Shown one piece after another: positions 1 through 64,000 of a DNA stretch of 64,000 nucleotides. Positions within the stretch are counted from its first letter, which is position 1, and each line of letters starts with the position of its first letter. This stretch comes from Spirochaetia bacterium (lineage in GTDB: Bacteria > Spirochaetota > Spirochaetia > WTKD01 > G963693115). The translations under genes and the position numbers were made by a program. The notes under the pieces are model-generated. The model had not been told where the DNA came from. It was given only the letters and a program-made list of their open reading frames with translations, and made no database searches. Location: NCBI GenBank assembly GCA_965226055.1, contig CBDDCA010000006.1:352001-416000 (forward strand). The letters are read 5' to 3'.

Positions 1-282
1 TTAGGCGGACTTATCTCTCCTTTAGAAGGCTTAGGTCCTGAACAACTGACTATTGATACACTCAATACACGCATAAAAACAGAAGCGTATCAAGAGATAA
101 TTCTTGCAACTCCACCTACTTTAGAAGGCGAAGTTACTGCACGGTATATTATGGATATGCATAACGATAAGCAATCTCTCTTTACGCGCATTGCACAAGG
201 CATGCCTAAAGGAGGTGATTTTGAGTTTACTGATAAATCAACTTTGTCGTATGCATTAGAAGCAAGAAAACAGTTTGAGTAG
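1..282 (+). CDS. recR: Recombination mediator RecR, C-terminal Toprim part (5' end outside window)
   Basis: Frame 1 reads LGGLISPLEGLGPEQL...EIILATPPTLEGEVTARYI...TRIAQGMPKGGDFEFTDKSTLSYALEARKQFE*, the typical RecR C-terminus. Not in the ORF track because it has no start here. Confidence 0.93.
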   Translation, partial: LGGLISPLEGLGPEQLTIDTLNTRIKTEAYQEIILATPPTLEGEVTARYIMDMHNDKQSLFTRIAQGMPKGGDFEFTDKSTLSYALEARKQFE

Positions 283-285
283 ATG

Positions 286-1143
286 CTACATATTATTGTT
301 TCTATACTGTACATCATGATTGTCAAATAACATATCTGTTTGCTGTGTTTTTTTCTGTTGAATAAAAGGCAATCTATATTCTTCTTTTATTGTTCCATTA
401 TTGTGAAGTCTGTCAAGTATCATATTATAATACTCACTATGAATCTCACAGCTTATAAAATTTCTCTGAATGTCTTTACATAATACTAACTCACTCCCAC
501 TTCCACCAAACAAAATAAAGCAAGTATCATTTTCTTTTGTACAAGACTTTATTAGCATTTCAACAAGAGGCAAAGGAATTTGACACGCATGTAATGTTTT
601 ATCCTTACTGACATTTTTCACTAAATCAAAGTAAAACCAACTATATGGCATTCTTCCTTTATGTCCATTTCTTATTCTTTCTTTAATTCTTTTATCATCA
701 GGATTTTGATATGGTACTGAAATATGATCTTTATAGAAATTATTATGTTTTGATTTTGTTGCATGGAGTATACTTCTATGCGCAGTGGTCAATCTTTGTT
801 TACTATGCCCTACATTAGTATTATATATCCATACATAGTCTTGTATATTATATGCATTATCATCTAAATACTTCACACGTAAATGAGCATTCTGTTTTGG
901 ATAATTCATCATGAAAAGATTACCTGTATGTTTTAACACCCGCATACACTCTGTAGTAAGAGCAATATACCAATCAATATATTCATTCCATTTTTTTGTA
1001 TATTGTTTCCCTGAATAATTTATACCCACATTATAATCAGGATCACCATATATCATATCTAAAGAATTATCAGGTAATTCCTTAAGAACCTCAAAGACAT
1101 CCTTATTAAAAACTTTGTTTTTATATGCTTCTATACTTCCCAT
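286..1143 (-). CDS. N6A/N4C DNA methyltransferase, beta class
   Basis: Motif IV variant GDPDYNVG precedes HACQIP and the SAM-binding motif I (ILFGGSGS), followed by ISCEI. Confidence 0.88.
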   Translation of the reverse strand: MGSIEAYKNKVFNKDVFEVLKELPDNSLDMIYGDPDYNVGINYSGKQYTKKWNEYIDWYIALTTECMRVLKHTGNLFMMNYPKQNAHLRVKYLDDNAYNIQDYVWIYNTNVGHSKQRLTTAHRSILHATKSKHNNFYKDHISVPYQNPDDKRIKERIRNGHKGRMPYSWFYFDLVKNVSKDKTLHACQIPLPLVEMLIKSCTKENDTCFILFGGSGSELVLCKDIQRNFISCEIHSEYYNMILDRLHNNGTIKEEYRLPFIQQKKTQQTDMLFDNHDVQYRNNNM

Positions 1144-1146
1144 ACT

Positions 1147-1935
1147 CTACTTATATGATAGTCTATATTCAGCAGATTTTACAAGAGTTATAGAATCTAA
1201 CTTATATACATCAGTAAATGTATATACATACATTCTAATAATAGAATGCATAGAATCTTTATCCTTCTCTCTTACGAGATAACAAGCATTTATTCCTCTC
1301 ATATCTATATTATTCTCTTTTGCTAACAAATGATAATATAAACAAGGAAGAAAGAGTTGGTATATAGCAAAATCTGTACGAAATCCATTTTTACATTCAA
1401 ATACAGTTACTTGTTTCCTATACTCTGTGGTCATATCAACTTCAATTTGTAATGTGCTAATGTTTATTCTCTCGTCTCCAATAGTATATATACAAGAAGG
1501 TATTTTTGTTCTTTTTGCAAGATATATATTAGGAACTATAGAACTATCATTGTAGAGAAAATGTGATATTATTTTTTGATTCATTCCTACTGATAAAATA
1601 TTACTTTCACTGGTATCGTATTCATTTAATAAACTTCTCTCATATTGCCATAGCTGTATACATTCATTTGGTATAGTTTCAAACATATGATACCATTTTC
1701 TTATTCCTTTTACAAACTTATGTTTACCAGCACCTAAATGAAGCACAAAATAATCCTCTTGTAGTATTTCTTCTGGCAACTTATCAGAACTATCTATTTT
1801 TGTAACATCAAAAGGATTTCCAAAAGAATGGAATTGAGCATATTGTTTTACAAGATCATTATCAAAAACAAAATTATTATCCTTTTTACACTGCCGAAAC
1901 AAAGACAATAATACTTGTTGCTTTTTATTTGCCAT
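1147..1935 (-). CDS. Putative type II restriction endonuclease (PD-(D/E)XK fold, DUF6997-like)
   Basis: QIEVD...VFECK nuclease-like motif and IYQLFLP. Lies 3 bp upstream of the MTase on the same strand. Confidence 0.65.
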   Translation of the reverse strand: MANKKQQVLLSLFRQCKKDNNFVFDNDLVKQYAQFHSFGNPFDVTKIDSSDKLPEEILQEDYFVLHLGAGKHKFVKGIRKWYHMFETIPNECIQLWQYERSLLNEYDTSESNILSVGMNQKIISHFLYNDSSIVPNIYLAKRTKIPSCIYTIGDERINISTLQIEVDMTTEYRKQVTVFECKNGFRTDFAIYQLFLPCLYYHLLAKENNIDMRGINACYLVREKDKDSMHSIIRMYVYTFTDVYKLDSITLVKSAEYRLSYK

Positions 1936-1949
1936 TACAATGTGCTAAT

Positions 1950-3263
1950 CTATAAAGATTCTGTTTCAGCAATAAACTTATCAAGGTTAAATGCACTTGG
2001 TCGTTCAATGGGTATCTCCAGTATTCTGTCAATGATGTGTTGTGACATAAGTCCTACAATACGTCCCGTACCAAAAAGTACCGTATAAAAATCAAACTCC
2101 TTTATACCTGTTGCATACAAAGCTGCTCCTGTAATGGCATCTATATTGGGGTTAGGATTGTTAATTTTTCCTTTTTTCTTCAATACATCGGGAGCGACAG
2201 AATATATCATCTGTACTATATCCAAATACTCAGAGTGTATGGTGTTATTTTGTAAAAAGTTTTGTATAAGCGTAAATCGTGGATCTTCTACACGCAATGC
2301 TGCATGTCCATACCCCGGTATTTTTTTTCCTTGATCAACATAGTCCTGTATATACTGTTGTACAAACTGTGCATCAAGCGTTTTTCCTGATGTTTCTGCA
2401 TTCTTTTTAAGAGTTTGTATCCACTTAAATGTTTCTTCATTTGCATGCCCGTGTAATGGACCAGCAAGTGCTACCATACTGGCAACACAGGTATAAAATG
2501 CATTCACAAGCGTAGAGCCTACAAGGTGACATGTATGTGCCGAAGCATTTGCAGGGCCGTGATCTGCATGAGTAAAAATAAAGAGACGTATAAAATCTTG
2601 CATGCTAGGGTTGCTTATTCCCATCATATTTGCTAAGTTGCCTGCCCAATCAAGATAGTAATTTGGGGATATACTATCGACTTCTTTACAGTAGCGAGTG
2701 TATATATACGAAGCAATCTGATTAAGTCCCGCAATAAGAGTCATTGCATCACTATACGAATAATCCCAATAGGTTTCCTTTGGTATCCCCATATCGTATT
2801 TTTCCATAAATGTGGATGTTGTTGTCCAACAGAGTAAGGCTACACAAAAACGCGTCATAGCACTACTTTTTTTAGGAAGGTTATCAATAACACTAAAAAT
2901 ATGATGCGGAATATGTGTTCGCATAAGCAGATGTAACCGTAAATCTTCAGCTTGTTTCTCTGTAGGGCATTCTCCAGTAAGTAAAAACCATAGTAATGAT
3001 TCTGTGCTGGGCACTGCAGAGTCTTGAAATGTAGGGAGTAGCTCAACCACTTCCGCTAAGGGTTTGCCACGATAATATACTCCTTTATCTGCAAAGACAA
3101 TAGATGTGGGAGTATAGAGTAATGGAAGTCCTCGCATTCCATAATATACATCATGGGGAGTGATTGTTCCTGTCGAGAGCTTTCCTTTTTGCTTTATGAT
3201 ATCTACAATTTTTTTTCGTAATACTATATTCTTTTCGTAGGTAAGTGTCTTTAGTTCTTTCAT
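1950..3263 (-). CDS. gltA: Citrate synthase, eukaryote-like type
   Basis: YYGMRGL, DHGPANASAH, LAGPLHGHANE, IPGYGHAALR, DPRF, NPNIDA, PIERP motifs; 437 aa. Confidence 0.88.
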   Translation of the reverse strand: MKELKTLTYEKNIVLRKKIVDIIKQKGKLSTGTITPHDVYYGMRGLPLLYTPTSIVFADKGVYYRGKPLAEVVELLPTFQDSAVPSTESLLWFLLTGECPTEKQAEDLRLHLLMRTHIPHHIFSVIDNLPKKSSAMTRFCVALLCWTTTSTFMEKYDMGIPKETYWDYSYSDAMTLIAGLNQIASYIYTRYCKEVDSISPNYYLDWAGNLANMMGISNPSMQDFIRLFIFTHADHGPANASAHTCHLVGSTLVNAFYTCVASMVALAGPLHGHANEETFKWIQTLKKNAETSGKTLDAQFVQQYIQDYVDQGKKIPGYGHAALRVEDPRFTLIQNFLQNNTIHSEYLDIVQMIYSVAPDVLKKKGKINNPNPNIDAITGAALYATGIKEFDFYTVLFGTGRIVGLMSQHIIDRILEIPIERPSAFNLDKFIAETESL

Positions 3264-4339
3264 AATTTATTTATAATCTCCTGTGTAAAAATATCGGTAG
3301 ATACTGCCTTTGAGGATTCTTCGGAAGGCAATAGATCTACAGTGAGTGCTTTTCTTTCTTGTAATACAGAAAACAATGCTTGTTCTAGCGTATCGGCTGC
3401 TTTTTGTTCTTGAATATCACGCAGTAACATAATACCACACAAAATCAATGCAGTAGGATTTAGCATATTTCTGCCTGCAAACTCTGGAGCTGCTCCATGC
3501 GTAGCTTCGTATACAGTAGCTTGCTGTCCAATGTTTGAGCCAGGAGCAACCCCTAGCCCTCCCATCAGTCCTGCACAAAGATCGGATACAATATCACCAT
3601 ATAAATTAGGGAGCAGTAACATATCGAAACTTTCGGGAACTTGCACCAATTTCATACACAAAGCATCTATGAGTACATGGTCGCATTCTATGTCGTATTT
3701 ACTAGCTTCATCTTTTGCTACTTCCAAAAAGAGTCCATCACTATATTTCATAATATTAGACTTTGTTACTATAGTGAGCTTATTTCTGTTATTACGTGCT
3801 GCATATTCACAACTAAACTTACAAATACGTCTCGTGGCTACTTCACTTATTGCTTTTATTGAAATACCTGCCTCTAAGGGTATTTGCTTTGTATTGAGTG
3901 CATTACATTGACGAATAAGCTGCTGTGTGGCTTCTTTGTGCGCTTCAAACTCTACTCCTGCATACAAATCTTCTGTATTTTCACGTACAATAACTATATC
4001 AATATTTTTTGTATCTCCAAACGGTGAAGGAATACCAGGCAATGTTTTACATGGACGTACACAAGCAAATAAATCAAGTGTCTGTCGCAGTGCAACATTT
4101 ACGCTACGAAACCCTTTTCCTATAGGAGTAATAATTGGCCCCTTGAGTGCCAATTTTGTTTTCTTTATTTCCTCTAATACATGTTCAGGTAAAAGAGATT
4201 GTTCTTTCTCAGCAACAGAGGCCCCTGCTTGCTTTTCTATCCAATGTATGGACGCTCCACTTGCATCAATACATTTTCGCGTAGCTTCTACTAATTCGGG
4301 ACCTACGCCATCCCCTGGAATCAATACTACATTTTTCAT
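3260..4339 (-). CDS. icd: Isocitrate/isopropylmalate dehydrogenase family protein, probably isocitrate dehydrogenase
   Basis: IPGDGVGPE, LKGPIITP, RSVNVALRQ, RENTEDLY, PNLYGDIVSD, EATHG. Overlaps the citrate synthase start by 4 bp. Confidence 0.85.
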   Translation of the reverse strand: MKNVVLIPGDGVGPELVEATRKCIDASGASIHWIEKQAGASVAEKEQSLLPEHVLEEIKKTKLALKGPIITPIGKGFRSVNVALRQTLDLFACVRPCKTLPGIPSPFGDTKNIDIVIVRENTEDLYAGVEFEAHKEATQQLIRQCNALNTKQIPLEAGISIKAISEVATRRICKFSCEYAARNNRNKLTIVTKSNIMKYSDGLFLEVAKDEASKYDIECDHVLIDALCMKLVQVPESFDMLLLPNLYGDIVSDLCAGLMGGLGVAPGSNIGQQATVYEATHGAAPEFAGRNMLNPTALILCGIMLLRDIQEQKAADTLEQALFSVLQERKALTVDLLPSEESSKAVSTDIFTQEIINKL

Positions 4340-4398
4340 ATTCTTATTATACTGTTTTTTAACTTATCATGTTAGAAAAGATGTATTTTATCTTTCTT

Positions 4399-7200
4399 CT
4401 ATTTATGGTATATGTCAGTATATTCATGAAATTGTTCTCTTACTGCATCTATTTTTTCATTTCGTTCTATAAGTTTGTATTTTTTGATAAACATAGCTTC
4501 TATTTCGTCTCCTAACGGTTCTTTGTTATCATACAGATAATTGTCAATCATTTGCCAAAAAGCATCTTGTTCTAGCTGATATTCTTCACATATCCGTTTG
4601 AGTGCTTTCTTTCGCTCCCCTTCAACAAAGGACTCGTATGCTTCTTCTATGTTGATATCATGTGCTTGTGATGAAACACGCTCTATAAAATTTTCAATAA
4701 GCTGTTTTTTACTTCGTAACTGTGGGTTTGCATCAATGGTGGCATATATTTTTTCTTTGAGTGATTGTTGTTTATCCTTTGGTGCATTGAATAAATCAGT
4801 CAGCAAACGTAGGATGTAGTCTACAGTAATATCATCTTTTTGGATAAGCTGTAGCTCAAAATCTATGTCATCGATAATTGATTCTTTGCTTCTGTTGTTT
4901 TTTGTTTTATCATGTATATCAAGATACTTAGAGGTATAATTTTCAAACTCCTGCTCAGAGAGGGGTATATTATCATCATCCCATGTAAAATCACTAAAGC
5001 CCTTGAGAGTATTTATGACACGCATGAGATCTCTAAATGCTTTAATAAAGGCAAGCGTCTCCTCTTCGCCTTTGAGGGCATCCACATCTTCTACATGTGG
5101 AGCAATAGCAATAAGTGCATCGTAGGCTTGCTTACATTGTTCCACATAATCCTGATATGGCTGTAAAAGAATGGTATCTTTTGCATCTTTGTTTGAAAAT
5201 AAGGCTATAGCCTCATCTGTTTTTTGTTTTAGATTGCGGAAACATACGATATTGCCATGACTTTTTTGCTCGTTATATATACGGTTGGTGCGTGAAAATG
5301 CCTGTATGAGTCCATGATACTGCAGGGATTTATCAACATATAATGTATTCAGGAACTTGCTATCAAAGCCTGTCAAAAACATGTTTACTACTATCAGTAT
5401 ATCTATTTCTTTTTTTCGTACACGTTTTGAAATATTATTGTAGTAATCATAAAAACTGTCAGTACTGTGTGCTGTGTACTGCGTAGTAAACATTTTATTA
5501 TAGTCCTGTATACATGTTTCAAGTGCATCTCTTGCGTAGCTGTTGATAGCTCCTTGATTATCATCACGTACAGAAGCTATATCGGGGATAGTATGTGCAT
5601 TCATTTCTTCTTCATTTTGAGAATAGCTGAACACTGTTGCAATTTTGAGATCATGCTCTTTTTTCTTAAAGAGAGCATAGTAACGAATAAGCACTTCAAT
5701 AGAAGGAACACAGAGTATGGCAGTGTATTGCTTTTTATGTGTTTTTTGTGAATGATGCGTAAGAATATAATCTACTATTTTTTCTATTCGTTTGTCACTC
5801 CCTAAAAATTCCTTTGTATCTATGTCTTCTACTGATATGTCTATGGTATTCTTGCTCTGCTCATTTTCTTTATAGCGTCCTACATATTCCACAGAAAAGC
5901 GTAGCACATTACCATCACGGATAGCATCAACAATGGTATAGCGGTGCAGACTTTTGCCAAATACAGAAGCAGTGGTTTTATCATTTTTTTGTGCGTTTTC
6001 TTCAAATATAGGAGTGCCTGTAAATCCTATAAGCTGATGCTGTGGAAAGAAAGAGGTGATATTTTTATGCGTTACTCCAAACTGGCTTCTATGACATTCA
6101 TCAAAAATACATACTATTTTTTTATTTTTTATGTTTTGTAGCTTTGTTTGGTGTTTCTCTACTGCTATATTGAGTTTTTGAATGGTGGTAATAATGAGTT
6201 TTTTATTGTTATCTTGTAATTGTTGTATGAGATGTTTTGTGTGTTCTGTAGCATCTACACTGCCCTCACTAAAGCTATTAAATTCTTTGCTAGTCTGATA
6301 GTCAAGATCTTTTCTGTCCACTACAAACAGTATTTTATCGATTGTTGCATCTTGCGTGAGAATCTGAGATGCCTTAAACGAGGTGAGTGTTTTTCCACTG
6401 CCAGTAGTATGCCAAATGTAGCCATTGTTGGTGGTGTTCTGCACCGTATTGACAATTTCTTCTACTGCATAAAACTGATAAGGACGCAATACTAACATCT
6501 TTTCTTCAGCTTCTGACAAGACTATGTAGCGACATATCATTTTTGATATATGGCATTTTTCTAAAAAAATTGAGGTAAAATCCTCTAATCGTGATACTAT
6601 GGTATTATCTTTTTCTGCCCAAAAAAATGTTTGCTTAACATTCAAGTCTCTATTGTTTGCATAGTACTTTGTGTTCACTCCATTGCTAATAATAAATATC
6701 TGTATGTATTGAAATAAAGCGGTGTTGCTTCCATACGAATGTTTTTGATACCGAGATACTTGTTGAAAGGCTTCTTTTATTTCTAAGCCTCTGCGTTTTA
6801 ATTCTACTTGAACAAGAGGGAAGCCATTTATCAACAGTGTTACATCATATCGATTATGATATTGTCCTTGTACTGATATTTGCCGACTTACTTGAAAGAG
6901 GTTTTTGCACCAATGCTCGCTGTTTAAGAATCGTATATGTACAGTAGTCCCATCATCTCTATGTATAAGGCATCTGTCACGGAGTATTTTTGCTTTTTCA
7001 AAAATGTTCCCTTTGTGTAAGTGATGGAGTACCTGTGTAAACTCTGCCTTACTGAGACTTATGTCATTAAGTGCTTCTAGTTGTCGTTTTAGGTTTGCCT
7101 TCAGTTCGGCTTCGTTGCTAATAGGTACATACTCATAGCCCATGCTTTGTAGCTGTGATACAAGGCGTGCTTCTAACTCGTGTTCTGATTGAGTGGACAT
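4399..7200 (-). CDS. hsdR: Type I restriction enzyme R subunit
   Basis: Nuclease motif YDVTLLING...QVELK, Walker A HTTGSGKT, DECHRSQ, FTGTP, MFLTGFD, IQAFSRTNR. Confidence 0.96.
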   Translation of the reverse strand: MSTQSEHELEARLVSQLQSMGYEYVPISNEAELKANLKRQLEALNDISLSKAEFTQVLHHLHKGNIFEKAKILRDRCLIHRDDGTTVHIRFLNSEHWCKNLFQVSRQISVQGQYHNRYDVTLLINGFPLVQVELKRRGLEIKEAFQQVSRYQKHSYGSNTALFQYIQIFIISNGVNTKYYANNRDLNVKQTFFWAEKDNTIVSRLEDFTSIFLEKCHISKMICRYIVLSEAEEKMLVLRPYQFYAVEEIVNTVQNTTNNGYIWHTTGSGKTLTSFKASQILTQDATIDKILFVVDRKDLDYQTSKEFNSFSEGSVDATEHTKHLIQQLQDNNKKLIITTIQKLNIAVEKHQTKLQNIKNKKIVCIFDECHRSQFGVTHKNITSFFPQHQLIGFTGTPIFEENAQKNDKTTASVFGKSLHRYTIVDAIRDGNVLRFSVEYVGRYKENEQSKNTIDISVEDIDTKEFLGSDKRIEKIVDYILTHHSQKTHKKQYTAILCVPSIEVLIRYYALFKKKEHDLKIATVFSYSQNEEEMNAHTIPDIASVRDDNQGAINSYARDALETCIQDYNKMFTTQYTAHSTDSFYDYYNNISKRVRKKEIDILIVVNMFLTGFDSKFLNTLYVDKSLQYHGLIQAFSRTNRIYNEQKSHGNIVCFRNLKQKTDEAIALFSNKDAKDTILLQPYQDYVEQCKQAYDALIAIAPHVEDVDALKGEEETLAFIKAFRDLMRVINTLKGFSDFTWDDDNIPLSEQEFENYTSKYLDIHDKTKNNRSKESIIDDIDFELQLIQKDDITVDYILRLLTDLFNAPKDKQQSLKEKIYATIDANPQLRSKKQLIENFIERVSSQAHDINIEEAYESFVEGERKKALKRICEEYQLEQDAFWQMIDNYLYDNKEPLGDEIEAMFIKKYKLIERNEKIDAVREQFHEYTDIYHK

Positions 7201-7338
7201 AGCTTTATTATAGTATACTTACTTTTCTTGCTCCTTTGTCGCATTTAGTCCTTGAATCCGCAGAAATGGCATATAATAACGCCCGTTTAATAGTGAAACC
7301 ACAAAGTGATTGGTTAAAACTTACATAAGAAGCTATTT

Positions 7339-8793
7339 TTACACAAACATCCTTTGTAATAGGCCTTTCTTATACAGCTTTGTAAGTGCTACTTGTTTCT
7401 GTGTGAGTGATATTTTTGTGTCAAGGCTCTGTAAGAAAGAGCCTATCTTTTGTTGTTCTTTTATTGATGCAGGAATTTTTATACGAATAGAACTCATTAC
7501 ATCATTCATCAATTTTGGATTACCCACATATGATACAAATTTCTTTGTTATTGCATTAAGAATTTCTGCAATACATACATTTGCATACCCTTTATCACTT
7601 TTTAACACTCCACATACATTAGTACAGTAAAATTTTCCTTTTCTATAATTCACATCCCCAGCATTAGCTCCATCTGTTGTCCATGTAATACAATTTTCAA
7701 ATAAATATTTATGATAGTATCCCATTAAGCCTTTATTTTTTGTTTGTGAAGAAAAAACAGGATAAACATAGTGATCTGTTTGTATTGGGGATATATCTGT
7801 TTTGGATAAAACAAGCCCTCGTGTTACATAAAATATCTCACCTATTTCCCTCTCTTGCCAATCGGGATACTCGTTTCCTTGTTCGTCCTTAAAGCGTAGC
7901 TCCTGTGAAAAAAGTTTTTGCATGATGCCTTTTTTGTATGACTGCAACAGTACTACTTTTCTTTCAAGGAGCTGTATCTTTGTGTCTACACTCTCCAGAA
8001 AAGAGACTATCTTTTGTTGTTCAGGCAGGGAAGGACACCCTATTTGAAACTCTTTAATATCTCTTGAGTTCACAGATTCAAAGGTACTCCCTTGCGAATA
8101 CTTTTTCCATAGATGCTCAGCGTTGATTAACGCATAGTAGAAAAATGTATAACTTGAAGTACGGATAGCACACATTCCACGCCCTATAATACCATTATGT
8201 ACGGATAAAGCTATATCCCCAACAGGAGCTCGTACGCTCATTAAAATATCATTTACAAAACATCGTTGTGTTATTTCTGTTGTCCAAACACGAGGGACTG
8301 TTCTTCTGTTTTTTATATCAGCATTCCCTTGAAATAATGGCTCTCCTTTTTGAATACCATTATAATGTTCTGATTTAGGAGAACTTCCCATAAAAATCTC
8401 AGCCACTTCTCCTAATTGCTTCTCTTGCCAATCAGGAAAATCAGAGCCATCGTCCTGCTTGAAGCGTATGAGAGGATTTTTCTGCTTGAGAGGAAATGCT
8501 ATTTTATGCGTATCTATTGCCTTTTGAAATTTTTCAGAAATAGCATTCATATCAAGCACATCCACTGTATACGGTAATCGAGATTCTTCAAAATTGTACT
8601 TGAGACGAGCAATAATGACAGTATCAATCTTTTTGTCTGCTTCTAGGGCAAGATCTAAATCAGAGTAATCCTGTGCTTGTCCCTTTACACGACTTCCAAA
8701 TACCCATACTTTACATCCTGCAGGGACATATCTAGACAGTATAGAAGAAACAATATTGAACTCTTGCTTTTTTATATCAAAGTTGAGTTTCAT
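7339..8793 (-). CDS. hsdS: Minimal nucleotidyltransferase (MNT) fused to type I specificity subunit HsdS
   Basis: About aa 1-100 carry VWVFGSRVKGQAQDYSDLDL (GSX10DXD) and LPYTVDVLD. The rest has two TRDs with conserved spacers (IRFKQDDGSDFPDW, PSLPEQQKI, KKGIMQKLF, LRFKDEQGNEYPDW, EQQKIG, KKGLLQRMFV). Single uninterrupted ORF. Confidence 0.92.
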   Translation of the reverse strand: MKLNFDIKKQEFNIVSSILSRYVPAGCKVWVFGSRVKGQAQDYSDLDLALEADKKIDTVIIARLKYNFEESRLPYTVDVLDMNAISEKFQKAIDTHKIAFPLKQKNPLIRFKQDDGSDFPDWQEKQLGEVAEIFMGSSPKSEHYNGIQKGEPLFQGNADIKNRRTVPRVWTTEITQRCFVNDILMSVRAPVGDIALSVHNGIIGRGMCAIRTSSYTFFYYALINAEHLWKKYSQGSTFESVNSRDIKEFQIGCPSLPEQQKIVSFLESVDTKIQLLERKVVLLQSYKKGIMQKLFSQELRFKDEQGNEYPDWQEREIGEIFYVTRGLVLSKTDISPIQTDHYVYPVFSSQTKNKGLMGYYHKYLFENCITWTTDGANAGDVNYRKGKFYCTNVCGVLKSDKGYANVCIAEILNAITKKFVSYVGNPKLMNDVMSSIRIKIPASIKEQQKIGSFLQSLDTKISLTQKQVALTKLYKKGLLQRMFV

Positions 8794-9313
8794 AATATTT
8801 TTCTAGCTTCTCCAAAAGGTATTCGGCTTCTGCTAAAAAAAGAGGTAATTGCTCTACAATATCTATTGCCATAGCTTCATTATATCCATGAGAAGTTTTG
8901 TTTCGGTTGGCTCTATACTCCGACCACACATCCCAGCTGTGTAGGATAATTCCTTTTTCTGCAGCTAAGCGTACTTTATTTTGTAAATCCATATGTTTTA
9001 TATCGCTTGGATTATCAACAATATTTTTTAAATGCCGTGTCATAAATTTCAAGGATAAATCATAGCAATATTCAAAACGCTGAATACAAGAGTCTCGTAT
9101 ATAATCAATCTTTGATATAATTTCTAATAATACATATGATGATATTCTACCCTTGATACCCTTACTTAAAATTTGTTTTTTTAAAAATTCTTCAAATAAT
9201 GCTAATTCTCCAGATTCTTCCTTCTCTTTTAATTTTTGCGCGTCATTTAATACTTCCTTATAAGTAGAGATAGCATTTCTCAGTGGCGTTAAGTCCAGTT
9301 GCTCTTCGTGCAT
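8777..9313 (-). CDS. HEPN-domain toxin (HI0074 / nucleotidyltransferase substrate-binding family)
   Basis: LDLTPLRNA, IRDSCIQRFEYCYDLS and RNKTSHGY (RX4HXY). Overlaps the MNT-hsdS start by 17 bp. Confidence 0.88.
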   Translation of the reverse strand: MHEEQLDLTPLRNAISTYKEVLNDAQKLKEKEESGELALFEEFLKKQILSKGIKGRISSYVLLEIISKIDYIRDSCIQRFEYCYDLSLKFMTRHLKNIVDNPSDIKHMDLQNKVRLAAEKGIILHSWDVWSEYRANRNKTSHGYNEAMAIDIVEQLPLFLAEAEYLLEKLEKYYETQL

Positions 9314-9340
9314 ATTTCACATATTACTATACTTTTCAGA

Positions 9341-10924
9341 TCACAATGGCATTGCAATATTCAGCTGTTCACAAACATCCTTAATGCTGTTGTCTGTCTC
9401 TTGCATTGCCTTTTTTAGCTCTTTTATTTCCACACTTAGCGCCTGTATATCCACAGGCTCTTCTTCATCAAAAGTGTCAACATAGCGTGGTATGTTTAAG
9501 TTATAGCCGTTTTCCTTTATCTCATCCATAGGGGCATTATACGAATATTTATCTATTGCTTGCCTGCTTCTATAGGTATCAATAATTTTGTCTATATGTT
9601 CCTCTGTCAGTGAGTTTTGATTTTTCTTCTTTTCGTACTGCTGTGATGCATCAATAAACAGCACGGCATCATCCTGCTCTCTACATTTCTTAAACACTAA
9701 AATACAGGTAGGAATACTAGTCCCATAAAATATATTTGAAGGCAATCCTATCACTGCATCCAAGTAGTTTTTACTTTCTATCAAGTACTTTCTTATATGT
9801 GCCTCACTTGCACCTCTAAACAACACACCATGTGGCAATACCACTGCCATAATGCCTCTCTCTTCTAAGTGATATATCATATGTTGTACAAACGCAAAGT
9901 CTGCTTTTGTTTTTGGGGCAAGTGTTCCATATGCCGAAAATCGTTCATCAGTCTGAAAAAAAGAACTAGCTGACCATTGAGCACTAAAGGGAGGATTTGC
10001 CACAATAGCTTCAAATTTTTCCGTATGCTGTGGTCGTTCTAGAGTATCCTCCTGTTTAATATCAAAATCACGATAGGATATATCATGCATTATCATGTTC
10101 ATTCGAGCTAAATTGTAAGTGGTACGATTTAACTCTTGCCCATAAAAATTGGAAACATTTGTTACTTCTTTTGCTACCCGCAATAACAAGGAGCCTGAGC
10201 CACAGGTAGGATCATACACTGTAAGCAATTTTTTCTTTCCTGTTGTCACTATCTTTGCTAGTATACGTGATACCTCTTGTGGAGTATAAAATTCCCCTGC
10301 TTTTTTTCCAGCACTTGCAGCAAACTGAGCAATGAGATATTCATAGGCATCTCCCAATACATCTCTTTTATGATTTTGAAAATCAAAATCTACCGCATCC
10401 AAACTTGAAAGTATTCTTACAATAAGCGTATTTCTCTCTTCCACCGTTTTTCCCAGTTTCGTAGAATTAAGATCTAAATCTTCAAAAAGATGTATAAAAT
10501 CATCTTCGCTTTCATATCCCATCGTTGTTGTTTCAATATTACTAAGAATTTTACCTAAATCGTCTAAAATAAACTGGCTTGTAGCATTTTTGTCAGTGTT
10601 ATTTCCACGTCTTAGCAACTGAGAAAATAACTCTTCAGGAAAAAGAAAGTATCCCAACTCATTTATAGATCTTTTCTTTACATTCTTTATAATATCCAAA
10701 TACTTTTCTTTCTCTTTCTCATGAGAATCAACGAGAGAAGTATATGTTATTTCATCTTGCTCCAATAGCTTGTTTGCATGCGCTTCCATCTTTTCAGATA
10801 AATACTTATAAAAGATAAACCCTAGAATATAGTCCTTAAACTGATCAGCATCCATTTTACCTCGTAAGGCATTGGCAATACTCCAGAGCTGTGTCTCTAG
10901 CTGTTTTTTTTCTTGCTCGCTCAT
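9341..10924 (-). CDS. hsdM: Type I R-M methyltransferase subunit M
   Basis: LWSIANALRG, GEFYTPQEVS, YDPTCGSGSLL, ANPPF, PHGVLFRG, YNLNIPRYV. Confidence 0.97.
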   Translation of the reverse strand: MSEQEKKQLETQLWSIANALRGKMDADQFKDYILGFIFYKYLSEKMEAHANKLLEQDEITYTSLVDSHEKEKEKYLDIIKNVKKRSINELGYFLFPEELFSQLLRRGNNTDKNATSQFILDDLGKILSNIETTTMGYESEDDFIHLFEDLDLNSTKLGKTVEERNTLIVRILSSLDAVDFDFQNHKRDVLGDAYEYLIAQFAASAGKKAGEFYTPQEVSRILAKIVTTGKKKLLTVYDPTCGSGSLLLRVAKEVTNVSNFYGQELNRTTYNLARMNMIMHDISYRDFDIKQEDTLERPQHTEKFEAIVANPPFSAQWSASSFFQTDERFSAYGTLAPKTKADFAFVQHMIYHLEERGIMAVVLPHGVLFRGASEAHIRKYLIESKNYLDAVIGLPSNIFYGTSIPTCILVFKKCREQDDAVLFIDASQQYEKKKNQNSLTEEHIDKIIDTYRSRQAIDKYSYNAPMDEIKENGYNLNIPRYVDTFDEEEPVDIQALSVEIKELKKAMQETDNSIKDVCEQLNIAMPL

Positions 10925-11031
10925 ATAATTTAGTATAGCACTATATTGTTATCTGTACAGAAAGGATTATATATACGCACGAGTTCAAGCATAAAATACT
11001 ATGAGATAAAAATATGATATAGTATACATAG

Positions 11032-11106
11032 GCTCCCGGTAGCTCAATAGGATAGAGCAATCGCCTCCTAAGCGATAGGTTGCGGGTTCGACTCCCGTCC
11101 GGAGCA
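11032..11106 (+). tRNA. tRNA-Arg(CCT)
   Basis: D arm TAGCTCAATAGGATAGAGC, anticodon arm ATCGC-CT-CCT-AA-GCGAT, T arm GCGGG-TTCGACT-CCCGT. Acceptor stem GCTC(C)CGG/CCGGAGC. CCA is not encoded. Confidence 0.92.
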
Positions 11107-11180
11107 TTATGTGGATGCCACAGTATAAGAAACACTTATTATTATGATTATCAAACAATAAAAATAAGAAAGGAACATGT

Positions 11181-13328
11181 ATGAAAAAATTTGTAAAATT
11201 TATTTTTTTTATTATCCTCGTTATTGCAATAGTGGTTGCAATAACACAGTTTAGACAGTACTTAACATTATCGTATATACAATCACAGCTAAGTACTTTA
11301 CAGGCATATATACAAAATAATTTCTGGTATTCTGTGCTTGTTTATTTTTGCATATATGTGCTTGCTACTGCTATTTCAATCCCTGGAGCAATATTACTCA
11401 CCCTCTTGGGAGGAGCATTATTTGGGGCCATATATGGCACTATTATCGTTTCATTTGCAAGCACTATAGGAGCAACAATTTCCTTTATTCTTGGACGCTT
11501 TTTGTTTCGTGGATCCTTAGAGAAAAAATTTCCAAAACAACTTGCAAACATCAACAAAGGAGTACAAAGAGAAGGGGCTAATTATTTATTTGCCTTACGT
11601 CTTGTTCCTGTATTTCCTTTCTTTGTTATCAATCTCCTTATGGGACTTACACGTATACCAGTACTCACTTTTATGATAGTAAGTCAAATTGGTATGTTGC
11701 CTGGCACCATAGTGTATGTATATGCTGGGGGAGCATTATCTACATTACAAAATTTAGGGGATATTGTAAGCCCACAAATATGGCTTGCGTTTGCACTTAT
11801 TGCTACACTGCCTTTTATCTCTAAGTTGATAACTGGTGCTATAAAAAAAGCAAAACTCTATAAAGGACTTAAGAAACCAAAGCAATTTGACACAAATGTT
11901 GCTATTATTGGAGCTGGCTCAGGAGGACTTATTGCTGCGTATATTGCCGCAGCTATCAAAGCAAAACCAGTACTTATAGAAAAAGCCGAAATGGGTGGCG
12001 ATTGTCTCAACCGTGGCTGTGTTCCTTCAAAAGCACTCTTATCAATTAGTAAATATGCCGATGCACACAAAGATTCGGAAGCGGTGGGCATTAGCTATAC
12101 GAAACCAAAAATAAACTTCAAAAAAGTAATGGCAATGGTACACGAAGCTATCAATACCGTAGCTCCACACGATAGTGTAGAACGCTATACTTCACTAGGA
12201 GTACAGTGTATACAAGGTACTGCAGAACTTGTATCTCCATGGGAAGTAAAAGTAGGAGAAAAAACTATAGTGGCAAGAAACATCATATTAGCTACTGGAG
12301 GCTATCCTCGTATCCTTGATATTCCCGGTGCTGACACAGTAACGCAATATACCTCTGATACAATATGGAACATAACTACATTGCCCGAAGAGCTTATCGT
12401 AGTAGGAGGTGGTCCTATAGGATGTGAACTAAGCCTTGCTTTCTCTCGACTTGGAAGCAAAGTAGTGCTTATACAAAGAAACAATCAACTGCTTCCCCAA
12501 GAAGATCCAGAAGTAGGAGCAATAGCAAAAGATACATTACAAAAACATGGAGTACATGTTGTCACTGGCTTTAGTCCAGAACAAATACTCACAAAAAATA
12601 AAAAGCAATACCTACAAATAAGTGTAGACGGAAAAGCAAAGCATGTGCCTTTTACTCACCTCCTTGTTGCAGCAGGAAGACAGGCTGCTACAGAATCGTT
12701 TAAGCATAGTGGACTACAGTTTGAGTATAACAACAATGGCACGCTGTATACAAACGAATATTTACAAACAAGCTATAACAACATATTTGCAGTAGGAGAT
12801 CTGACAGGCCCATATCAATTTACCCATACCGCAGGACACATGGGATGGTATGCAGTAGTAAATGCTCTTTTTGGTGGTCTTAAAAAATTTGCTATTGACT
12901 ATTCATGTGTTCCAGCAGTTACCTATTTAAGTCCAGAAATAGCACGTGTCGGCTTAAACGAGAAAGAAGCAAAAGAACAAAACATAGCATATGAAACAAC
13001 CATATATAAAATGGAAGAACTTGATAGAGCAATAGCCGAACGAAAAACAGAAGGTTTCATCAAGATACTCACAAAACCAAAGAAAGATACTATTCTTGGT
13101 GCTACTGTGGTATCAGAACGAGGAGGCGAAATATTAGGAGAGCTGTTGCTTGCGACAAAATACAAACTAGGGCTTAATAAAATTCTTGGAGTTATCCATC
13201 CTTACCCTACTTTTACAGAATCAGTAAAGGCTACTGCAGGAGTGTGGAAAAAAGCTCATTCCCCTACAAAAGCATTGCAGATGCTTGAGAAATACTTTGC
13301 GAAAAAAGTCAAAAAACAAGAGGAATAG
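11181..13328 (+). CDS. TVP38/VTT (DedA-like) membrane domain fused to a pyridine nucleotide-disulfide oxidoreductase
   Basis: N-terminal membrane region with LRLVPVFPFFVIN, then GAGSGG, GGDCLNRGCVPSK, GGGPIGCE and HPYPT. Confidence 0.88.
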   Translation: MKKFVKFIFFIILVIAIVVAITQFRQYLTLSYIQSQLSTLQAYIQNNFWYSVLVYFCIYVLATAISIPGAILLTLLGGALFGAIYGTIIVSFASTIGATISFILGRFLFRGSLEKKFPKQLANINKGVQREGANYLFALRLVPVFPFFVINLLMGLTRIPVLTFMIVSQIGMLPGTIVYVYAGGALSTLQNLGDIVSPQIWLAFALIATLPFISKLITGAIKKAKLYKGLKKPKQFDTNVAIIGAGSGGLIAAYIAAAIKAKPVLIEKAEMGGDCLNRGCVPSKALLSISKYADAHKDSEAVGISYTKPKINFKKVMAMVHEAINTVAPHDSVERYTSLGVQCIQGTAELVSPWEVKVGEKTIVARNIILATGGYPRILDIPGADTVTQYTSDTIWNITTLPEELIVVGGGPIGCELSLAFSRLGSKVVLIQRNNQLLPQEDPEVGAIAKDTLQKHGVHVVTGFSPEQILTKNKKQYLQISVDGKAKHVPFTHLLVAAGRQAATESFKHSGLQFEYNNNGTLYTNEYLQTSYNNIFAVGDLTGPYQFTHTAGHMGWYAVVNALFGGLKKFAIDYSCVPAVTYLSPEIARVGLNEKEAKEQNIAYETTIYKMEELDRAIAERKTEGFIKILTKPKKDTILGATVVSERGGEILGELLLATKYKLGLNKILGVIHPYPTFTESVKATAGVWKKAHSPTKALQMLEKYFAKKVKKQEE

Positions 13329-13371
13329 CACACACTAATATATAACAACCGTATATAACCCACAAGGGGAG

Positions 13372-13869
13372 CTACCATATACGTGGCACAAAAGAGCTTG
13401 TATTCTCTGACAACACCGTATGGTGAGGACGTGAAAACAAATATAAGCCCAATGTATCGGCAAGTTTTTTTGCTGAACGGGATATTGTATATCCTGCTAG
13501 CCCAAAAAATACCTGTGTGATTTTGTGATTTTTATTTACATATCCCGAATAAAAACGCTTAAACAGTTCTGCAAGCTCATCAAGGCTAATCCTTATATCA
13601 GGAATAAGAAAAGGAAACCCTCTCTCAAATACTTGTTCTACCGTTTGCTTTGTAATATCATGTTCTACACTAATAAGAGCAAATGAGTCTTTACTTAACA
13701 TGATAATATTACGCTCATTGAGTTCAGAACAAAAACTACATTTTTCAACAAAATTAAATTGCTCATTATCAAGCATAGGGTATTTTGAAAAATGTTCCGA
13801 AAAATATTCTTCAACATTCTTTGTTCGTTCTTTAGAAAAATCTTGAAAGTAAATATCAATTAAGTCCAT
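13372..13869 (-). CDS. Hypothetical protein with a degenerate PD-(D/E)XK-like C-terminus
   Basis: The C-terminus GLAGYTI...AKKLADTLGLYLF...NTSSFVPRIW resembles DUF3782-type proteins. No clear ExK motif. Confidence 0.45.
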   Translation of the reverse strand: MDLIDIYFQDFSKERTKNVEEYFSEHFSKYPMLDNEQFNFVEKCSFCSELNERNIIMLSKDSFALISVEHDITKQTVEQVFERGFPFLIPDIRISLDELAELFKRFYSGYVNKNHKITQVFFGLAGYTISRSAKKLADTLGLYLFSRPHHTVLSENTSSFVPRIW

Positions 13870-13922
13870 ATATAATCCATAGTATCATACTTCTATAACA
13901 AAAAATTATAGTTATTACTCTA

Positions 13923-14261
13923 TTGTATTATAATAGAAAATGGAAAAAATGCAATACACATTTTAAGGAAATTATATACACTGTAGCCAATAGTAAAATA
14001 ACTGAGAATAAACAATCAAACAATATGCATTGTATAAATTTATTTGCAAATGGAACTGTTACTATACAGCCACATGGTGAGATTAACGATAGAAAAATTG
14101 TTATTGTTCATGGACATGACACAGATGCAAAAAATGCTTTAGAGGTTATGAACTTTAGGTGGGGATTAAAACCTTTTGCTATTCAAGTTGATGAAAAAAT
14201 TGAAGAAATTAAAGACAGGCTTCGATTACGATTAGAAAGTCTGGGTATAGAATTTCATTAA
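13923..14261 (+). pseudogene. Internally deleted TIR-like nucleotide-binding protein
   Basis: INLFANGTVTIQ...KIVIVHGHDTDAKNALEVM...WGLKPF matches the start of bacterial TIR-like (Cap12/Pycsar-type) domains, then jumps directly to a C-terminal-like helix. Confidence 0.55.
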
Positions 14262-14508
14262 ATTTTATGGTAAATATTTAGTGACATCTATTTAGAATTA
14301 TTAGATTTAGCTCTTTCTTTCTGTTGCTTTTTATGTTCCTTTAATTCTTTAGACAGGTAGTATTCGCACCATCTTTATTAATTCCTCAAGGTTTACAAAG
14401 GTAGGAAGTAGCGATATACTATTTTCTTTCATGAAGACAATGTAATAATTCTCTTTTCATAAAGTACAAACTCAAGCAGTAGTTTCTCTATTTCTATCAC
14501 ATATATCA

Positions 14509-15294
14509 TCATGTATGTTTTACAAACAATGATTTTATTTTTTTATACACACGAATAAAAAAATAAGAAAATGAGTTTTTAAACAATACTTTTTTAAGAA
14601 GGTCATACCGTGTACTTCCTTGTCTCCATAGCCCATGCGTGTAATGGATACAATAAACATCTGGGTCACTTCTTAGTTGTTTGTAATCTTTTGGAAGTAG
14701 TAGACTAGGAATACGAAAATGAAAATGCTTACGTTTTGGCAGTGTCATATGTTTTTTGTCTTCTTCTGGAAGAGAATGGTACACTGCACTGATTACAGTG
14801 GGTCCAGAAAAAGCTACTACTGCATCAGTGTACTGCTGCTGCTTTTCAGGCGGAGAGGTATTTTGAATAGTAGAAAGAAGAGAAAGCCAAAAAGGATGAT
14901 TTTTTTTAGAGGCAATGATAGCATTCCCTAACCTTACTGTACCTTCCTCCTGATCCCTCTCTAATGGAATAACAATGTCATGCATGTTCCAAGTATCCAA
15001 AGGACGTGTTATTTCACAATCAAAATCCATATACCAACCACCATAATGATACAAAACAATATAGCGAAAAATATCCGATTGTATTACTACTTCATAGGTA
15101 TTTCCCTCAAAAAAAGGCATATAGTGAGCATAGTGTTCTTTTATCAAGGAACACGCATTTTCAAAATTCCAGTTATAATAGTACCAATGGCTAAGATACT
15201 TTCTACTCTTTTTCGACAATGCTTTCCATTGCCACGGTATTCTCTGTTTTTTTTCACGAAGAAAATAAATTTGATGAAGAATAGAAGGAATCAT
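14509..15294 (-). CDS. Glycosyltransferase family 32 (DXD, OCH1-like)
   Basis: MIPSILHQIY, SDIFRYIVLYHYGGWYMDFD, NAIIASKKNHPFW, SGP. Confidence 0.88.
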   Translation of the reverse strand: MIPSILHQIYFLREKKQRIPWQWKALSKKSRKYLSHWYYYNWNFENACSLIKEHYAHYMPFFEGNTYEVVIQSDIFRYIVLYHYGGWYMDFDCEITRPLDTWNMHDIVIPLERDQEEGTVRLGNAIIASKKNHPFWLSLLSTIQNTSPPEKQQQYTDAVVAFSGPTVISAVYHSLPEEDKKHMTLPKRKHFHFRIPSLLLPKDYKQLRSDPDVYCIHYTHGLWRQGSTRYDLLKKVLFKNSFSYFFIRVYKKIKSLFVKHT

Positions 15295-15378
15295 ATATAC
15301 TATTTATTATAGCACAATAACATAAAAAACATAAGATACTATATACTAATAAATAGACACAATAATAAAAGAGGTTTT

Positions 15379-16416
15379 ATGAGAAAAAACAATACAAAAT
15401 TTTTAATGCTATTTCTTACATCAGCAATACTATCATGTGATAACAATACAGAAGCAGGTGAACTGCTTGCGACTATAGAGACAAACAAAGGAACTATCAC
15501 TTTGGAGCTTTTTTATGAACAAGCCCCTCTTACGGTCAGTAATTTTGTAGGATTGGCAACTGGCGTATTTGCAAAAGAGAATGATTCTATTACAAAAAAA
15601 GGCAATTACTATGATGGACTCAAATTTCATCGTGTAGTACCAAATTTTGTTATTCAGGGAGGTGACCCTCAAGGCACTGGTGTTGGCGGTCCTGGATATG
15701 AATTTCTTAACGAAATACATCCTGATCTGATGCACAATAAAAAAGGAATACTTTCTATGGCAAACGCAGGTCCAGATACAAATGGCAGCCAATTTTTTAT
15801 TACACTCAGCGCTACCCCCCACTTAGATGGTGGATACAGTGTCTTTGGTGAAGTAAAAGAAGGAATAGAGGTTGTTGAAAATATTCAGGAAGGCGACATC
15901 ATGAACACAATCACTATTTCAGCAACAAAAAAATCAAAGGCAGAAACATTCTTAAAAGAAGTAAGCTGGGAAAGTTTTCAAGCACTTAATACGCAATACA
16001 AAGAAGAAAAACAAAAAAAGCAAGATTCACTACTTGCTGATACTATCACGCTCATAGAAAAAGAGACACCGAAATTAACAAAGACTGAGGATGGTATCTT
16101 TGTATATCAAATAGAAGAAGGCACAGGACAACAAGTACAACCAGGTGATACTGTAGAAACACATTATGAATTACGACTGTACGGCAACGAAGAAGTTATT
16201 GATAGTTCCTTCTCGCGTGATCAAACATTTGAATTTCAAACAAACTCAAGGTCTGTAATTCAAGGATGGGATATTATTGTACAAACAATGCGTGTAGGAG
16301 ATAAAATTCGGGCAGTTATTCCTCCAAATTTAGGGTATGGAAGTGAAGGTATACAGGGAGCTATTCCTGGAAACTCTTTCCTTGATTTTACTATAGAGCT
16401 TGTTTCAATAAAGTAA
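15379..16416 (+). CDS. Cyclophilin-FKBP fusion peptidyl-prolyl isomerase (lipoprotein)
   Basis: Lipobox AILSC. Cyclophilin motifs FHRVVPNFVIQGGDP, SMANAGPDTNGSQFFIT, HLDGGYSVFG. FKBP motifs IDSSF, VIQGWD, IPPNLGYG. Confidence 0.93.
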   Translation: MRKNNTKFLMLFLTSAILSCDNNTEAGELLATIETNKGTITLELFYEQAPLTVSNFVGLATGVFAKENDSITKKGNYYDGLKFHRVVPNFVIQGGDPQGTGVGGPGYEFLNEIHPDLMHNKKGILSMANAGPDTNGSQFFITLSATPHLDGGYSVFGEVKEGIEVVENIQEGDIMNTITISATKKSKAETFLKEVSWESFQALNTQYKEEKQKKQDSLLADTITLIEKETPKLTKTEDGIFVYQIEEGTGQQVQPGDTVETHYELRLYGNEEVIDSSFSRDQTFEFQTNSRSVIQGWDIIVQTMRVGDKIRAVIPPNLGYGSEGIQGAIPGNSFLDFTIELVSIK

Positions 16417-16433
16417 CATATAATTGACAGAGA

Positions 16434-17843
16434 GTGACAAGTACATTTGTATGCACCACATGTTCTTACGAAAGTGCTAAATGGCACGGTAAGTGTCCTG
16501 ATTGTGGCACTTGGAATAGCTTTGAAGAACGACAAACTGCTTCTCGTACTGCTGCTAAAAACAAGGCAGCACCGTATTCCTCACAATCAGCACTTCCTAT
16601 CAATAGCCTCGCAAATATTGATGTAAAAAAATCTCTTCGTATACATACAGGATCTACTGAGTTTGATAGGGTGCTGGGAGGAGGATTACTTACACAATCG
16701 GTAGTTCTCGTAAGTGGTGAGCCAGGTATCGGAAAATCTACATTACTTCTACAGTTAGCGGCACATGTAAATACACATACTAACAATGCCTCTCACACAG
16801 AGGTTCTGTACATTTGCGGAGAAGAATCGCCTGAACAAATAAAACTTCGCGCAATGAGATTGAACATAGGAACCGCCCCTATTCAGTTAAGTGCAGAATT
16901 CCGTATTGAAAAAATTGAACAACATATAAAAAAAAGTGCTCCTAATATTATTATGATTGATTCTATACAATCAATACGTTCAGAAACACTGGGCTTGCAC
17001 ACTGGGAATATATCTCAACTTCGTGCCTGTATCAGTAGCTGTTACGAATGGAGTCAAACATACAAGTGTGCCATTATTATTGTTGCCCATGTTACAAAAG
17101 ATGGCTCTGTTGCAGGACCTAAGCTTATAGAACATCTTGTCGATACAGTGCTTGTTTTTGAAAACAGCAAAGAAAATCTTCGATTTTTATATTCTCGCAA
17201 AAACAGATTTGGTGCCATTGATGAAGTAGGTGTTTTTAGAATGACAGAAAAAGGGCTTATCGATCTAAATAATTCTAGCAATTATTTTTTAGAAGAACGC
17301 AGAGATCGTTGGCCATCTGGTATTTGTATTGTCACTACATTTGAAGGAACTCGTCCCTTTTTAGTAGAAATTCAAGCACTCACTGTTCCTGTGTTCTCAA
17401 ACAATAGAGTATTTACTGAAGTAGTACATTCAAATCAAGTATTCCGTATTGCAGCAATCCTTGAACGCCATGTGGGTATTTCTTTGTCAAACCAAAATCT
17501 TTATATCAATACTGCTGGAGGTATTCGTATACAAGAATCAGGCATGGAGCTAGCACTTGCTCTCGCATTATATTCTGCGTATCATAATCATCCATTGACT
17601 GCAAACACTTGTGCTATGGGAGAAATAAGTCTTGCAGGCGAAATACGTTCTGTACAACATTTTGAACAACGGTGCAAACAGGCTGAAGATTTTGGTATAA
17701 CCACTCTCATAGTACCAAAAGCAAACCTTGAACATTCAACATTGTCTATCTCAAATGTGCATCTTATTCCTGTTAGCACCATACAAGAAGCTATCAGTAT
17801 TATTGATAATACAAACAAAAAAACAAGGAAGGAACAGGTATGA
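16434..17843 (+). CDS. radA: DNA repair protein RadA/Sms
   Basis: CTTC...CPDC zinc finger, GEPGIGKST, IDSIQ, AGPKLIEHLVD, KNRFG, GEISLAGEIR. Confidence 0.96.
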   Translation: MTSTFVCTTCSYESAKWHGKCPDCGTWNSFEERQTASRTAAKNKAAPYSSQSALPINSLANIDVKKSLRIHTGSTEFDRVLGGGLLTQSVVLVSGEPGIGKSTLLLQLAAHVNTHTNNASHTEVLYICGEESPEQIKLRAMRLNIGTAPIQLSAEFRIEKIEQHIKKSAPNIIMIDSIQSIRSETLGLHTGNISQLRACISSCYEWSQTYKCAIIIVAHVTKDGSVAGPKLIEHLVDTVLVFENSKENLRFLYSRKNRFGAIDEVGVFRMTEKGLIDLNNSSNYFLEERRDRWPSGICIVTTFEGTRPFLVEIQALTVPVFSNNRVFTEVVHSNQVFRIAAILERHVGISLSNQNLYINTAGGIRIQESGMELALALALYSAYHNHPLTANTCAMGEISLAGEIRSVQHFEQRCKQAEDFGITTLIVPKANLEHSTLSISNVHLIPVSTIQEAISIIDNTNKKTRKEQV

Positions 17844-19279
17844 AAAAGCTATTGTTTTTATCATTTCTGCTATGGAGCAGTACTCTATTATACACTATAG
17901 GAGCTTTTACACAAGAGAACATTGATACAAACCAAAACACTACACAAGAATATCTTACTATAAATCAAACTATTGCACAAGATGTTCCGTTAGAAAATAC
18001 CGAAGCTACCAGTACCACTAGCATAATACAATTACCAAAATCATGGTATAAAAAACTTGGCATTGATAATGGACTGGTGGCAAAGTTTAACTTTGGAGAG
18101 AGTTTTTTAATCGTACATTTATTATATCAAGATATGCCTCTGTCAGTAATGTATTTTTTAGGACTAGCATCAGCACGATTTAATCAACAATCAATCATAG
18201 AAGCAACACGAAAAACAGAGCAACAAAACAGTAGAGAAGAACAAACAGAACAACAGAGCAGTGCAGAGGAACAAGCAGTACCAGAACAAACAAATATTAT
18301 AGCGACAGCACTCCCCAGTCCAGAGCTATATACCAACGGTACTGTTGTTTCGTATACTCCTGATTATATACTCTATGCTAATATACATGAACAAAGCCCC
18401 GAAGAGTATCAACAATATACTTTTATGTATGAAAACTATTTTGATCCTCCAAAACGACAAGGAAAAGGGTTTTTAGCGCTTTATGGCACATCATTATTAC
18501 AGATTAGCAGTCGTCTTGTATTTATTTTGTCTGATATAGAAACATTCCCTCTCTCAGTTCCTATTATTGGAGATATACTGTATGATCATTCTTCATTTAA
18601 TACTGTAGAAGAGCTTAGCAATATAGATTCTGTAGAAATACAAGCGCTTGGAAATAGAGCAAATAATTTTTTATCAAGTATTACATGGGATACATTCCAA
18701 TCGCTTGTTCAAGAAGAAGAAGACAATTTCATACAGAATAAACAACAAAATATTGATGCCATACGTCAAGAGTTAAATGAAAAGACATATAGAGAAAGTA
18801 CAAGTGGAATTTTCTTCGAATTTCGTACAGGAAACATTACAGACAATATAGCAAATATTACCACAAAAAACAATGATGTGAGTCAGTTAATTAGTATCTT
18901 AAACAATAATCCTCTCAATATTACCGAGTTAGACAATTCCTATTTGAAAAATGGAAACACTATCCATTTTGACTATACCATGCGAGTATACAATAATAAC
19001 AATACAACCTATATTGACAACAGTTTTGAGTATGAAAATTCAATGAGCTATGTTGTAGGACAAGATACCATCCTCAAAGGAATAGAACAAATATTTACCA
19101 TAATGTCTCCTGATCAAACTGTGTATGCAATTATTCCTCCTTCTCTTGCGTACGATAATGATGGACTAGGAAAGATAGTAAGCGTAAGCGATTTTATAGA
19201 AGTGAAAATAAGCATGTTATCAAAAGCACGCACACAACGAGCTATTGATTCAAATAGCAACAATGAATCTAATAATTGA
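17840..19279 (+). CDS. Diverged cyclophilin-FKBP paralogue, secreted, probably catalytically impaired
   Basis: Collinear with 15379..16416 (MPLSVMYFLGLA vs APLTVSNFVGLA; KGFLAL vs KGILSM; AIIPPSLAY vs AVIPPNLGY), but FHRV, QGGDP and HLDG are lost. Confidence 0.7.
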   Translation: MKKLLFLSFLLWSSTLLYTIGAFTQENIDTNQNTTQEYLTINQTIAQDVPLENTEATSTTSIIQLPKSWYKKLGIDNGLVAKFNFGESFLIVHLLYQDMPLSVMYFLGLASARFNQQSIIEATRKTEQQNSREEQTEQQSSAEEQAVPEQTNIIATALPSPELYTNGTVVSYTPDYILYANIHEQSPEEYQQYTFMYENYFDPPKRQGKGFLALYGTSLLQISSRLVFILSDIETFPLSVPIIGDILYDHSSFNTVEELSNIDSVEIQALGNRANNFLSSITWDTFQSLVQEEEDNFIQNKQQNIDAIRQELNEKTYRESTSGIFFEFRTGNITDNIANITTKNNDVSQLISILNNNPLNITELDNSYLKNGNTIHFDYTMRVYNNNNTTYIDNSFEYENSMSYVVGQDTILKGIEQIFTIMSPDQTVYAIIPPSLAYDNDGLGKIVSVSDFIEVKISMLSKARTQRAIDSNSNNESNN

Positions 19280-19322
19280 TATTCTCTCTATTTCAAACAA
19301 CGATAGTACTAAAAGCACAACT

Positions 19323-20024
19323 TTACATTTCAGGGCGTACGAGTACCCTACATAACGCTCCATCCGAATTTGCAACTGCAATAGGAGCCATAAAGCCCCA
19401 TACTTTTTTACAAAAAAGAGCAGATGTATTGACAATATACTCTACTAATGTTGTCCCGTTCATCAATAAATGCTTATGAGTAACATGTTTCTCTAAGGGC
19501 TTTTCTATAACACCATCAATCCATGTACGGATAGGATAATCTTGAGGAAAATCAAATGCACAGAGTGTAATAGAATGTTGTGCAATCCATTCTGCGGCCA
19601 TTTCATTAAGATACGGAGCTTTACTCCAATATTCCAATGAATTATACGAGTAATGCATATCCCAGCATGTTTTGAATATAATCTTATCTCCATCAGTACT
19701 CTCAGGCCATGCTTTTTGTAGCAGAGGAACAGTAATTTCAAGATTATCTTGTATGCTGTCCGAGATATCAATAATATCAAAGCTGCCAACAAAAGTAGTA
19801 GGAAGAATATCAAGAATTTCTTTGCCATTCTTTTTAATATGTCTCTGAGCGTCCATATGGGTAAATGCATGACAAGATACTTCTATAGTTGTCGCTTCAA
19901 AAATATCGCCTTCATCAAAATTTCCTTTCTTGAAAATACGGGGATGCCATCGCACATGCGATGAAATGGGCATAGTAAGATCAATCCATTCATTATGTTC
20001 AGACATACTCATATTATACTCCAA
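19323..20024 (-). CDS. Cyclase / kynurenine formamidase family metal hydrolase
   Basis: IDLTMPI, HAFTHMDAQRH, LVEYI, APIAVANSDGALCRV. Confidence 0.85.
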   Translation of the reverse strand: MEYNMSMSEHNEWIDLTMPISSHVRWHPRIFKKGNFDEGDIFEATTIEVSCHAFTHMDAQRHIKKNGKEILDILPTTFVGSFDIIDISDSIQDNLEITVPLLQKAWPESTDGDKIIFKTCWDMHYSYNSLEYWSKAPYLNEMAAEWIAQHSITLCAFDFPQDYPIRTWIDGVIEKPLEKHVTHKHLLMNGTTLVEYIVNTSALFCKKVWGFMAPIAVANSDGALCRVLVRPEM

Positions 20025-21303
20025 GAGAAGGAAGCCATGTAGAAAGGGCAGGAAATACTATAATAATAATCAACACAATAAATAAAGTGAGAAGAAAAGG
20101 AATACTTTCTTTCAATACCTCTATAGGCTTGGTTTTTGCTATCCCTGCTGATAAATAAATGAGGTATCCTACAGGCGGAGTCACTAATCCTATCATCAAA
20201 TTAAAAATAAGCACCAATCCAAAATGAATAGGCGATATTCCAAACTGATACACAATAGGCATAAAAACAGGTACTAGTATAGTTAAAGCAGCAACAGGAT
20301 CCATAATCATTCCTATAAAAAATACAATACAGTTTATAATCAGCAATGTAATCAATGGACTATGAGAAATAGCTTGTATCCACTCTGCTATCTTATGGCT
20401 AATTTGTAAACGTGCAATAAGCCATGCAAATAGAGAAGAAGCACCTACAATCAACATAACTTTTGCTGTGCCTTTCATTGCATTTGTTAATGCGATAATA
20501 CAACGCTTCCAGTTTAGTTCTTTGTAAAAAAAGAATCCTACTATAAACGCATAGACAACTGCTACGGCACCTGCTTCTGTTGCAGTAAATACCCCAGTAA
20601 GAATTCCTCCTAAAATAATAAGCGGACAAACAATAGCAAAAATAGCATCTTTTCCATGCTTCAATATTTTTACAATACTACACTTTGTTATTGTGTTTCC
20701 ATAAGATCTTTGTAATGAGATAATAACAGTAGTCACTGTCAACGATACTGCTATCATAAGTCCTGGTATAATACCAGCAAGGAACATTTTTCCTACTGAT
20801 ACACCCGAACCAGCAAGAGCTGCAAATATCACCATAGGTACACTGGGAGGAATAATAGGTCCCATAATAGAGGCAGATTGTGTAAGAGCTGCAGAGAAAG
20901 CTGCAGGATACCCCTGTTTTTTCATTTCAGGAATAAGAGAGCTTCCTATAGCTGCAGTAGAAGCGACTGCTGAGCCACTAATACAGCCAAAAAACAAACA
21001 AGAAAAAATATTGATATAGCTGATAGAGCCTTTTATCCATCCTAAAAACGAAGAGACAAATGCGACAATACGCTTTGTAATACCTCCTGCACTCATAAGC
21101 TCACCTGCCAGAAAGAAAAATGCCAATGCCTGCAAAGAAGAGGAATCGATGCCTGCCATAAATTGCTGTGCTACCACCGAAATAGGAACGTGGGAAATAA
21201 ATATCATAGCAGTGATGATAGAGGAAAACAATATGCTATATACAAGGGGTATTCCAAACACTGTGAGAACAAACATTGTTATTAACATAATTGTAAAGGA
21301 CAC
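20014..21303 (-). CDS. dctM: TRAP transporter large permease
   Basis: FFFLAGELM, ISGSAVA, GPIIPPSVPM, TATEAG, GLVTPPVG; about 12 TM segments. Confidence 0.93.
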   Translation of the reverse strand: MSFTIMLITMFVLTVFGIPLVYSILFSSIITAMIFISHVPISVVAQQFMAGIDSSSLQALAFFFLAGELMSAGGITKRIVAFVSSFLGWIKGSISYINIFSCLFFGCISGSAVASTAAIGSSLIPEMKKQGYPAAFSAALTQSASIMGPIIPPSVPMVIFAALAGSGVSVGKMFLAGIIPGLMIAVSLTVTTVIISLQRSYGNTITKCSIVKILKHGKDAIFAIVCPLIILGGILTGVFTATEAGAVAVVYAFIVGFFFYKELNWKRCIIALTNAMKGTAKVMLIVGASSLFAWLIARLQISHKIAEWIQAISHSPLITLLIINCIVFFIGMIMDPVAALTILVPVFMPIVYQFGISPIHFGLVLIFNLMIGLVTPPVGYLIYLSAGIAKTKPIEVLKESIPFLLTLFIVLIIIIVFPALSTWLPSLGV

Positions 21304-21773
21304 TATAACTCTCCTGTTTGACGACTCATAGCATTATGAATCATAGTAAGAACAATCCGTATTATTTCAAGAATTGAACATATGATAAGCGGAAAGTAAA
21401 ACCAAGAAATAGACATATCAAATGCAGCATAATAATCATTGCGCGTAAGAAAAAAGAATTTTAAAGCACCGTGTAATAGAATAAATACACAAAACAAAAT
21501 AATAAGGTAACAAAACTCAGAAAATATCCAGCTAATCGATTTGCTTATTCTATCTCTCAATAGAGAAATTTGTATCTGTGTTCCACTTAAAAGTCCAAAA
21601 AGAGTCATCCATGCATAGATAAAACGAAGAAACTCATCAGCCCATGGCAATGAGTGAGAAAATATATAGCGCATAATAACCTGATAAAAAGTAACTGCTA
21701 CCAGTACAAGAAGAACGATGTTTCCCAAAATGATAAAGATTTTATTTACTATTTTGTTATATTGTTCTATCAT
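21303..21773 (-). CDS. dctQ: TRAP transporter small permease
   Basis: QVIMRYIFSHSLPWADEF; four TM segments; lies between dctP and dctM. Confidence 0.85.
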   Translation of the reverse strand: MIEQYNKIVNKIFIILGNIVLLVLVAVTFYQVIMRYIFSHSLPWADEFLRFIYAWMTLFGLLSGTQIQISLLRDRISKSISWIFSEFCYLIILFCVFILLHGALKFFFLTRNDYYAAFDMSISWFYFPLIICSILEIIRIVLTMIHNAMSRQTGEL

Positions 21774-21847
21774 TACCTACAGTTTTATAATAATGAAGAA
21801 AAGCGTACAGCAGTATTACATATAAAGCGGTACTTTTTCCTGTGTTA

Positions 21848-22843
21848 TTATTGAGATGTTATGCTGTTAATCATATCGTTCCCAAATGTATCACTATACT
21901 CTTTCCATGTTTGTTCTATATTGTTCCGAAACGATTGTATATCAACATTTTCTTCTACAATCATACCAGCATCTTTGAGTGCTTGCAGTGCTTTTTCATT
22001 TTCTTCGGCATTAAGCTCTCGTTCTAATTGAGCACTTTCTAATGCTGTTTTCACCAATATCTCTTTATCTTTATAAGAAAGAGAATTATAGGCATCAAGA
22101 TTCATGGTCATAGGAGCTGCTGTATACGCATGATGTGTGAGAGAAATATATTTCTGTACTTCTTGCAAGTTATTATTATAGATATGATGCACAGGATTTT
22201 CTTGACCATCTATAACACCAGTTTTAAGAGAAAAATACACTTCCTTAAAGGACATAGGAGTTGGGCTAGCTCCCCATAAGGTAAAGGCTCTGATATGGGC
22301 TTTATTAGGGGTAGTACGGAGCTTCAGCCCTTTAAGATCTTTTATACTTTTTATAGGGGCTACATTATTAGTGATATCACGAAACCCAACTTCAAAAAAT
22401 GCTAAACCAATGAGATTATATTGTTGAAGAGATTTCATCAATGATACTCCAATTTCTCCATCCAACACCTTGTATGCTTTTTCTTCAGATTCAAAAATAA
22501 AGGGCAGATCAAGCAAATTTAATTCTGGAGCAAAAGAGGTATAGTATGGATTTCCTACTACAACGATATCAATAGTACCTGTTCTCGCTCCATCAAGCTG
22601 TGCGTTAGAATCTCCTAGTTCACTACTAGGATGCAAATTAATTTTTATTCTCTCATCAGACAATTCTAGTACACGCTGTGCCATATATTCTGTTGCCTTC
22701 GTCACTGTATCAGAAGGAGAGCCATAATGACTAAGAGCAAATGTATGGCTTTTTTTCATAGAATCTGCTTTTGTTCCCTCTTCTTGTTGACCAGCACTTA
22801 GCAGCAACAAAGAAGCAAGCATCAATATACATATCTTTTTCAT
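21848..22843 (-). CDS. dctP: TRAP transporter substrate-binding protein
   Basis: Start placed at MKKICIL behind GGAGG. LDLPFIF, GFRDIT, LKGLKLR, IDGQENP, EVQKY. Confidence 0.93.
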   Translation of the reverse strand: MKKICILMLASLLLLSAGQQEEGTKADSMKKSHTFALSHYGSPSDTVTKATEYMAQRVLELSDERIKINLHPSSELGDSNAQLDGARTGTIDIVVVGNPYYTSFAPELNLLDLPFIFESEEKAYKVLDGEIGVSLMKSLQQYNLIGLAFFEVGFRDITNNVAPIKSIKDLKGLKLRTTPNKAHIRAFTLWGASPTPMSFKEVYFSLKTGVIDGQENPVHHIYNNNLQEVQKYISLTHHAYTAAPMTMNLDAYNSLSYKDKEILVKTALESAQLERELNAEENEKALQALKDAGMIVEENVDIQSFRNNIEQTWKEYSDTFGNDMINSITSQ

Positions 22844-22887
22844 AAAACTCCTCCCTATATGCACTTATATATACAATCACATACACT

Positions 22888-22903
22888 ATGATACATGTAT
22901 CAT
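22888..22903. promoter_or_regulatory. Perfect 16-bp palindrome, candidate operator of the TRAP-cyclase operon
   Basis: ATGATACATGTATCAT, about 45 bp upstream of the dctP start. Confidence 0.5.
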
Positions 22904-23058
22904 GACTACCTGTTTATTATAACATATGCAATATAAAGCGTCAATAATAAATAAGTACTTTAATTGAAAATTGAAAATGTCACTTATGATGTATGTATGA
23001 AAAGCATTACTATGAGAGGCATTGTCAAGTTTTTGTTAAGAGGTAAGGGAATATTTTT

Positions 23059-23755
23059 GGGGCTGGCATGGATAACTGAAAAATGAGATAATTCAGAAAG
23101 AAATGCCAAGAAAAAGAAAGTTAGAACATAAGAAAAAAGAAAAACTATTAGAACACTTTATAGCAGGAACACCAGCAAGAAGTAGTGCTTCGTTATGTGA
23201 AGTAAGTAGAGAAACTGCAACAAAATGGTATCATATGTTTCGAGTAGTGATAGCAAAAAAACTCACAGTATATGAAGTATTGATGAAAGGAGAAATAGAT
23301 GAAAGTTATTTCGGAGGAAAAAGAAAAGGAAAAACAATAGTATTTGGATTATATAAAAGGAGCGGCTATGTACATACAGTAACAGTAAGTAATACAAAGA
23401 TTTACACACTGTATAGTATTATAAAGAAAAAAGTAGCTCCTCAGAGTATTATCTATACAGACACCTATCCGAGTTATAATATACTTGCTGTATCAGATTT
23501 TCAGCACTATCGCATAAATCATGCAAAGGAATTTGCACAAAAGCAAAACCATATAAATGGGATAGAAAATTTTTGGAATCAATCAAAGGGGCATCTGAGA
23601 AAATATAATGGAGTACCGAAAAAATATTTTGAACTATATCTCAAAGAATGTGAATTTCGATTTAATTATAGACCGATAGCAAACATGTATAAAGTGTTGT
23701 ATAATTGGATAAAGGAGGCTGGTTTAGTCTAATTTTGCTTATCCATGCCAGCCCC
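23059..23755 (+). mobile_element. IS1595-family insertion sequence (IS1016-like), 697 bp
   Basis: Perfect 17-bp terminal inverted repeats GGGGCTGGCATGGATAA (23059-23075) and TTATCCATGCCAGCCCC (23739-23755). No flanking direct repeat. Confidence 0.93.
23103..23732 (+). CDS. IS1595-family transposase
   Basis: IDESYFGG, IYTD, RINH, NHINGIENFW, LYLKECEFRFN. Confidence 0.92.
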   Translation: MPRKRKLEHKKKEKLLEHFIAGTPARSSASLCEVSRETATKWYHMFRVVIAKKLTVYEVLMKGEIDESYFGGKRKGKTIVFGLYKRSGYVHTVTVSNTKIYTLYSIIKKKVAPQSIIYTDTYPSYNILAVSDFQHYRINHAKEFAQKQNHINGIENFWNQSKGHLRKYNGVPKKYFELYLKECEFRFNYRPIANMYKVLYNWIKEAGLV

Positions 23756-23756
23756 T

Positions 23757-24231
23757 AAATATAAATAACCTTACAAGAAGTACAACCTATGAAATAGTAG
23801 TACAATCAGTGAACACAACGGACACTACAAAAGTATCTACAGGCACACGAATAAAAGTAACTACTCTTGCTACTAATCAAGCCACCGCACCGCCAGACGC
23901 CCGCAGTGTTACAGGAAGCCCCACCGCTAGCAGTATAGGAGTATCATGGCAAGCCCCAACGCTTACAAGCACACACAAGAAAGCAAACGGACAAAGGCTT
24001 ACAAAGGCAGATGTATCATACAAAGTATACAGAGCAGCAAAGGGAAAAAATGCCCGCACAATAACAGAGATTAAAACAGCAGACACAAGCCCGATAGAAA
24101 TAGCAAAGGGAACAACAAACACAAATATAAATAACCTTACTGGAAGTACTACCTATGAAATAGTAGTACAAACAGTGAACGCAACCGATACTAAAAAAGT
24201 CTCTACAGGCATACGAATAGAAGTAATTACT
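23757..24231 (+). repeat. Imperfect intragenic direct repeat, about 109 bp, 366-bp period
   Basis: About 23757-23865 vs 24123-24231: AAATATAAATAACCTTAC...ACCTATGAAATAGTAGTACAA...CAGTGAAC...TCTACAGGCA. Confidence 0.85.
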
Positions 24232-24594
24232 GCACCATATAAATATACTCCTATGAATAAAAACGATTTAATTAGAGCAATTAAAAACATAATCAACACG
24301 GATAAAAACGGCAGAATTGAAAACAGCGATGATCTAGACGCAAACTTAAACAGTATCGATACAAGCAATATTACAGACATGAGCATACTTTTTAATTATC
24401 CATTAAATGTATTTAGAGGGGATATATCAAACTGGAATGTAAGCAACATAACCGATATGAGACATATGTTTAATCAAGCAACCACCTTTAAGAGAGATTT
24501 AGAAGCATGGAGGAAACATATAGGCAACAAAAAAGTGACTACTACTGATATGTTTTATAATAGTGGAGTAACGACACCGCCCTCATGGTATTGA
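23758..24594 (+). pseudogene. 5'-truncated surface protein with FN3-like repeats and a DUF285/BspA-like C-terminus
   Basis: The frame is open up to the IS right end and has no signal peptide. VSWQAP...YKVY...NLTGSTTYEIVVQTVN is FN3-like; IDTSNITDMSILF...DISNWNVSNITDMRHMF is DUF285-like. Confidence 0.75.
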
Positions 24595-24634
24595 TATTAA
24601 AGTACAAAGTAAAGTATAATAAACTTGTGTAGGG

Positions 24635-24751
24635 ATGAAAATAAAAAACTTCATTATTTATATTTATAATGTATCTTGTTTATTATTATCTATTATTGTT
24701 GTATTATCCCTACACATTTATAATCATAGTCCTAGCAGTATACCAGTATGA
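24635..24751 (+). pseudogene. 38-codon fragment resembling the N-terminus of a TraF-like peptidase
   Basis: Hydrophobic stretch followed by YNHSPSSIPV*, similar to HNKSPSVPIG in the neighbouring traF-like gene. Confidence 0.35.
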
Positions 24752-24881
24752 AAGTAGTGCAGTGTGAAAACACAGCAAGGGAATAGTGTAGTAGTATCGT
24801 AGTCTATAACCTGAAAGTACAACAGTATCGCACTCAAGTAATTGAACAGCCTACCGATAAGTATTTTAATACTACCATCCC

Positions 24882-25313
24882 TTATGCTTGCACAATACGA
24901 CAGTATAGTCCAAGAATATACTTTTCTGGCACTTTCCCTATTACTGCTGAGCTAATAGCTTGTTCACTATTTGCAAATACTTCTACATACTGTGGCAAAG
25001 TAGTATTTTTTATAATATATTGTCGGGTATCTTCATTGACATATTTTAAGATAACAATGCCTGATGCAATAAGAGACTTAGCTACAAGAGGAAATTTTTT
25101 CTGTATCCACAGTGGACTAATTGAAACATACAGAGGATCACAAGAAATACTCTTGTACGCAAACTGTCTCATGTACCACCCTATTGGCACCGAAGGGCTT
25201 TTATTGTGTATAAATACGCTACCTATCTGCACCAAACTTGTTGGTATCAACCAAATACACAAGAAAAAAAAGACATATATACCATAGTATATAATGAGTA
25301 TTTTTTTACTCAC
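24882..25313 (-). CDS. Diverged TraF-like S26 peptidase (pilin maturation)
   Basis: TM segment, then NKSPSVPIGWY (Ser) and ILKYV (Lys). C-terminal SSAVIGKVPEKYILG replaces DSRYFG. Lies downstream of trbI. Confidence 0.55.
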   Translation of the reverse strand: MSKKILIIYYGIYVFFFLCIWLIPTSLVQIGSVFIHNKSPSVPIGWYMRQFAYKSISCDPLYVSISPLWIQKKFPLVAKSLIASGIVILKYVNEDTRQYIIKNTTLPQYVEVFANSEQAISSAVIGKVPEKYILGLYCRIVQA

Positions 25314-25683
25314 GACTTAAAAAATAATATTGTTGACGCAGATCCAGTGTTTCTAAATAATCTTTGTTTCCCAAAAACCATAGAGGGACACCAACAAGAA
25401 CAAACAATGCACTCACACCCATAACAGAATAACCAGTAATTACAAGCTCTTTTCTATAGGGATTATTATTTTCATCATCAATAGATAATGCATAGCTTGC
25501 AAGTACTCCTCCTATCACCGAAAACACTACCCCAGATATAGATAGCCCTCCTCCCCAGTCCATCTGTGTTTTGTGCTGTTCAATATATTTCTCAAAATCT
25601 CCAAGTTCATCGGATGTTTCTGAAAATACACTATGTGAAATAAGTATAACACATACAAAAATGAAACAATATTTTTTACTCAT
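25306..25683 (-). CDS. Hypothetical exported membrane protein
   Basis: GGAGG RBS, signal peptide and two glycine-rich hydrophobic segments; same strand as trbFGI. Confidence 0.65.
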   Translation of the reverse strand: MSKKYCFIFVCVILISHSVFSETSDELGDFEKYIEQHKTQMDWGGGLSISGVVFSVIGGVLASYALSIDDENNNPYRKELVITGYSVMGVSALFVLVGVPLWFLGNKDYLETLDLRQQYYFLSRE

Positions 25684-25708
25684 TGTATACCTCCTTACTT
25701 ATTAAAAC

Positions 25709-27094
25709 TCATTCAAATGCTGGTAATTCAATATCATGATGTACAAAGACAAATGATTCAGTGCCTGGATCAACTGTCAAAGTTGGCTGTCTATCCAAAA
25801 GCTTGTTTGCTAACTCTGTGGCAGTCGAAACAATTTCTCCTCCTGCATTACTAGTAGCATTTGACAATGACGTATTGCCAGTACTCCTCTGTGCTTGTGC
25901 AGAAGTGTATTCTATCCCCAGCTTAAACAATGAAGAAAGCACTGTTATAGCCATGCTTTCAGCAATAGTCGTCTTTACCCTTGAGATAATACCCGAAGCT
26001 CCCTGTACATCCACTCCCTGCATACCCTGTAATGCCACACTCACTCCGTCAGGACGAGTTAATGTTTCCCATACCACTAACACTCTCAGCTGTCCCCAAG
26101 AAATTTCAGAATCATAGCTTCCTACAAGCAAAGAGCCTTTTGGAATGAGCAAATTATATCCACTAAATGTATCGTATACATTTTCTACTACTCTTGCACT
26201 AATATACCCCGGTAAATCACTGTTAATTTTTGTAAGCAACACTATAGGAATAACACTTCCCGAAACAAGCACATAGTCAGTATTAAGCTGTACATAATCA
26301 GATCGTGTTTGTAAATCAGCTTTACTCTGTTGTTTTTGACGCAAAAAATCTTGCTTATTTTTTTGTGAATTTTGCATATCATAGGAGGTTCTATTGTCGG
26401 GTAGCTGTAAAGCCCCTTGTGCAAGGCTTCCTCCTCCAGAACCTAGTGCATTTGCTAACTGAGACGCTCCTCCAAGAATTCCGCCAGTATCAATAGACAT
26501 GTTTCCTTGAGACACAAACAGTGCAGATTTACGTCCTCTTTGTACATGAGAAGGAGTGTCTGCACTCACAGCACTTGTAGAGGAATCTCTTCCATTAAAA
26601 CTGCTCTCCAAATACTCCTTGATATAAGCAAGCCTATCGCCATACGATGAAGTGGAATTATATCTATTGCTATGATCATTAGTACTTGCATACCCACTTC
26701 CTGTATCAAAGTCACTAGGAGCTTGTGCGTACTCACTGCTGTTAGGCTTTTGCATTTCTGTTTCCGATAGGGAGTTTGCTACTCCACTAGCCGAAGGAGT
26801 ACTTGCATATGTCCCCAAACTTGAAGAGTATGCAGCTATCCCATTAGTTGAAGTATCGTCACTTTGCATATCTGCAGTAGTAAGCGATGTATCTTTATAA
26901 TCTTCATCGACAATAGTAAGATCTTGCGGAATAATGACAGAAAATATTTCTTGTTCTTCTGCTGATGCTACATTCTTCTTTATCTTTCCTGCTTGACTTA
27001 CTCCAATAACAATAGACATACCTATTAAAAAGAAAAAGATAAAAAAAGTAGCCCGTAAGACTTTTAGTTTTGTCTTTATTTTCTTAGGTTTCAT
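25709..27094 (-). CDS. trbI: T4SS TrbI/VirB10
   Basis: N-terminal TM and low-complexity linker, then GSVIPIVLLTKINSDLPG, VYDTFSG, LIPKGSLLVGSYDS, GQLRVLVVW, RQPTLTVDPG. Confidence 0.93.
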   Translation of the reverse strand: MKPKKIKTKLKVLRATFFIFFFLIGMSIVIGVSQAGKIKKNVASAEEQEIFSVIIPQDLTIVDEDYKDTSLTTADMQSDDTSTNGIAAYSSSLGTYASTPSASGVANSLSETEMQKPNSSEYAQAPSDFDTGSGYASTNDHSNRYNSTSSYGDRLAYIKEYLESSFNGRDSSTSAVSADTPSHVQRGRKSALFVSQGNMSIDTGGILGGASQLANALGSGGGSLAQGALQLPDNRTSYDMQNSQKNKQDFLRQKQQSKADLQTRSDYVQLNTDYVLVSGSVIPIVLLTKINSDLPGYISARVVENVYDTFSGYNLLIPKGSLLVGSYDSEISWGQLRVLVVWETLTRPDGVSVALQGMQGVDVQGASGIISRVKTTIAESMAITVLSSLFKLGIEYTSAQAQRSTGNTSLSNATSNAGGEIVSTATELANKLLDRQPTLTVDPGTESFVFVHHDIELPAFE

Positions 27095-28065
27095 TGTTCC
27101 ATTCCTTTCACAATAAGAATACTATCTTCTTTCTTTGATCCTAAACGTAGTTCTGCTTTTTGGAAAAGAGAATCTACAATATAATAATCACCTATCACAC
27201 GATAGTTTACAAGCGTACTTTTTCCTAGTGCATTGATAGTAAATAATGCTGGAGCTTTTGCTATATGGTATTTACTAAAAAACTGAATAAATGTTCTTTC
27301 TCCATTGTCAAACACCTTATTTGGTTTCCATGATGGTTCTTTTCCATAACTTATAATGCGATAATTAAAATTTAGATCTTTTAGCAGCATTGGTTCTTCT
27401 AAAAGTTGTTTCTTTTTTTGTGTTGATTTAAGTATCTCCATAGGATACCTCCACTCAACCGCCACCATAAATGTTTTTTTATTACTCTCTAAACTTAAAT
27501 AGTATGTTCTCTTTGTAGTGTTAATAACCATGTTAGTAGTTAGATTAGATAACAATGGCTTTATATACACAAGAGGTCTATCTACGGCAGTATCAATTTC
27601 AATCATCCAGTTGGCAGAATCTCCTACTACAATTTCTCCATCAATAAGTTCTTTTTTATCAAAACGTAATACTGTTACGCGCTGTGGAGTAGTATAAATA
27701 CTGTAAATATACTTATCATAATAGTTGTATAGTACAAGACTATTTTGTATTGTAGATTGTACTGGCTCTTGAAGTGCCTGTGCATTTGCATTTTCTATAA
27801 GCTGCTTTGGACTGTTTTTGGTATCGGAATCACGGAGCGTGTCATTTGTCTGAAAAAGCTGCATTTGAATAATAGGGTCCTGCATAGCAACACACTGTTC
27901 TTGTGTACTACAATCATCTTGATATAACAAAGAAGCATCTTCATCAAAAGCATCAAGCTCCTCTTGCGTTGGTACATCAGCACCATTAACACTATTTTCT
28001 CCATCCTTTGTGTTACTTACACAAGCAATGGTGATGATACTAAGAAACAATACTATTATTTTCAT
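27091..28065 (-). CDS. trbG: T4SS TrbG/VirB9
   Basis: Start MKIIVLF behind GGAGG. VGDSANW, IKP, TNMVINTTKRTY, LNFNY, WKPNKVFDNGERTFIQF, LVNYRV, YYIVD. Confidence 0.92.
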   Translation of the reverse strand: MKIIVLFLSIITIACVSNTKDGENSVNGADVPTQEELDAFDEDASLLYQDDCSTQEQCVAMQDPIIQMQLFQTNDTLRDSDTKNSPKQLIENANAQALQEPVQSTIQNSLVLYNYYDKYIYSIYTTPQRVTVLRFDKKELIDGEIVVGDSANWMIEIDTAVDRPLVYIKPLLSNLTTNMVINTTKRTYYLSLESNKKTFMVAVEWRYPMEILKSTQKKKQLLEEPMLLKDLNFNYRIISYGKEPSWKPNKVFDNGERTFIQFFSKYHIAKAPALFTINALGKSTLVNYRVIGDYYIVDSLFQKAELRLGSKKEDSILIVKGMEQ

Positions 28066-28715
28066 TCTACCTCCACTTTTGTCCAATTAAAAGCATCAAT
28101 AAAAAACCCTAATGGATTATACTTTATAAGTACAGGATCATTTATAGGACGAAGCTCAATCTTAAATAACCCTCTCCAAGAAGATCTATCAATTATTTTT
28201 CCATTTTTATCCCAAATAGTTTCAATCCAATTTACCTGTCGAGAATACTGTGAATGTTCTAATACTGATGTTATTTTTATATCTACCCTCTCGGTCTTAA
28301 ATCGCGTAAGAGGGTCTATATCTCTCGCATATGTTGTAAGAATTTCTGCTCCAGCAGGAGTAAGAAAATAGTAAGCGTTCTTCCAGTTTTGTTTTACTAC
28401 CACTATATCACTTGAAAGAGAACGCACATATTCCAAAAACCGAAACAAATAGTGTCGTACATGCTTTTCTGTTATTTGAAAACGCTGTTCATATACTGAG
28501 CCAAGATACTCTGCTGAGCCGTTTTTATCAACTTCTATAATATGAGGAACAACACGAGGAGCATCTAACAAACTGATAATACCAAAACTCAAAGCTCCTG
28601 TAATACAAAGCAAAAATAAAGTGCTTGCACTCCAAAAGCGTACTTGCATCTGAGCTTGCCCCAGACGCTTATCCCATTGTTGTTTTGCTAATTTATACGG
28701 TGTATCAATTTCCAT
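28062..28715 (-). CDS. trbF: T4SS TrbF/VirB8-like
   Basis: TPYKLAKQQWDKRLG, VVPHIIEVDKNG, VRSLSSDIVVVKQNW, NPLGFFIDAFNW. Confidence 0.92.
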   Translation of the reverse strand: MEIDTPYKLAKQQWDKRLGQAQMQVRFWSASTLFLLCITGALSFGIISLLDAPRVVPHIIEVDKNGSAEYLGSVYEQRFQITEKHVRHYLFRFLEYVRSLSSDIVVVKQNWKNAYYFLTPAGAEILTTYARDIDPLTRFKTERVDIKITSVLEHSQYSRQVNWIETIWDKNGKIIDRSSWRGLFKIELRPINDPVLIKYNPLGFFIDAFNWTKVEVE

Positions 28716-28943
28716 ACATACATAAGTACATATTTTTTTGATATTTGATTGATAGTTTTCATAAAATAATGCATATAAAATCTATATAGCATCATATTAT
28801 TTTTCAATACAATATTCCCATAGAAAATAAAGATGAGAAAAGTATACTGCTCCGTTAAATAACCCCATTACATAAACTCCATCATATACCTATAGCTGAG
28901 AGATACAAAAAAGAGTACGATGTACTGCTATATCATAGCAGCT

Positions 28944-30191
28944 TTATTGTATTGCAGCAAATGTATCTGTAAGCAATACTACAAACTCATCAAGAGATAT
29001 TTCTTTTTTTGCAAACTGTTCAAAGAGAGGCCCTATATTTGCTCGAAAATCACTAGGAAGATGAAACTGATTCCATGTATATGTTTTCCCTTGTGCTTGC
29101 CACTGTAAAAGCGATGCAGAAAGTGGTGCCGATGGCTTTAATGTTATGTTCTTAAATGCAGGAATGGCTTTTATTTGATTTACTATATAATCATGCCCTT
29201 GTTCACTTTCAGCAATAAATCGTAAAAATTGCTTTGCTCCCTCTACATTTCCTTCCTTATTTACCACATACCATGAAGGAGGGTTTACAAATACCCCATC
29301 AGTATCTTCCATAGAAGAACCATGTGGAGCATATGCTCTAGGGAATGTTACATTAGCATTTGCAAGGTTAGGTTCAATCCAGTTTCCTTGATGTATAAAC
29401 ACTGCCTTTTGTGTAGCAAACGCATTTACTTGAGCATCATAGTCTCCAGTAATAAGCACTCGAGGATCAGAATAATCAAACAGTAACTGTACCCATTGTG
29501 CGTACTCTCTTAAGCGTTTCTCGTCCACTTTTCCTTCAAGAGCAAGATCTAGTATAGAACTATCGTCTCTTGCAAGCCCATTAGAAAGATATGAATTTAT
29601 ATTATGAATGGCCACCCACTGCATACCAGATCCTATACTCATAGAGACAACACTCTCTATACCTAAAGCATCTTTCATAGAATCCAATAGTTCAAATGCA
29701 TTTTTATATGCAGTATAATTAGTAAGAGTCATAGGATCAATACCTGCTTTATCAAGTAAGTTTTTGTTATATCCCATACCCCATCCCTCTACGGCAACAG
29801 GAAATCCAAAAACTTTGTTATCAGCCATAAATGCAAGATCAGTAAATGATACCCACGACTCTTGAGAAAGATCAGATATATATTCCGACCATATTTGATA
29901 ATCCTCAGGGCCTTCAATGACAAAAATATCAGGAGCTTCCCCTGCATTGATAGCAGCTCGTAGCTGAGTTGCAGGGATACAAGAATCACCGCCACATGTC
30001 TTGACAACAAGTTCAATGCCACTTTCTTCTTGAAACGCTTGCCCTAACGCTTTTAGTTCAGCATCAATTTCAACTTTATTCTGCATAATAGTGACACTAT
30101 TACTAGACGCTTCATTAGAAGCTCCTGCCCATACCATTACAGTACTGCAGAAAAAAACAATCATAAAAAATAATACTAAAAAATGTTTCAT
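28944..30191 (-). CDS. ABC transporter carbohydrate-binding protein
   Basis: Start placed at MKHFLVLFF behind GAGG. QNKVEID, GEAPDIF, GFPVAVEGWGMGYNK, FIHQGNW. Confidence 0.88.
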   Translation of the reverse strand: MKHFLVLFFMIVFFCSTVMVWAGASNEASSNSVTIMQNKVEIDAELKALGQAFQEESGIELVVKTCGGDSCIPATQLRAAINAGEAPDIFVIEGPEDYQIWSEYISDLSQESWVSFTDLAFMADNKVFGFPVAVEGWGMGYNKNLLDKAGIDPMTLTNYTAYKNAFELLDSMKDALGIESVVSMSIGSGMQWVAIHNINSYLSNGLARDDSSILDLALEGKVDEKRLREYAQWVQLLFDYSDPRVLITGDYDAQVNAFATQKAVFIHQGNWIEPNLANANVTFPRAYAPHGSSMEDTDGVFVNPPSWYVVNKEGNVEGAKQFLRFIAESEQGHDYIVNQIKAIPAFKNITLKPSAPLSASLLQWQAQGKTYTWNQFHLPSDFRANIGPLFEQFAKKEISLDEFVVLLTDTFAAIQ

Positions 30192-30241
30192 ATTTATACC
30201 TCTCAAATTAAATAATGAATGTGCCTTATATATACCTCTTT

Positions 30242-31522
30242 CTATTGTATCAAAAATTCTGGAAGCCAAAGTGTTAAAAAAGGCAGCAAACAAATTAGCA
30301 ACAACACGACAATATTTCCTATGAGTATAGGAAGTGCTCCCTTAAATATCTTGAATATGGATAAACCAGAGATTGCTGAGGCAACATTAAGACAGGTACC
30401 AACAGGAGGAGTTACTGCTCCAACCGCTAATCCTGCTATAAGTAATACCCCAAACTGTATAGGAGATATTCCTAGCTGTAAACATACTGGTAAGAATACA
30501 GGAGTAAAAATAATAATGGCAGGAGTAACATCAATAAAAGTGCCTGCCATCAAAATAATCACCATCATACAAATAAGTGTCAAAGGAGCACTCAATCCCA
30601 AACTTACAATGTAAGCTCCTAGCTTTGCAGGAATCATTTCAATAGAGAGTATCCATACATATAGTTGAGAGCTCGCAATGATAATCATAATTGAGCTACT
30701 CACTTTTATTGCTTGACTAAACAAAGCTGGTATAGCTCTAATTTTAATTGATTTGTAAATAAAATATCCAATAATAAGAGCGTACATCACCCCAAAAGAA
30801 GCAGCTTCATTTGATGTTGCTATTGCTAATATCACCGAACCAATAACAATGACAGGCATAAGCAATGCCAGCATTGACTCTCTTAAAAGATGAAAAAATT
30901 CAGCCACATTCTTAAAATGCATCTTTTCAACAGGATATTTGTTTCTATACGATAATATGAGATTCATAACAATTTGAAATAGCCCTATCAGTACACCTGG
31001 TATCAGAGCGCCTATAAACAGTTTTCCTATTGATTGACTTGAACTGATAGCATATATTACCATAGGCACACTTGGCGGAATTATCATTCCCATAGTAGAA
31101 GACGCTACTGTAATTCCAGAAGCATATGATTTTGGATACCCTCTCTCTTCCATTGCAGGAATCAAAATAGCTCCCACTGATGCCGTGTCTGAGGTAGATG
31201 ATCCAGATATCCCTCCAAAAATCATACTTGATATAATATTGATAGTACCTAATCCTCCACGTTGTCGCCATACAAAAATACCACTAAAATTTATGATTTT
31301 TTTAGTTAATCCTGCCTCATTCATTATCTGCCCCATTGCAATAAACAAAGGTAATGCAATAAGACCATAATTATTAAAGCCGTTATAAATTTTTTGTGGA
31401 ACAATAGAGATAAATTCAGGGTTAAATAAAAACAAATATACTAAAGAAGAAAGTCCTAAACATACTCCTATAGGCATGCCTATTATGAGAAAAAACAGTA
31501 AAGAAATAACCAGCACACTCAT
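30242..31522 (-). CDS. dctM: TRAP transporter large permease
   Basis: ALPLFIAMGQIM, FGGISGSSTSD, IIPPSVPM, GAVTPPVG. Confidence 0.93.
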   Translation of the reverse strand: MSVLVISLLFFLIIGMPIGVCLGLSSLVYLFLFNPEFISIVPQKIYNGFNNYGLIALPLFIAMGQIMNEAGLTKKIINFSGIFVWRQRGGLGTINIISSMIFGGISGSSTSDTASVGAILIPAMEERGYPKSYASGITVASSTMGMIIPPSVPMVIYAISSSQSIGKLFIGALIPGVLIGLFQIVMNLILSYRNKYPVEKMHFKNVAEFFHLLRESMLALLMPVIVIGSVILAIATSNEAASFGVMYALIIGYFIYKSIKIRAIPALFSQAIKVSSSIMIIIASSQLYVWILSIEMIPAKLGAYIVSLGLSAPLTLICMMVIILMAGTFIDVTPAIIIFTPVFLPVCLQLGISPIQFGVLLIAGLAVGAVTPPVGTCLNVASAISGLSIFKIFKGALPILIGNIVVLLLICLLPFLTLWLPEFLIQ

Positions 31523-31525
31523 ATA

Positions 31526-32050
31526 TTACAGTCCTGTATACTCAGCTACTTGTTCTTGCTGTAAGTAATTTTTACGAAACAGAATAAGTATAATATTTCG
31601 TATAATATAAATAATAGTGATACCAGCATACACAAAGATGGCTGATTCTTGTACCCAATAAGGAATGCCTAAAATAGTAGTTTTTGATCCTCCCGTCACT
31701 CTTATCCAATCAATAGCATAATAGATGATCATTACATGAAAAAAGATATTACAGAAATACGCAAAGATAATCACAACTTTAGACAACGAAGGCGGCAGTT
31801 TTTCTAAAAAAAACGATATTCTTATATGGCTTCTATCCCTATAAAGCAAAGATGCTCCAATAGCAGTACCATATATAAACAGCACAGTAGATACTTCTGC
31901 CCCTCCAAATAGAGAGGCACTAAATACATATCGTAACAACACCAATAAAAATACTATGATAAATATAGTAATAAAACATACTGTCATCACGAAATTAATC
32001 AGTTTTGTAAAGAGCATCTCACATTTTTTAGTAGCCTCTGTTATATTCAT
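31526..32050 (-). CDS. dctQ: TRAP transporter small permease
   Basis: VLLRYVFS, EVSTVLFIY, HIRISF; four TM segments. Confidence 0.88.
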   Translation of the reverse strand: MNITEATKKCEMLFTKLINFVMTVCFITIFIIVFLLVLLRYVFSASLFGGAEVSTVLFIYGTAIGASLLYRDRSHIRISFFLEKLPPSLSKVVIIFAYFCNIFFHVMIIYYAIDWIRVTGGSKTTILGIPYWVQESAIFVYAGITIIYIIRNIILILFRKNYLQQEQVAEYTGL

Positions 32051-32077
32051 ATCACCTATTTACTTTTCAATATCTTA

Positions 32078-33088
32078 TTAATTTTTAATGGCTTCTTGGG
32101 CTCTTTTTATGTCTTCTTGAGAAAAATATCCTTTTGCTACCAATTTATTCCATACAGGTTGTAGCATTTTTTTATACTCTTCTCTAATATCCCCTTCCAC
32201 CATATTTACATTAGCAATCTGTGCCTCCAAGTTCTCAAGAGCAACTTCTTCTCCTGCAATTCTTAATTCATCACTTTTTATCATTGTGTCTCTTGCAACC
32301 TCGTCAAATATATCTTTTAGATCCTGCGGAAGAGCATTATACCACGCTTTGTTCACCATAAATGGATCTGCACCATTGACATAATTGATAACAGTGAGAT
32401 AATCAGTAACCTCTGCTACTTTCCATGTATCTAAATCTCCATTGCTACTACATGCTCCATCAATAACACCAGAACTCAATGCTAAATATACTTCTGAGCT
32501 TGGCATTTCTTGTGGGTTTGCACCTAAGGCTTTATAGAATTCAATAATAGGAAATTGAGAGGGACTTCTAAAACTAATTCCCTTAAAATCACTAGGATTT
32601 TCTAAGGCACGCTTTGTATTTACAATATTTCTAAAACCAGAACTTCCTACTGCAGGAACATAAACAGCACCACTTTCAGATGCCTTCTTATTTACCTCTT
32701 TCATAAAATCGCTATTATTCAATTTTATAACTTCCTGTGCATCTGCAAATAAAAATGGTAAATTATATAAAAAATACTGCGGATTCAATAAATCATAATA
32801 TGCTCCTCTATATCCATGAATGATACCTGTTGAAAGTTGATCAAACTGCTCTTTTTCGTTCCCTAGCACTCCACTATGATATATTTCAACCGTAATTCTT
32901 CCGTCTGTTTTTTCTTCTAACTGTTCCTTAAAGTACATCATAGATTGAGTTCTTGGATGTGCTTCTGTCTGAGCATTTGAATACTTAAACACATAGCTAT
33001 CTTTATCATCTGATTCTGAACCACCATTTGCATATAGAGATATAGCCATTGCTATACATATCATAAAAACTAATAATACCTTTTTCAT
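32078..33088 (-). CDS. dctP: TRAP transporter substrate-binding protein
   Basis: GGAGG RBS, signal peptide, HPR, TDGRITVEIY, LPFLF, GFRN, EVYLALSSGVIDG. Confidence 0.92.
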   Translation of the reverse strand: MKKVLLVFMICIAMAISLYANGGSESDDKDSYVFKYSNAQTEAHPRTQSMMYFKEQLEEKTDGRITVEIYHSGVLGNEKEQFDQLSTGIIHGYRGAYYDLLNPQYFLYNLPFLFADAQEVIKLNNSDFMKEVNKKASESGAVYVPAVGSSGFRNIVNTKRALENPSDFKGISFRSPSQFPIIEFYKALGANPQEMPSSEVYLALSSGVIDGACSSNGDLDTWKVAEVTDYLTVINYVNGADPFMVNKAWYNALPQDLKDIFDEVARDTMIKSDELRIAGEEVALENLEAQIANVNMVEGDIREEYKKMLQPVWNKLVAKGYFSQEDIKRAQEAIKN

Positions 33089-33121
33089 ATAACCTCCTTT
33101 AGGTTTACTTGTTTATTCTTG

Positions 33122-34006
33122 TTATCTTTCACGAAATATTTTCTTAAAGACTTCTATAGATTCATTAAATCCATCAATATAGTTTCCTCCATGCGGTCTG
33201 TATACACTTTCAAAACTGATAACACCACTATAAGAATCTTTTCTTAAGGCATCTGCCAATGGCTCTAAATAGTGAGCCATATCCCCCTGCCCAAGCGGAC
33301 AACATCGTACTGTAGCCTGTGGAATATTGACTTTAACATCCTTTATATGAATATGCCCTAGAACATCCTTGATTTCCTGATATGCATCGGGAAATGGAAC
33401 ATCATTACAAAAAAGTGAGTTAGCAGGATCCCACATCACTTTGAGATTATTTGTTCCTAAATCTGTAATTAATTTTTTTGCCAAATACCCCGAAGTTACC
33501 ATAGCATTATTGCCTGTTTCAACCGCTAATGTCACCCCATGTTCCTCTGCATACCGTACAGGAACTTCCATTAATTGCAATAACTTATTCCAAGATGTAT
33601 TATTACCAGCATTCCATTCATCAGCCCCATCGTATCCATGAATAATCATTGTCTTAGCGAAACTCATAGTTCTAATTATTGGACACGAAAGAATGTCTGC
33701 AAAGTGGATCAGCTTTTTAAGATACTCCATCTGTACACGCATAAAATCAGAATCAACATCTACCGTTGCCACATTAGGTCCCTGAAACAAATGCCTCGTT
33801 AATGAACATACTTGCATATCAAAAGAATCCACCAATTTCTTTAGTGCATATATTTCCTCTTCTCTTTGATTTCCTATTTCACCATCTGGTTTGCTCCCAA
33901 TAAACTGTAGTTCAACCTGAGTGAGCTCATGTTGTTGCATTATTTCCAGAGCTTTTTTTATGTTATAATCTATTCCGTTTGTTATTACCCCTAACTTCAT
34001 TACCAC
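33122..34006 (-). CDS. Sugar phosphate isomerase/epimerase (xylose isomerase-like TIM barrel)
   Basis: LAVETG, WDPAN, HIHIKD, LGQG, ISFES metal-ligand motifs. Confidence 0.85.
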   Translation of the reverse strand: MVMKLGVITNGIDYNIKKALEIMQQHELTQVELQFIGSKPDGEIGNQREEEIYALKKLVDSFDMQVCSLTRHLFQGPNVATVDVDSDFMRVQMEYLKKLIHFADILSCPIIRTMSFAKTMIIHGYDGADEWNAGNNTSWNKLLQLMEVPVRYAEEHGVTLAVETGNNAMVTSGYLAKKLITDLGTNNLKVMWDPANSLFCNDVPFPDAYQEIKDVLGHIHIKDVKVNIPQATVRCCPLGQGDMAHYLEPLADALRKDSYSGVISFESVYRPHGGNYIDGFNESIEVFKKIFRER

Positions 34007-34881
34007 TGAACCTCAGCTTTTGTAATTTGTTCTAAAAATTTTACAATAATCCAGTTATCTCCTTGAGGAAACATAGCACGAGCTGCTTCAAATAACTGAA
34101 ATGCTGTATTAGCAGTGAATACAGGCACTTTCATTTCTCTTGCTAACTGTGTCGATATTCCTAAATCTTTATGCATTGTATCAATATGACTCCCTGAGTT
34201 TTCAAACATTCTATCATTGATAAGTTTCATACAATTTTCCAGTATAGGAGATCGTACAGCACTAGTAGTGAACACATCAAACATCACCTTACCAGATACA
34301 CCAGCTTTCGCACCTAATGCCATTGCTTCAAATATACCAGCATAGCTTACTCCAATTAACACTTGAAGAGCAGCTTTCACTGTCTGTCCTAATCCTGCTT
34401 CTTCGCCTACACAGTGAATTGTACTTGATATAGCTTCTAAGAACTCTCTATTCTCTTCTATCACTTCTGATTTTGCTGCCACCATAAGTGTCAATGTTCC
34501 GTCTCTTGCACCGTTTAAGCCTCCGCTCACAGGAGAATCAATAATCTTAATAGCTCGAGACTGCACTTTTTCTGCCACTGACATAACTACTGAGGGCTCA
34601 ATAGTTGCAGTGATAATTATAGTCTGATGCGATTGCATAACCTGTACTAGCTCATCAACTATAGCATGAACCTGTTGTTTGTTCATCACCATAATAAAAA
34701 CAGTATCACACTTTGTAGCTAGCTCTTGTACTGTTGAAGCAACAATACCTCCATATGATTGAAATTCTGCAATACGTTCAGCTGATATATCAAAACCATA
34801 TGTTTCAAAATTGGCATTACATAAATTCTTAGCAATTCCTCCCCCCATATTCCCAAGTCCAATTACACCTACCTTCTTCAT
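34000..34881 (-). CDS. Beta-hydroxyacid dehydrogenase (3-hydroxyisobutyrate/L-threonate dehydrogenase family)
   Basis: IGLGNMG, IDSPVSGG, GTLTLM, GLGQTVK, HKDL. Confidence 0.88.
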   Translation of the reverse strand: MKKVGVIGLGNMGGGIAKNLCNANFETYGFDISAERIAEFQSYGGIVASTVQELATKCDTVFIMVMNKQQVHAIVDELVQVMQSHQTIIITATIEPSVVMSVAEKVQSRAIKIIDSPVSGGLNGARDGTLTLMVAAKSEVIEENREFLEAISSTIHCVGEEAGLGQTVKAALQVLIGVSYAGIFEAMALGAKAGVSGKVMFDVFTTSAVRSPILENCMKLINDRMFENSGSHIDTMHKDLGISTQLAREMKVPVFTANTAFQLFEAARAMFPQGDNWIIVKFLEQITKAEVQW

Positions 34882-35036
34882 ATAACCATTAGCACTCCTT
34901 TTTATATATATTTACTTAATAATACAGTGAATACACAATAACATCAATGTTAATAGCACATATACAATATATGCTATAATAACCATATAATGGTTACTCA
35001 TAGATACCATACTTAATAGTACATACTAGCAATGCT

Positions 35037-35957
35037 TTGAAGAAATTAAAAAAAGAAATTATTGTTCAAGAAATATTTGCTATTCTCACCAAAAAATGCT
35101 TAGAGTCTAGTATTGGTGATACCGATAATGTGTACCTATCATTCAAGACCATTATAGAGCATCTCAATAGCAAATATAATATTGATTATCATTCTGAAGC
35201 ACATCTTTACCACCAATTAAAAAATTATGAAAAAGAGCATTCCATATATCTCTTTAGTAGAAAAGAAAATCATGGCATTATAGTATTGCTTCATCAATAC
35301 ACTACTTTTAAGAAACGCCTTTACTTAAACAAAAATATAAAAATTTTTCTTGCCAATGGATGTTTTGATATTATACAACAACTGAAAAATACACAAGATT
35401 TCCATATCTACCTTGGAACAGGCACCGAATGCTATTATGTAGCAAAACTTTTATTTGAAAAGTGGGACACAGACACCCTCCACATATATACACAAAATTT
35501 AGGCATTATACAATTATACTGTGAATCTGATTACAAACTCAATCATATTACCATACACACAAAAAACGGTACTATTGATAAAACTACTTTTACTCTCATA
35601 GACGAACAAAAAGATTATTTCTTAAGTACAAACTTTAATGCAATCATACAATCTCCAACATATATTATTGATACTGTCGGATATGTTGTATCCCATTTAG
35701 AAAGAAATATCAAAAAGAATGTCGCAAAAAAATCGAAAGGCAAAAAGATCATTCTTCTCACTTTATTTGAGTTTCTTACTCCTGATACATCAGAAAAAAA
35801 CGATTTACATGCATTTTGTAACATTGCAGAATATGACTATGCTATCACTCCACCAAAAAATATCAATCAACAAATTCACGATATTTATATTAAAAATCTT
35901 CCCCTTGAAGAATATATCAATTACTTTTCATATACAATATATAAAATAAAGAAATAA
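35037..35957 (+). CDS. Diverged DeoR/GlpR-like transcriptional regulator
   Basis: IYLGTGTECYYVA, IYTQNL, ERNIKK, KKIILL resemble the DeoR sensor domain. Divergent from the catabolic operon. Confidence 0.6.
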   Translation: MKKLKKEIIVQEIFAILTKKCLESSIGDTDNVYLSFKTIIEHLNSKYNIDYHSEAHLYHQLKNYEKEHSIYLFSRKENHGIIVLLHQYTTFKKRLYLNKNIKIFLANGCFDIIQQLKNTQDFHIYLGTGTECYYVAKLLFEKWDTDTLHIYTQNLGIIQLYCESDYKLNHITIHTKNGTIDKTTFTLIDEQKDYFLSTNFNAIIQSPTYIIDTVGYVVSHLERNIKKNVAKKSKGKKIILLTLFEFLTPDTSEKNDLHAFCNIAEYDYAITPPKNINQQIHDIYIKNLPLEEYINYFSYTIYKIKK

Positions 35958-36005
35958 TATCTCAGCATATTCTTTTTCTTCATTAAATACATACGTATAC
36001 TCTAT

Positions 36006-37040
36006 TTACTTTCCTTTATTCTGTAGTATAGGGATATTATTTTCCTTGCTTACCGAATGAGAAGAACCTCGTGATGTTGCAGAAGGTAACGATTTTTTTG
36101 CATGTGCCCCAAGTGTATGAACAAACGACTTCCCTTCCATTACTCCTGAATATCCTGTAACTGCAGACATCACAAGGCTTGTCATCTGTTGTAGAAGAGC
36201 TGAACCTGTAGATATTCCTGGCATAAACGCTTGAATAATCGTTCCTGATTGAAGTATTAAGTACAATCCTAACACTATATGGATAGTCATATATAACAGT
36301 AACGAAAAAGTGATTTCATCAGCAACGATAGATTCAGTGATAACTTTCTTAAAACTTTCAATAACAAGCCCAGTAACCAATGATATACTGAGTATCCGTA
36401 TTCCTTGAAAAAAAGTAACTGATAGAGCTTTACTTCCAAGAAACCGTGTATGATCATAAATATTAAAAGGAATCAACAATATTGCAAGTACCATAATAAA
36501 ATAAAATTCTATTTTAACAAGACATAACAAGATAACAATAACACCAATACTTATAGTAAAACAGAGTAACGCAACAACCAATAATAACAATGGCACTATT
36601 ACTGTCATTATATTCCATATACTAATATCTACTATTTCTTTAATTTCTGCAATAAAATGAACAAATACTGTTTTATAGGCAAAATCAAAAAGCTCAAAAG
36701 GATTCTGCAAATAATTAAAGTTATAAGAATGTATATTTCCACTCATTTGCTGTAATGTATCAGTAAAGATAAGTGCAAGCGAATCTAAATTTTGTGCTAT
36801 ATAAATCCAAGCTCCCAAGAAGAGTATTTTCTTTACAATGCTTGCTAGTGTCATATATTCACCGAGCATCATTTTAATGCCAATAAATATAATTTCAAAT
36901 AAAAGGCATGCCCATAATATTACATTTGCCATATTATGGGCATTTGTAAAATATGACTGCAATGTGTCTGTATAAAATTCAAGTGAATCATAGAGCTTAT
37001 CAAGCCCCAGATGCTGTATAGCAATATTTTCTTTTTCCAT
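36006..37040 (-). CDS. trbL: T4SS TrbL/VirB6
   Basis: Polytopic membrane protein with KKILFLGAWIYI, IEFY, ILLIPF...HTRFLGSKAL. Follows trbJ. Confidence 0.82.
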   Translation of the reverse strand: MEKENIAIQHLGLDKLYDSLEFYTDTLQSYFTNAHNMANVILWACLLFEIIFIGIKMMLGEYMTLASIVKKILFLGAWIYIAQNLDSLALIFTDTLQQMSGNIHSYNFNYLQNPFELFDFAYKTVFVHFIAEIKEIVDISIWNIMTVIVPLLLLVVALLCFTISIGVIVILLCLVKIEFYFIMVLAILLIPFNIYDHTRFLGSKALSVTFFQGIRILSISLVTGLVIESFKKVITESIVADEITFSLLLYMTIHIVLGLYLILQSGTIIQAFMPGISTGSALLQQMTSLVMSAVTGYSGVMEGKSFVHTLGAHAKKSLPSATSRGSSHSVSKENNIPILQNKGK

Positions 37041-37046
37041 ATGTAT

Positions 37047-37688
37047 TTATTGAATTCCCCAAAAAGCCTCTGCTTTCTCTTTTGTAAGCACTCGTTCTGC
37101 TTCACGCAACTGTGCCTCAAGTGCTTCACCTTTTTGTAACACTCTTGTTTCATATACCATTTGAGATAACTGCTTATTTGCCTCTAATAAACTGACATTT
37201 AATAATTGAATCTGTTCCATCACAGAATCTTCTGCTTCTACTTTTTCTTGTATCCATGTATACATGTCATGCTGCTGTACTATTGGCTGGGTGATATTCT
37301 CTGCTATTTTCGCGATTTGTAAATCGTGTATTACAGTACGCATATTTTCCAAGCTCTTCTGTTTTAAGGAAGAAGAAATATCACTTTGTATAATAGCAAT
37401 ATTATCTTGTAAAAATGAATCTAACTCAAGCATTTTTACAACTTCTTTTACTATAGTATCTTTCAGTGAATGCATACTTTCGTCTATTGTATCTTTTAGA
37501 ATACCAGTATCAAATTGCTTATATGTGTTTATAAGAAATTCAAACTCCTTATTGAGATTCTCTATCTGTAACACTTGATTATTTATCATAGTAATGAGAT
37601 ATGCAATCTCATTACCAATACTTTGTGACCAAGCCCCATATGTACTGGTACAAAATAACAATATGCTTACTATATACTTGTATTTCAT
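37047..37688 (-). CDS. trbJ: T4SS TrbJ/VirB5-like
   Basis: Signal peptide, helical INNQVLQIEN and MEQIQLLN; lies between trbE and trbL. Confidence 0.6.
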   Translation of the reverse strand: MKYKYIVSILLFCTSTYGAWSQSIGNEIAYLITMINNQVLQIENLNKEFEFLINTYKQFDTGILKDTIDESMHSLKDTIVKEVVKMLELDSFLQDNIAIIQSDISSSLKQKSLENMRTVIHDLQIAKIAENITQPIVQQHDMYTWIQEKVEAEDSVMEQIQLLNVSLLEANKQLSQMVYETRVLQKGEALEAQLREAERVLTKEKAEAFWGIQ

Positions 37689-37706
37689 ATACTATCCTTA
37701 TAATTA

Positions 37707-39995
37707 CTATGTATCAATAGATGATGATAACAGCCTAAGCATTTCATCATTAATATCTAACGAAAATAACGCACGCTTATTTGATGAGCATATATAATAT
37801 TCTTTCTTAGGAATTGCTCCTGCTATTGTGCTTATTTCAGTCTCATTTAAGCCAAACTTTGTATACATGCTTCGCATCTGATTATTTGTAGCAGATATAT
37901 CTGGCAAGAAAATTTTGCTATGACATGCACTCATGATAGTATCTATAAGCTGAGAATTAACAACATCTGCCAATTCCTGTGTAGCAAGAATAACAAACAC
38001 ATGTTTTTTACGCAATGTTTTTAGCCATGTACGAAACCGTTCAGCAAAATATGCATTCTTTAAGAACAACCATCCCTCATCAATTATAAGCAAAGTAGGA
38101 TGCCCATCAAAATGCATCTCAATACTGTAAAACAAAAATAACAAAGCTGGTATCAATGCTTTTTCTCCCATATCCATGAGAATACTCATTTCAATAAACA
38201 ACCACCGTGCATTATAATCATCGTTCATAACACCATCAAACACTGTACCATAGATACCATCTTTTGTATATTTTTCAAATATTCTTTTTATCGAAAAAAA
38301 CTGGAGCAGATCCTTAAATGTGGACATAGTTCTTTGCTGCTTCTCAACAGTACCAAGAATTTCTAAAGAACGTTTTAAGTCATCAATTTCATCCACTGAT
38401 ACCTCATGATTATTTACATAGAGTAATTGCTCACAAAACTGCAAGCCCCAATTTCTTTCTTTAGCAATATCCATATAACAAAAGGGTTGAAAACTCATAG
38501 AGCTATCTTTCGCTCCAGGAACATATATTTCTCCGTTTACATTTTTACTTATTTGAAGTGCAGAAAAATCTTTATCAAAAATAATTACCTGTGCATGACT
38601 ATATCGTAAAAATTGCAATGCTAACATACCCAACAAAGTAGATTTTCCAGCACCTGTGGGACCTACAATTAAACTATGTCCTACATCTTGTACATTTAAG
38701 TTTAGATAGAACACATTTTGTTGTGAGTTCGCAATCATATGTGCATGAGAATTATCTGCTATCTTTTGCATAAAATCATTGTCTTTATTACCATTCCAAA
38801 GCGATGACAGTGGTAATAAATGAGCAAAATTAACTGTATGCATCAAAAATTTTCTTGTATTTGCATATACTTGTCCAGGTAAAGACGATAACCATGCCTC
38901 CATAACATTTATGCTTTCTTCTCTCACTATAAACCCTTTTTTCTGAAACACTTGCTTTATTCCATCCACTTTCTTTTCCAGCGTATCTTTCTCTGTATCC
39001 CTTACAATTATTACACTCGTAAGCAATCCAAAATGCACAGTCCCTTCTCCTAAAAGCTGTAATGCTTCATCTGCATTCATTGCTTTTGTAACTGCTTCGG
39101 TATTCTCTAATGCTCCTTCTCCACTTTGCTGTTCTTGTATAACCTGCATAGTACTTTTTCTCTGTGAATAATACTTTCTACGCACTTGTTTAATCTTTGC
39201 CAATGTATGCTCTTCATCCATACATATAAACCTTTGTTGCCACCGAAAATCAATATTCATAGTTTGTAGTTCATCCAGTATATTAGCATGAGTAAAGTGA
39301 GGAAAATCATTTACTGATATAACAGAATAAAATGTATCTCCTATAAGAAAATTTTCTTCAATACTTACTGATTCATCTACAAGATACTCGTCAATATCAA
39401 TTCCTTCTGGTGGCACCAATACCTTATGGCAAGTATTTGAAATACATGAATGAAGATATGTAAGCAAAGATGAATCACGTAAAAGTGTTATAGATGAAAA
39501 ACAGTCTTGCAGTAAGCCTTTCATCTCATACACTTGTTTTAGAAACTCTTGTAAAGAATCTTCTAAGGAAAAGGAATCAGTATTAAAATACTGAGACATC
39601 TTTTTTCTATTCTGTTGTTGAAAACAAAAAGTAATATAGTATTCCATACAATACAAAGGATTTTTTTCAAAATACTTTTTCCTTTCGTATTCCATTGTTT
39701 GTGCTACAGCAACATCCCAATTATCTTGAAATTCTAGTACTGTTTTTTCTCTTCTAGATTCAAAAAAAACAGACCATCCTATACCAAAACGTATCATTAC
39801 ATTATTGATTGCCGCTACAACACCATCCACTTGTTCACTTGTACAATAGCTAAGATTCATAGGATGCACCACAAATGTACTTTGAAATACACAGTCTTTC
39901 TGCATAACTACTTCAGGAGCAACCAAACAGCACCATGGTATAAAATCATGAAGATAATGCTGTTTATGGGCATGTTTCAATCTTAAATTTAGCAT
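37707..39995 (-). CDS. trbE: T4SS ATPase TrbE/VirB4
   Basis: DFIPWCCLVAPEVV, LLTYLHSCIS, AWLSSLPGQVYAN, DVGHSLIVGPTGAGKS, FDKD, LIIDEGW, WLKTLRKK, ATQ. Confidence 0.95.
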   Translation of the reverse strand: MLNLRLKHAHKQHYLHDFIPWCCLVAPEVVMQKDCVFQSTFVVHPMNLSYCTSEQVDGVVAAINNVMIRFGIGWSVFFESRREKTVLEFQDNWDVAVAQTMEYERKKYFEKNPLYCMEYYITFCFQQQNRKKMSQYFNTDSFSLEDSLQEFLKQVYEMKGLLQDCFSSITLLRDSSLLTYLHSCISNTCHKVLVPPEGIDIDEYLVDESVSIEENFLIGDTFYSVISVNDFPHFTHANILDELQTMNIDFRWQQRFICMDEEHTLAKIKQVRRKYYSQRKSTMQVIQEQQSGEGALENTEAVTKAMNADEALQLLGEGTVHFGLLTSVIIVRDTEKDTLEKKVDGIKQVFQKKGFIVREESINVMEAWLSSLPGQVYANTRKFLMHTVNFAHLLPLSSLWNGNKDNDFMQKIADNSHAHMIANSQQNVFYLNLNVQDVGHSLIVGPTGAGKSTLLGMLALQFLRYSHAQVIIFDKDFSALQISKNVNGEIYVPGAKDSSMSFQPFCYMDIAKERNWGLQFCEQLLYVNNHEVSVDEIDDLKRSLEILGTVEKQQRTMSTFKDLLQFFSIKRIFEKYTKDGIYGTVFDGVMNDDYNARWLFIEMSILMDMGEKALIPALLFLFYSIEMHFDGHPTLLIIDEGWLFLKNAYFAERFRTWLKTLRKKHVFVILATQELADVVNSQLIDTIMSACHSKIFLPDISATNNQMRSMYTKFGLNETEISTIAGAIPKKEYYICSSNKRALFSLDINDEMLRLLSSSIDT

Positions 39996-40231
39996 ACAAA
40001 ATAATTAGGGTATCTAATTGCTTTCATAGCAACATCAAAAAAATGAATATCTGATTTTGTAAAAGCAATACATATAGTATGTAAAACAATGCCTAAGGGG
40101 AATACCCACCACTGTCCTGCAGCTAAAACACTTACCAACACAGAGAACCAAATAAAATAACATGCCTTCTCATGTATCCCTGCAATAACCACAGGGTATA
40201 ATAAGGATTTATATACACGTGTCATATTCAC
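39989..40231 (-). CDS. trbD: T4SS TrbD/VirB3
   Basis: VYKSLLYPVVIAG, two TM segments, KSDIHFFDV; lies between trbC and trbE. Confidence 0.82.
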   Translation of the reverse strand: MNMTRVYKSLLYPVVIAGIHEKACYFIWFSVLVSVLAAGQWWVFPLGIVLHTICIAFTKSDIHFFDVAMKAIRYPNYFVC

Positions 40232-40240
40232 CTCTCACAT

Positions 40241-40555
40241 CTAAGGTAACAGCAACCCTGCACCGGAATTAAACAACAAGGACAATACGCGAGGAGCATT
40301 CATCGCTATTCCTATGCCCATGACTATAAAAAATATCTTTTGCTTTGAAGCTCCTCCATCTGAAGCAGCTAACATTATTCCTGCACCTGCAATCAAAATG
40401 ATGCCAATAATCATAACCGTCTTCCCAGTAAGAGCTTTTTGTATTTTTTCAAGAGGAGAATCCCATGGCATTTCCTCTCCTGAACCAGAAACCGCCCATA
40501 CAGACGCTAATGATAGAAACAATAAAACAAAGCAACATAGTATTGTTTTTTTCAT
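40241..40555 (-). CDS. trbC: T4SS pilin TrbC/VirB2
   Basis: Signal peptide, SGEEMPWDSPLEKIQKALTG, two hydrophobic helices, GAGL end. Confidence 0.9.
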   Translation of the reverse strand: MKKTILCCFVLLFLSLASVWAVSGSGEEMPWDSPLEKIQKALTGKTVMIIGIILIAGAGIMLAASDGGASKQKIFFIVMGIGIAMNAPRVLSLLFNSGAGLLLP

Positions 40556-41478
40556 ATAACCTCCTTAGTTATAAATGATTGATTTGAATATTCCAATATT
40601 TCTTTTATTTCAAGTACCTTTCGTGTAGATTTTCTTCTTCCAACATATACGCAAATATCTATAATTTCTGCAATCAATGCCCTTGGTGCTTCCTCTATCC
40701 TCTCTTCTATCAGTTGTGCAAGTCGTTCAAGAGCAGCCACCGCAGAGTTTGCATGCAATGTACTTATCCCTCCATTATGCCCTGTATTCCATGCTTTCAA
40801 TAAATCTAATGCTGCCGAATCTCGTAATTCTCCAATAATAATTCTATCTGGGCGCATTCGTAACACATCTTTAATAGCATTTGTATAGGAATACTCTTTA
40901 CTTGTTAAAAGACGAAACCCGTTTGCTGGATTACAATATAGCTCTGGGGTATCTTCAATAATCACTATACGTTCTTCCTCAAGCACACTATCAGAAAGTA
41001 ATGCATTTACAAGTGTAGTTTTTCCTGAACCTGTACCTCCTGCTATCAAAATATTCTTTTTAAGAGCCACACTGTTTTGTAAATACTGCTTCTGTGCATC
41101 ACTCATAGTATTACATGCCACTAAATCATCAATACTCATGGTGTACTTTCGTTGTTTTCTAATACAAAAAACAGGAAATTCTGATGCAGGAGGGATAATA
41201 CCTTGAAAGCGAAATCCATAGGGACCTACTTTTGCAGAAACAGAAGGAGATTGAGTGTTTACATAAAAATTATTATTACTAGCAATCACTCGTATAATAG
41301 ATTCAATTTGCATACCAGAAAGATATGTTTCTGTTTCTTGCAATATATTTTCTTTTTCAACAAGCACCGCACCTTTTTTATTCACCATAATCTCAGTGAT
41401 AACATCGTCTACAAGGTACTGTGTTATTGGCTGTAAAACTACATCTTGAAAATTATTATTCTGTATTTCACCCATCAA
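40552..41478 (-). CDS. trbB: T4SS ATPase TrbB/VirB11
   Basis: ITEIMVN, RFQGIIPP, AGGTGSGKTT, IEDTPEL, LRMRPDRIIIGELR, AWNTGHNGGISTLHANSA. Confidence 0.94.
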   Translation of the reverse strand: MMGEIQNNNFQDVVLQPITQYLVDDVITEIMVNKKGAVLVEKENILQETETYLSGMQIESIIRVIASNNNFYVNTQSPSVSAKVGPYGFRFQGIIPPASEFPVFCIRKQRKYTMSIDDLVACNTMSDAQKQYLQNSVALKKNILIAGGTGSGKTTLVNALLSDSVLEEERIVIIEDTPELYCNPANGFRLLTSKEYSYTNAIKDVLRMRPDRIIIGELRDSAALDLLKAWNTGHNGGISTLHANSAVAALERLAQLIEERIEEAPRALIAEIIDICVYVGRRKSTRKVLEIKEILEYSNQSFITKEVI

Positions 41479-41579
41479 TTAGTAGTACTTCATCTACAGA
41501 GTTTTGCTTGAAGAAACTATACTATTTTACTCCATAATTACAGATTACTGTGTCTAAACAAGATATGAAGGACAATACT

Positions 41580-43265
41580 CTATCTTACTTTTAAGTACAT
41601 AGCATATCTTTTTGATTGTATCTGTGATATACAGATAAATAAAGAAAACATGAGTACAAACAAAGCAAGTAATCCGTATCCCAATATGCTAAAATAAGCT
41701 ATTGACACAACCTGTGATATATACAATATAAGAGATACCATAAACACCGAAAAAGGAATAATTGACATACTGATACATATAATCCCAAAAGATGCCTGTT
41801 TTCTTTTTTCTTTTCGTTGTTGAGCTTGTATTAAAACAGAATAAGCAAATATCATTGCTCCATATCCACCAAAAATAAAAAGAGCAACAGAAAACAGTAT
41901 GAGTACAACATTGACAAACAACACATTGATAGGAAAATAATATTTTTTCCAAACAGGGTAGATACGCACTTGTGCCCACAAATTTACTTTAAAAGGATCA
42001 ATCATAAGATACGCTATATCTTCAACGGATACAGCACTAGGCATATACCATATATTCTGTGCATATTCTCCCTCCGCTATCTGTGGATGATATGTTACTA
42101 TTGAGTTTTCTTCTATAGCATAGATATGTATCTTATTCTTTGTAAGTTTAGCATACGGAGTTTTTATATGCCATTGTAATGTTTCATTATCATCTAATTG
42201 AAGTAATTCAATATCCTTAAAATAAACAGAACCTGCAGACACAGACACATTCTGAGCAGAAATTATCAATTTTCCTTCTTCATTTTTATCTATAAAATGA
42301 AGCGGTTTCTTTTGTCTTCTTTCAAGCATATCAACAAGAAATACTTTACGTGCTTCTCCTGCAAAAAAAGTAAAGGTATCTAAAGTTTCCTTATACTTCG
42401 CTAACAACCCTTCAATATCTGCATGAGAAGAATAAGTATTCTGTAAAGCTACTAATGTTCTGTATCCTGCAAGAATATCCAATTCCAAACTATCAGAAGA
42501 ATAAAGAACATCACGCAAATATACTAGATGTGATTCAAGCCCAATAAGAGATCTTTGTTCTCTACTAAAAAAATTGTCAATATATCCTTGAATACGGTTA
42601 CGTATAAGCTCTGTTTCACTATTTATTCCAAAAATAGTAATATACCGAAAGAGTAGATACTGTGCAGCATAGTATTTTTCTGCCACTATGAGATCATCAA
42701 TAGCCCTTGCCATTTTTCCTGCATCCAAATTATAAAAATTAAGTACTGTCAACTGCTCTACTCTTTCTATGCTTTCATTGATAGTATCACTAAGCGATTG
42801 TATGTACTGTGTATCTTTACGAGAAATACTAATTTTCGAAACACTATCAGATAATAATCTCGTATCTTCAGGAAAAAAATTTTCAATAACATCTACATAA
42901 AAATTAGCTTCGTTACTCTCTCTACTCTCATGTGCAACAACATATGCATCATATACTTTTTGTAAGAGTTCATATTGTTCTTGATGAGATATATCATTGT
43001 TCTTATTACCCCTCAATAGAGGCACTAATACAAATAACAACAAGATGGTACCGCTTATTAACATATGAATAGTTGATACAAAAAGAAAAGAAGACTTGTT
43101 TTTTAATAAAAAGATAAAGATATAATATATGAAAAATGTATACAAAGGAGCAACAAAATAATTGATAAGTATCCTGCCTTGTTGCTGTTCCCCATATATG
43201 CTCATAACCACATATACCCAAAAAGCAGAGAAAATAAACACAAATATATACTTGACTATTTTCAT
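41580..43265 (-). CDS. Hypothetical membrane protein with a large extracytoplasmic domain
   Basis: 561-aa ORF with three N-terminal and three C-terminal TM segments. Confidence 0.7.
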   Translation of the reverse strand: MKIVKYIFVFIFSAFWVYVVMSIYGEQQQGRILINYFVAPLYTFFIYYIFIFLLKNKSSFLFVSTIHMLISGTILLLFVLVPLLRGNKNNDISHQEQYELLQKVYDAYVVAHESRESNEANFYVDVIENFFPEDTRLLSDSVSKISISRKDTQYIQSLSDTINESIERVEQLTVLNFYNLDAGKMARAIDDLIVAEKYYAAQYLLFRYITIFGINSETELIRNRIQGYIDNFFSREQRSLIGLESHLVYLRDVLYSSDSLELDILAGYRTLVALQNTYSSHADIEGLLAKYKETLDTFTFFAGEARKVFLVDMLERRQKKPLHFIDKNEEGKLIISAQNVSVSAGSVYFKDIELLQLDDNETLQWHIKTPYAKLTKNKIHIYAIEENSIVTYHPQIAEGEYAQNIWYMPSAVSVEDIAYLMIDPFKVNLWAQVRIYPVWKKYYFPINVLFVNVVLILFSVALFIFGGYGAMIFAYSVLIQAQQRKEKRKQASFGIICISMSIIPFSVFMVSLILYISQVVSIAYFSILGYGLLALFVLMFSLFICISQIQSKRYAMYLKVR

Positions 43266-43269
43266 ATAG

Positions 43270-44145
43270 CTACCCCCTACTCCTACGGTAAGACAGAGAA
43301 AGAGTAACTATCAAAACAATATTTGTTACTAAGAAAAACGCTGTACCTCCTACTAGCCACCAAAATCCCTGTGTACTGTGATGAAAAGCATAAAAGAGAA
43401 AGAGTAGCCAGACAAAAATAAAGGAAAATCTTACAAAATATAATTCTATACCATATCCTACCAAAAATAACGATACATACGCAAGTAATATCAAACACAA
43501 AAATAATAGCAACTGAACATAGGCATTACTACTATATGATTTTGTGAGAATATTTTTATGCACTAACAGCTTAGGGAGAACACTGTCACTAAAAAACGAT
43601 ACGCTAGATACATCTTGCCATTGCAAAAAAATACCCTCTGTATGTGTTTCTGCATCTTCATCCTGCACTTCACGCAATACGATGGAATCATCAAACAACA
43701 CCGTATACATAGTACCATCCAAGCGTTGTCCAAAATAAGCAAATCGTGAAGCATACTCCTTTTTATCATCAGGAGATGATACAGGAATAAATAGCTCAAT
43801 ATTATCACTTGGACGCAACCTTTCTATTATTGCACCACTCTCTGTATCCACCACTTGTGATATATCCATTGTTGGAGAACGAACAATACTCACCCAATAA
43901 AAAACACAAAGAAACATCACGACAAAACATAAAAATATATATGGTAGCTCTTTTTTCACTGCGGATACCCTAAAAGAAGAACATGCTACTGAAATAGCAA
44001 TAATAATGCCCATTACATATAACAATGAATTCCAAAAAAGAATATGTATAAATGGAGGCACTATGGTAAATCGTGTTATTATAAAAAACAACAGAAACCA
44101 TAAAAACAATAGAATTGGAAACAGAATAGTTGATCTTACATTCAT
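43270..44145 (-). CDS. Hypothetical membrane protein
   Basis: 291-aa ORF with a 3 TM + loop + 3 TM layout; 4 bp upstream of the previous gene. Confidence 0.65.
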   Translation of the reverse strand: MNVRSTILFPILLFLWFLLFFIITRFTIVPPFIHILFWNSLLYVMGIIIAISVACSSFRVSAVKKELPYIFLCFVVMFLCVFYWVSIVRSPTMDISQVVDTESGAIIERLRPSDNIELFIPVSSPDDKKEYASRFAYFGQRLDGTMYTVLFDDSIVLREVQDEDAETHTEGIFLQWQDVSSVSFFSDSVLPKLLVHKNILTKSYSSNAYVQLLLFLCLILLAYVSLFLVGYGIELYFVRFSFIFVWLLFLFYAFHHSTQGFWWLVGGTAFFLVTNIVLIVTLSLSYRRSRG

Positions 44146-44334
44146 TTTTTATTGACTACTTACTGTATCGTCTTACTACTAGCATTACATAACATACAAT
44201 TTAATTACAATTATAAATATATAGTATTTATTTAATAAATTATTATATAGCAAGCATTTACATTTTTATCTTATCAGTATTCTACGAAAGAATACAATAT
44301 ATATTACAATTAAATTACAATTTACAGAGATAGT

Positions 44335-44766
44335 ATGCAATCATTACTTAAAATTAACAACGTGGTACTCTTTTTTTATTGTTTACTCCTATTTGGTATG
44401 ATTATACTTATTGACTATTATATCTTCTGGGTTACTATTAACTATATAAAAATACAATATTTACTTCTCAGCTTAGCGTTGCTATCAGGAATACTCACTC
44501 TCATCGTATTAAATAGTATTATGGATCTCATTAAAACAATAAAAAAGAACGCTACATTAGGTATTATGTCCTATACACTATTTTCTTTATTACTCGTTAC
44601 AATAGTACTAGGAATGTTTCTCATCATTCCCGGATTTGTAAGCACTAGCATAGCACTCATTCTCTATATACCCCCTATACGAAAAGGAATAGCATTTGTA
44701 CTGTATAAACTGCATAAAAACAAAATTATATCACTGTTTTCTATTTTCCTATACGAACATATGTAA
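44335..44766 (+). CDS. FxsA-like membrane protein
   Basis: FLIIPGFVSTSIALILYIPPIR resembles the FxsA LLxPGFxTD...LLxP motif. Confidence 0.55.
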   Translation: MQSLLKINNVVLFFYCLLLFGMIILIDYYIFWVTINYIKIQYLLLSLALLSGILTLIVLNSIMDLIKTIKKNATLGIMSYTLFSLLLVTIVLGMFLIIPGFVSTSIALILYIPPIRKGIAFVLYKLHKNKIISLFSIFLYEHM

Positions 44767-44770
44767 CATA

Positions 44771-46204
44771 CTATAAATCTCCTTTTTCTATAAGCTCTAC
44801 AGTTTGGTTGAGTACAGTATCAGTTTCTAAATTATATACAGTGATAACATCATTAAAAACATTTGCCTGTCGTACTAATAAACTAGTAATGGCTCTAAAA
44901 TCCTGAAATTCCATATTCATTTCTTTTAATCGTTGCCTAAACTCTTCAATCTCTTTTTCTCCAATCTTTCCTAGTTTTTCTTCTACAAATTTTCGTACTA
45001 AATCATCATCAGCAATCTGAGATATCCATATTCGTTCTTGCATGTTACTTCCAAAGCTAATTCCTTCTATTTCTACATCTGGAGCTATCCCAACCCCATT
45101 TATATAGTTATCACCAGGAGTGTAATATTCTGCAATGGTCAATGTAATAAACCCTTCACCAAAGGGCTGCACTGTCTGCACTAAGCCTTTGCCGTATGTA
45201 TCTTTTCCTACAAGCGTGGCTCTTCCATTGTATTTAAGCGCTCCTGCTAAAATTTCTGATGCCGAAGCAGATCCTCCATTGACTAACACAACAATTTTTT
45301 TATCGTAGGGAACTATTGATGCATTACGTGCAAAGTACTGATAACGATTATTTTCTATTCTTGAATCAGTACCCACTATCAACTCTCCCTTATTAAGAAA
45401 AAAATCAGCAATTTTTAATACTGCAGCAAGAGAGCCTCCTGGATTGTTTCGCAAATCAATAATTAAATGCTGATACCGTTCTTTCTCTAATTCTTGTAAT
45501 ACAGACTTAAATCTTTCGGGGGTATTATCATTAAATGACAACAACGAAATATACGCAATATCATCAGTTATTTTTGCGTGTTTAAGATAAATTACTTTTA
45601 TGATATCCCGCACAATAGTGATTGGAACTATTAAATCATCTCGTTTTATTGTAATATCTACACTTGATCCAGGTTCTCCTCGCATAATATGTATAGCATC
45701 ATTTGCACTCATTTCTGCAGTACTCATATCATCAACAGAAATAATTAAGTCTCCCGTTTGAATGCCTGCAAAATACGCAGGTGTCCCTTCTATGGGAGCA
45801 ATAACCTGAATATAATGTACTCCACTCTCTACATCAAGACCTTCATCTATGGTGATACCAAGCCCTCCAAACTCCCCTGTTATAGATTCTTGGTATTTCT
45901 CACTCTCCTCTTTTGTTACATAAGTTGAATACGGATCACCAAGATTCTCTAACATACCTTTCAATGTACCATCTAACGATTCTGTGCTATTAGGATTTAC
46001 ATAGTAACTTTTTTCTATAAAATCATACAGCTGTGTAACCTTATCAATAAACTTCTTTCGCTCTAACTTTTTATTAACTTCAGTATCTTCTGACTCAGAA
46101 CTCTTAGCAAACACTCCTTTTGAAAACAAAAACGGTTCACTCGTTAGAAAAAATACTAATAACAAATACAGGAGTATCTTATATTTTTTTGATATAATCT
46201 TCAT
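44771..46204 (-). CDS. ctpA: Carboxyl-terminal processing protease (S41)
   Basis: LGDPYS, GEFGGLGI, PDZ domain, IIDLRNNPGG, NGGSASASEI, TYGKGLVQ, GIAPD. Start placed behind AGGAG. Confidence 0.94.
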   Translation of the reverse strand: MKIISKKYKILLYLLLVFFLTSEPFLFSKGVFAKSSESEDTEVNKKLERKKFIDKVTQLYDFIEKSYYVNPNSTESLDGTLKGMLENLGDPYSTYVTKEESEKYQESITGEFGGLGITIDEGLDVESGVHYIQVIAPIEGTPAYFAGIQTGDLIISVDDMSTAEMSANDAIHIMRGEPGSSVDITIKRDDLIVPITIVRDIIKVIYLKHAKITDDIAYISLLSFNDNTPERFKSVLQELEKERYQHLIIDLRNNPGGSLAAVLKIADFFLNKGELIVGTDSRIENNRYQYFARNASIVPYDKKIVVLVNGGSASASEILAGALKYNGRATLVGKDTYGKGLVQTVQPFGEGFITLTIAEYYTPGDNYINGVGIAPDVEIEGISFGSNMQERIWISQIADDDLVRKFVEEKLGKIGEKEIEEFRQRLKEMNMEFQDFRAITSLLVRQANVFNDVITVYNLETDTVLNQTVELIEKGDL

Positions 46205-46286
46205 TCCTTCTCCTAATCGATATCTTTGCATAAAAAACTGTATATAGAATATGCATAGTTATTACACATTATTGTATAATTATATC

Positions 46287-47309
46287 ATGTTATATATTAA
46301 TTATCCACAATGGCTCAGCCCTGAAGTTATTCCCGGAATACCTATCCGATGGTATAGCTTAGCGTATATTTTTGGATCTCTTATCACATATATGCTTGTT
46401 GCAAATATCAGTAAAAGATCAGATAAAAATCTCCACGAACACTTACCAAATTTATTTATGTGGATGATTCTCTCTATGTTTATTGGAGCTCGACTATTTT
46501 CAAAATTAGTATATAGCAGAGATCTATCAATATTACTTACCCCCTGGGAAATGTTTTGGCCTTTTGAAAATGGAAGGTTTGTAGGCATACAAGGATTAAG
46601 CTATCATGGTGCATTGATAGGAACTATCATTGGAGGATGCATATATACAAAATTAAACCATTTACATTTTAGAAAAACAGCAGATCTTATTACTGTTTGT
46701 GTTCCACTAGGATACACATTAGGTCGCTTAGGAAATTTTGCAAACGGAGAATTATATGGAAGAGTAACAACAAGTGCATGGGGAATGATATTCCCGTACG
46801 CTGATCCTCTCCCCTATGGAGACGAAAAAGTAAAACAAATTGCAAACTCCTTAAACATAGAACCCAATGCACAAGGGCTTGTAAACCTTCCTCGACATCC
46901 ATCGCAACTATACGAAGCTTTTTTAGAAGGAATAGTCTGTTTTGCCATTCTCTATACTCTGTATAGAATCATTGTTAACACAAAATACTATTTTCCTGGT
47001 CTATTCGTTTGTCTTTATGTTATACTCTATTCTATTGCTCGATTCTTTGTTGAATACTTTCGGCAACCAGACGAAGGACTTGATTTTGTCGTAAGTTTTT
47101 CTGAAACTTCACAACCACGTTGGATTTTACTCAATTTTAATGAGTTTAGTACGGGACAAATTCTTTCTCTCATCGCTATCATCATTGCATTACTAGGGCT
47201 TATTGCATTCTATATGTTCGAAAAGCATGCAAAACAACATACAATACCACCACAACCACAGCCTCATAGGGTTTCTAAAAAACATCGTAAACATGCATCA
47301 AAAAGATAA
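46287..47309 (+). CDS. lgt: Prolipoprotein diacylglyceryl transferase
   Basis: IRWYSLAY, IGARL, GLSYHGALIG, GRLGNFANGELYGR, RHPSQLYEA, RFFVEYFRQPD. Confidence 0.96.
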   Translation: MLYINYPQWLSPEVIPGIPIRWYSLAYIFGSLITYMLVANISKRSDKNLHEHLPNLFMWMILSMFIGARLFSKLVYSRDLSILLTPWEMFWPFENGRFVGIQGLSYHGALIGTIIGGCIYTKLNHLHFRKTADLITVCVPLGYTLGRLGNFANGELYGRVTTSAWGMIFPYADPLPYGDEKVKQIANSLNIEPNAQGLVNLPRHPSQLYEAFLEGIVCFAILYTLYRIIVNTKYYFPGLFVCLYVILYSIARFFVEYFRQPDEGLDFVVSFSETSQPRWILLNFNEFSTGQILSLIAIIIALLGLIAFYMFEKHAKQHTIPPQPQPHRVSKKHRKHASKR

Positions 47310-48111
47310 ATCTCAAACACTCCCTACAGACACCATATCTATTCAGCATTATTCTTCTCCACAATATCGCCCTTTGCCATCATCAGAACCAGTGTTACAA
47401 CTACTTATAAAAGTATCAAAAAACCATTCCCATATTGAAAAAAAAAGCAACATATCATTTCATTCGATCACTCCTCCTCTTACACTCCCTGACATCACTC
47501 AAAAGCCTATACTAAAAAACATACAAAAATATATGAAATTATACTTTTTTTTCTGCCCTGCATGTTTTTCTTTTGATACCATTGATACAAAAAAACAGTT
47601 CTGTTACTGTCAAAGTTGTGCTACCATATGGGATATATTTTCCTCTGTGTATCATATGCCTCAAGAAACAGATACCAGCTTAGTATATGAAGCACTACAG
47701 ACATGGTATGTGTGGCAATATGCTTGTTTACTCACATTCATTGATAACAGAGTACCCACCAATGAATGCATCATCACAATAAACGATGTATCCGTTCAAA
47801 TATCCACAACACATTCAAAGCATAACAACACAGAAAAGCATACACAAATACAGTTATACCCCGATAACCTTATATGGCAACCACGCAATAGTGTAAGCAA
47901 CATACTGTATCACACCTTTGTAAGCAAACAACACATATCAAACATATCGCTACAAGATATACATACCATTGATTATAGCAATGAAATTCCTTTACATACA
48001 GTACATATACATACACACAATAATGTACTGACTTTTCATGGAACAAAACACAATAGTATACTTTCGTATTTCTTTGCCTTACACTATCTTGTCAATACTA
48101 TACATACGTAA
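47293..48111 (+). CDS. Hypothetical protein with a CxxC...CxxC zinc ribbon
   Basis: FFCPAC...CQSC followed by WYVWQ. Start uncertain. Confidence 0.5.
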   Translation: MHQKDKSQTLPTDTISIQHYSSPQYRPLPSSEPVLQLLIKVSKNHSHIEKKSNISFHSITPPLTLPDITQKPILKNIQKYMKLYFFFCPACFSFDTIDTKKQFCYCQSCATIWDIFSSVYHMPQETDTSLVYEALQTWYVWQYACLLTFIDNRVPTNECIITINDVSVQISTTHSKHNNTEKHTQIQLYPDNLIWQPRNSVSNILYHTFVSKQHISNISLQDIHTIDYSNEIPLHTVHIHTHNNVLTFHGTKHNSILSYFFALHYLVNTIHT

Positions 48112-48126
48112 CTATACCACTTGATT

Positions 48127-49008
48127 TTACTGGCTATTTATCCAATCAAAAAACCCTACCATTCTACTTGTAAAGCTATTATTGATAATGCTTCCAAAGA
48201 AAATTCCAAAGCCACTTATTCTCACTGCCCCTAGCCCATAGATAAGCACCCCTTCACTTGTCCTTGCAATTTGACTTGTTATAAACATATCACGTGGTAT
48301 GACCGCAGCAAAACCACGATAACTTATATAAGTAAGATTTTCTCCTATAAAGGAAAGATCATTAGCATTATACACATACTCATATTGAGACACTACATCC
48401 CCAAAAGGCGGCATATCCTGTAAAATAAATGAAGATTCTTCTGTTGTTGTATATGGAAATGAACGAATAAGAGGAAGAGGAGAAATAATAGTTCTCTCTT
48501 CTTTACTTATAATTCTATGAGAAGTATTGAAAAGAGGATGTACATTTTTATCTTTAAGGTTTGTATATCGTATTTCTGAAAAGAGCGTAATATTCCGCAA
48601 TAAATTATAATAATGCATCATGATACTATCTTGCTGTGAAGAGAACGATGTAATATCAGAAAGAGCATTCTCTTGTTTTGATTGCATAACATCAATCTTC
48701 TTTTGTAGCATATCATTAGGAATAAAAAAAAGTATTTCATACAAAATGGTAGGATTCGTCTTTTTTACATAACTCCGTATTGTATCCGCATGTTTTACAT
48801 GAGGCAGAAATTGTAACTCTTTATTTGATGATGATTTAGATGCTCGGCTTACTGGAGTACCATCTAATAGAGTAGCTCTCTCTTGCACAGAAAGCTGTGG
48901 CAACACTTGTTCAAACTCATATACTTGGCTATATATGTATCCATGTACTATAACAAAAATAAAAATGATACTCAATATTCTCATATTAATAAGTATATAC
49001 AGAAACAA
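48127..49008 (-). CDS. Secreted protein, DUF6675-like
   Basis: Signal peptide, LQDMPPFG, ENLTYISY, GVLIYG, SFTSRMVGFFDW. Confidence 0.6.
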   Translation of the reverse strand: MFLYILINMRILSIIFIFVIVHGYIYSQVYEFEQVLPQLSVQERATLLDGTPVSRASKSSSNKELQFLPHVKHADTIRSYVKKTNPTILYEILFFIPNDMLQKKIDVMQSKQENALSDITSFSSQQDSIMMHYYNLLRNITLFSEIRYTNLKDKNVHPLFNTSHRIISKEERTIISPLPLIRSFPYTTTEESSFILQDMPPFGDVVSQYEYVYNANDLSFIGENLTYISYRGFAAVIPRDMFITSQIARTSEGVLIYGLGAVRISGFGIFFGSIINNSFTSRMVGFFDWINSQ

Positions 49009-49039
49009 TAAATAAATATTGTATAATATAAGTTATTAT

Positions 49040-50455
49040 ATGAATAACAGAAAGATCCTTAAACTATGCCTTGCTCTTACTGATTACTTTCTTCTTGCTC
49101 TTTCGATGTATATTGTACTACAAATACGACTTCCAAACGCTTCTTATTATATTGATTTGCATTATACTATTTTCTTTCCTTTATTTAGCTTTTGGGTACT
49201 CATTTTTTATCTCTTTGAATTATATACCATTGGTCTGCCACAACAAATTACGCGCTTATATTTTGCACTCATTGTATGTGTTTTGCTAAGCTCTCTTCTT
49301 TTCTATCTTTTTAGTCTTTCCTTTATTATCACCCCAAAAACAAACCTTGCATTGATTGCTGTATTGTTCACCTTTCTTCATTATCTTTTTCGCCAATTAT
49401 TTGAATACATTTATGTCAGATTTTTCAAAGGCCATACGATAATAGTAACAGTATCAGATATCGTTTCCTTAACATTAGTAGAAAAATTACAAAGTAATCA
49501 TTACATAAAATACAATATTATCTCAGTTATCACTACACAGGAGTTTTATGATTCGGTATGTCAAGTAATCAATAAGGAAAAAGTCTTTACCAATATAGCC
49601 ACTTTTGAAAAAGAAATAAAAAAATATCCAGAACTAAAAAGTATTATAGTAACTGGTCACTGGTTTGTACACTTATCAAATATATTATATGAAGCACTTC
49701 ATCATTCTATCAATATAGTAAATGCAACAAATTTCTTTGAACAACTGTTTCATTCCATTCCTATCAGAGGAGCAAACCACTACTGGATTATAAATAACTT
49801 GAATAGCATTTCGCAAGGAGCGTATTCTTTTTTTAAGAGAATACTAGACATCATCGGAACATGCATACTTATTCCTCTTTTTGCTCTCCCTATGATAGCA
49901 GTAGCTATAACAATAAAACTGTTTGGAGGCAAAGGTGCCATACTCAATTCTCATACACAAATAGGGCGACATCTGAAATTATTTCATCGATATAAATTTA
50001 GAATTACAAAAACAAGTAAACAAGAAAAAATACATCATACACATATTGATATAAAAAGCACCCCTGCTTTCGAAGCTCACATACATGAAATATTAGAAGA
50101 AGACAATAAACATACTACAAAATTAGGAAAATTTTTAAGAGCCACTCGACTAGACGAATTACCTCAACTTTTTAATATATTAAAAGGTGATATGAGTTTT
50201 ATTGGACCTCAACCAGAATCAGTGGAAATTGCAGAGTTACTTGCAAAAAAGCTCCCACATTATCAATTACGCTATCTCACTAAACCAGGGCTGTTAGGGT
50301 GGGCCCAAGTGAATGCTCACTTTAAGCATTCTGTTAATGACTTTGAAAGAAAACTCTGCTATGACTTGTTCTACATAAAACATATGGATATTGTTACCGA
50401 TACAAGCATAGCAATAAAAACACTACGTACTCTTGTCACTACATTTGGAAAATAA
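49040..50455 (+). CDS. Polyprenyl-phosphate sugar phosphotransferase (WcaJ/WbaP-like)
   Basis: N-terminal TM segments, FKRILDI, YKFR, FLRATRLDELPQLFNILKGDMSFIGP, KPGLLGWAQV, YDLFYI. Confidence 0.9.
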   Translation: MNNRKILKLCLALTDYFLLALSMYIVLQIRLPNASYYIDLHYTIFFPLFSFWVLIFYLFELYTIGLPQQITRLYFALIVCVLLSSLLFYLFSLSFIITPKTNLALIAVLFTFLHYLFRQLFEYIYVRFFKGHTIIVTVSDIVSLTLVEKLQSNHYIKYNIISVITTQEFYDSVCQVINKEKVFTNIATFEKEIKKYPELKSIIVTGHWFVHLSNILYEALHHSINIVNATNFFEQLFHSIPIRGANHYWIINNLNSISQGAYSFFKRILDIIGTCILIPLFALPMIAVAITIKLFGGKGAILNSHTQIGRHLKLFHRYKFRITKTSKQEKIHHTHIDIKSTPAFEAHIHEILEEDNKHTTKLGKFLRATRLDELPQLFNILKGDMSFIGPQPESVEIAELLAKKLPHYQLRYLTKPGLLGWAQVNAHFKHSVNDFERKLCYDLFYIKHMDIVTDTSIAIKTLRTLVTTFGK

Positions 50456-50491
50456 TACAACATATAGTTTTTTTACACATAGAATACACTT

Positions 50492-51385
50492 TTACATATA
50501 GAACAACAGAAAGAAGGAAAGAGGGATAAGATATAAAGAAAATATCCAAAGTATTCCTTTCTTTACTATGTACCGTAATGTATATAACATAAGCAGTCCA
50601 GATACAAATGCCGTTATCATTCCAATGAGTATGTACCACAAAGAAAATACTGTTCCTACCTCTTGTAATTCATCAAGACTAAACAAAAAAGAGGCAAGAA
50701 TCGTTGGTATCGATATAAGAAACGAAAAATACATTGCATCATGTTTCTTTGCTCCTAATAGTAAGGCTACAGATATAGTAATACCTGAACGCGAAATACC
50801 GGGTAATGCAGCAAACCCTTGTACAATACCTACTATGATAGCTATCTGCATTGTAATACTTCCTATGCTGTATGTGGTATTTTCCTTTTGAGAATAATTA
50901 TTACTAAAATACAATGAAGCGGTACTATCTCTCACAGGCTGTACTCTATTATATCTATTTACAAAATAAAAATATATGTTTGGTAAGATCAGTATGATAG
51001 CAGTCAACAAAAAACTCCCTCCTATCATAAGGCGTTCATGTTCTATAAACCATGTACTATCAAAGACTGCAAACTTTATGTAAAATGCAACAGGAGCAGT
51101 AAAAAAGGTACTTATGACTATCATACCAATAATTTGCATATCCTTTTTACAATTACTATCTGCTTTTCCACTAAAAAAATGGAAAAGAGACTGTATCAAA
51201 GACCATACAATAGTACGAGTAAAAAATAATACTGCAAATAGTGTAGCAATATGCAGTATAATATCAAATACAAATGGCACAGGCTCTTCAGAAAAGAGGA
51301 GTGCAAATACACGTAAATGTCCAGAACTTGAAACAGGAAGAAATTCTGTTATCCCTTGTAAAAATCCCATAAGTGGTGCTAACAT
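50492..51385 (-). CDS. uppP: Undecaprenyl-diphosphatase
   Basis: QGITEFLPVSSSGHL, HIATL, PGISRSGIT, FSFLISIP. Confidence 0.95.
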   Translation of the reverse strand: MLAPLMGFLQGITEFLPVSSSGHLRVFALLFSEEPVPFVFDIILHIATLFAVLFFTRTIVWSLIQSLFHFFSGKADSNCKKDMQIIGMIVISTFFTAPVAFYIKFAVFDSTWFIEHERLMIGGSFLLTAIILILPNIYFYFVNRYNRVQPVRDSTASLYFSNNYSQKENTTYSIGSITMQIAIIVGIVQGFAALPGISRSGITISVALLLGAKKHDAMYFSFLISIPTILASFLFSLDELQEVGTVFSLWYILIGMITAFVSGLLMLYTLRYIVKKGILWIFSLYLIPLSFFLLFYM

Positions 51386-51397
51386 ATTCTCCTCCTA

Positions 51398-53626
51398 TTA
51401 TTTTCTCACTGTACTGACATATGCTATTATATCTTTTGGATCTACATCATAGTAAAGTATGCCATATATCATAGCAGAACTTAGCACTTTTCGTACATAA
51501 CGCCTCGTTTCTCTAAATGGCACTCTTGCAGAAAACAAAAACAAATTACTGGTATCAAATGCCTTTTCCCATTTCCATACATTCCCAATTCCTCCATTGT
51601 ATGCAAGTATAGCTTTCATAGGATTTTTCAACACTCGTATTAAGTACATAAAATACTCATACCCTAAAGTGAGATTATCTTGGGGATTCACCAAAGAAAA
51701 TGAGCCATAATCAATACGCGTTGCAATATCTTCTGCAGTAGCAAACAGTAGTTGTGTCAACCCTACTGCGTTCGCTGACGATCGTATAGTAGGAGAATAA
51801 CTGCTTTCTTCACGCATAAGACCAAACAATAATGAACGTTCAACAGTATTTTCAGTGAGAGAATGTATGATATCTTTATACGCTTGGGGATATATAAGGC
51901 GTACATCCTCTACATGAGAAAAAACATGAGGGGTAAAATAAGCAGCTTTATTTGCTAATACATACGCTTTATAGTACTCATTATTACGTTCCATAACGGC
52001 ATAGACTTGCTTTATCTTTTCAAATGATACAAGGCTGATATTAGCCAACATCACAGAATGAGCATAATCAAACAAACCAAATTTGATATATCCTTCCACT
52101 AAGAGATCAATAGTCTGTGTATCAGAAGGTTGCAAAGCATCTTCATGTTCTTCTTCTGAATTAGCAAACCAAGTTTCAAAAAATACATCTGCATCAATAT
52201 CCTCACTTTCTGGTGTAAGAAAAAAATCATAGGTAAAAATATTCTTATAGATATCACTATCAGGCACCGATACCGTAGGCACATCTTTCTCTGCAATGCG
52301 TAACATACTACGCCAATGTGATAGCTCTAACTGTATGGCAGGCTCCCGAAATACATTGCTCAATCTTTTTAGATCCCTTTCTAACTGATCATATTTATGT
52401 TGACGAAGCATCTCATATAAATATTCCTCTAATGTTGCTGCAAATAATTCAGGACGCAATGTTAAAGAAGAAAACTGCAAGTACCTATCAACAAAACGAT
52501 GAGGTTCTCTCTTAATTGTGATATATAAAAAAGTGCGAAAAGAAAGAACATACAGAGTTACATTATTATGCACTATGGTATCAGCATGTTCAGGAAGAGA
52601 CGAAAAAAGTCTTTCATAATATCTTGCACTTGTATCATACTCACCCTGTAAGTACCGCACATACGCAAGATACGCAAGCACATACATTGTATACTGTTCT
52701 GTTATATCAGTATTGTTCAATGCACGCAGTAAATACCTATGCAGCTGCTGCAGCCCTTGCTTTGATTTTCGTGCAAGAGAAAGAACTTCGGACAAAGTCT
52801 TTTGATGTAACAGGTATGTTATTGGTAAACTAAAATATGCTTCTAACGCAGCATTTGTATCATCCAACAACAAGACCTTTGCTTTAATAAGCTGGTATAC
52901 CTCATCAGGTATGCTTATAGTATCTGGTACTCTCTCCAAGAAAAATGGAATAGAATGCATCAATGAATATGCACTGCTTTCAAGCAATAATGTTTCTATA
53001 CTCGTAATTGAATCTTGCTTGTTATTAAAACTATCAAGAAGGTACTTCCAAAACTGCAGAGCAAAGCGTGCTTCTAACACAGTCACTCTGTTTCTCGGAG
53101 TACGCTTCCATGTTGCTCCCTGTGCTTTTTGTACTAACTGTGCTAACACATCATATTCACGCAAAGACCACATACTCATGGCATAGTAATAAAATAACTC
53201 AGAATCTGATGCAAAAAAATCTAAAGAATTAAGGCTTTCATAAAAATCAAATAAAGGACCGTACTCAAAAGTACTGCTATATATTGACCCTACAAGACGT
53301 GCAGATTCCTTGTTCCATGGATCAGCAGAAGTCCGTGCCGAACGCTTAAACGCAATAACCGCTTTTTGTCTATCATCCTGAAAATACCACAATAAGCCCG
53401 CATAATACAATGTGCCATATTGAGAATCATTTGCTGTTCTCAAATTTTTTTCTGAAATAGAATGTAATATTCCTACATTCCCTGACTGAATTATCTCTGA
53501 ATTACTTTCAATCTCTTTAGCAATGTCACCATACCCAGCACAAGAAGTATAAATAATCAGTAACACCGTAATGAAGATACTGTGCAACAACAGAGTCCGA
53601 TGCTTGATAAATACGAAAAAAGACAT
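51398..53626 (-). CDS. Lytic transglycosylase, Slt-like, with a helical N-terminal region
   Basis: LMREES, SANAVGLTQL, AYNGGIGN, PFRETRRYVRKV. Confidence 0.9.
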   Translation of the reverse strand: MSFFVFIKHRTLLLHSIFITVLLIIYTSCAGYGDIAKEIESNSEIIQSGNVGILHSISEKNLRTANDSQYGTLYYAGLLWYFQDDRQKAVIAFKRSARTSADPWNKESARLVGSIYSSTFEYGPLFDFYESLNSLDFFASDSELFYYYAMSMWSLREYDVLAQLVQKAQGATWKRTPRNRVTVLEARFALQFWKYLLDSFNNKQDSITSIETLLLESSAYSLMHSIPFFLERVPDTISIPDEVYQLIKAKVLLLDDTNAALEAYFSLPITYLLHQKTLSEVLSLARKSKQGLQQLHRYLLRALNNTDITEQYTMYVLAYLAYVRYLQGEYDTSARYYERLFSSLPEHADTIVHNNVTLYVLSFRTFLYITIKREPHRFVDRYLQFSSLTLRPELFAATLEEYLYEMLRQHKYDQLERDLKRLSNVFREPAIQLELSHWRSMLRIAEKDVPTVSVPDSDIYKNIFTYDFFLTPESEDIDADVFFETWFANSEEEHEDALQPSDTQTIDLLVEGYIKFGLFDYAHSVMLANISLVSFEKIKQVYAVMERNNEYYKAYVLANKAAYFTPHVFSHVEDVRLIYPQAYKDIIHSLTENTVERSLLFGLMREESSYSPTIRSSANAVGLTQLLFATAEDIATRIDYGSFSLVNPQDNLTLGYEYFMYLIRVLKNPMKAILAYNGGIGNVWKWEKAFDTSNLFLFSARVPFRETRRYVRKVLSSAMIYGILYYDVDPKDIIAYVSTVRK

Positions 53627-53647
53627 ATATATACTATAATATATTAT

Positions 53648-54970
53648 ATGAAAATAGGTATTGTAGGCACTGGATATGTAGGACTGATTAGCTCGGTATG
53701 TTTCTCAGACATAGGGCATACTGTTATCTCATATGACATAAACGAAACAACCATTACTACCCTACAACAAGGAAATGTCCCCATCTACGAAAAAGATATT
53801 GAACAGAAACTAAAACATAATTTACAAAGAAAAACAATAACATTTACCACTGACATTACAGAACTCAGTGACTGTGAAATAGTACTCGTAGCAGTAGGAA
53901 CTCCCTCGCTTCCTAATGGAGATGCAGATCTATCACAAGTATCTGCTGCCATACAAGATATTGTATCTGTCATATCCCCTACCACATTGCTCGCCTTACG
54001 TTCCACTGTTCCCATCGGAACAACAAGCTCCATTCGAAAGACATTAACAGAACAAGGAAAACAAGATCAATTACTCGGCTTTTGTCCAGAATTTTTACGC
54101 GAAGGAAGAGGTATTGATGATTTTTTACATCCTAATCTCCTTGTGTTTGCAAGTGATAATGACAAAGGCTTAGAGTTACTCCAAAAAATGTACCAACCTA
54201 TCATAGAAGAGCAATCTACTTCAATCAAACTCATACATACCCATAGCTTTGAAACTGCTGAACTCATAAAGTATAGCATCAATTCTTTTCTTGCAACAAA
54301 AATAACATTTATAAATCAAATAGCCCAGTTTGCCTTAAAAACACATGCTGATACAGACAAAATTATAGAAGCAATGGCTTCCGACAACAGAATCAACAAA
54401 GAATTTCTCACTCCTGGACCGGGATTTGGAGGCAGTTGTTTTCCAAAAGATACCATAGCATTCTTTCAACGAGGACTTGACTATCATGTCAATCTCAGTC
54501 TCATACAAGAAGTAAACATAGCAAACCGAAAACACAAAAATTTCATTGCAACATGGATAATGAACACGCTTACTACACATTATCGTACACAAAAACAACA
54601 ACATCGTATAGGAGTATGGGGGCTTACCTTTAAGGCAAATACAGATGATGTACGAGAATCAGCATCATTAAACATTATTCAATATTTACTAGAAGAAAAC
54701 TTTATTATACATGCACATGATCCTAAAGGAATACCTAACTTTCAGCATTTTCTTACTCACAACAATCTCTCTTATACCACAGACGCTTTATCTATGATAC
54801 CCAATGTTGATGTGCTTATTATTCTTACAGAGTGGGAAGAATACAGACAACATGCCTCGCACAATATAGCCAAACATTTTGCAAATACCATTGTATTTGA
54901 TACGCGTGGTATTTGCTCTGCCTCATTGTTCTCCCAAGCAAATATTCCCTTATATAAGTTTGGGGTGTAG
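53648..54970 (+). CDS. ugd: UDP-glucose 6-dehydrogenase
   Basis: IVGTGYVGL, AVGTP, STVPIGT, PEFLREG, AELIKY, GFGGSCFPKD, GLTFKANTDDVRES. Confidence 0.95.
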   Translation: MKIGIVGTGYVGLISSVCFSDIGHTVISYDINETTITTLQQGNVPIYEKDIEQKLKHNLQRKTITFTTDITELSDCEIVLVAVGTPSLPNGDADLSQVSAAIQDIVSVISPTTLLALRSTVPIGTTSSIRKTLTEQGKQDQLLGFCPEFLREGRGIDDFLHPNLLVFASDNDKGLELLQKMYQPIIEEQSTSIKLIHTHSFETAELIKYSINSFLATKITFINQIAQFALKTHADTDKIIEAMASDNRINKEFLTPGPGFGGSCFPKDTIAFFQRGLDYHVNLSLIQEVNIANRKHKNFIATWIMNTLTTHYRTQKQQHRIGVWGLTFKANTDDVRESASLNIIQYLLEENFIIHAHDPKGIPNFQHFLTHNNLSYTTDALSMIPNVDVLIILTEWEEYRQHASHNIAKHFANTIVFDTRGICSASLFSQANIPLYKFGV

Positions 54971-55084
54971 GTTTGGAGTACATATCTATGCAGCTTACAT
55001 ACCTACATTTTTTAGCATCTGCTAAAACCTTTGATATCGCATTTATTGAATTAGCACATTGAATATTGTACCTATAATCTTCTC

Positions 55085-55492
55085 TTAAATAAAATTGAAA
55101 ATAGTTATCAGTGTTGCTAGTGATGTAAATCCTATGCCTATGATAACTAACAATGTGCTATGTTTTTTTTCTATCTTTTCATCTAATGTATTTACAGATG
55201 CCCTTAGCTGTATGGTATCTTTTTGCAAATGTTCAATATCACTCTCCATTTTCCCTATCTTTTCATCTAATGTATTTACAGATGCCTTTAGCTGTGTGGT
55301 ATCTTTTTGCAAATGTTCAATATCACTCTCCACTTTCCCTATCTTTTCATCTAATGTATTTACAGATGCCTTTAGCTGTGTGGTGTCTTTCTGCAAATGT
55401 TCAATATCACTTGCCATTTTCCCTATCTTTTCATACATATAGTAATCAGTGCCTATTATAGAAGTGCTATTTTCTGTTGCCATTTCCTCCAT
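55085..55492 (-). CDS. Bdr-like coiled-coil repeat protein with a C-terminal membrane anchor
   Basis: Three copies of EKIGK(M/V)xSDIEHLQKDTxQLxASVNTLD followed by a hydrophobic tail. Confidence 0.75.
   Translation of the reverse strand: MEEMATENSTSIIGTDYYMYEKIGKMASDIEHLQKDTTQLKASVNTLDEKIGKVESDIEHLQKDTTQLKASVNTLDEKIGKMESDIEHLQKDTIQLRASVNTLDEKIEKKHSTLLVIIGIGFTSLATLITIFNFI
55171..55434. repeat. 84-bp tandem repeat, about 3.1 copies
   Basis: CTATCTTTTCAT recurs at 55171, 55255, 55339 and 55423, with near-identical units in between. Confidence 0.95.
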
Positions 55493-55585
55493 TATAGCAC
55501 ATTTCTCTGCGGAGAGTATGAAAAGGGAATTACATACTATTTGACATTAAATAATTGTGTATTTCTATTGGTGAAATATTGAACA

Positions 55586-56164
55586 TCAAGTGTTATTAGG
55601 ATCATGCTTATCAACTTCAGCAGTATCAATATCTAAGGCAGATAATACTTCTTCTCTTAAATATAATCCTAAAATAGAGTATACATCTTCAGGCAGAAGG
55701 CCTTCATTATATGCTTCTTTATGAAAAATTTCTAACTCATCTTTTTCTATGTATTTCTTTAAATCATTTTTAGCCCATTCTATAGCACTTTGTTGAATTT
55801 CAAAAGCACTTTTTCCTTTACTTTGTTCTATAAAATCTTTAATAAAATTATCTTTAATACGATTAAATATTTCTTCTCCATGAATCTTTTTTGAAATTTC
55901 CTTCCCTTTAGAAGTTAATGACATTGGACTACCAGATCTTATTGTAGAGTTTGGATTTACATATTTATAAATTAAATCTACTTTTGTACTCACAGAAACT
56001 ATTAAATCATGATATTTTTCTATTCGTTCTTTATGAAGAGAAGATTCTTTTACCCATCCCCCAAACTTAAACAAAAACCACCCTACAAGGATGAGTATAC
56101 CTAACAAGACAAATACGCTACTATTAAGATATTGTATAAGTGTACCAAAAATCTTTTCCATCAA
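55586..56164 (-). CDS. Hypothetical single-TM protein
   Basis: 192-aa ORF with an N-terminal TM, SPMSLTSKGKEI and ILGLYLRE; very A-rich coding strand. Confidence 0.7.
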   Translation of the reverse strand: MMEKIFGTLIQYLNSSVFVLLGILILVGWFLFKFGGWVKESSLHKERIEKYHDLIVSVSTKVDLIYKYVNPNSTIRSGSPMSLTSKGKEISKKIHGEEIFNRIKDNFIKDFIEQSKGKSAFEIQQSAIEWAKNDLKKYIEKDELEIFHKEAYNEGLLPEDVYSILGLYLREEVLSALDIDTAEVDKHDPNNT

Positions 56165-56314
56165 AACTACTGGCTCCTAACACTATTATAGTCAATCTAT
56201 AATATTTATGTTAATATAAAAATCATCAGTTGCGGATTCAAGGAGTAAGTGCAAAACAAAAGGATTTTACAAAACAGAACTCACATAATGGCTATATTGC
56301 TATACTACTATTAG

Positions 56315-56509
56315 ATGAGTAACAAGACAAAAAATCAGCGTCTACCCCCCATACGTTTCAAGCAGGACGATGGCTCTGATTTTCCTGACTGGGAAGAGAG
56401 GAAGTTGGGGGATATTTTAGAGTATGAACAACCTACAAAATATATATACTCCCCCTTGCATCCCAGCAGCATTTCCTTTATACTATTTGCATGCAAATAT
56501 CATGTATAA
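56315..56509 (+). pseudogene. Orphan 5' fragment of a type I hsdS
   Basis: [44 protein letters not shown]. 56357-56388 is identical to the reverse complement of 8432-8463. Confidence 0.85.
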
Positions 56510-57024
56510 AAGAAGACATAACAACACTAGATGTTGATGCAATAGTAAATGCAGCAAACTCGTCATTATCGGGAGGAGCTGGTGTAGACGGGGCTATTCA
56601 TAAAAACGGAGGTCCTACCATTGCAGAAGAGTGCAGTATAATTCGTGCAAAACAAGGAGGCTGTCCTCCTGGAGAAGCGGTCATTACTACAGCAGGTAAG
56701 CTCAAAGCAAAGCATATCATACACACAGTAGGTCCCATATGGAACAAGGATAAACATGCAGAAAAAACACTCGCACAATGTTACTATAACTCACTTACAC
56801 TCGCTCACAAACATAGCCTTAGCAGTATTGCTTTTCCAAACATTAGTACTGGAGTATACGGGTTTCCGAAAGAACTAGCAGTACAAACAGTAAAAAAAGT
56901 GTTTAATACAATACAAGACGAAATAGCCAAAACAGGAAAATTGCAGTTCCCTACAATACAAAAAGTATTGTTTTGTTGTTTTGATACAGAAAATTATCTG
57001 CTATATACTAACGCATTCTCTTAA
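56491..57024 (+). CDS. Macrodomain O-acetyl-ADP-ribose deacetylase (YmdB-like)
   Basis: [46 protein letters not shown]. Confidence 0.93.
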
Positions 57025-57076
57025 AACAAGTATATACTCAGAGAAGATACTCTATAAAATGTGTGCTGTATACCAC

Positions 57077-57721
57077 TTACTCTATATGTTCCATAAGATG
57101 TGGATAATACGGAGATTTTAAGAACTCTTTCCATCGAAAATAGAGTATGATAGGGGTAGTAATAAAAAGAATAATGGCATAGCCTGTGCTTATTGCAACA
57201 AAAAACTGTGGCACTATACATACAACAAGACTATACACAATAGTTTCTGCCCCCTCTACTATATTAGTAGCATAGTATAAAGCCTTGTTAGGAAAAGCAT
57301 AGCTTCTTAAGTGGAGTTTTGCTGCTGCTGCTGCACTTGCCATAAAATTGACTCCAGTAAATGTATATGCAGCTAATACAAAAGCACCAGCCACTGCATT
57401 ATGAGAATCAGCAACAACAAACCCTAATGGAATACTTATATAAAAGATATAATCAACCATTATATCAAGATACCCCGATGCAGGATGACTACTATGTCTC
57501 TCTCGGGCTATTGCTCCGTCCAAACCATCCAAAAACCTACTAAGAAGAATCAGTACAATAGCAAGCCCATACCATTTAGCCCATATACAAAAAAATATGG
57601 ATATATTTACTGGTATATTACTCACTGTCACTGCATTTGCACTAAGCCCCTTATTTGAAACAAACCTTGCTATATTCTGCAGTGGTTTTCTACATAGCTT
57701 ATTTAAGTATACATCAAACAT
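57077..57721 (-). CDS. CDP-alcohol phosphatidyltransferase (YnjF-like)
   Basis: SANAVT, LDGLDGAIAR...GYLDIMVD, VEGAET. Confidence 0.88.
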   Translation of the reverse strand: MFDVYLNKLCRKPLQNIARFVSNKGLSANAVTVSNIPVNISIFFCIWAKWYGLAIVLILLSRFLDGLDGAIARERHSSHPASGYLDIMVDYIFYISIPLGFVVADSHNAVAGAFVLAAYTFTGVNFMASAAAAAKLHLRSYAFPNKALYYATNIVEGAETIVYSLVVCIVPQFFVAISTGYAIILFITTPIILYFRWKEFLKSPYYPHLMEHIE

Positions 57722-57733
57722 AACACAACATTT

Positions 57734-58639
57734 TTACCAAAGAATGTTAGGTATCTCTCCTGATTCAATCAATGACAAAATACCGTCTTGAACTTTTTCT
57801 TTATCTTCCTTATAGGTAATACCATACCACTTTGCAGCAGTTTGCATAACATGTATAGTAATTTTGTGTTGCATAGAAAGTTCCCCTAAATATGCAGGAA
57901 TAAGAAATTCAGCTTTTTCTTCGTGCAGATGCTCTTTAAGAAAATCATTAAATCCTTCTTCAAGCAGAGAAAAAATAGTAGGAGTAAAGGACATAAGATT
58001 CATGGACGCAATAGTATCTTGCTGCAGCTCTTTCTTTTCTGTGTCAGTAATACTATATATCTTCTTTCCATCTTCTGCATATTCTATTTTTTTATGCTCT
58101 TCAAGATGTAATAGTATATTATTACTATCCACTTCACACACCCCTCTTGAAACCGAACCATTTCGAGATAACGTATTCCCTAATTTATAACATAAGTTTA
58201 AGTAATGGGTACTATGCACATCACTTGATTGCAAAAAATCATGCGATGCTTGTAATGCTTCATAAGCATAATAATCATCACCATTGATCATAGTAAAATT
58301 ACCAGCAACACACTCTTTGCTTAATACCACTGCATGACCTGTACCCCATGGTTTCTTTCTCCCAGAAGGAACAGAATAGCCCGAAGGCAGTGCATCAAGT
58401 TCTTGGTATACATATTTCACTTGAACATGTGAAGGCAATCTATCCTTAAAAAAATGATGAAATTGCTCCTCAGTCTCCTTTCTGATAATCATGACAATAG
58501 ATGCATATCCAGCTTTTAGTGCATTATAAATAGAATATTCTATCAGAGATTCACCATGAGGACCAACTTTTTCTAACTGCTTTAAGCCACCATATCGACT
58601 GCCTACCCCTGCAGCTAGAATAACAAGACTATTTTCCAT
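57734..58639 (-). CDS. Sugar-phosphate nucleotidyltransferase family protein
   Basis: LAAGVGSRYGGLKQ, KPWGTGHAV, INGDDYY, GSVSRG, WYGITYKED. Confidence 0.88.
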   Translation of the reverse strand: MENSLVILAAGVGSRYGGLKQLEKVGPHGESLIEYSIYNALKAGYASIVMIIRKETEEQFHHFFKDRLPSHVQVKYVYQELDALPSGYSVPSGRKKPWGTGHAVVLSKECVAGNFTMINGDDYYAYEALQASHDFLQSSDVHSTHYLNLCYKLGNTLSRNGSVSRGVCEVDSNNILLHLEEHKKIEYAEDGKKIYSITDTEKKELQQDTIASMNLMSFTPTIFSLLEEGFNDFLKEHLHEEKAEFLIPAYLGELSMQHKITIHVMQTAAKWYGITYKEDKEKVQDGILSLIESGEIPNILW

Positions 58640-58673
58640 ACTCCCTCATATCAAAAAAATAAGTTATACGATA

Positions 58674-59369
58674 TTAACGCCAAGAAAGAGTCTCTACCAT
58701 ATAGTATATATTGTATTCATTTCCCTTTCTTTGGGAAACACTATGCTTTTCAATTACAAATACAAGCGATCTGTTATCTAAGCTCGTATAGATTGAACGT
58801 AAGACATATTTCTCTACCAAAGGTCTATAAAAATTTTGATTGCCAACAATAAAAGAATAGCGTCTTCCTTGATACGATATAGTTACATCCACTAGCATCT
58901 TAGCTTCTGGCTGACGCACACTGCTCATACGCGTATGTTGTTGGAGAGAAACTGTGTAGTTTGTATTTGTATTAAAGTCGGTAAAACTCAGCTCTGATGA
59001 GGGTTCTTTTCCATCCAACAATATATATATTAACTTTCCTTTATTCAGCGAATTGATATTATATTGTTTTAGTACAAAACTCGCTTGTAATAATGTAGAA
59101 AATAAAGCACCAATACCATTTTCCTCTAATTGTGTCTTTACATTATACTTATTCTGGAATATTCCGTTATTGACAAAATCATTTTGCCGAACATCCACTA
59201 CATACAGATTTGAAAAAGGCTTTGTATCTTCAGCAAGCCCGTATTCCGCAAATGAAAAGTATTTCATATCATCAGAAAAGCCTACAATTTCAAAATTTGC
59301 CAATTCTCCTGAAAACACATAGTAGTGAATAATAATGAGAAAAGTGAACAAAAATATATTCTTCTTCAT
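58674..59369 (-). CDS. Secreted protein, DUF2259-like
   Basis: Signal peptide, GFSDDMKYFSFAEYG, YVVDVRQNDFV, YMVET. Confidence 0.7.
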   Translation of the reverse strand: MKKNIFLFTFLIIIHYYVFSGELANFEIVGFSDDMKYFSFAEYGLAEDTKPFSNLYVVDVRQNDFVNNGIFQNKYNVKTQLEENGIGALFSTLLQASFVLKQYNINSLNKGKLIYILLDGKEPSSELSFTDFNTNTNYTVSLQQHTRMSSVRQPEAKMLVDVTISYQGRRYSFIVGNQNFYRPLVEKYVLRSIYTSLDNRSLVFVIEKHSVSQRKGNEYNIYYMVETLSWR

Positions 59370-59502
59370 ATTACTTTAATTATTATCGTATATTTTTAAA
59401 ATATAATAAAGGCTTTATCATTACTTTATGTACTACTTTCCCTATTTTGCAAGAAAATAACAGGAAAAATACAAATAAAAAATATAATACAATAGTCGTA
59501 GT

Positions 59503-60267
59503 ATGAACAACACTGTACTGAGAAATATCATCTTTTTCTATGCATCGCTTATTTTTATATCAATGATTTCTTTGATATACACCTTTTTTAATTATGTCAA
59601 TACCTCAGCTCCCTTTATATCTCAAATATTTCTCTTCTTAAAACCCATTCTTAGCTTATTACTTTTTATTTTTGCAATAGTACTTATTTACTTCTTTAGA
59701 AACACCATGCGACCTCAACAGTTTTTCTTTTCTGCATTTCTCTTATCTTCATCAATACTCCCTCTCGTATCTTCAATACTAGAGCATTCACATACATTTA
59801 TTTCTACAGGAACCCTTGTTGTACTAGTGTTCAACTTTTTTTACATTGTCATGCTACTCTTTCTCTTCTGTTCTGCAATAACATATCATTACAGTAACAC
59901 TCCTCTTGCAATGATGCTATTCTTTTTTATTCTTATTATATCAGCTATCTTTGTACGATATGGACTGCTAGTATCCACAACATTAAATGAACAAACATGG
60001 TATTTTTTAGGAGGCATTACACTTTTTACTACTATTGTAATCATACTATATGCAATTATTATCGTATTGTATATATTTGGACTACGAAATTTTGAAATAA
60101 GAAAAACAGCAGCATATATTCAAACTACATTTCTTTTCTCATCTATACTTCTTATCAATATTATTACATTCTCTATAAAATCTCCCTATGTATTACTGGG
60201 AACGACATTATTACTTATTATTTCTCTTTGTAAATACTTACAAGGATATTTTTATCATGTGCTATAA
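59503..60267 (+). CDS. Hypothetical polytopic membrane protein
   Basis: 254-aa, highly hydrophobic ORF. Confidence 0.65.
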   Translation: MNNTVLRNIIFFYASLIFISMISLIYTFFNYVNTSAPFISQIFLFLKPILSLLLFIFAIVLIYFFRNTMRPQQFFFSAFLLSSSILPLVSSILEHSHTFISTGTLVVLVFNFFYIVMLLFLFCSAITYHYSNTPLAMMLFFFILIISAIFVRYGLLVSTTLNEQTWYFLGGITLFTTIVIILYAIIIVLYIFGLRNFEIRKTAAYIQTTFLFSSILLINIITFSIKSPYVLLGTTLLLIISLCKYLQGYFYHVL

Positions 60268-60301
60268 AATCTCATCTAAATATGGAAATTATCTTTTACT
60301 G

Positions 60302-60883
60302 CTACATCACAAAGTACGGTACTGCTCCAACAGAAAGGGGTATCATTAAATTATCCACATGTTCAAGCTGAAGACTTTCAATAAGGCCAGATACTATCCC
60401 CACTATAACAGCAAGATGAACAGGCACTGGTAAAAACAGACACCATACTAACACAGCTATAATATTAAAGATAGTCCCTACAAAAGACTTTTTTTTATTC
60501 CAAAATACCTTAGGGCTTGGAAATAATGTCCCCATAATAGCCGCTATACTATCTCCCAAAGTAGTGGCAATAAATGCAATTTTCGCATACAGAGGAGCAT
60601 AAATTTCCAGTACCAGCACAAACCCAAGCATAAGAGTGAGAGGAGCAAACGCTATAGTGGTAACCTCTTTCTCACGTAATACAAAACGAGTAATATTACT
60701 GAGATATGGTATATATATTTTTCTTAACCGAAGTTCTTCTAAAAGATAATAGCAAATTCCTAGTATCACCAAACTTAACTGTAACACACGAATAGGCACT
60801 CTATCAATAAGAAAAACATATACAATAAATAGCATATGTATGGATTTACGTATTAGCTCATTTATTAACGTAAATTTACTCAT
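60302..60883 (-). CDS. Polyprenol/diacylglycerol kinase family protein (SEC59/DGK1/VTE5)
   Basis: ELIRKSIH, LGDSIAAIMG, KKSFVG, DNLMIP. Confidence 0.82.
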   Translation of the reverse strand: MSKFTLINELIRKSIHMLFIVYVFLIDRVPIRVLQLSLVILGICYYLLEELRLRKIYIPYLSNITRFVLREKEVTTIAFAPLTLMLGFVLVLEIYAPLYAKIAFIATTLGDSIAAIMGTLFPSPKVFWNKKKSFVGTIFNIIAVLVWCLFLPVPVHLAVIVGIVSGLIESLQLEHVDNLMIPLSVGAVPYFVM

Positions 60884-60904
60884 AAATTAAGTATAATAAA
60901 AAAA

Positions 60905-62158
60905 ATGGATACAGTAAACAAATCAACATGTTCATATAAAAAATATGTAATATCTCCTCTCTACTGGTTATATGTAATAGTTATTTTTACCAGTTGTACA
61001 ACATATTCAAAGCCTCATATAAACACTATTGACAAAGAAACATCAGATACAGAAATATCCGTTCCTTTGCCTCCTACCAATAGAGAAATACTAGAGAAGA
61101 AATACCCACATATCATAAGCAACATTATAGAACAATACATTGCACTCTCAGATGAAGAAAAAGTAGCACAGCTACTTATTATTCAAGCACAAAACAAAGA
61201 GAATGGATCGTTATTACGGACTATACAAAATAAACAAGAATTTCAAACCCACTTTCCGTATTCTGCTGGAGGATACATTCTGTTTAAGGATAACATTGTC
61301 AGCATAGAACAACTACAAATGTTTATAAAACAGCTAAAAGCGTATTCAACTATAGCACCATTTATTTCTATTGATGTAGAAGGAGGAGCAGTAAATCGTT
61401 TTCGTCACCTTTCTCATCCATTGCTTTCTACGATACCTTCGGCAAGACAACTTGCTATGTCAAAGACTACACTTGAAACAAGAACGTATATGACACGTAT
61501 TGGACATGCTTTAAGAGAGTTAGGCATAAATATGAACTTTGCTCCTGTAGCAGATATTGAGTACCCTCGCACTCATCCTTTTCTTTTTTCTCGTATTTTT
61601 TCAGATGATCATCGTACTACAGCAAGCTATGTAGTTGCAGTAGCAACAGGACTACATGACGCGGGCATTATCTCAGTACTTAAGCATTTTCCAGGACACG
61701 GCTCTGCAGCAGAAGATAGCCATTTCACATTACCGCATGTTCCTGTTAGTACAGACACCCTTACACAAAAAGATTTACTTCCGTATATGTCACAGATACC
61801 ATTAGGACTTGACGCAATAATGATAGGGCATCTTTCAATACCAAGTTTAGATACACAGTTTGCTCCTGCATCACCTGCAGTAATACAAATAGCCAAAGAG
61901 TACTTACATTTTACTGGATTATTCATCACCGATTCACTGAGAATGAAAGCAGTACAAAATTGGGATCATCAGACAGATGCAAGCATTGAAGAATTACTCT
62001 TTCAGGCAGGTGTTGATATACTCCTAGATCCAACAGAGTATGTACAAACAGTACATACTCTTACACAACGATTTAAGAATGATAGTACATTTAGAAACAT
62101 GATTACAGCAAAAGTATTAAAAACGCTTCAAATAAAATATAAGTACAATATCCTATAA
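60905..62158 (+). CDS. GH3 beta-N-acetylhexosaminidase, NagZ-like
   Basis: GGYILF, IDVEGGAVNR, NFAPVAD, KHFPGHG...DSH, IMIGH, ITDSLRM. Confidence 0.9.
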   Translation: MDTVNKSTCSYKKYVISPLYWLYVIVIFTSCTTYSKPHINTIDKETSDTEISVPLPPTNREILEKKYPHIISNIIEQYIALSDEEKVAQLLIIQAQNKENGSLLRTIQNKQEFQTHFPYSAGGYILFKDNIVSIEQLQMFIKQLKAYSTIAPFISIDVEGGAVNRFRHLSHPLLSTIPSARQLAMSKTTLETRTYMTRIGHALRELGINMNFAPVADIEYPRTHPFLFSRIFSDDHRTTASYVVAVATGLHDAGIISVLKHFPGHGSAAEDSHFTLPHVPVSTDTLTQKDLLPYMSQIPLGLDAIMIGHLSIPSLDTQFAPASPAVIQIAKEYLHFTGLFITDSLRMKAVQNWDHQTDASIEELLFQAGVDILLDPTEYVQTVHTLTQRFKNDSTFRNMITAKVLKTLQIKYKYNIL

Positions 62159-62171
62159 TGTATTATTGTTA

Positions 62172-64000
62172 CTACATCTTTGAAAATGTACATTGTACAG
62201 AATAATCTAACTCTTCTGACAATTTCATTGACAAAGGAACTGAGAATAAAAGACTCGTATATTGATAAGAAACAGTTTCCGGTAACCGCTGACTCATTTC
62301 ATGAACAGGAGCAATACTAATATCTGTTTTTTTTGAAAAGTAAAAATGCAATTCTTCTTTTTTATATGTATGCTGTATTACTAGCTCCTCTGTAGTGAAA
62401 TGGGAAAATGCTCCTGCTACATATGTTTTTCCATTTGCTATAATAGTACAAAACGCTTTGTCATCCGAAAAAAAAGAAAGGTTCACCTCAATAATATGTT
62501 GTACAGAACAAGGGATGCTAAGGTTATTGTTATAATCATAGTGCAATGTTACGGTATTTCCTCGTACCTGATACTGCTTTTTTATTCCTATATCCATATG
62601 CGTACTATCATTCTCTTCAAGTATTGATGTATGCGGCTGACTCACCTTTTTTTTCGACTCATAAGAAACAGAAGCATGTGATTCAGAAGCGGATAAAAAA
62701 CCATACTGTACAGGTACATGTGTATATTCATTATTAAGCACTTTTTTATGCCATGTATCAATAGATACAGTATCCTCACATAAAAAATCCTTAAAGCTCC
62801 ATGGTGCGTACTGAGGCTTTTGATACGGCACAAAACAAGAAGAATAATTCCATCGTTTGAGATTTGATGTTCGCTCTAAAAGACACACCGAAGCCCATAA
62901 AGGTTCTATGAGTACATTAAACGATGCAGTGTTAATAAACTGTTCATCAACACTATCCAGATTCATATCCACATTGCTTACTTTTGTCACTTTGTTTTTT
63001 ATTGTTTGCTTTATAATTTTTTCAATGGCATTAAGTGCTTTATATGCATTTTGGCGTATTGTTTTATGATGGATTCCCCATTGCGTAGTTGCTTTCCAGA
63101 GCGAAAAATGATTTTGTTCTATCCAAAGGCTGAGATTCATAGACGCATAATCTATATTCTTATGTTTTTTACATGCCTCAATTAAACGCATCACATATTG
63201 AAGACGTCCATACAGCAACCTACTTTCAGGCCGCGAATTTACAAACTTGCTAAAAGTAGCAATTTCTCCATCTCCCCATGGAGCGATTCGTATTCTACAC
63301 ACATCTTTAGAAACTACATTACTCTTTTTAATAAAGTATCGAGGTAACGCAGAGTGTTTTGTCAGATTATTTTCTTCCATTTTTTGCTGAAATAGCTCTA
63401 GCTCATCGAAAAAACTTGGAGAATCATATAAAATACTACTATCACAAAGAAAAATAGATATTTTTGCATTTGATTGATTATTGCGTCCTTGAGAATAAAA
63501 GTACATATTATCATGTAATACCACCGTATTTTTATACGAATGAAAATACGGTAAAGCAATAAGTGTTTTTCCTAGCTGTTCAAGAAGCCCTATATTTTCT
63601 AATACTGGTTCAGGTTCAACATATGTTCTATTCACCATAAGAAAGCGAATACCACTTTGTCTCAACGTATGTATAATGGAACTATCAAAAGTGCCGGGAT
63701 GTATCCACACCCCATTCACATGTGTCCCATAAGTCTTGGTAATAAAATGATGTAATTTTTCTAACTGGCCTCTTTGATCCTTTTTTGCTTGAATAAGTGG
63801 AGCAGCATCATAATACATACCTCCTAATAACTCAACTTGATCCCTATGTATCAATTCAAGCAATACATCTTTATACTCTTTTCCTTTGCTTTCAAAATAC
63901 TCTAACACTCGTCCTGATATATATATATAAAATTTTATTGACGGATGTGTGTATACTACTTTCAAATAAGGAGATACCCATTGCAAACAATACCGCTCTA
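62172..64000 (-). CDS. GH57 / DUF1925-DUF1926 alpha-amylase/glucanotransferase-like protein (5' end outside window)
   Basis: YISG, QVELLGGMYY, RPESRLLY, VDMNLDSVDE, EVNLSF. The frame stays open to the window end. Confidence 0.72.
   Translation of the reverse strand, partial: ERYCLQWVSPYLKVVYTHPSIKFYIYISGRVLEYFESKGKEYKDVLLELIHRDQVELLGGMYYDAAPLIQAKKDQRGQLEKLHHFITKTYGTHVNGVWIHPGTFDSSIIHTLRQSGIRFLMVNRTYVEPEPVLENIGLLEQLGKTLIALPYFHSYKNTVVLHDNMYFYSQGRNNQSNAKISIFLCDSSILYDSPSFFDELELFQQKMEENNLTKHSALPRYFIKKSNVVSKDVCRIRIAPWGDGEIATFSKFVNSRPESRLLYGRLQYVMRLIEACKKHKNIDYASMNLSLWIEQNHFSLWKATTQWGIHHKTIRQNAYKALNAIEKIIKQTIKNKVTKVSNVDMNLDSVDEQFINTASFNVLIEPLWASVCLLERTSNLKRWNYSSCFVPYQKPQYAPWSFKDFLCEDTVSIDTWHKKVLNNEYTHVPVQYGFLSASESHASVSYESKKKVSQPHTSILEENDSTHMDIGIKKQYQVRGNTVTLHYDYNNNLSIPCSVQHIIEVNLSFFSDDKAFCTIIANGKTYVAGAFSHFTTEELVIQHTYKKEELHFYFSKKTDISIAPVHEMSQRLPETVSYQYTSLLFSVPLSMKLSEELDYSVQCTFSKM

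Follow-up and report, generated by a model that had tools for sequence, protein, structure and literature searches.

In this study, we found that a type I restriction-modification operon of a Spirochaetia bacterium encodes a predicted HEPN RNase toxin, and that the predicted antitoxin of this toxin, an MNT nucleotidyltransferase, is built into HsdS, the specificity subunit, as its N-terminal domain. We consider it probable (about 60%) that the two proteins constitute a type VII HepT/MntA-like pair with an AMPylating antitoxin tethered to HsdS, and that silencing of the RNase depends on the restriction-modification complex. The locus lies in a stretch of 64,000 nucleotides (the window; positions 352,001 to 416,000 of contig CBDDCA010000006.1).

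The first-pass annotation had placed hsdM, HEPN, MNT::hsdS and hsdR in this order on one strand, and both the coordinates and the profile matches agree with it (Table 1). The 17-bp overlap that it reported between HEPN and the fusion start is borne out by the sequence, in which HEPN stops with TGA at 8777-8779 and the fusion begins with ATG at 8791-8793. The type I set at the locus is complete, with HsdM, a two-TRD HsdS containing two conserved helices, and HsdR containing motor and nuclease domains, and the host operon is, as judged from its sequence, an EcoR124I-like (type IC) restriction-modification operon. The tRNA-Arg(CCT) gene beside the operon is a possible island border. Promoter-like sites between 4200 and 11300 numbered 22 (29.6 expected) and terminator-like sites three (3.2 expected), counts that carry no information on the operon, and no RNA run containing the locus was found among the public runs listed.

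Table 1. Features of the operon and of the fusion protein (positions in the window)
Feature	Positions	Strand	Basis or remark
hsdR (933 aa, EcoR124I-like / type IC-like)	4399-7200	-	TIGR00348 530.7 bits; PF12008 EcoR124_C E 1.1e-56
MNT::hsdS fusion gene (single ORF, 484 aa)	7339-8793	-	PF18765, PF01909, two PF01420 stretches
HsdS part (aa 111-484), two TRDs and two long conserved helices	7342-8463	-	two PF01420 stretches, fold
Linker (aa 101-110), MNT to usual HsdS N-terminus	8464-8493	-	model confidence dip, alignment A1
MNT domain (aa 1-100), predicted AMPylating antitoxin	8494-8793	-	PF18765 E 1.9e-10, PF01909
GSX10DXD motif GSRVKGQAQDYSDLD (G33-D47)	8653-8697	-	sequence reading
HEPN gene (178 aa, HI0074 / NTase_sub_bind family), predicted RNase toxin	8777-9313	-	PF08780, TIGR01987
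RX4HXY motif RNKTSHGY (R137-Y144), putative RNase Arg and His, AMPylatable Tyr	8882-8905	-	sequence reading
hsdM (type I methyltransferase subunit, 527 aa)	9341-10924	-	TIGR00497 469 bits (cut-off 242.75); PF02384, PF12161
tRNA-Arg(CCT), adjoins operon start	11032-11106	+	ARAGORN

The HEPN protein matches PF08780 (NTase_sub_bind, E 1.8e-23) as its only domain and scores 64.8 bits with TIGR01987 (HI0074), above the cut-off of 55.8, and the nearest solved sequence is 1jog (HI0074, E 2.8e-13). It matched no PADLOC family, and a domain search of its 178 residues detected no ABC ATPase domain. The RX4HXY motif that had been noted in it is present as RNKTSHGY; among 27 aligned sequences R137, T140 and Y144 never vary and conservation of H142 reaches at least 90%, and a 38-residue insert at about residues 35-72 occurs only in the window and in its relative L002. 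Of 75 partner HEPN genes, 70 retain RX4HXY, as do 50 of the 54 that accompany a fused locus; in the other four the full motif is missing and the MNT motif is intact. On grounds of homology, HEPN is predicted to be a toxic RNase.

The MNT domain, in which PF18765 (Polbeta) spans residues 28-97 of the fusion, resembles 1no5 (HI0073) in sequence (E 3.6e-20, 45-46% identity) and in fold (TM 0.88, rmsd 1.8 A), and further fold matches of the fusion model are the Legionella MNT antitoxin 8xeo and the MntA structures 7bxo, 6m6u and 5yep. The GSX10DXD motif that the first-pass annotation had noted is present, and G33, R35, S44, D45, D47 and D78, the last being the third catalytic Asp, are invariant across 71 fusions. 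Considered over the alignments, purifying selection acts on both catalytic motifs. By homology, the MNT domain is expected to AMPylate the Tyr of RX4HXY and thereby to silence HEPN. Complex prediction of HEPN (alignment A4) with MNT (alignment A2, residues 1-108), run without controls, gave a score of 0.00 in both runs, a result that we count neither for nor against the pairing.

Beyond the MNT domain, the model of the fusion (pLDDT 86.7) dips to 72 at residues 101-110 alone, between blocks of 90 and 88, and the junction pattern ..FP..(6-8 aa)..P.LRF.. is conserved in alignment A1. By a crude pattern that could be measured in 92 of 128 fusions, the third Asp is separated from the first conserved HsdS Trp by a median of 41 residues. 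The HsdS part, with its long conserved helices at residues 256-295 and 444-482, matches by fold the solved S subunits 1ydx, 1yf2, 7vru, 5ybb, 2y7c and 7bst (EcoR124I).

Since the genome behind the window is a draft (6 contigs, 89% complete), and since contigs from public runs break inside hsdS, we considered whether the fusion might have arisen through misassembly, through a frameshift introduced in sequencing or through a read-through of recent origin in this genome alone. As had been described for the window, MNT runs into the two-TRD HsdS without stop or frameshift in one 484-aa ORF, and L002, a separately assembled Spirochaetia MAG with 94.6% DNA identity over window positions 7293-14018, carries the same ORF. 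Furthermore, contigs from three studies span about 8464-8500 with zero indels at the junction: those of runs X1 and X2 (study P1) cover 8441-9400 with 0 differences, although X1, the best run, may be the window's own source sample, and the junction is also crossed by contigs of X4 (study P2, 8377-9400) and X5 (study P3, 8385-8784). The sole indel listed, a 17-nt insert behind 9327 in X4 and X5, falls in the gap between hsdM and HEPN. Together with the identical architecture in 56 loci and 71 protein clusters, the L002 ORF and the spanning contigs led us to reject an artefact, which we regard as virtually impossible.

The breaks of the public-run contigs within hsdS fall at repeated conserved segments. 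The contig joints there link such segments and may stem from paralogous hsdS genes or from other organisms, and we did not adopt a reading of them as variants of the window gene.

The fusion is widespread. Of 80 related loci, 56 contain an MNT::HsdS ORF, and these represent 13 named phyla, archaea included (six of the 56 belong to Nitrososphaerota), where a fused locus was defined as an ORF of at least 400 aa whose HsdS part was confirmed by phmmer (41 loci) or by Pfam (the other 15). Among the best 150 protein representatives, 71 are at least 400 aa long, and all 71 contain both Methylase_S and Polbeta; these are the 71 fusion clusters, defined at 50% identity. PF18765 and PF01420 occur together in 25 of the 120 homologues listed. 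The suspicion that the fusion might be a one-off of this genome can thus be set aside, and the search for such fusions downstream of HI0074-type HEPN genes elsewhere was answered by 54 of the 56 fused loci, in which HEPN lies directly 5'. The surroundings are also recurrent, with hsdM upstream in 51 of the 56, hsdR downstream within the flank in 39, and HEPN, hsdM and hsdR all present in 36, and GSX10DXD is kept in all 56. The HsdR of the window has an EcoR124_C domain, those of L036 and of plasmid pZMOB01 a T1RH-like_C domain, and two families of type I systems are thus represented among the fusions. Plasmid pZMOB01 belongs to Zymomonas mobilis ATCC 10988, a cultured and non-pathogenic bacterium that could serve as a model. 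A query of MNT plus junction gave zero matches in phage records.

Inside restriction-modification operons, the fused form is the usual state: 56 loci are fused, five are cut at a contig end, and three are split into neighbouring MNT and HsdS genes (L043, L070 and L079). Free HEPN-MNT pairs of the same clade, with restriction-modification genes absent nearby, account for 12 of the 80 loci and for most of the best 29 spirochete loci. In 24 of these 29 a free MNT comes after HEPN; HEPN is thus first in these 24 as in 54 of the 56 fused loci. Unfused HEPN, MNT and HsdS genes are neighbours in L118, where MNT and HsdS are 12 nt apart, and in L079. The MNT tree requires at least seven switches between fused and free states, and therefore the pair does not require the tether.

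The frequency of free pairs, the unfused arrangements and the switches on the tree are all compatible with an ordinary toxin-antitoxin passenger, whose fusion would be incidental and whose RNase would be indifferent to the restriction-modification complex, as is the known habit of defence and toxin-antitoxin genes of being embedded in type I operons (PMC5499597; Payne et al., bioRxiv 10.1101/2024.01.29.577857). A HEPN-MNT cassette would then have landed at the hsdM/hsdS junction and lost its MNT stop, and the harmless product would have been kept, with the pair behaving as any toxin-antitoxin module, for example as an island stabiliser. However, only three restriction-modification loci are split against 56 that are fused, and in all three of these other genes are broken too. 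Moreover, the fusion has been kept across 71 clusters and two type I families, the junction is short and alike in the closer relatives, and six of the 56 fusions carry a tandem MNT pair ahead of HsdS, which resembles an adaptation to tethering. We therefore regard an incidental fusion as conceivable but rather unlikely.

The divergence of the antitoxin domain also follows that of its host enzyme. Pairwise identities of MNT and HsdM correlate with r = 0.83 over 45 loci, a value that 0 of 300 permutations reached, and the correlation is retained within group A (r = 0.68, n = 10, 1 of 300 permutations) and within group B (r = 0.66, n = 35, 0 of 300). It is as strong as that between MNT and its presumed target HEPN (r = 0.78). 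By this measure of divergence, MNT, HEPN and HsdM are shown to be inherited together, and plain co-transfer of neighbouring genes would also give rise to the MNT-HsdM correlation.

The Pfam and NCBIfam names of the HEPN family denote a substrate-binding subunit, HI0073/HI0074 were first described in such terms, and toxin-antitoxin-derived MNT-HEPN pairs are reported to have been domesticated into regulatory enzymes (PMC3710099). In another reading, HEPN would bind the substrate for a nucleotidyltransferase made up of two proteins, and the HsdS-borne enzyme would regulate restriction by nucleotidylating HsdR, HsdM, DNA or a phage protein. Domesticated HEPN domains, though, typically lose their RNase residues according to the same source, whereas the R and H of RX4H and the acceptor Tyr are retained in 70 of the 75 partners, and HEPN is a separate overlapping ORF in the style of toxin-antitoxin genes. 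A pair devoid of toxin-antitoxin function thus appears improbable to us.

Like type VII HepT/MntA, the pair in the window combines an RX4HXY HEPN with a GSX10DXD MNT, is encoded by adjacent overlapping genes, and shows fold matches to that system, in which GSX10DXD-containing MntA adds three AMPs to Y104 of HepT in RX4HXY and blocks the RNase (PMC7641770). Unlike MntA, the window antitoxin is joined to a 374-residue DNA-recognition subunit, and it scores 42.4 bits with the MntA equivalog NF047752, below the cut-off of 60. The stoichiometries published for HepT/MntA (2:6, 2:2 and 1:4) presuppose a free MNT. The nearest solved relatives of MNT and HEPN are HI0073 and HI0074 of Haemophilus influenzae; HI0073 stands alone as a protein of about 110 aa, whereas the equivalent domain in the window is the N-terminus of HsdS, and our literature search found no restriction-modification context for the solved pair. 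The order of the genes differs as well, since in MNT-HEPN pairs the position of MNT ahead of HEPN has been called almost universal (PMC3710099), whereas in the window HEPN precedes MNT and MNT is no small free protein. MNT domains also reside in fused proteins in the single-chain MNT-HEPN fusions of PMC13000451, but there MNT is joined to its own toxin, whereas here it is joined to a third protein and the toxin is separate.

The setting of the pair recalls PrrC, which the first-pass annotation had named.

PrrC is a HEPN-superfamily RNase encoded in the type IC EcoprrI locus; its N-terminal part is an ABC ATPase, and its masking relies on binding, without an antitoxin enzyme. It is thought to be silenced by its restriction-modification enzyme (PMC3632139). 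Like PrrC, the predicted HEPN RNase of the window is encoded within a type IC-like hsd operon, but it is a single-domain protein with a dedicated nucleotidyltransferase and falls outside the PrrC family. The parallel thus holds as an analogy and fails as family membership, because HEPN has no ABC ATPase domain. PIN toxins and other toxin-antitoxin genes embedded in type I operons have been described (PMC5499597), and defence genes inside such operons have been recognized as 'guilt by embedding' (Payne et al.). In the window, as in these operons, cargo is inserted after hsdM and ahead of hsdS and would share a transcript with both. Whereas the reported cargo genes are neighbours, in the window a cargo protein, the MNT, is covalently fused to a subunit; a direct interaction of toxin-antitoxin and restriction-modification systems had, according to PMC5499597, not been shown as of 2017.

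Returning to the tethered HepT/MntA-like pair, which we favour, we propose that an EcoR124I-like operon took in a HEPN/MNT pair of the HI0074/HI0073 family, and that the antitoxin enzyme came to sit on the HsdS N-terminus via a linker of about 10 residues. Every antitoxin molecule would then also be an HsdS molecule, made from the mRNA of the toxin and just after it, and silencing of the RNase would therefore hinge on HsdS synthesis and probably on assembly with HsdM. Loss or shut-off of hsdS would strip the cell of antitoxin, methylation and restriction at once and would leave new or de-AMPylated HEPN active. Because AMPylation is covalent, toxin that already carries AMP would stay silent after antitoxin loss until the AMP is removed, and an activity that removes it is, in the literature consulted, a postulate. 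The most likely pay-offs would be an addiction that stabilises hsdM-hsdS and a second-line growth arrest under phage attack. The earlier suggestion that neutralisation is tied to the restriction-modification complex fits a fusion that is conserved, recurrent, nearly always paired with an overlapping HEPN gene upstream, intact in its motifs and tracking HsdM in divergence, and is weakened in its strict form by the commonness of free pairs and the repeated switching of state.

A plasmid hsdS deletion in Zymomonas ZM4 is viable (Lal et al. 2021, PMC8432527), and it was considered as a test of addiction. The plasmid, pZM32, carries hsdR-hsdM-hsdS without HEPN or MNT, and therefore the deletion is irrelevant to the addiction question and was dropped.

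A more elaborate version of the tethering, which we consider unlikely, is that the restriction-modification enzyme itself serves as antitoxin and infection sensor. HEPN would dock on M2S1 or R2M2S1 through the HsdS-borne MNT domain, and its AMPylation would last only as long as the enzyme stays assembled and free. Blocking of the enzyme by a phage DNA mimic, its stalling or titration by the phage on unmodified DNA, or a drain of ATP would end the silencing, and the freed RNase would abort the infection. If true, this would be a physical form of the coupling between immunity and suicide proposed in 2012-2013.

Toxin genes in restriction-modification and CRISPR loci have since that time been read as a coupling of immunity to suicide or dormancy, and immunity loci seemed to its authors to encode toxins without antitoxins (PMC3632139). 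We found no description of an MNT::HsdS fusion in the literature searched; such architectures might be listed in the supplementary material of PMC5499597 or the Payne preprint, or in Additional file 1 of PMC3710099. Fused S subunits are labelled simply 'restriction endonuclease subunit S', and one PADLOC S-subunit model silently takes in the MNT domain, and therefore the architecture is hidden in current annotation.

In summary, an enzyme of immunity carries a predicted antitoxin as one of its parts, in no fewer than 71 protein clusters and in 13 named phyla. MNT::HsdS together with HEPN turns the general idea of coupling into a defined two-gene experiment, and raises the questions of whether the state of a type I enzyme may control an RNase and whether the persistence of weakly addictive type I systems may thereby be explained.

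The window carries four co-oriented genes (coordinates in the table), and the HEPN stop codon and the MNT::hsdS start codon overlap by 17 nt. Gene coordinates, together with Pfam and NCBIfam matches, bear out the gene order hsdM - HEPN - MNT::hsdS - hsdR on one strand claimed in the first-pass annotation, and every further detail, namely the 17-bp overlap, the RNKTSHGY and GSX10DXD motifs, and the stop-free run from the MNT (minimal nucleotidyltransferase) into a two-stretch HsdS, proved right on reading of the sequence. The MNT scores below the cut-off of the MntA equivalog model. The HEPN protein has a 38-residue insert (aa ~35-72, window 9100-9213) between helices 1 and 2, which among 27 aligned sequences occurs only in the window and in L002, the closest related locus.

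Features of the window operon and of its counterpart in a cultured carrier, Zymomonas mobilis plasmid pZMOB01
Replicon	Feature	Position	Strand	Evidence or description
window	hsdR, EcoR124I-like	4399-7200	-	EcoR124_C domain (Pfam/NCBIfam)
window	MNT::hsdS, single 484-residue ORF	7339-8793	-	DNA-polymerase-beta-type MNT at residues ~1-100, then two Methylase_S stretches
window	GSX10DXD = GSRVKGQAQDYSDLD, in MNT part	8653-8697	-	read from sequence
window	HEPN gene, 178 residues, HI0074 / NTase_sub_bind family	8777-9313	-	PF08780 E 1.8e-23; TIGR01987 64.8 bits vs cut-off 55.8
window	RX4HXY = RNKTSHGY, in HEPN gene	8882-8905	-	read from sequence
window	hsdM	9341-10924	-	TIGR00497 (NCBIfam)
window	tRNA-Arg gene	just upstream of hsdM
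pZMOB01	hsdM	30878-32470
pZMOB01	HI0074-family gene	3-392
pZMOB01	"restriction endonuclease subunit S"	389-1972		527 residues, N-terminal Polbeta domain
pZMOB01	hsdR	1969-5154

The MNT::HsdS fusion is not an artefact. No stop or frameshift, for which a check at the MNT-HsdS joint had been proposed, was found in Logan contigs, which span the junction with 0 indels in four runs (one of which may be the window's own source) from three studies, and the same 484-residue ORF is carried by L002, a separately assembled Spirochaetia MAG with 94.6% DNA identity over window 7293-14018. The sole indel listed in the contig comparison is a 17-nt insert behind window 9327, in the hsdM-HEPN spacer, in two runs from different studies (X4 and X5). 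Contigs from public runs break or jump at repeated conserved hsdS segments (window 7455-8470; e.g. joints 8030>8421 and 7455>7849), and loose contig ends at window 8469/8470 lead into long G tracts; both suggest hsdS paralogues or shuffled hsdS genes, of which some begin with a homopolymer tract. The window's own genome (2.25 Mb) contains many hsdS-like genes and fragments (locations include window 56330-56422); one HsdS query matched 17 times, with at least seven matches near full length. The genome has a single copy of an HI0074-family HEPN. Similarity between L002 and the window (window 4399-7339 compared with L002 7455-13452) stops just past hsdS and is followed by IS30-like transposase remnants. 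The hsdR orthologue of this relative, with 95% amino acid identity, lies ~266 kb away (G001:C1:2277890-2280682), so that in this genome hsdM-HEPN-MNT::hsdS has no hsdR beside it.

Both halves of the fusion resemble solved proteins. An AlphaFold2 model built from 23 fusion sequences is confident, with a mean pLDDT of 86.7 that dips only at the linker, residues 101-110. With Foldseek, the N-terminal 100 residues match HI0073 (1no5; TM 0.88, rmsd 1.8 A, 45% identity) as well as the Legionella MNT antitoxin 8xeo and Shewanella MntA, and the C-terminal 370 residues match the S subunits 1ydx, 1yf2, 7vru, 5ybb, 2y7c, and EcoR124I 7bst. Among solved chains, sequence comparison puts HI0073 (E 3.6e-20) closest to the MNT part and HI0074 (E 2.8e-13) closest to HEPN.

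The architecture is widespread. A word-indexed search with residues 1-200 found PF18765 and PF01420 together in 25 among the 120 proteins listed, and an exhaustive phmmer search of 1.84 billion cluster representatives, with residues 1-135 as query, yielded 760 matches at E ≤ 1e-10. The best 150 of these comprise 71 proteins of at least 400 aa, 30 of 160-399 aa, and 49 shorter than 160 aa; all 71 long ones contain both Methylase_S and Polbeta, and G33, R35, S44, D45, D47, and D78 are invariant across them. When one genome per species was scanned, 319 stretches were confirmed, and the best 80 were classified from their called ORFs and from phmmer searches using the five protein parts of the window as queries; many of these records are MAGs, and some are long-read assemblies with obvious frameshifts (e.g. 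L043). The proposed genome search for such fusions next to HEPN genes thus shows that the window is no one-off: an MNT ORF reaches at least 400 aa in 56 of the 80 loci, with an HsdS part detected by phmmer in 41 and by Pfam in the remaining 15, and HEPN lies directly 5' in 54 of them (the exceptions being L045, at a contig start, and L055). The other loci are cut by contig ends (5), of intermediate length (3), or carry short MNT genes (16). Upstream hsdM accompanies 51 of the 56 fusions and hsdR follows within the 6-kb flank in 39, with HEPN, hsdM, and hsdR all present in 36. The fusions span 13 named phyla, including 26 loci from Chloroflexota, 9 from Pseudomonadota, and 6 from archaeal Nitrososphaerota. 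According to Pfam, the HsdR proteins of the Zymomonas plasmid and of L036, the two cases checked, have a HindI-like C-terminal domain in place of EcoR124_C, so that two or more type I families carry the design.

Other variants were seen among these loci and proteins. L057 encodes an 825-aa MNT::HsdS (5977-8454) whose residues 436-542 form a DUF559 / MTES_1575 endonuclease-like domain, and three fused loci have an additional, weaker HEPN-like ORF immediately upstream of hsdR (L007:8038-8547, L009:7511-7921, and L026:8246-8650). Many streptococcal HsdS proteins from the word-indexed search (P0016-P0111) carry another N-terminal addition, PF22105 (DUF6943), and some forms of 613-630 aa also PF22397; the HsdS N-terminus evidently hosts further fused domains besides MNT.

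Several observations are signs of function. GSX10DXD is kept in all 56 fusions, and RX4HXY in 70 of the 75 HEPN partners (50/54 for partners of fusions), the full motif being missing in L006, L011, L037, L070, and L071. Motif counts show a tandem pair of MNT domains preceding HsdS in 6 of the 56 fusions (variants include L024, L027, L029, L059, L075, P0204, and P0014). Fusion is the rule inside restriction-modification operons; among the 80 loci, MNT and HsdS are separate neighbours only in L043, L070, and L079, and other genes are broken in all three. Pairwise identities of MNT track those of HsdM (r = 0.83, 45 loci; 0/300 permutations as high), also within the EcoR124I-like group (r = 0.68, n = 10; 1/300) and the other group (r = 0.66, n = 35; 0/300), and as strongly as those of HEPN (r = 0.78). 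The cassette and the restriction-modification genes have thus long travelled together, but this is no proof of interaction, because plain co-transfer of neighbours would lead to the same pattern.

Other observations temper these signs. The HEPN-MNT clade is common as free pairs, with 12 of the 80 loci having no restriction-modification gene within 6 kb. A HEPN-centred search found the family in 99 of 401 Spirochaetota genomes, and of its 29 best loci, the window's own excluded, 24 show HEPN ahead of a free MNT of at most 129 aa (two truncated), 2 show MNT ahead of HEPN, and 3 have no MNT. Two of these last are on very short contigs; the third (L123:3-2255) reads hsdM-HEPN-hsdS, and the start of its contig-cut hsdS is without an MNT domain. 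The HEPN-first order is the reverse of the MNT-HEPN order called almost universal in PMC3710099. In L118, HEPN is followed by a 104-aa MNT and, after a 12-nt gap, a 389-aa HsdS, an arrangement that is likely a precursor state of the fusion. In a FastTree tree of 230 MNT domains, based on 104 columns and with many unresolved forks, the labels for fused and free fall into clusters (24 changes vs a shuffled mean of 46.8; 0/500 shuffles as low), and well-supported branches still require at least seven changes, gains being indistinguishable from losses.

Databases already contain the MNT::HsdS architecture without remark. The Zymomonas protein is annotated at NCBI only as an S subunit, and PADLOC model PDLC03138 (Specificity_I, 485 positions) aligns to the MNT domain at positions 3-91, so that such fusions are already within a curated defence-annotation model, unlabelled; PADLOC models gave no match to the window's HEPN protein. 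A full-text literature search found no account of an MNT::HsdS fusion, although supplements, outside its scope, might list one. Anantharaman et al. 2013 (PMC3710099) describe MNT-associated HEPN genes as clustering with restriction-modification operons and HEPN-M as occasionally fused to "nucleic acid methylase domains", and the available text, including Table 1, does not mention HsdS. PIN toxins in type I operons were described by Matelska et al. 2017 (PMC5499597), where direct TA-RM interaction is said not to have been shown. Embedded defence genes are also the subject of Payne et al. (bioRxiv 10.1101/2024.01.29.577857), whose main text describes no fusion of MNT or HsdS. HsdS is not mentioned in the available text of PMC13000451 (MNT-HEPN fusions), PMC11586414 (Legionella), and PMC12839542 (BREX).

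In HepT/MntA, an MNT with GSX10DXD puts three AMPs on the Tyr of RX4HXY and thereby blocks the RNase (PMC7641770), and a phosphodiesterase has been postulated as required for reversal (PMC7641770; PMC11586414). By homology, the same AMPylation chemistry would apply to HEPN and MNT of the window. The overlapping stop and start codons would have the fusion translated after the toxin, and each antitoxin molecule would also be an HsdS molecule. In EcoKI and EcoR124I, free HsdS has poor solubility unless HsdM is present, and type I systems confer only weak addiction, since failed modification leads to alleviation of restriction. With a tethered antitoxin, loss of hsdS, and perhaps of hsdM, would become costly, and the RNase could come under the control of the enzyme's state during infection. 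The variants with tandem MNT domains hint at a need for an MNT dimer, which a single HsdS per enzyme would not give unless two enzymes meet.

Overall, we favour, with a probability of roughly 0.6, a HepT/MntA-like pair whose antitoxin is tethered to HsdS, so that RNase silencing is tied to the restriction-modification complex. Its biochemical core, a putative RNase toxin with an AMPylating MNT, is very probably correct, and the chances that the predicted RNase is really coupled to the complex appear evenly balanced. The earlier proposal that toxin neutralisation may be tied to this complex is plausible, with comparative evidence now behind it. Zymomonas mobilis ATCC 10988, the cultured carrier of the layout, makes a tractable model organism available for an architecture that bears directly on the question whether immunity enzymes control suicide nucleases.
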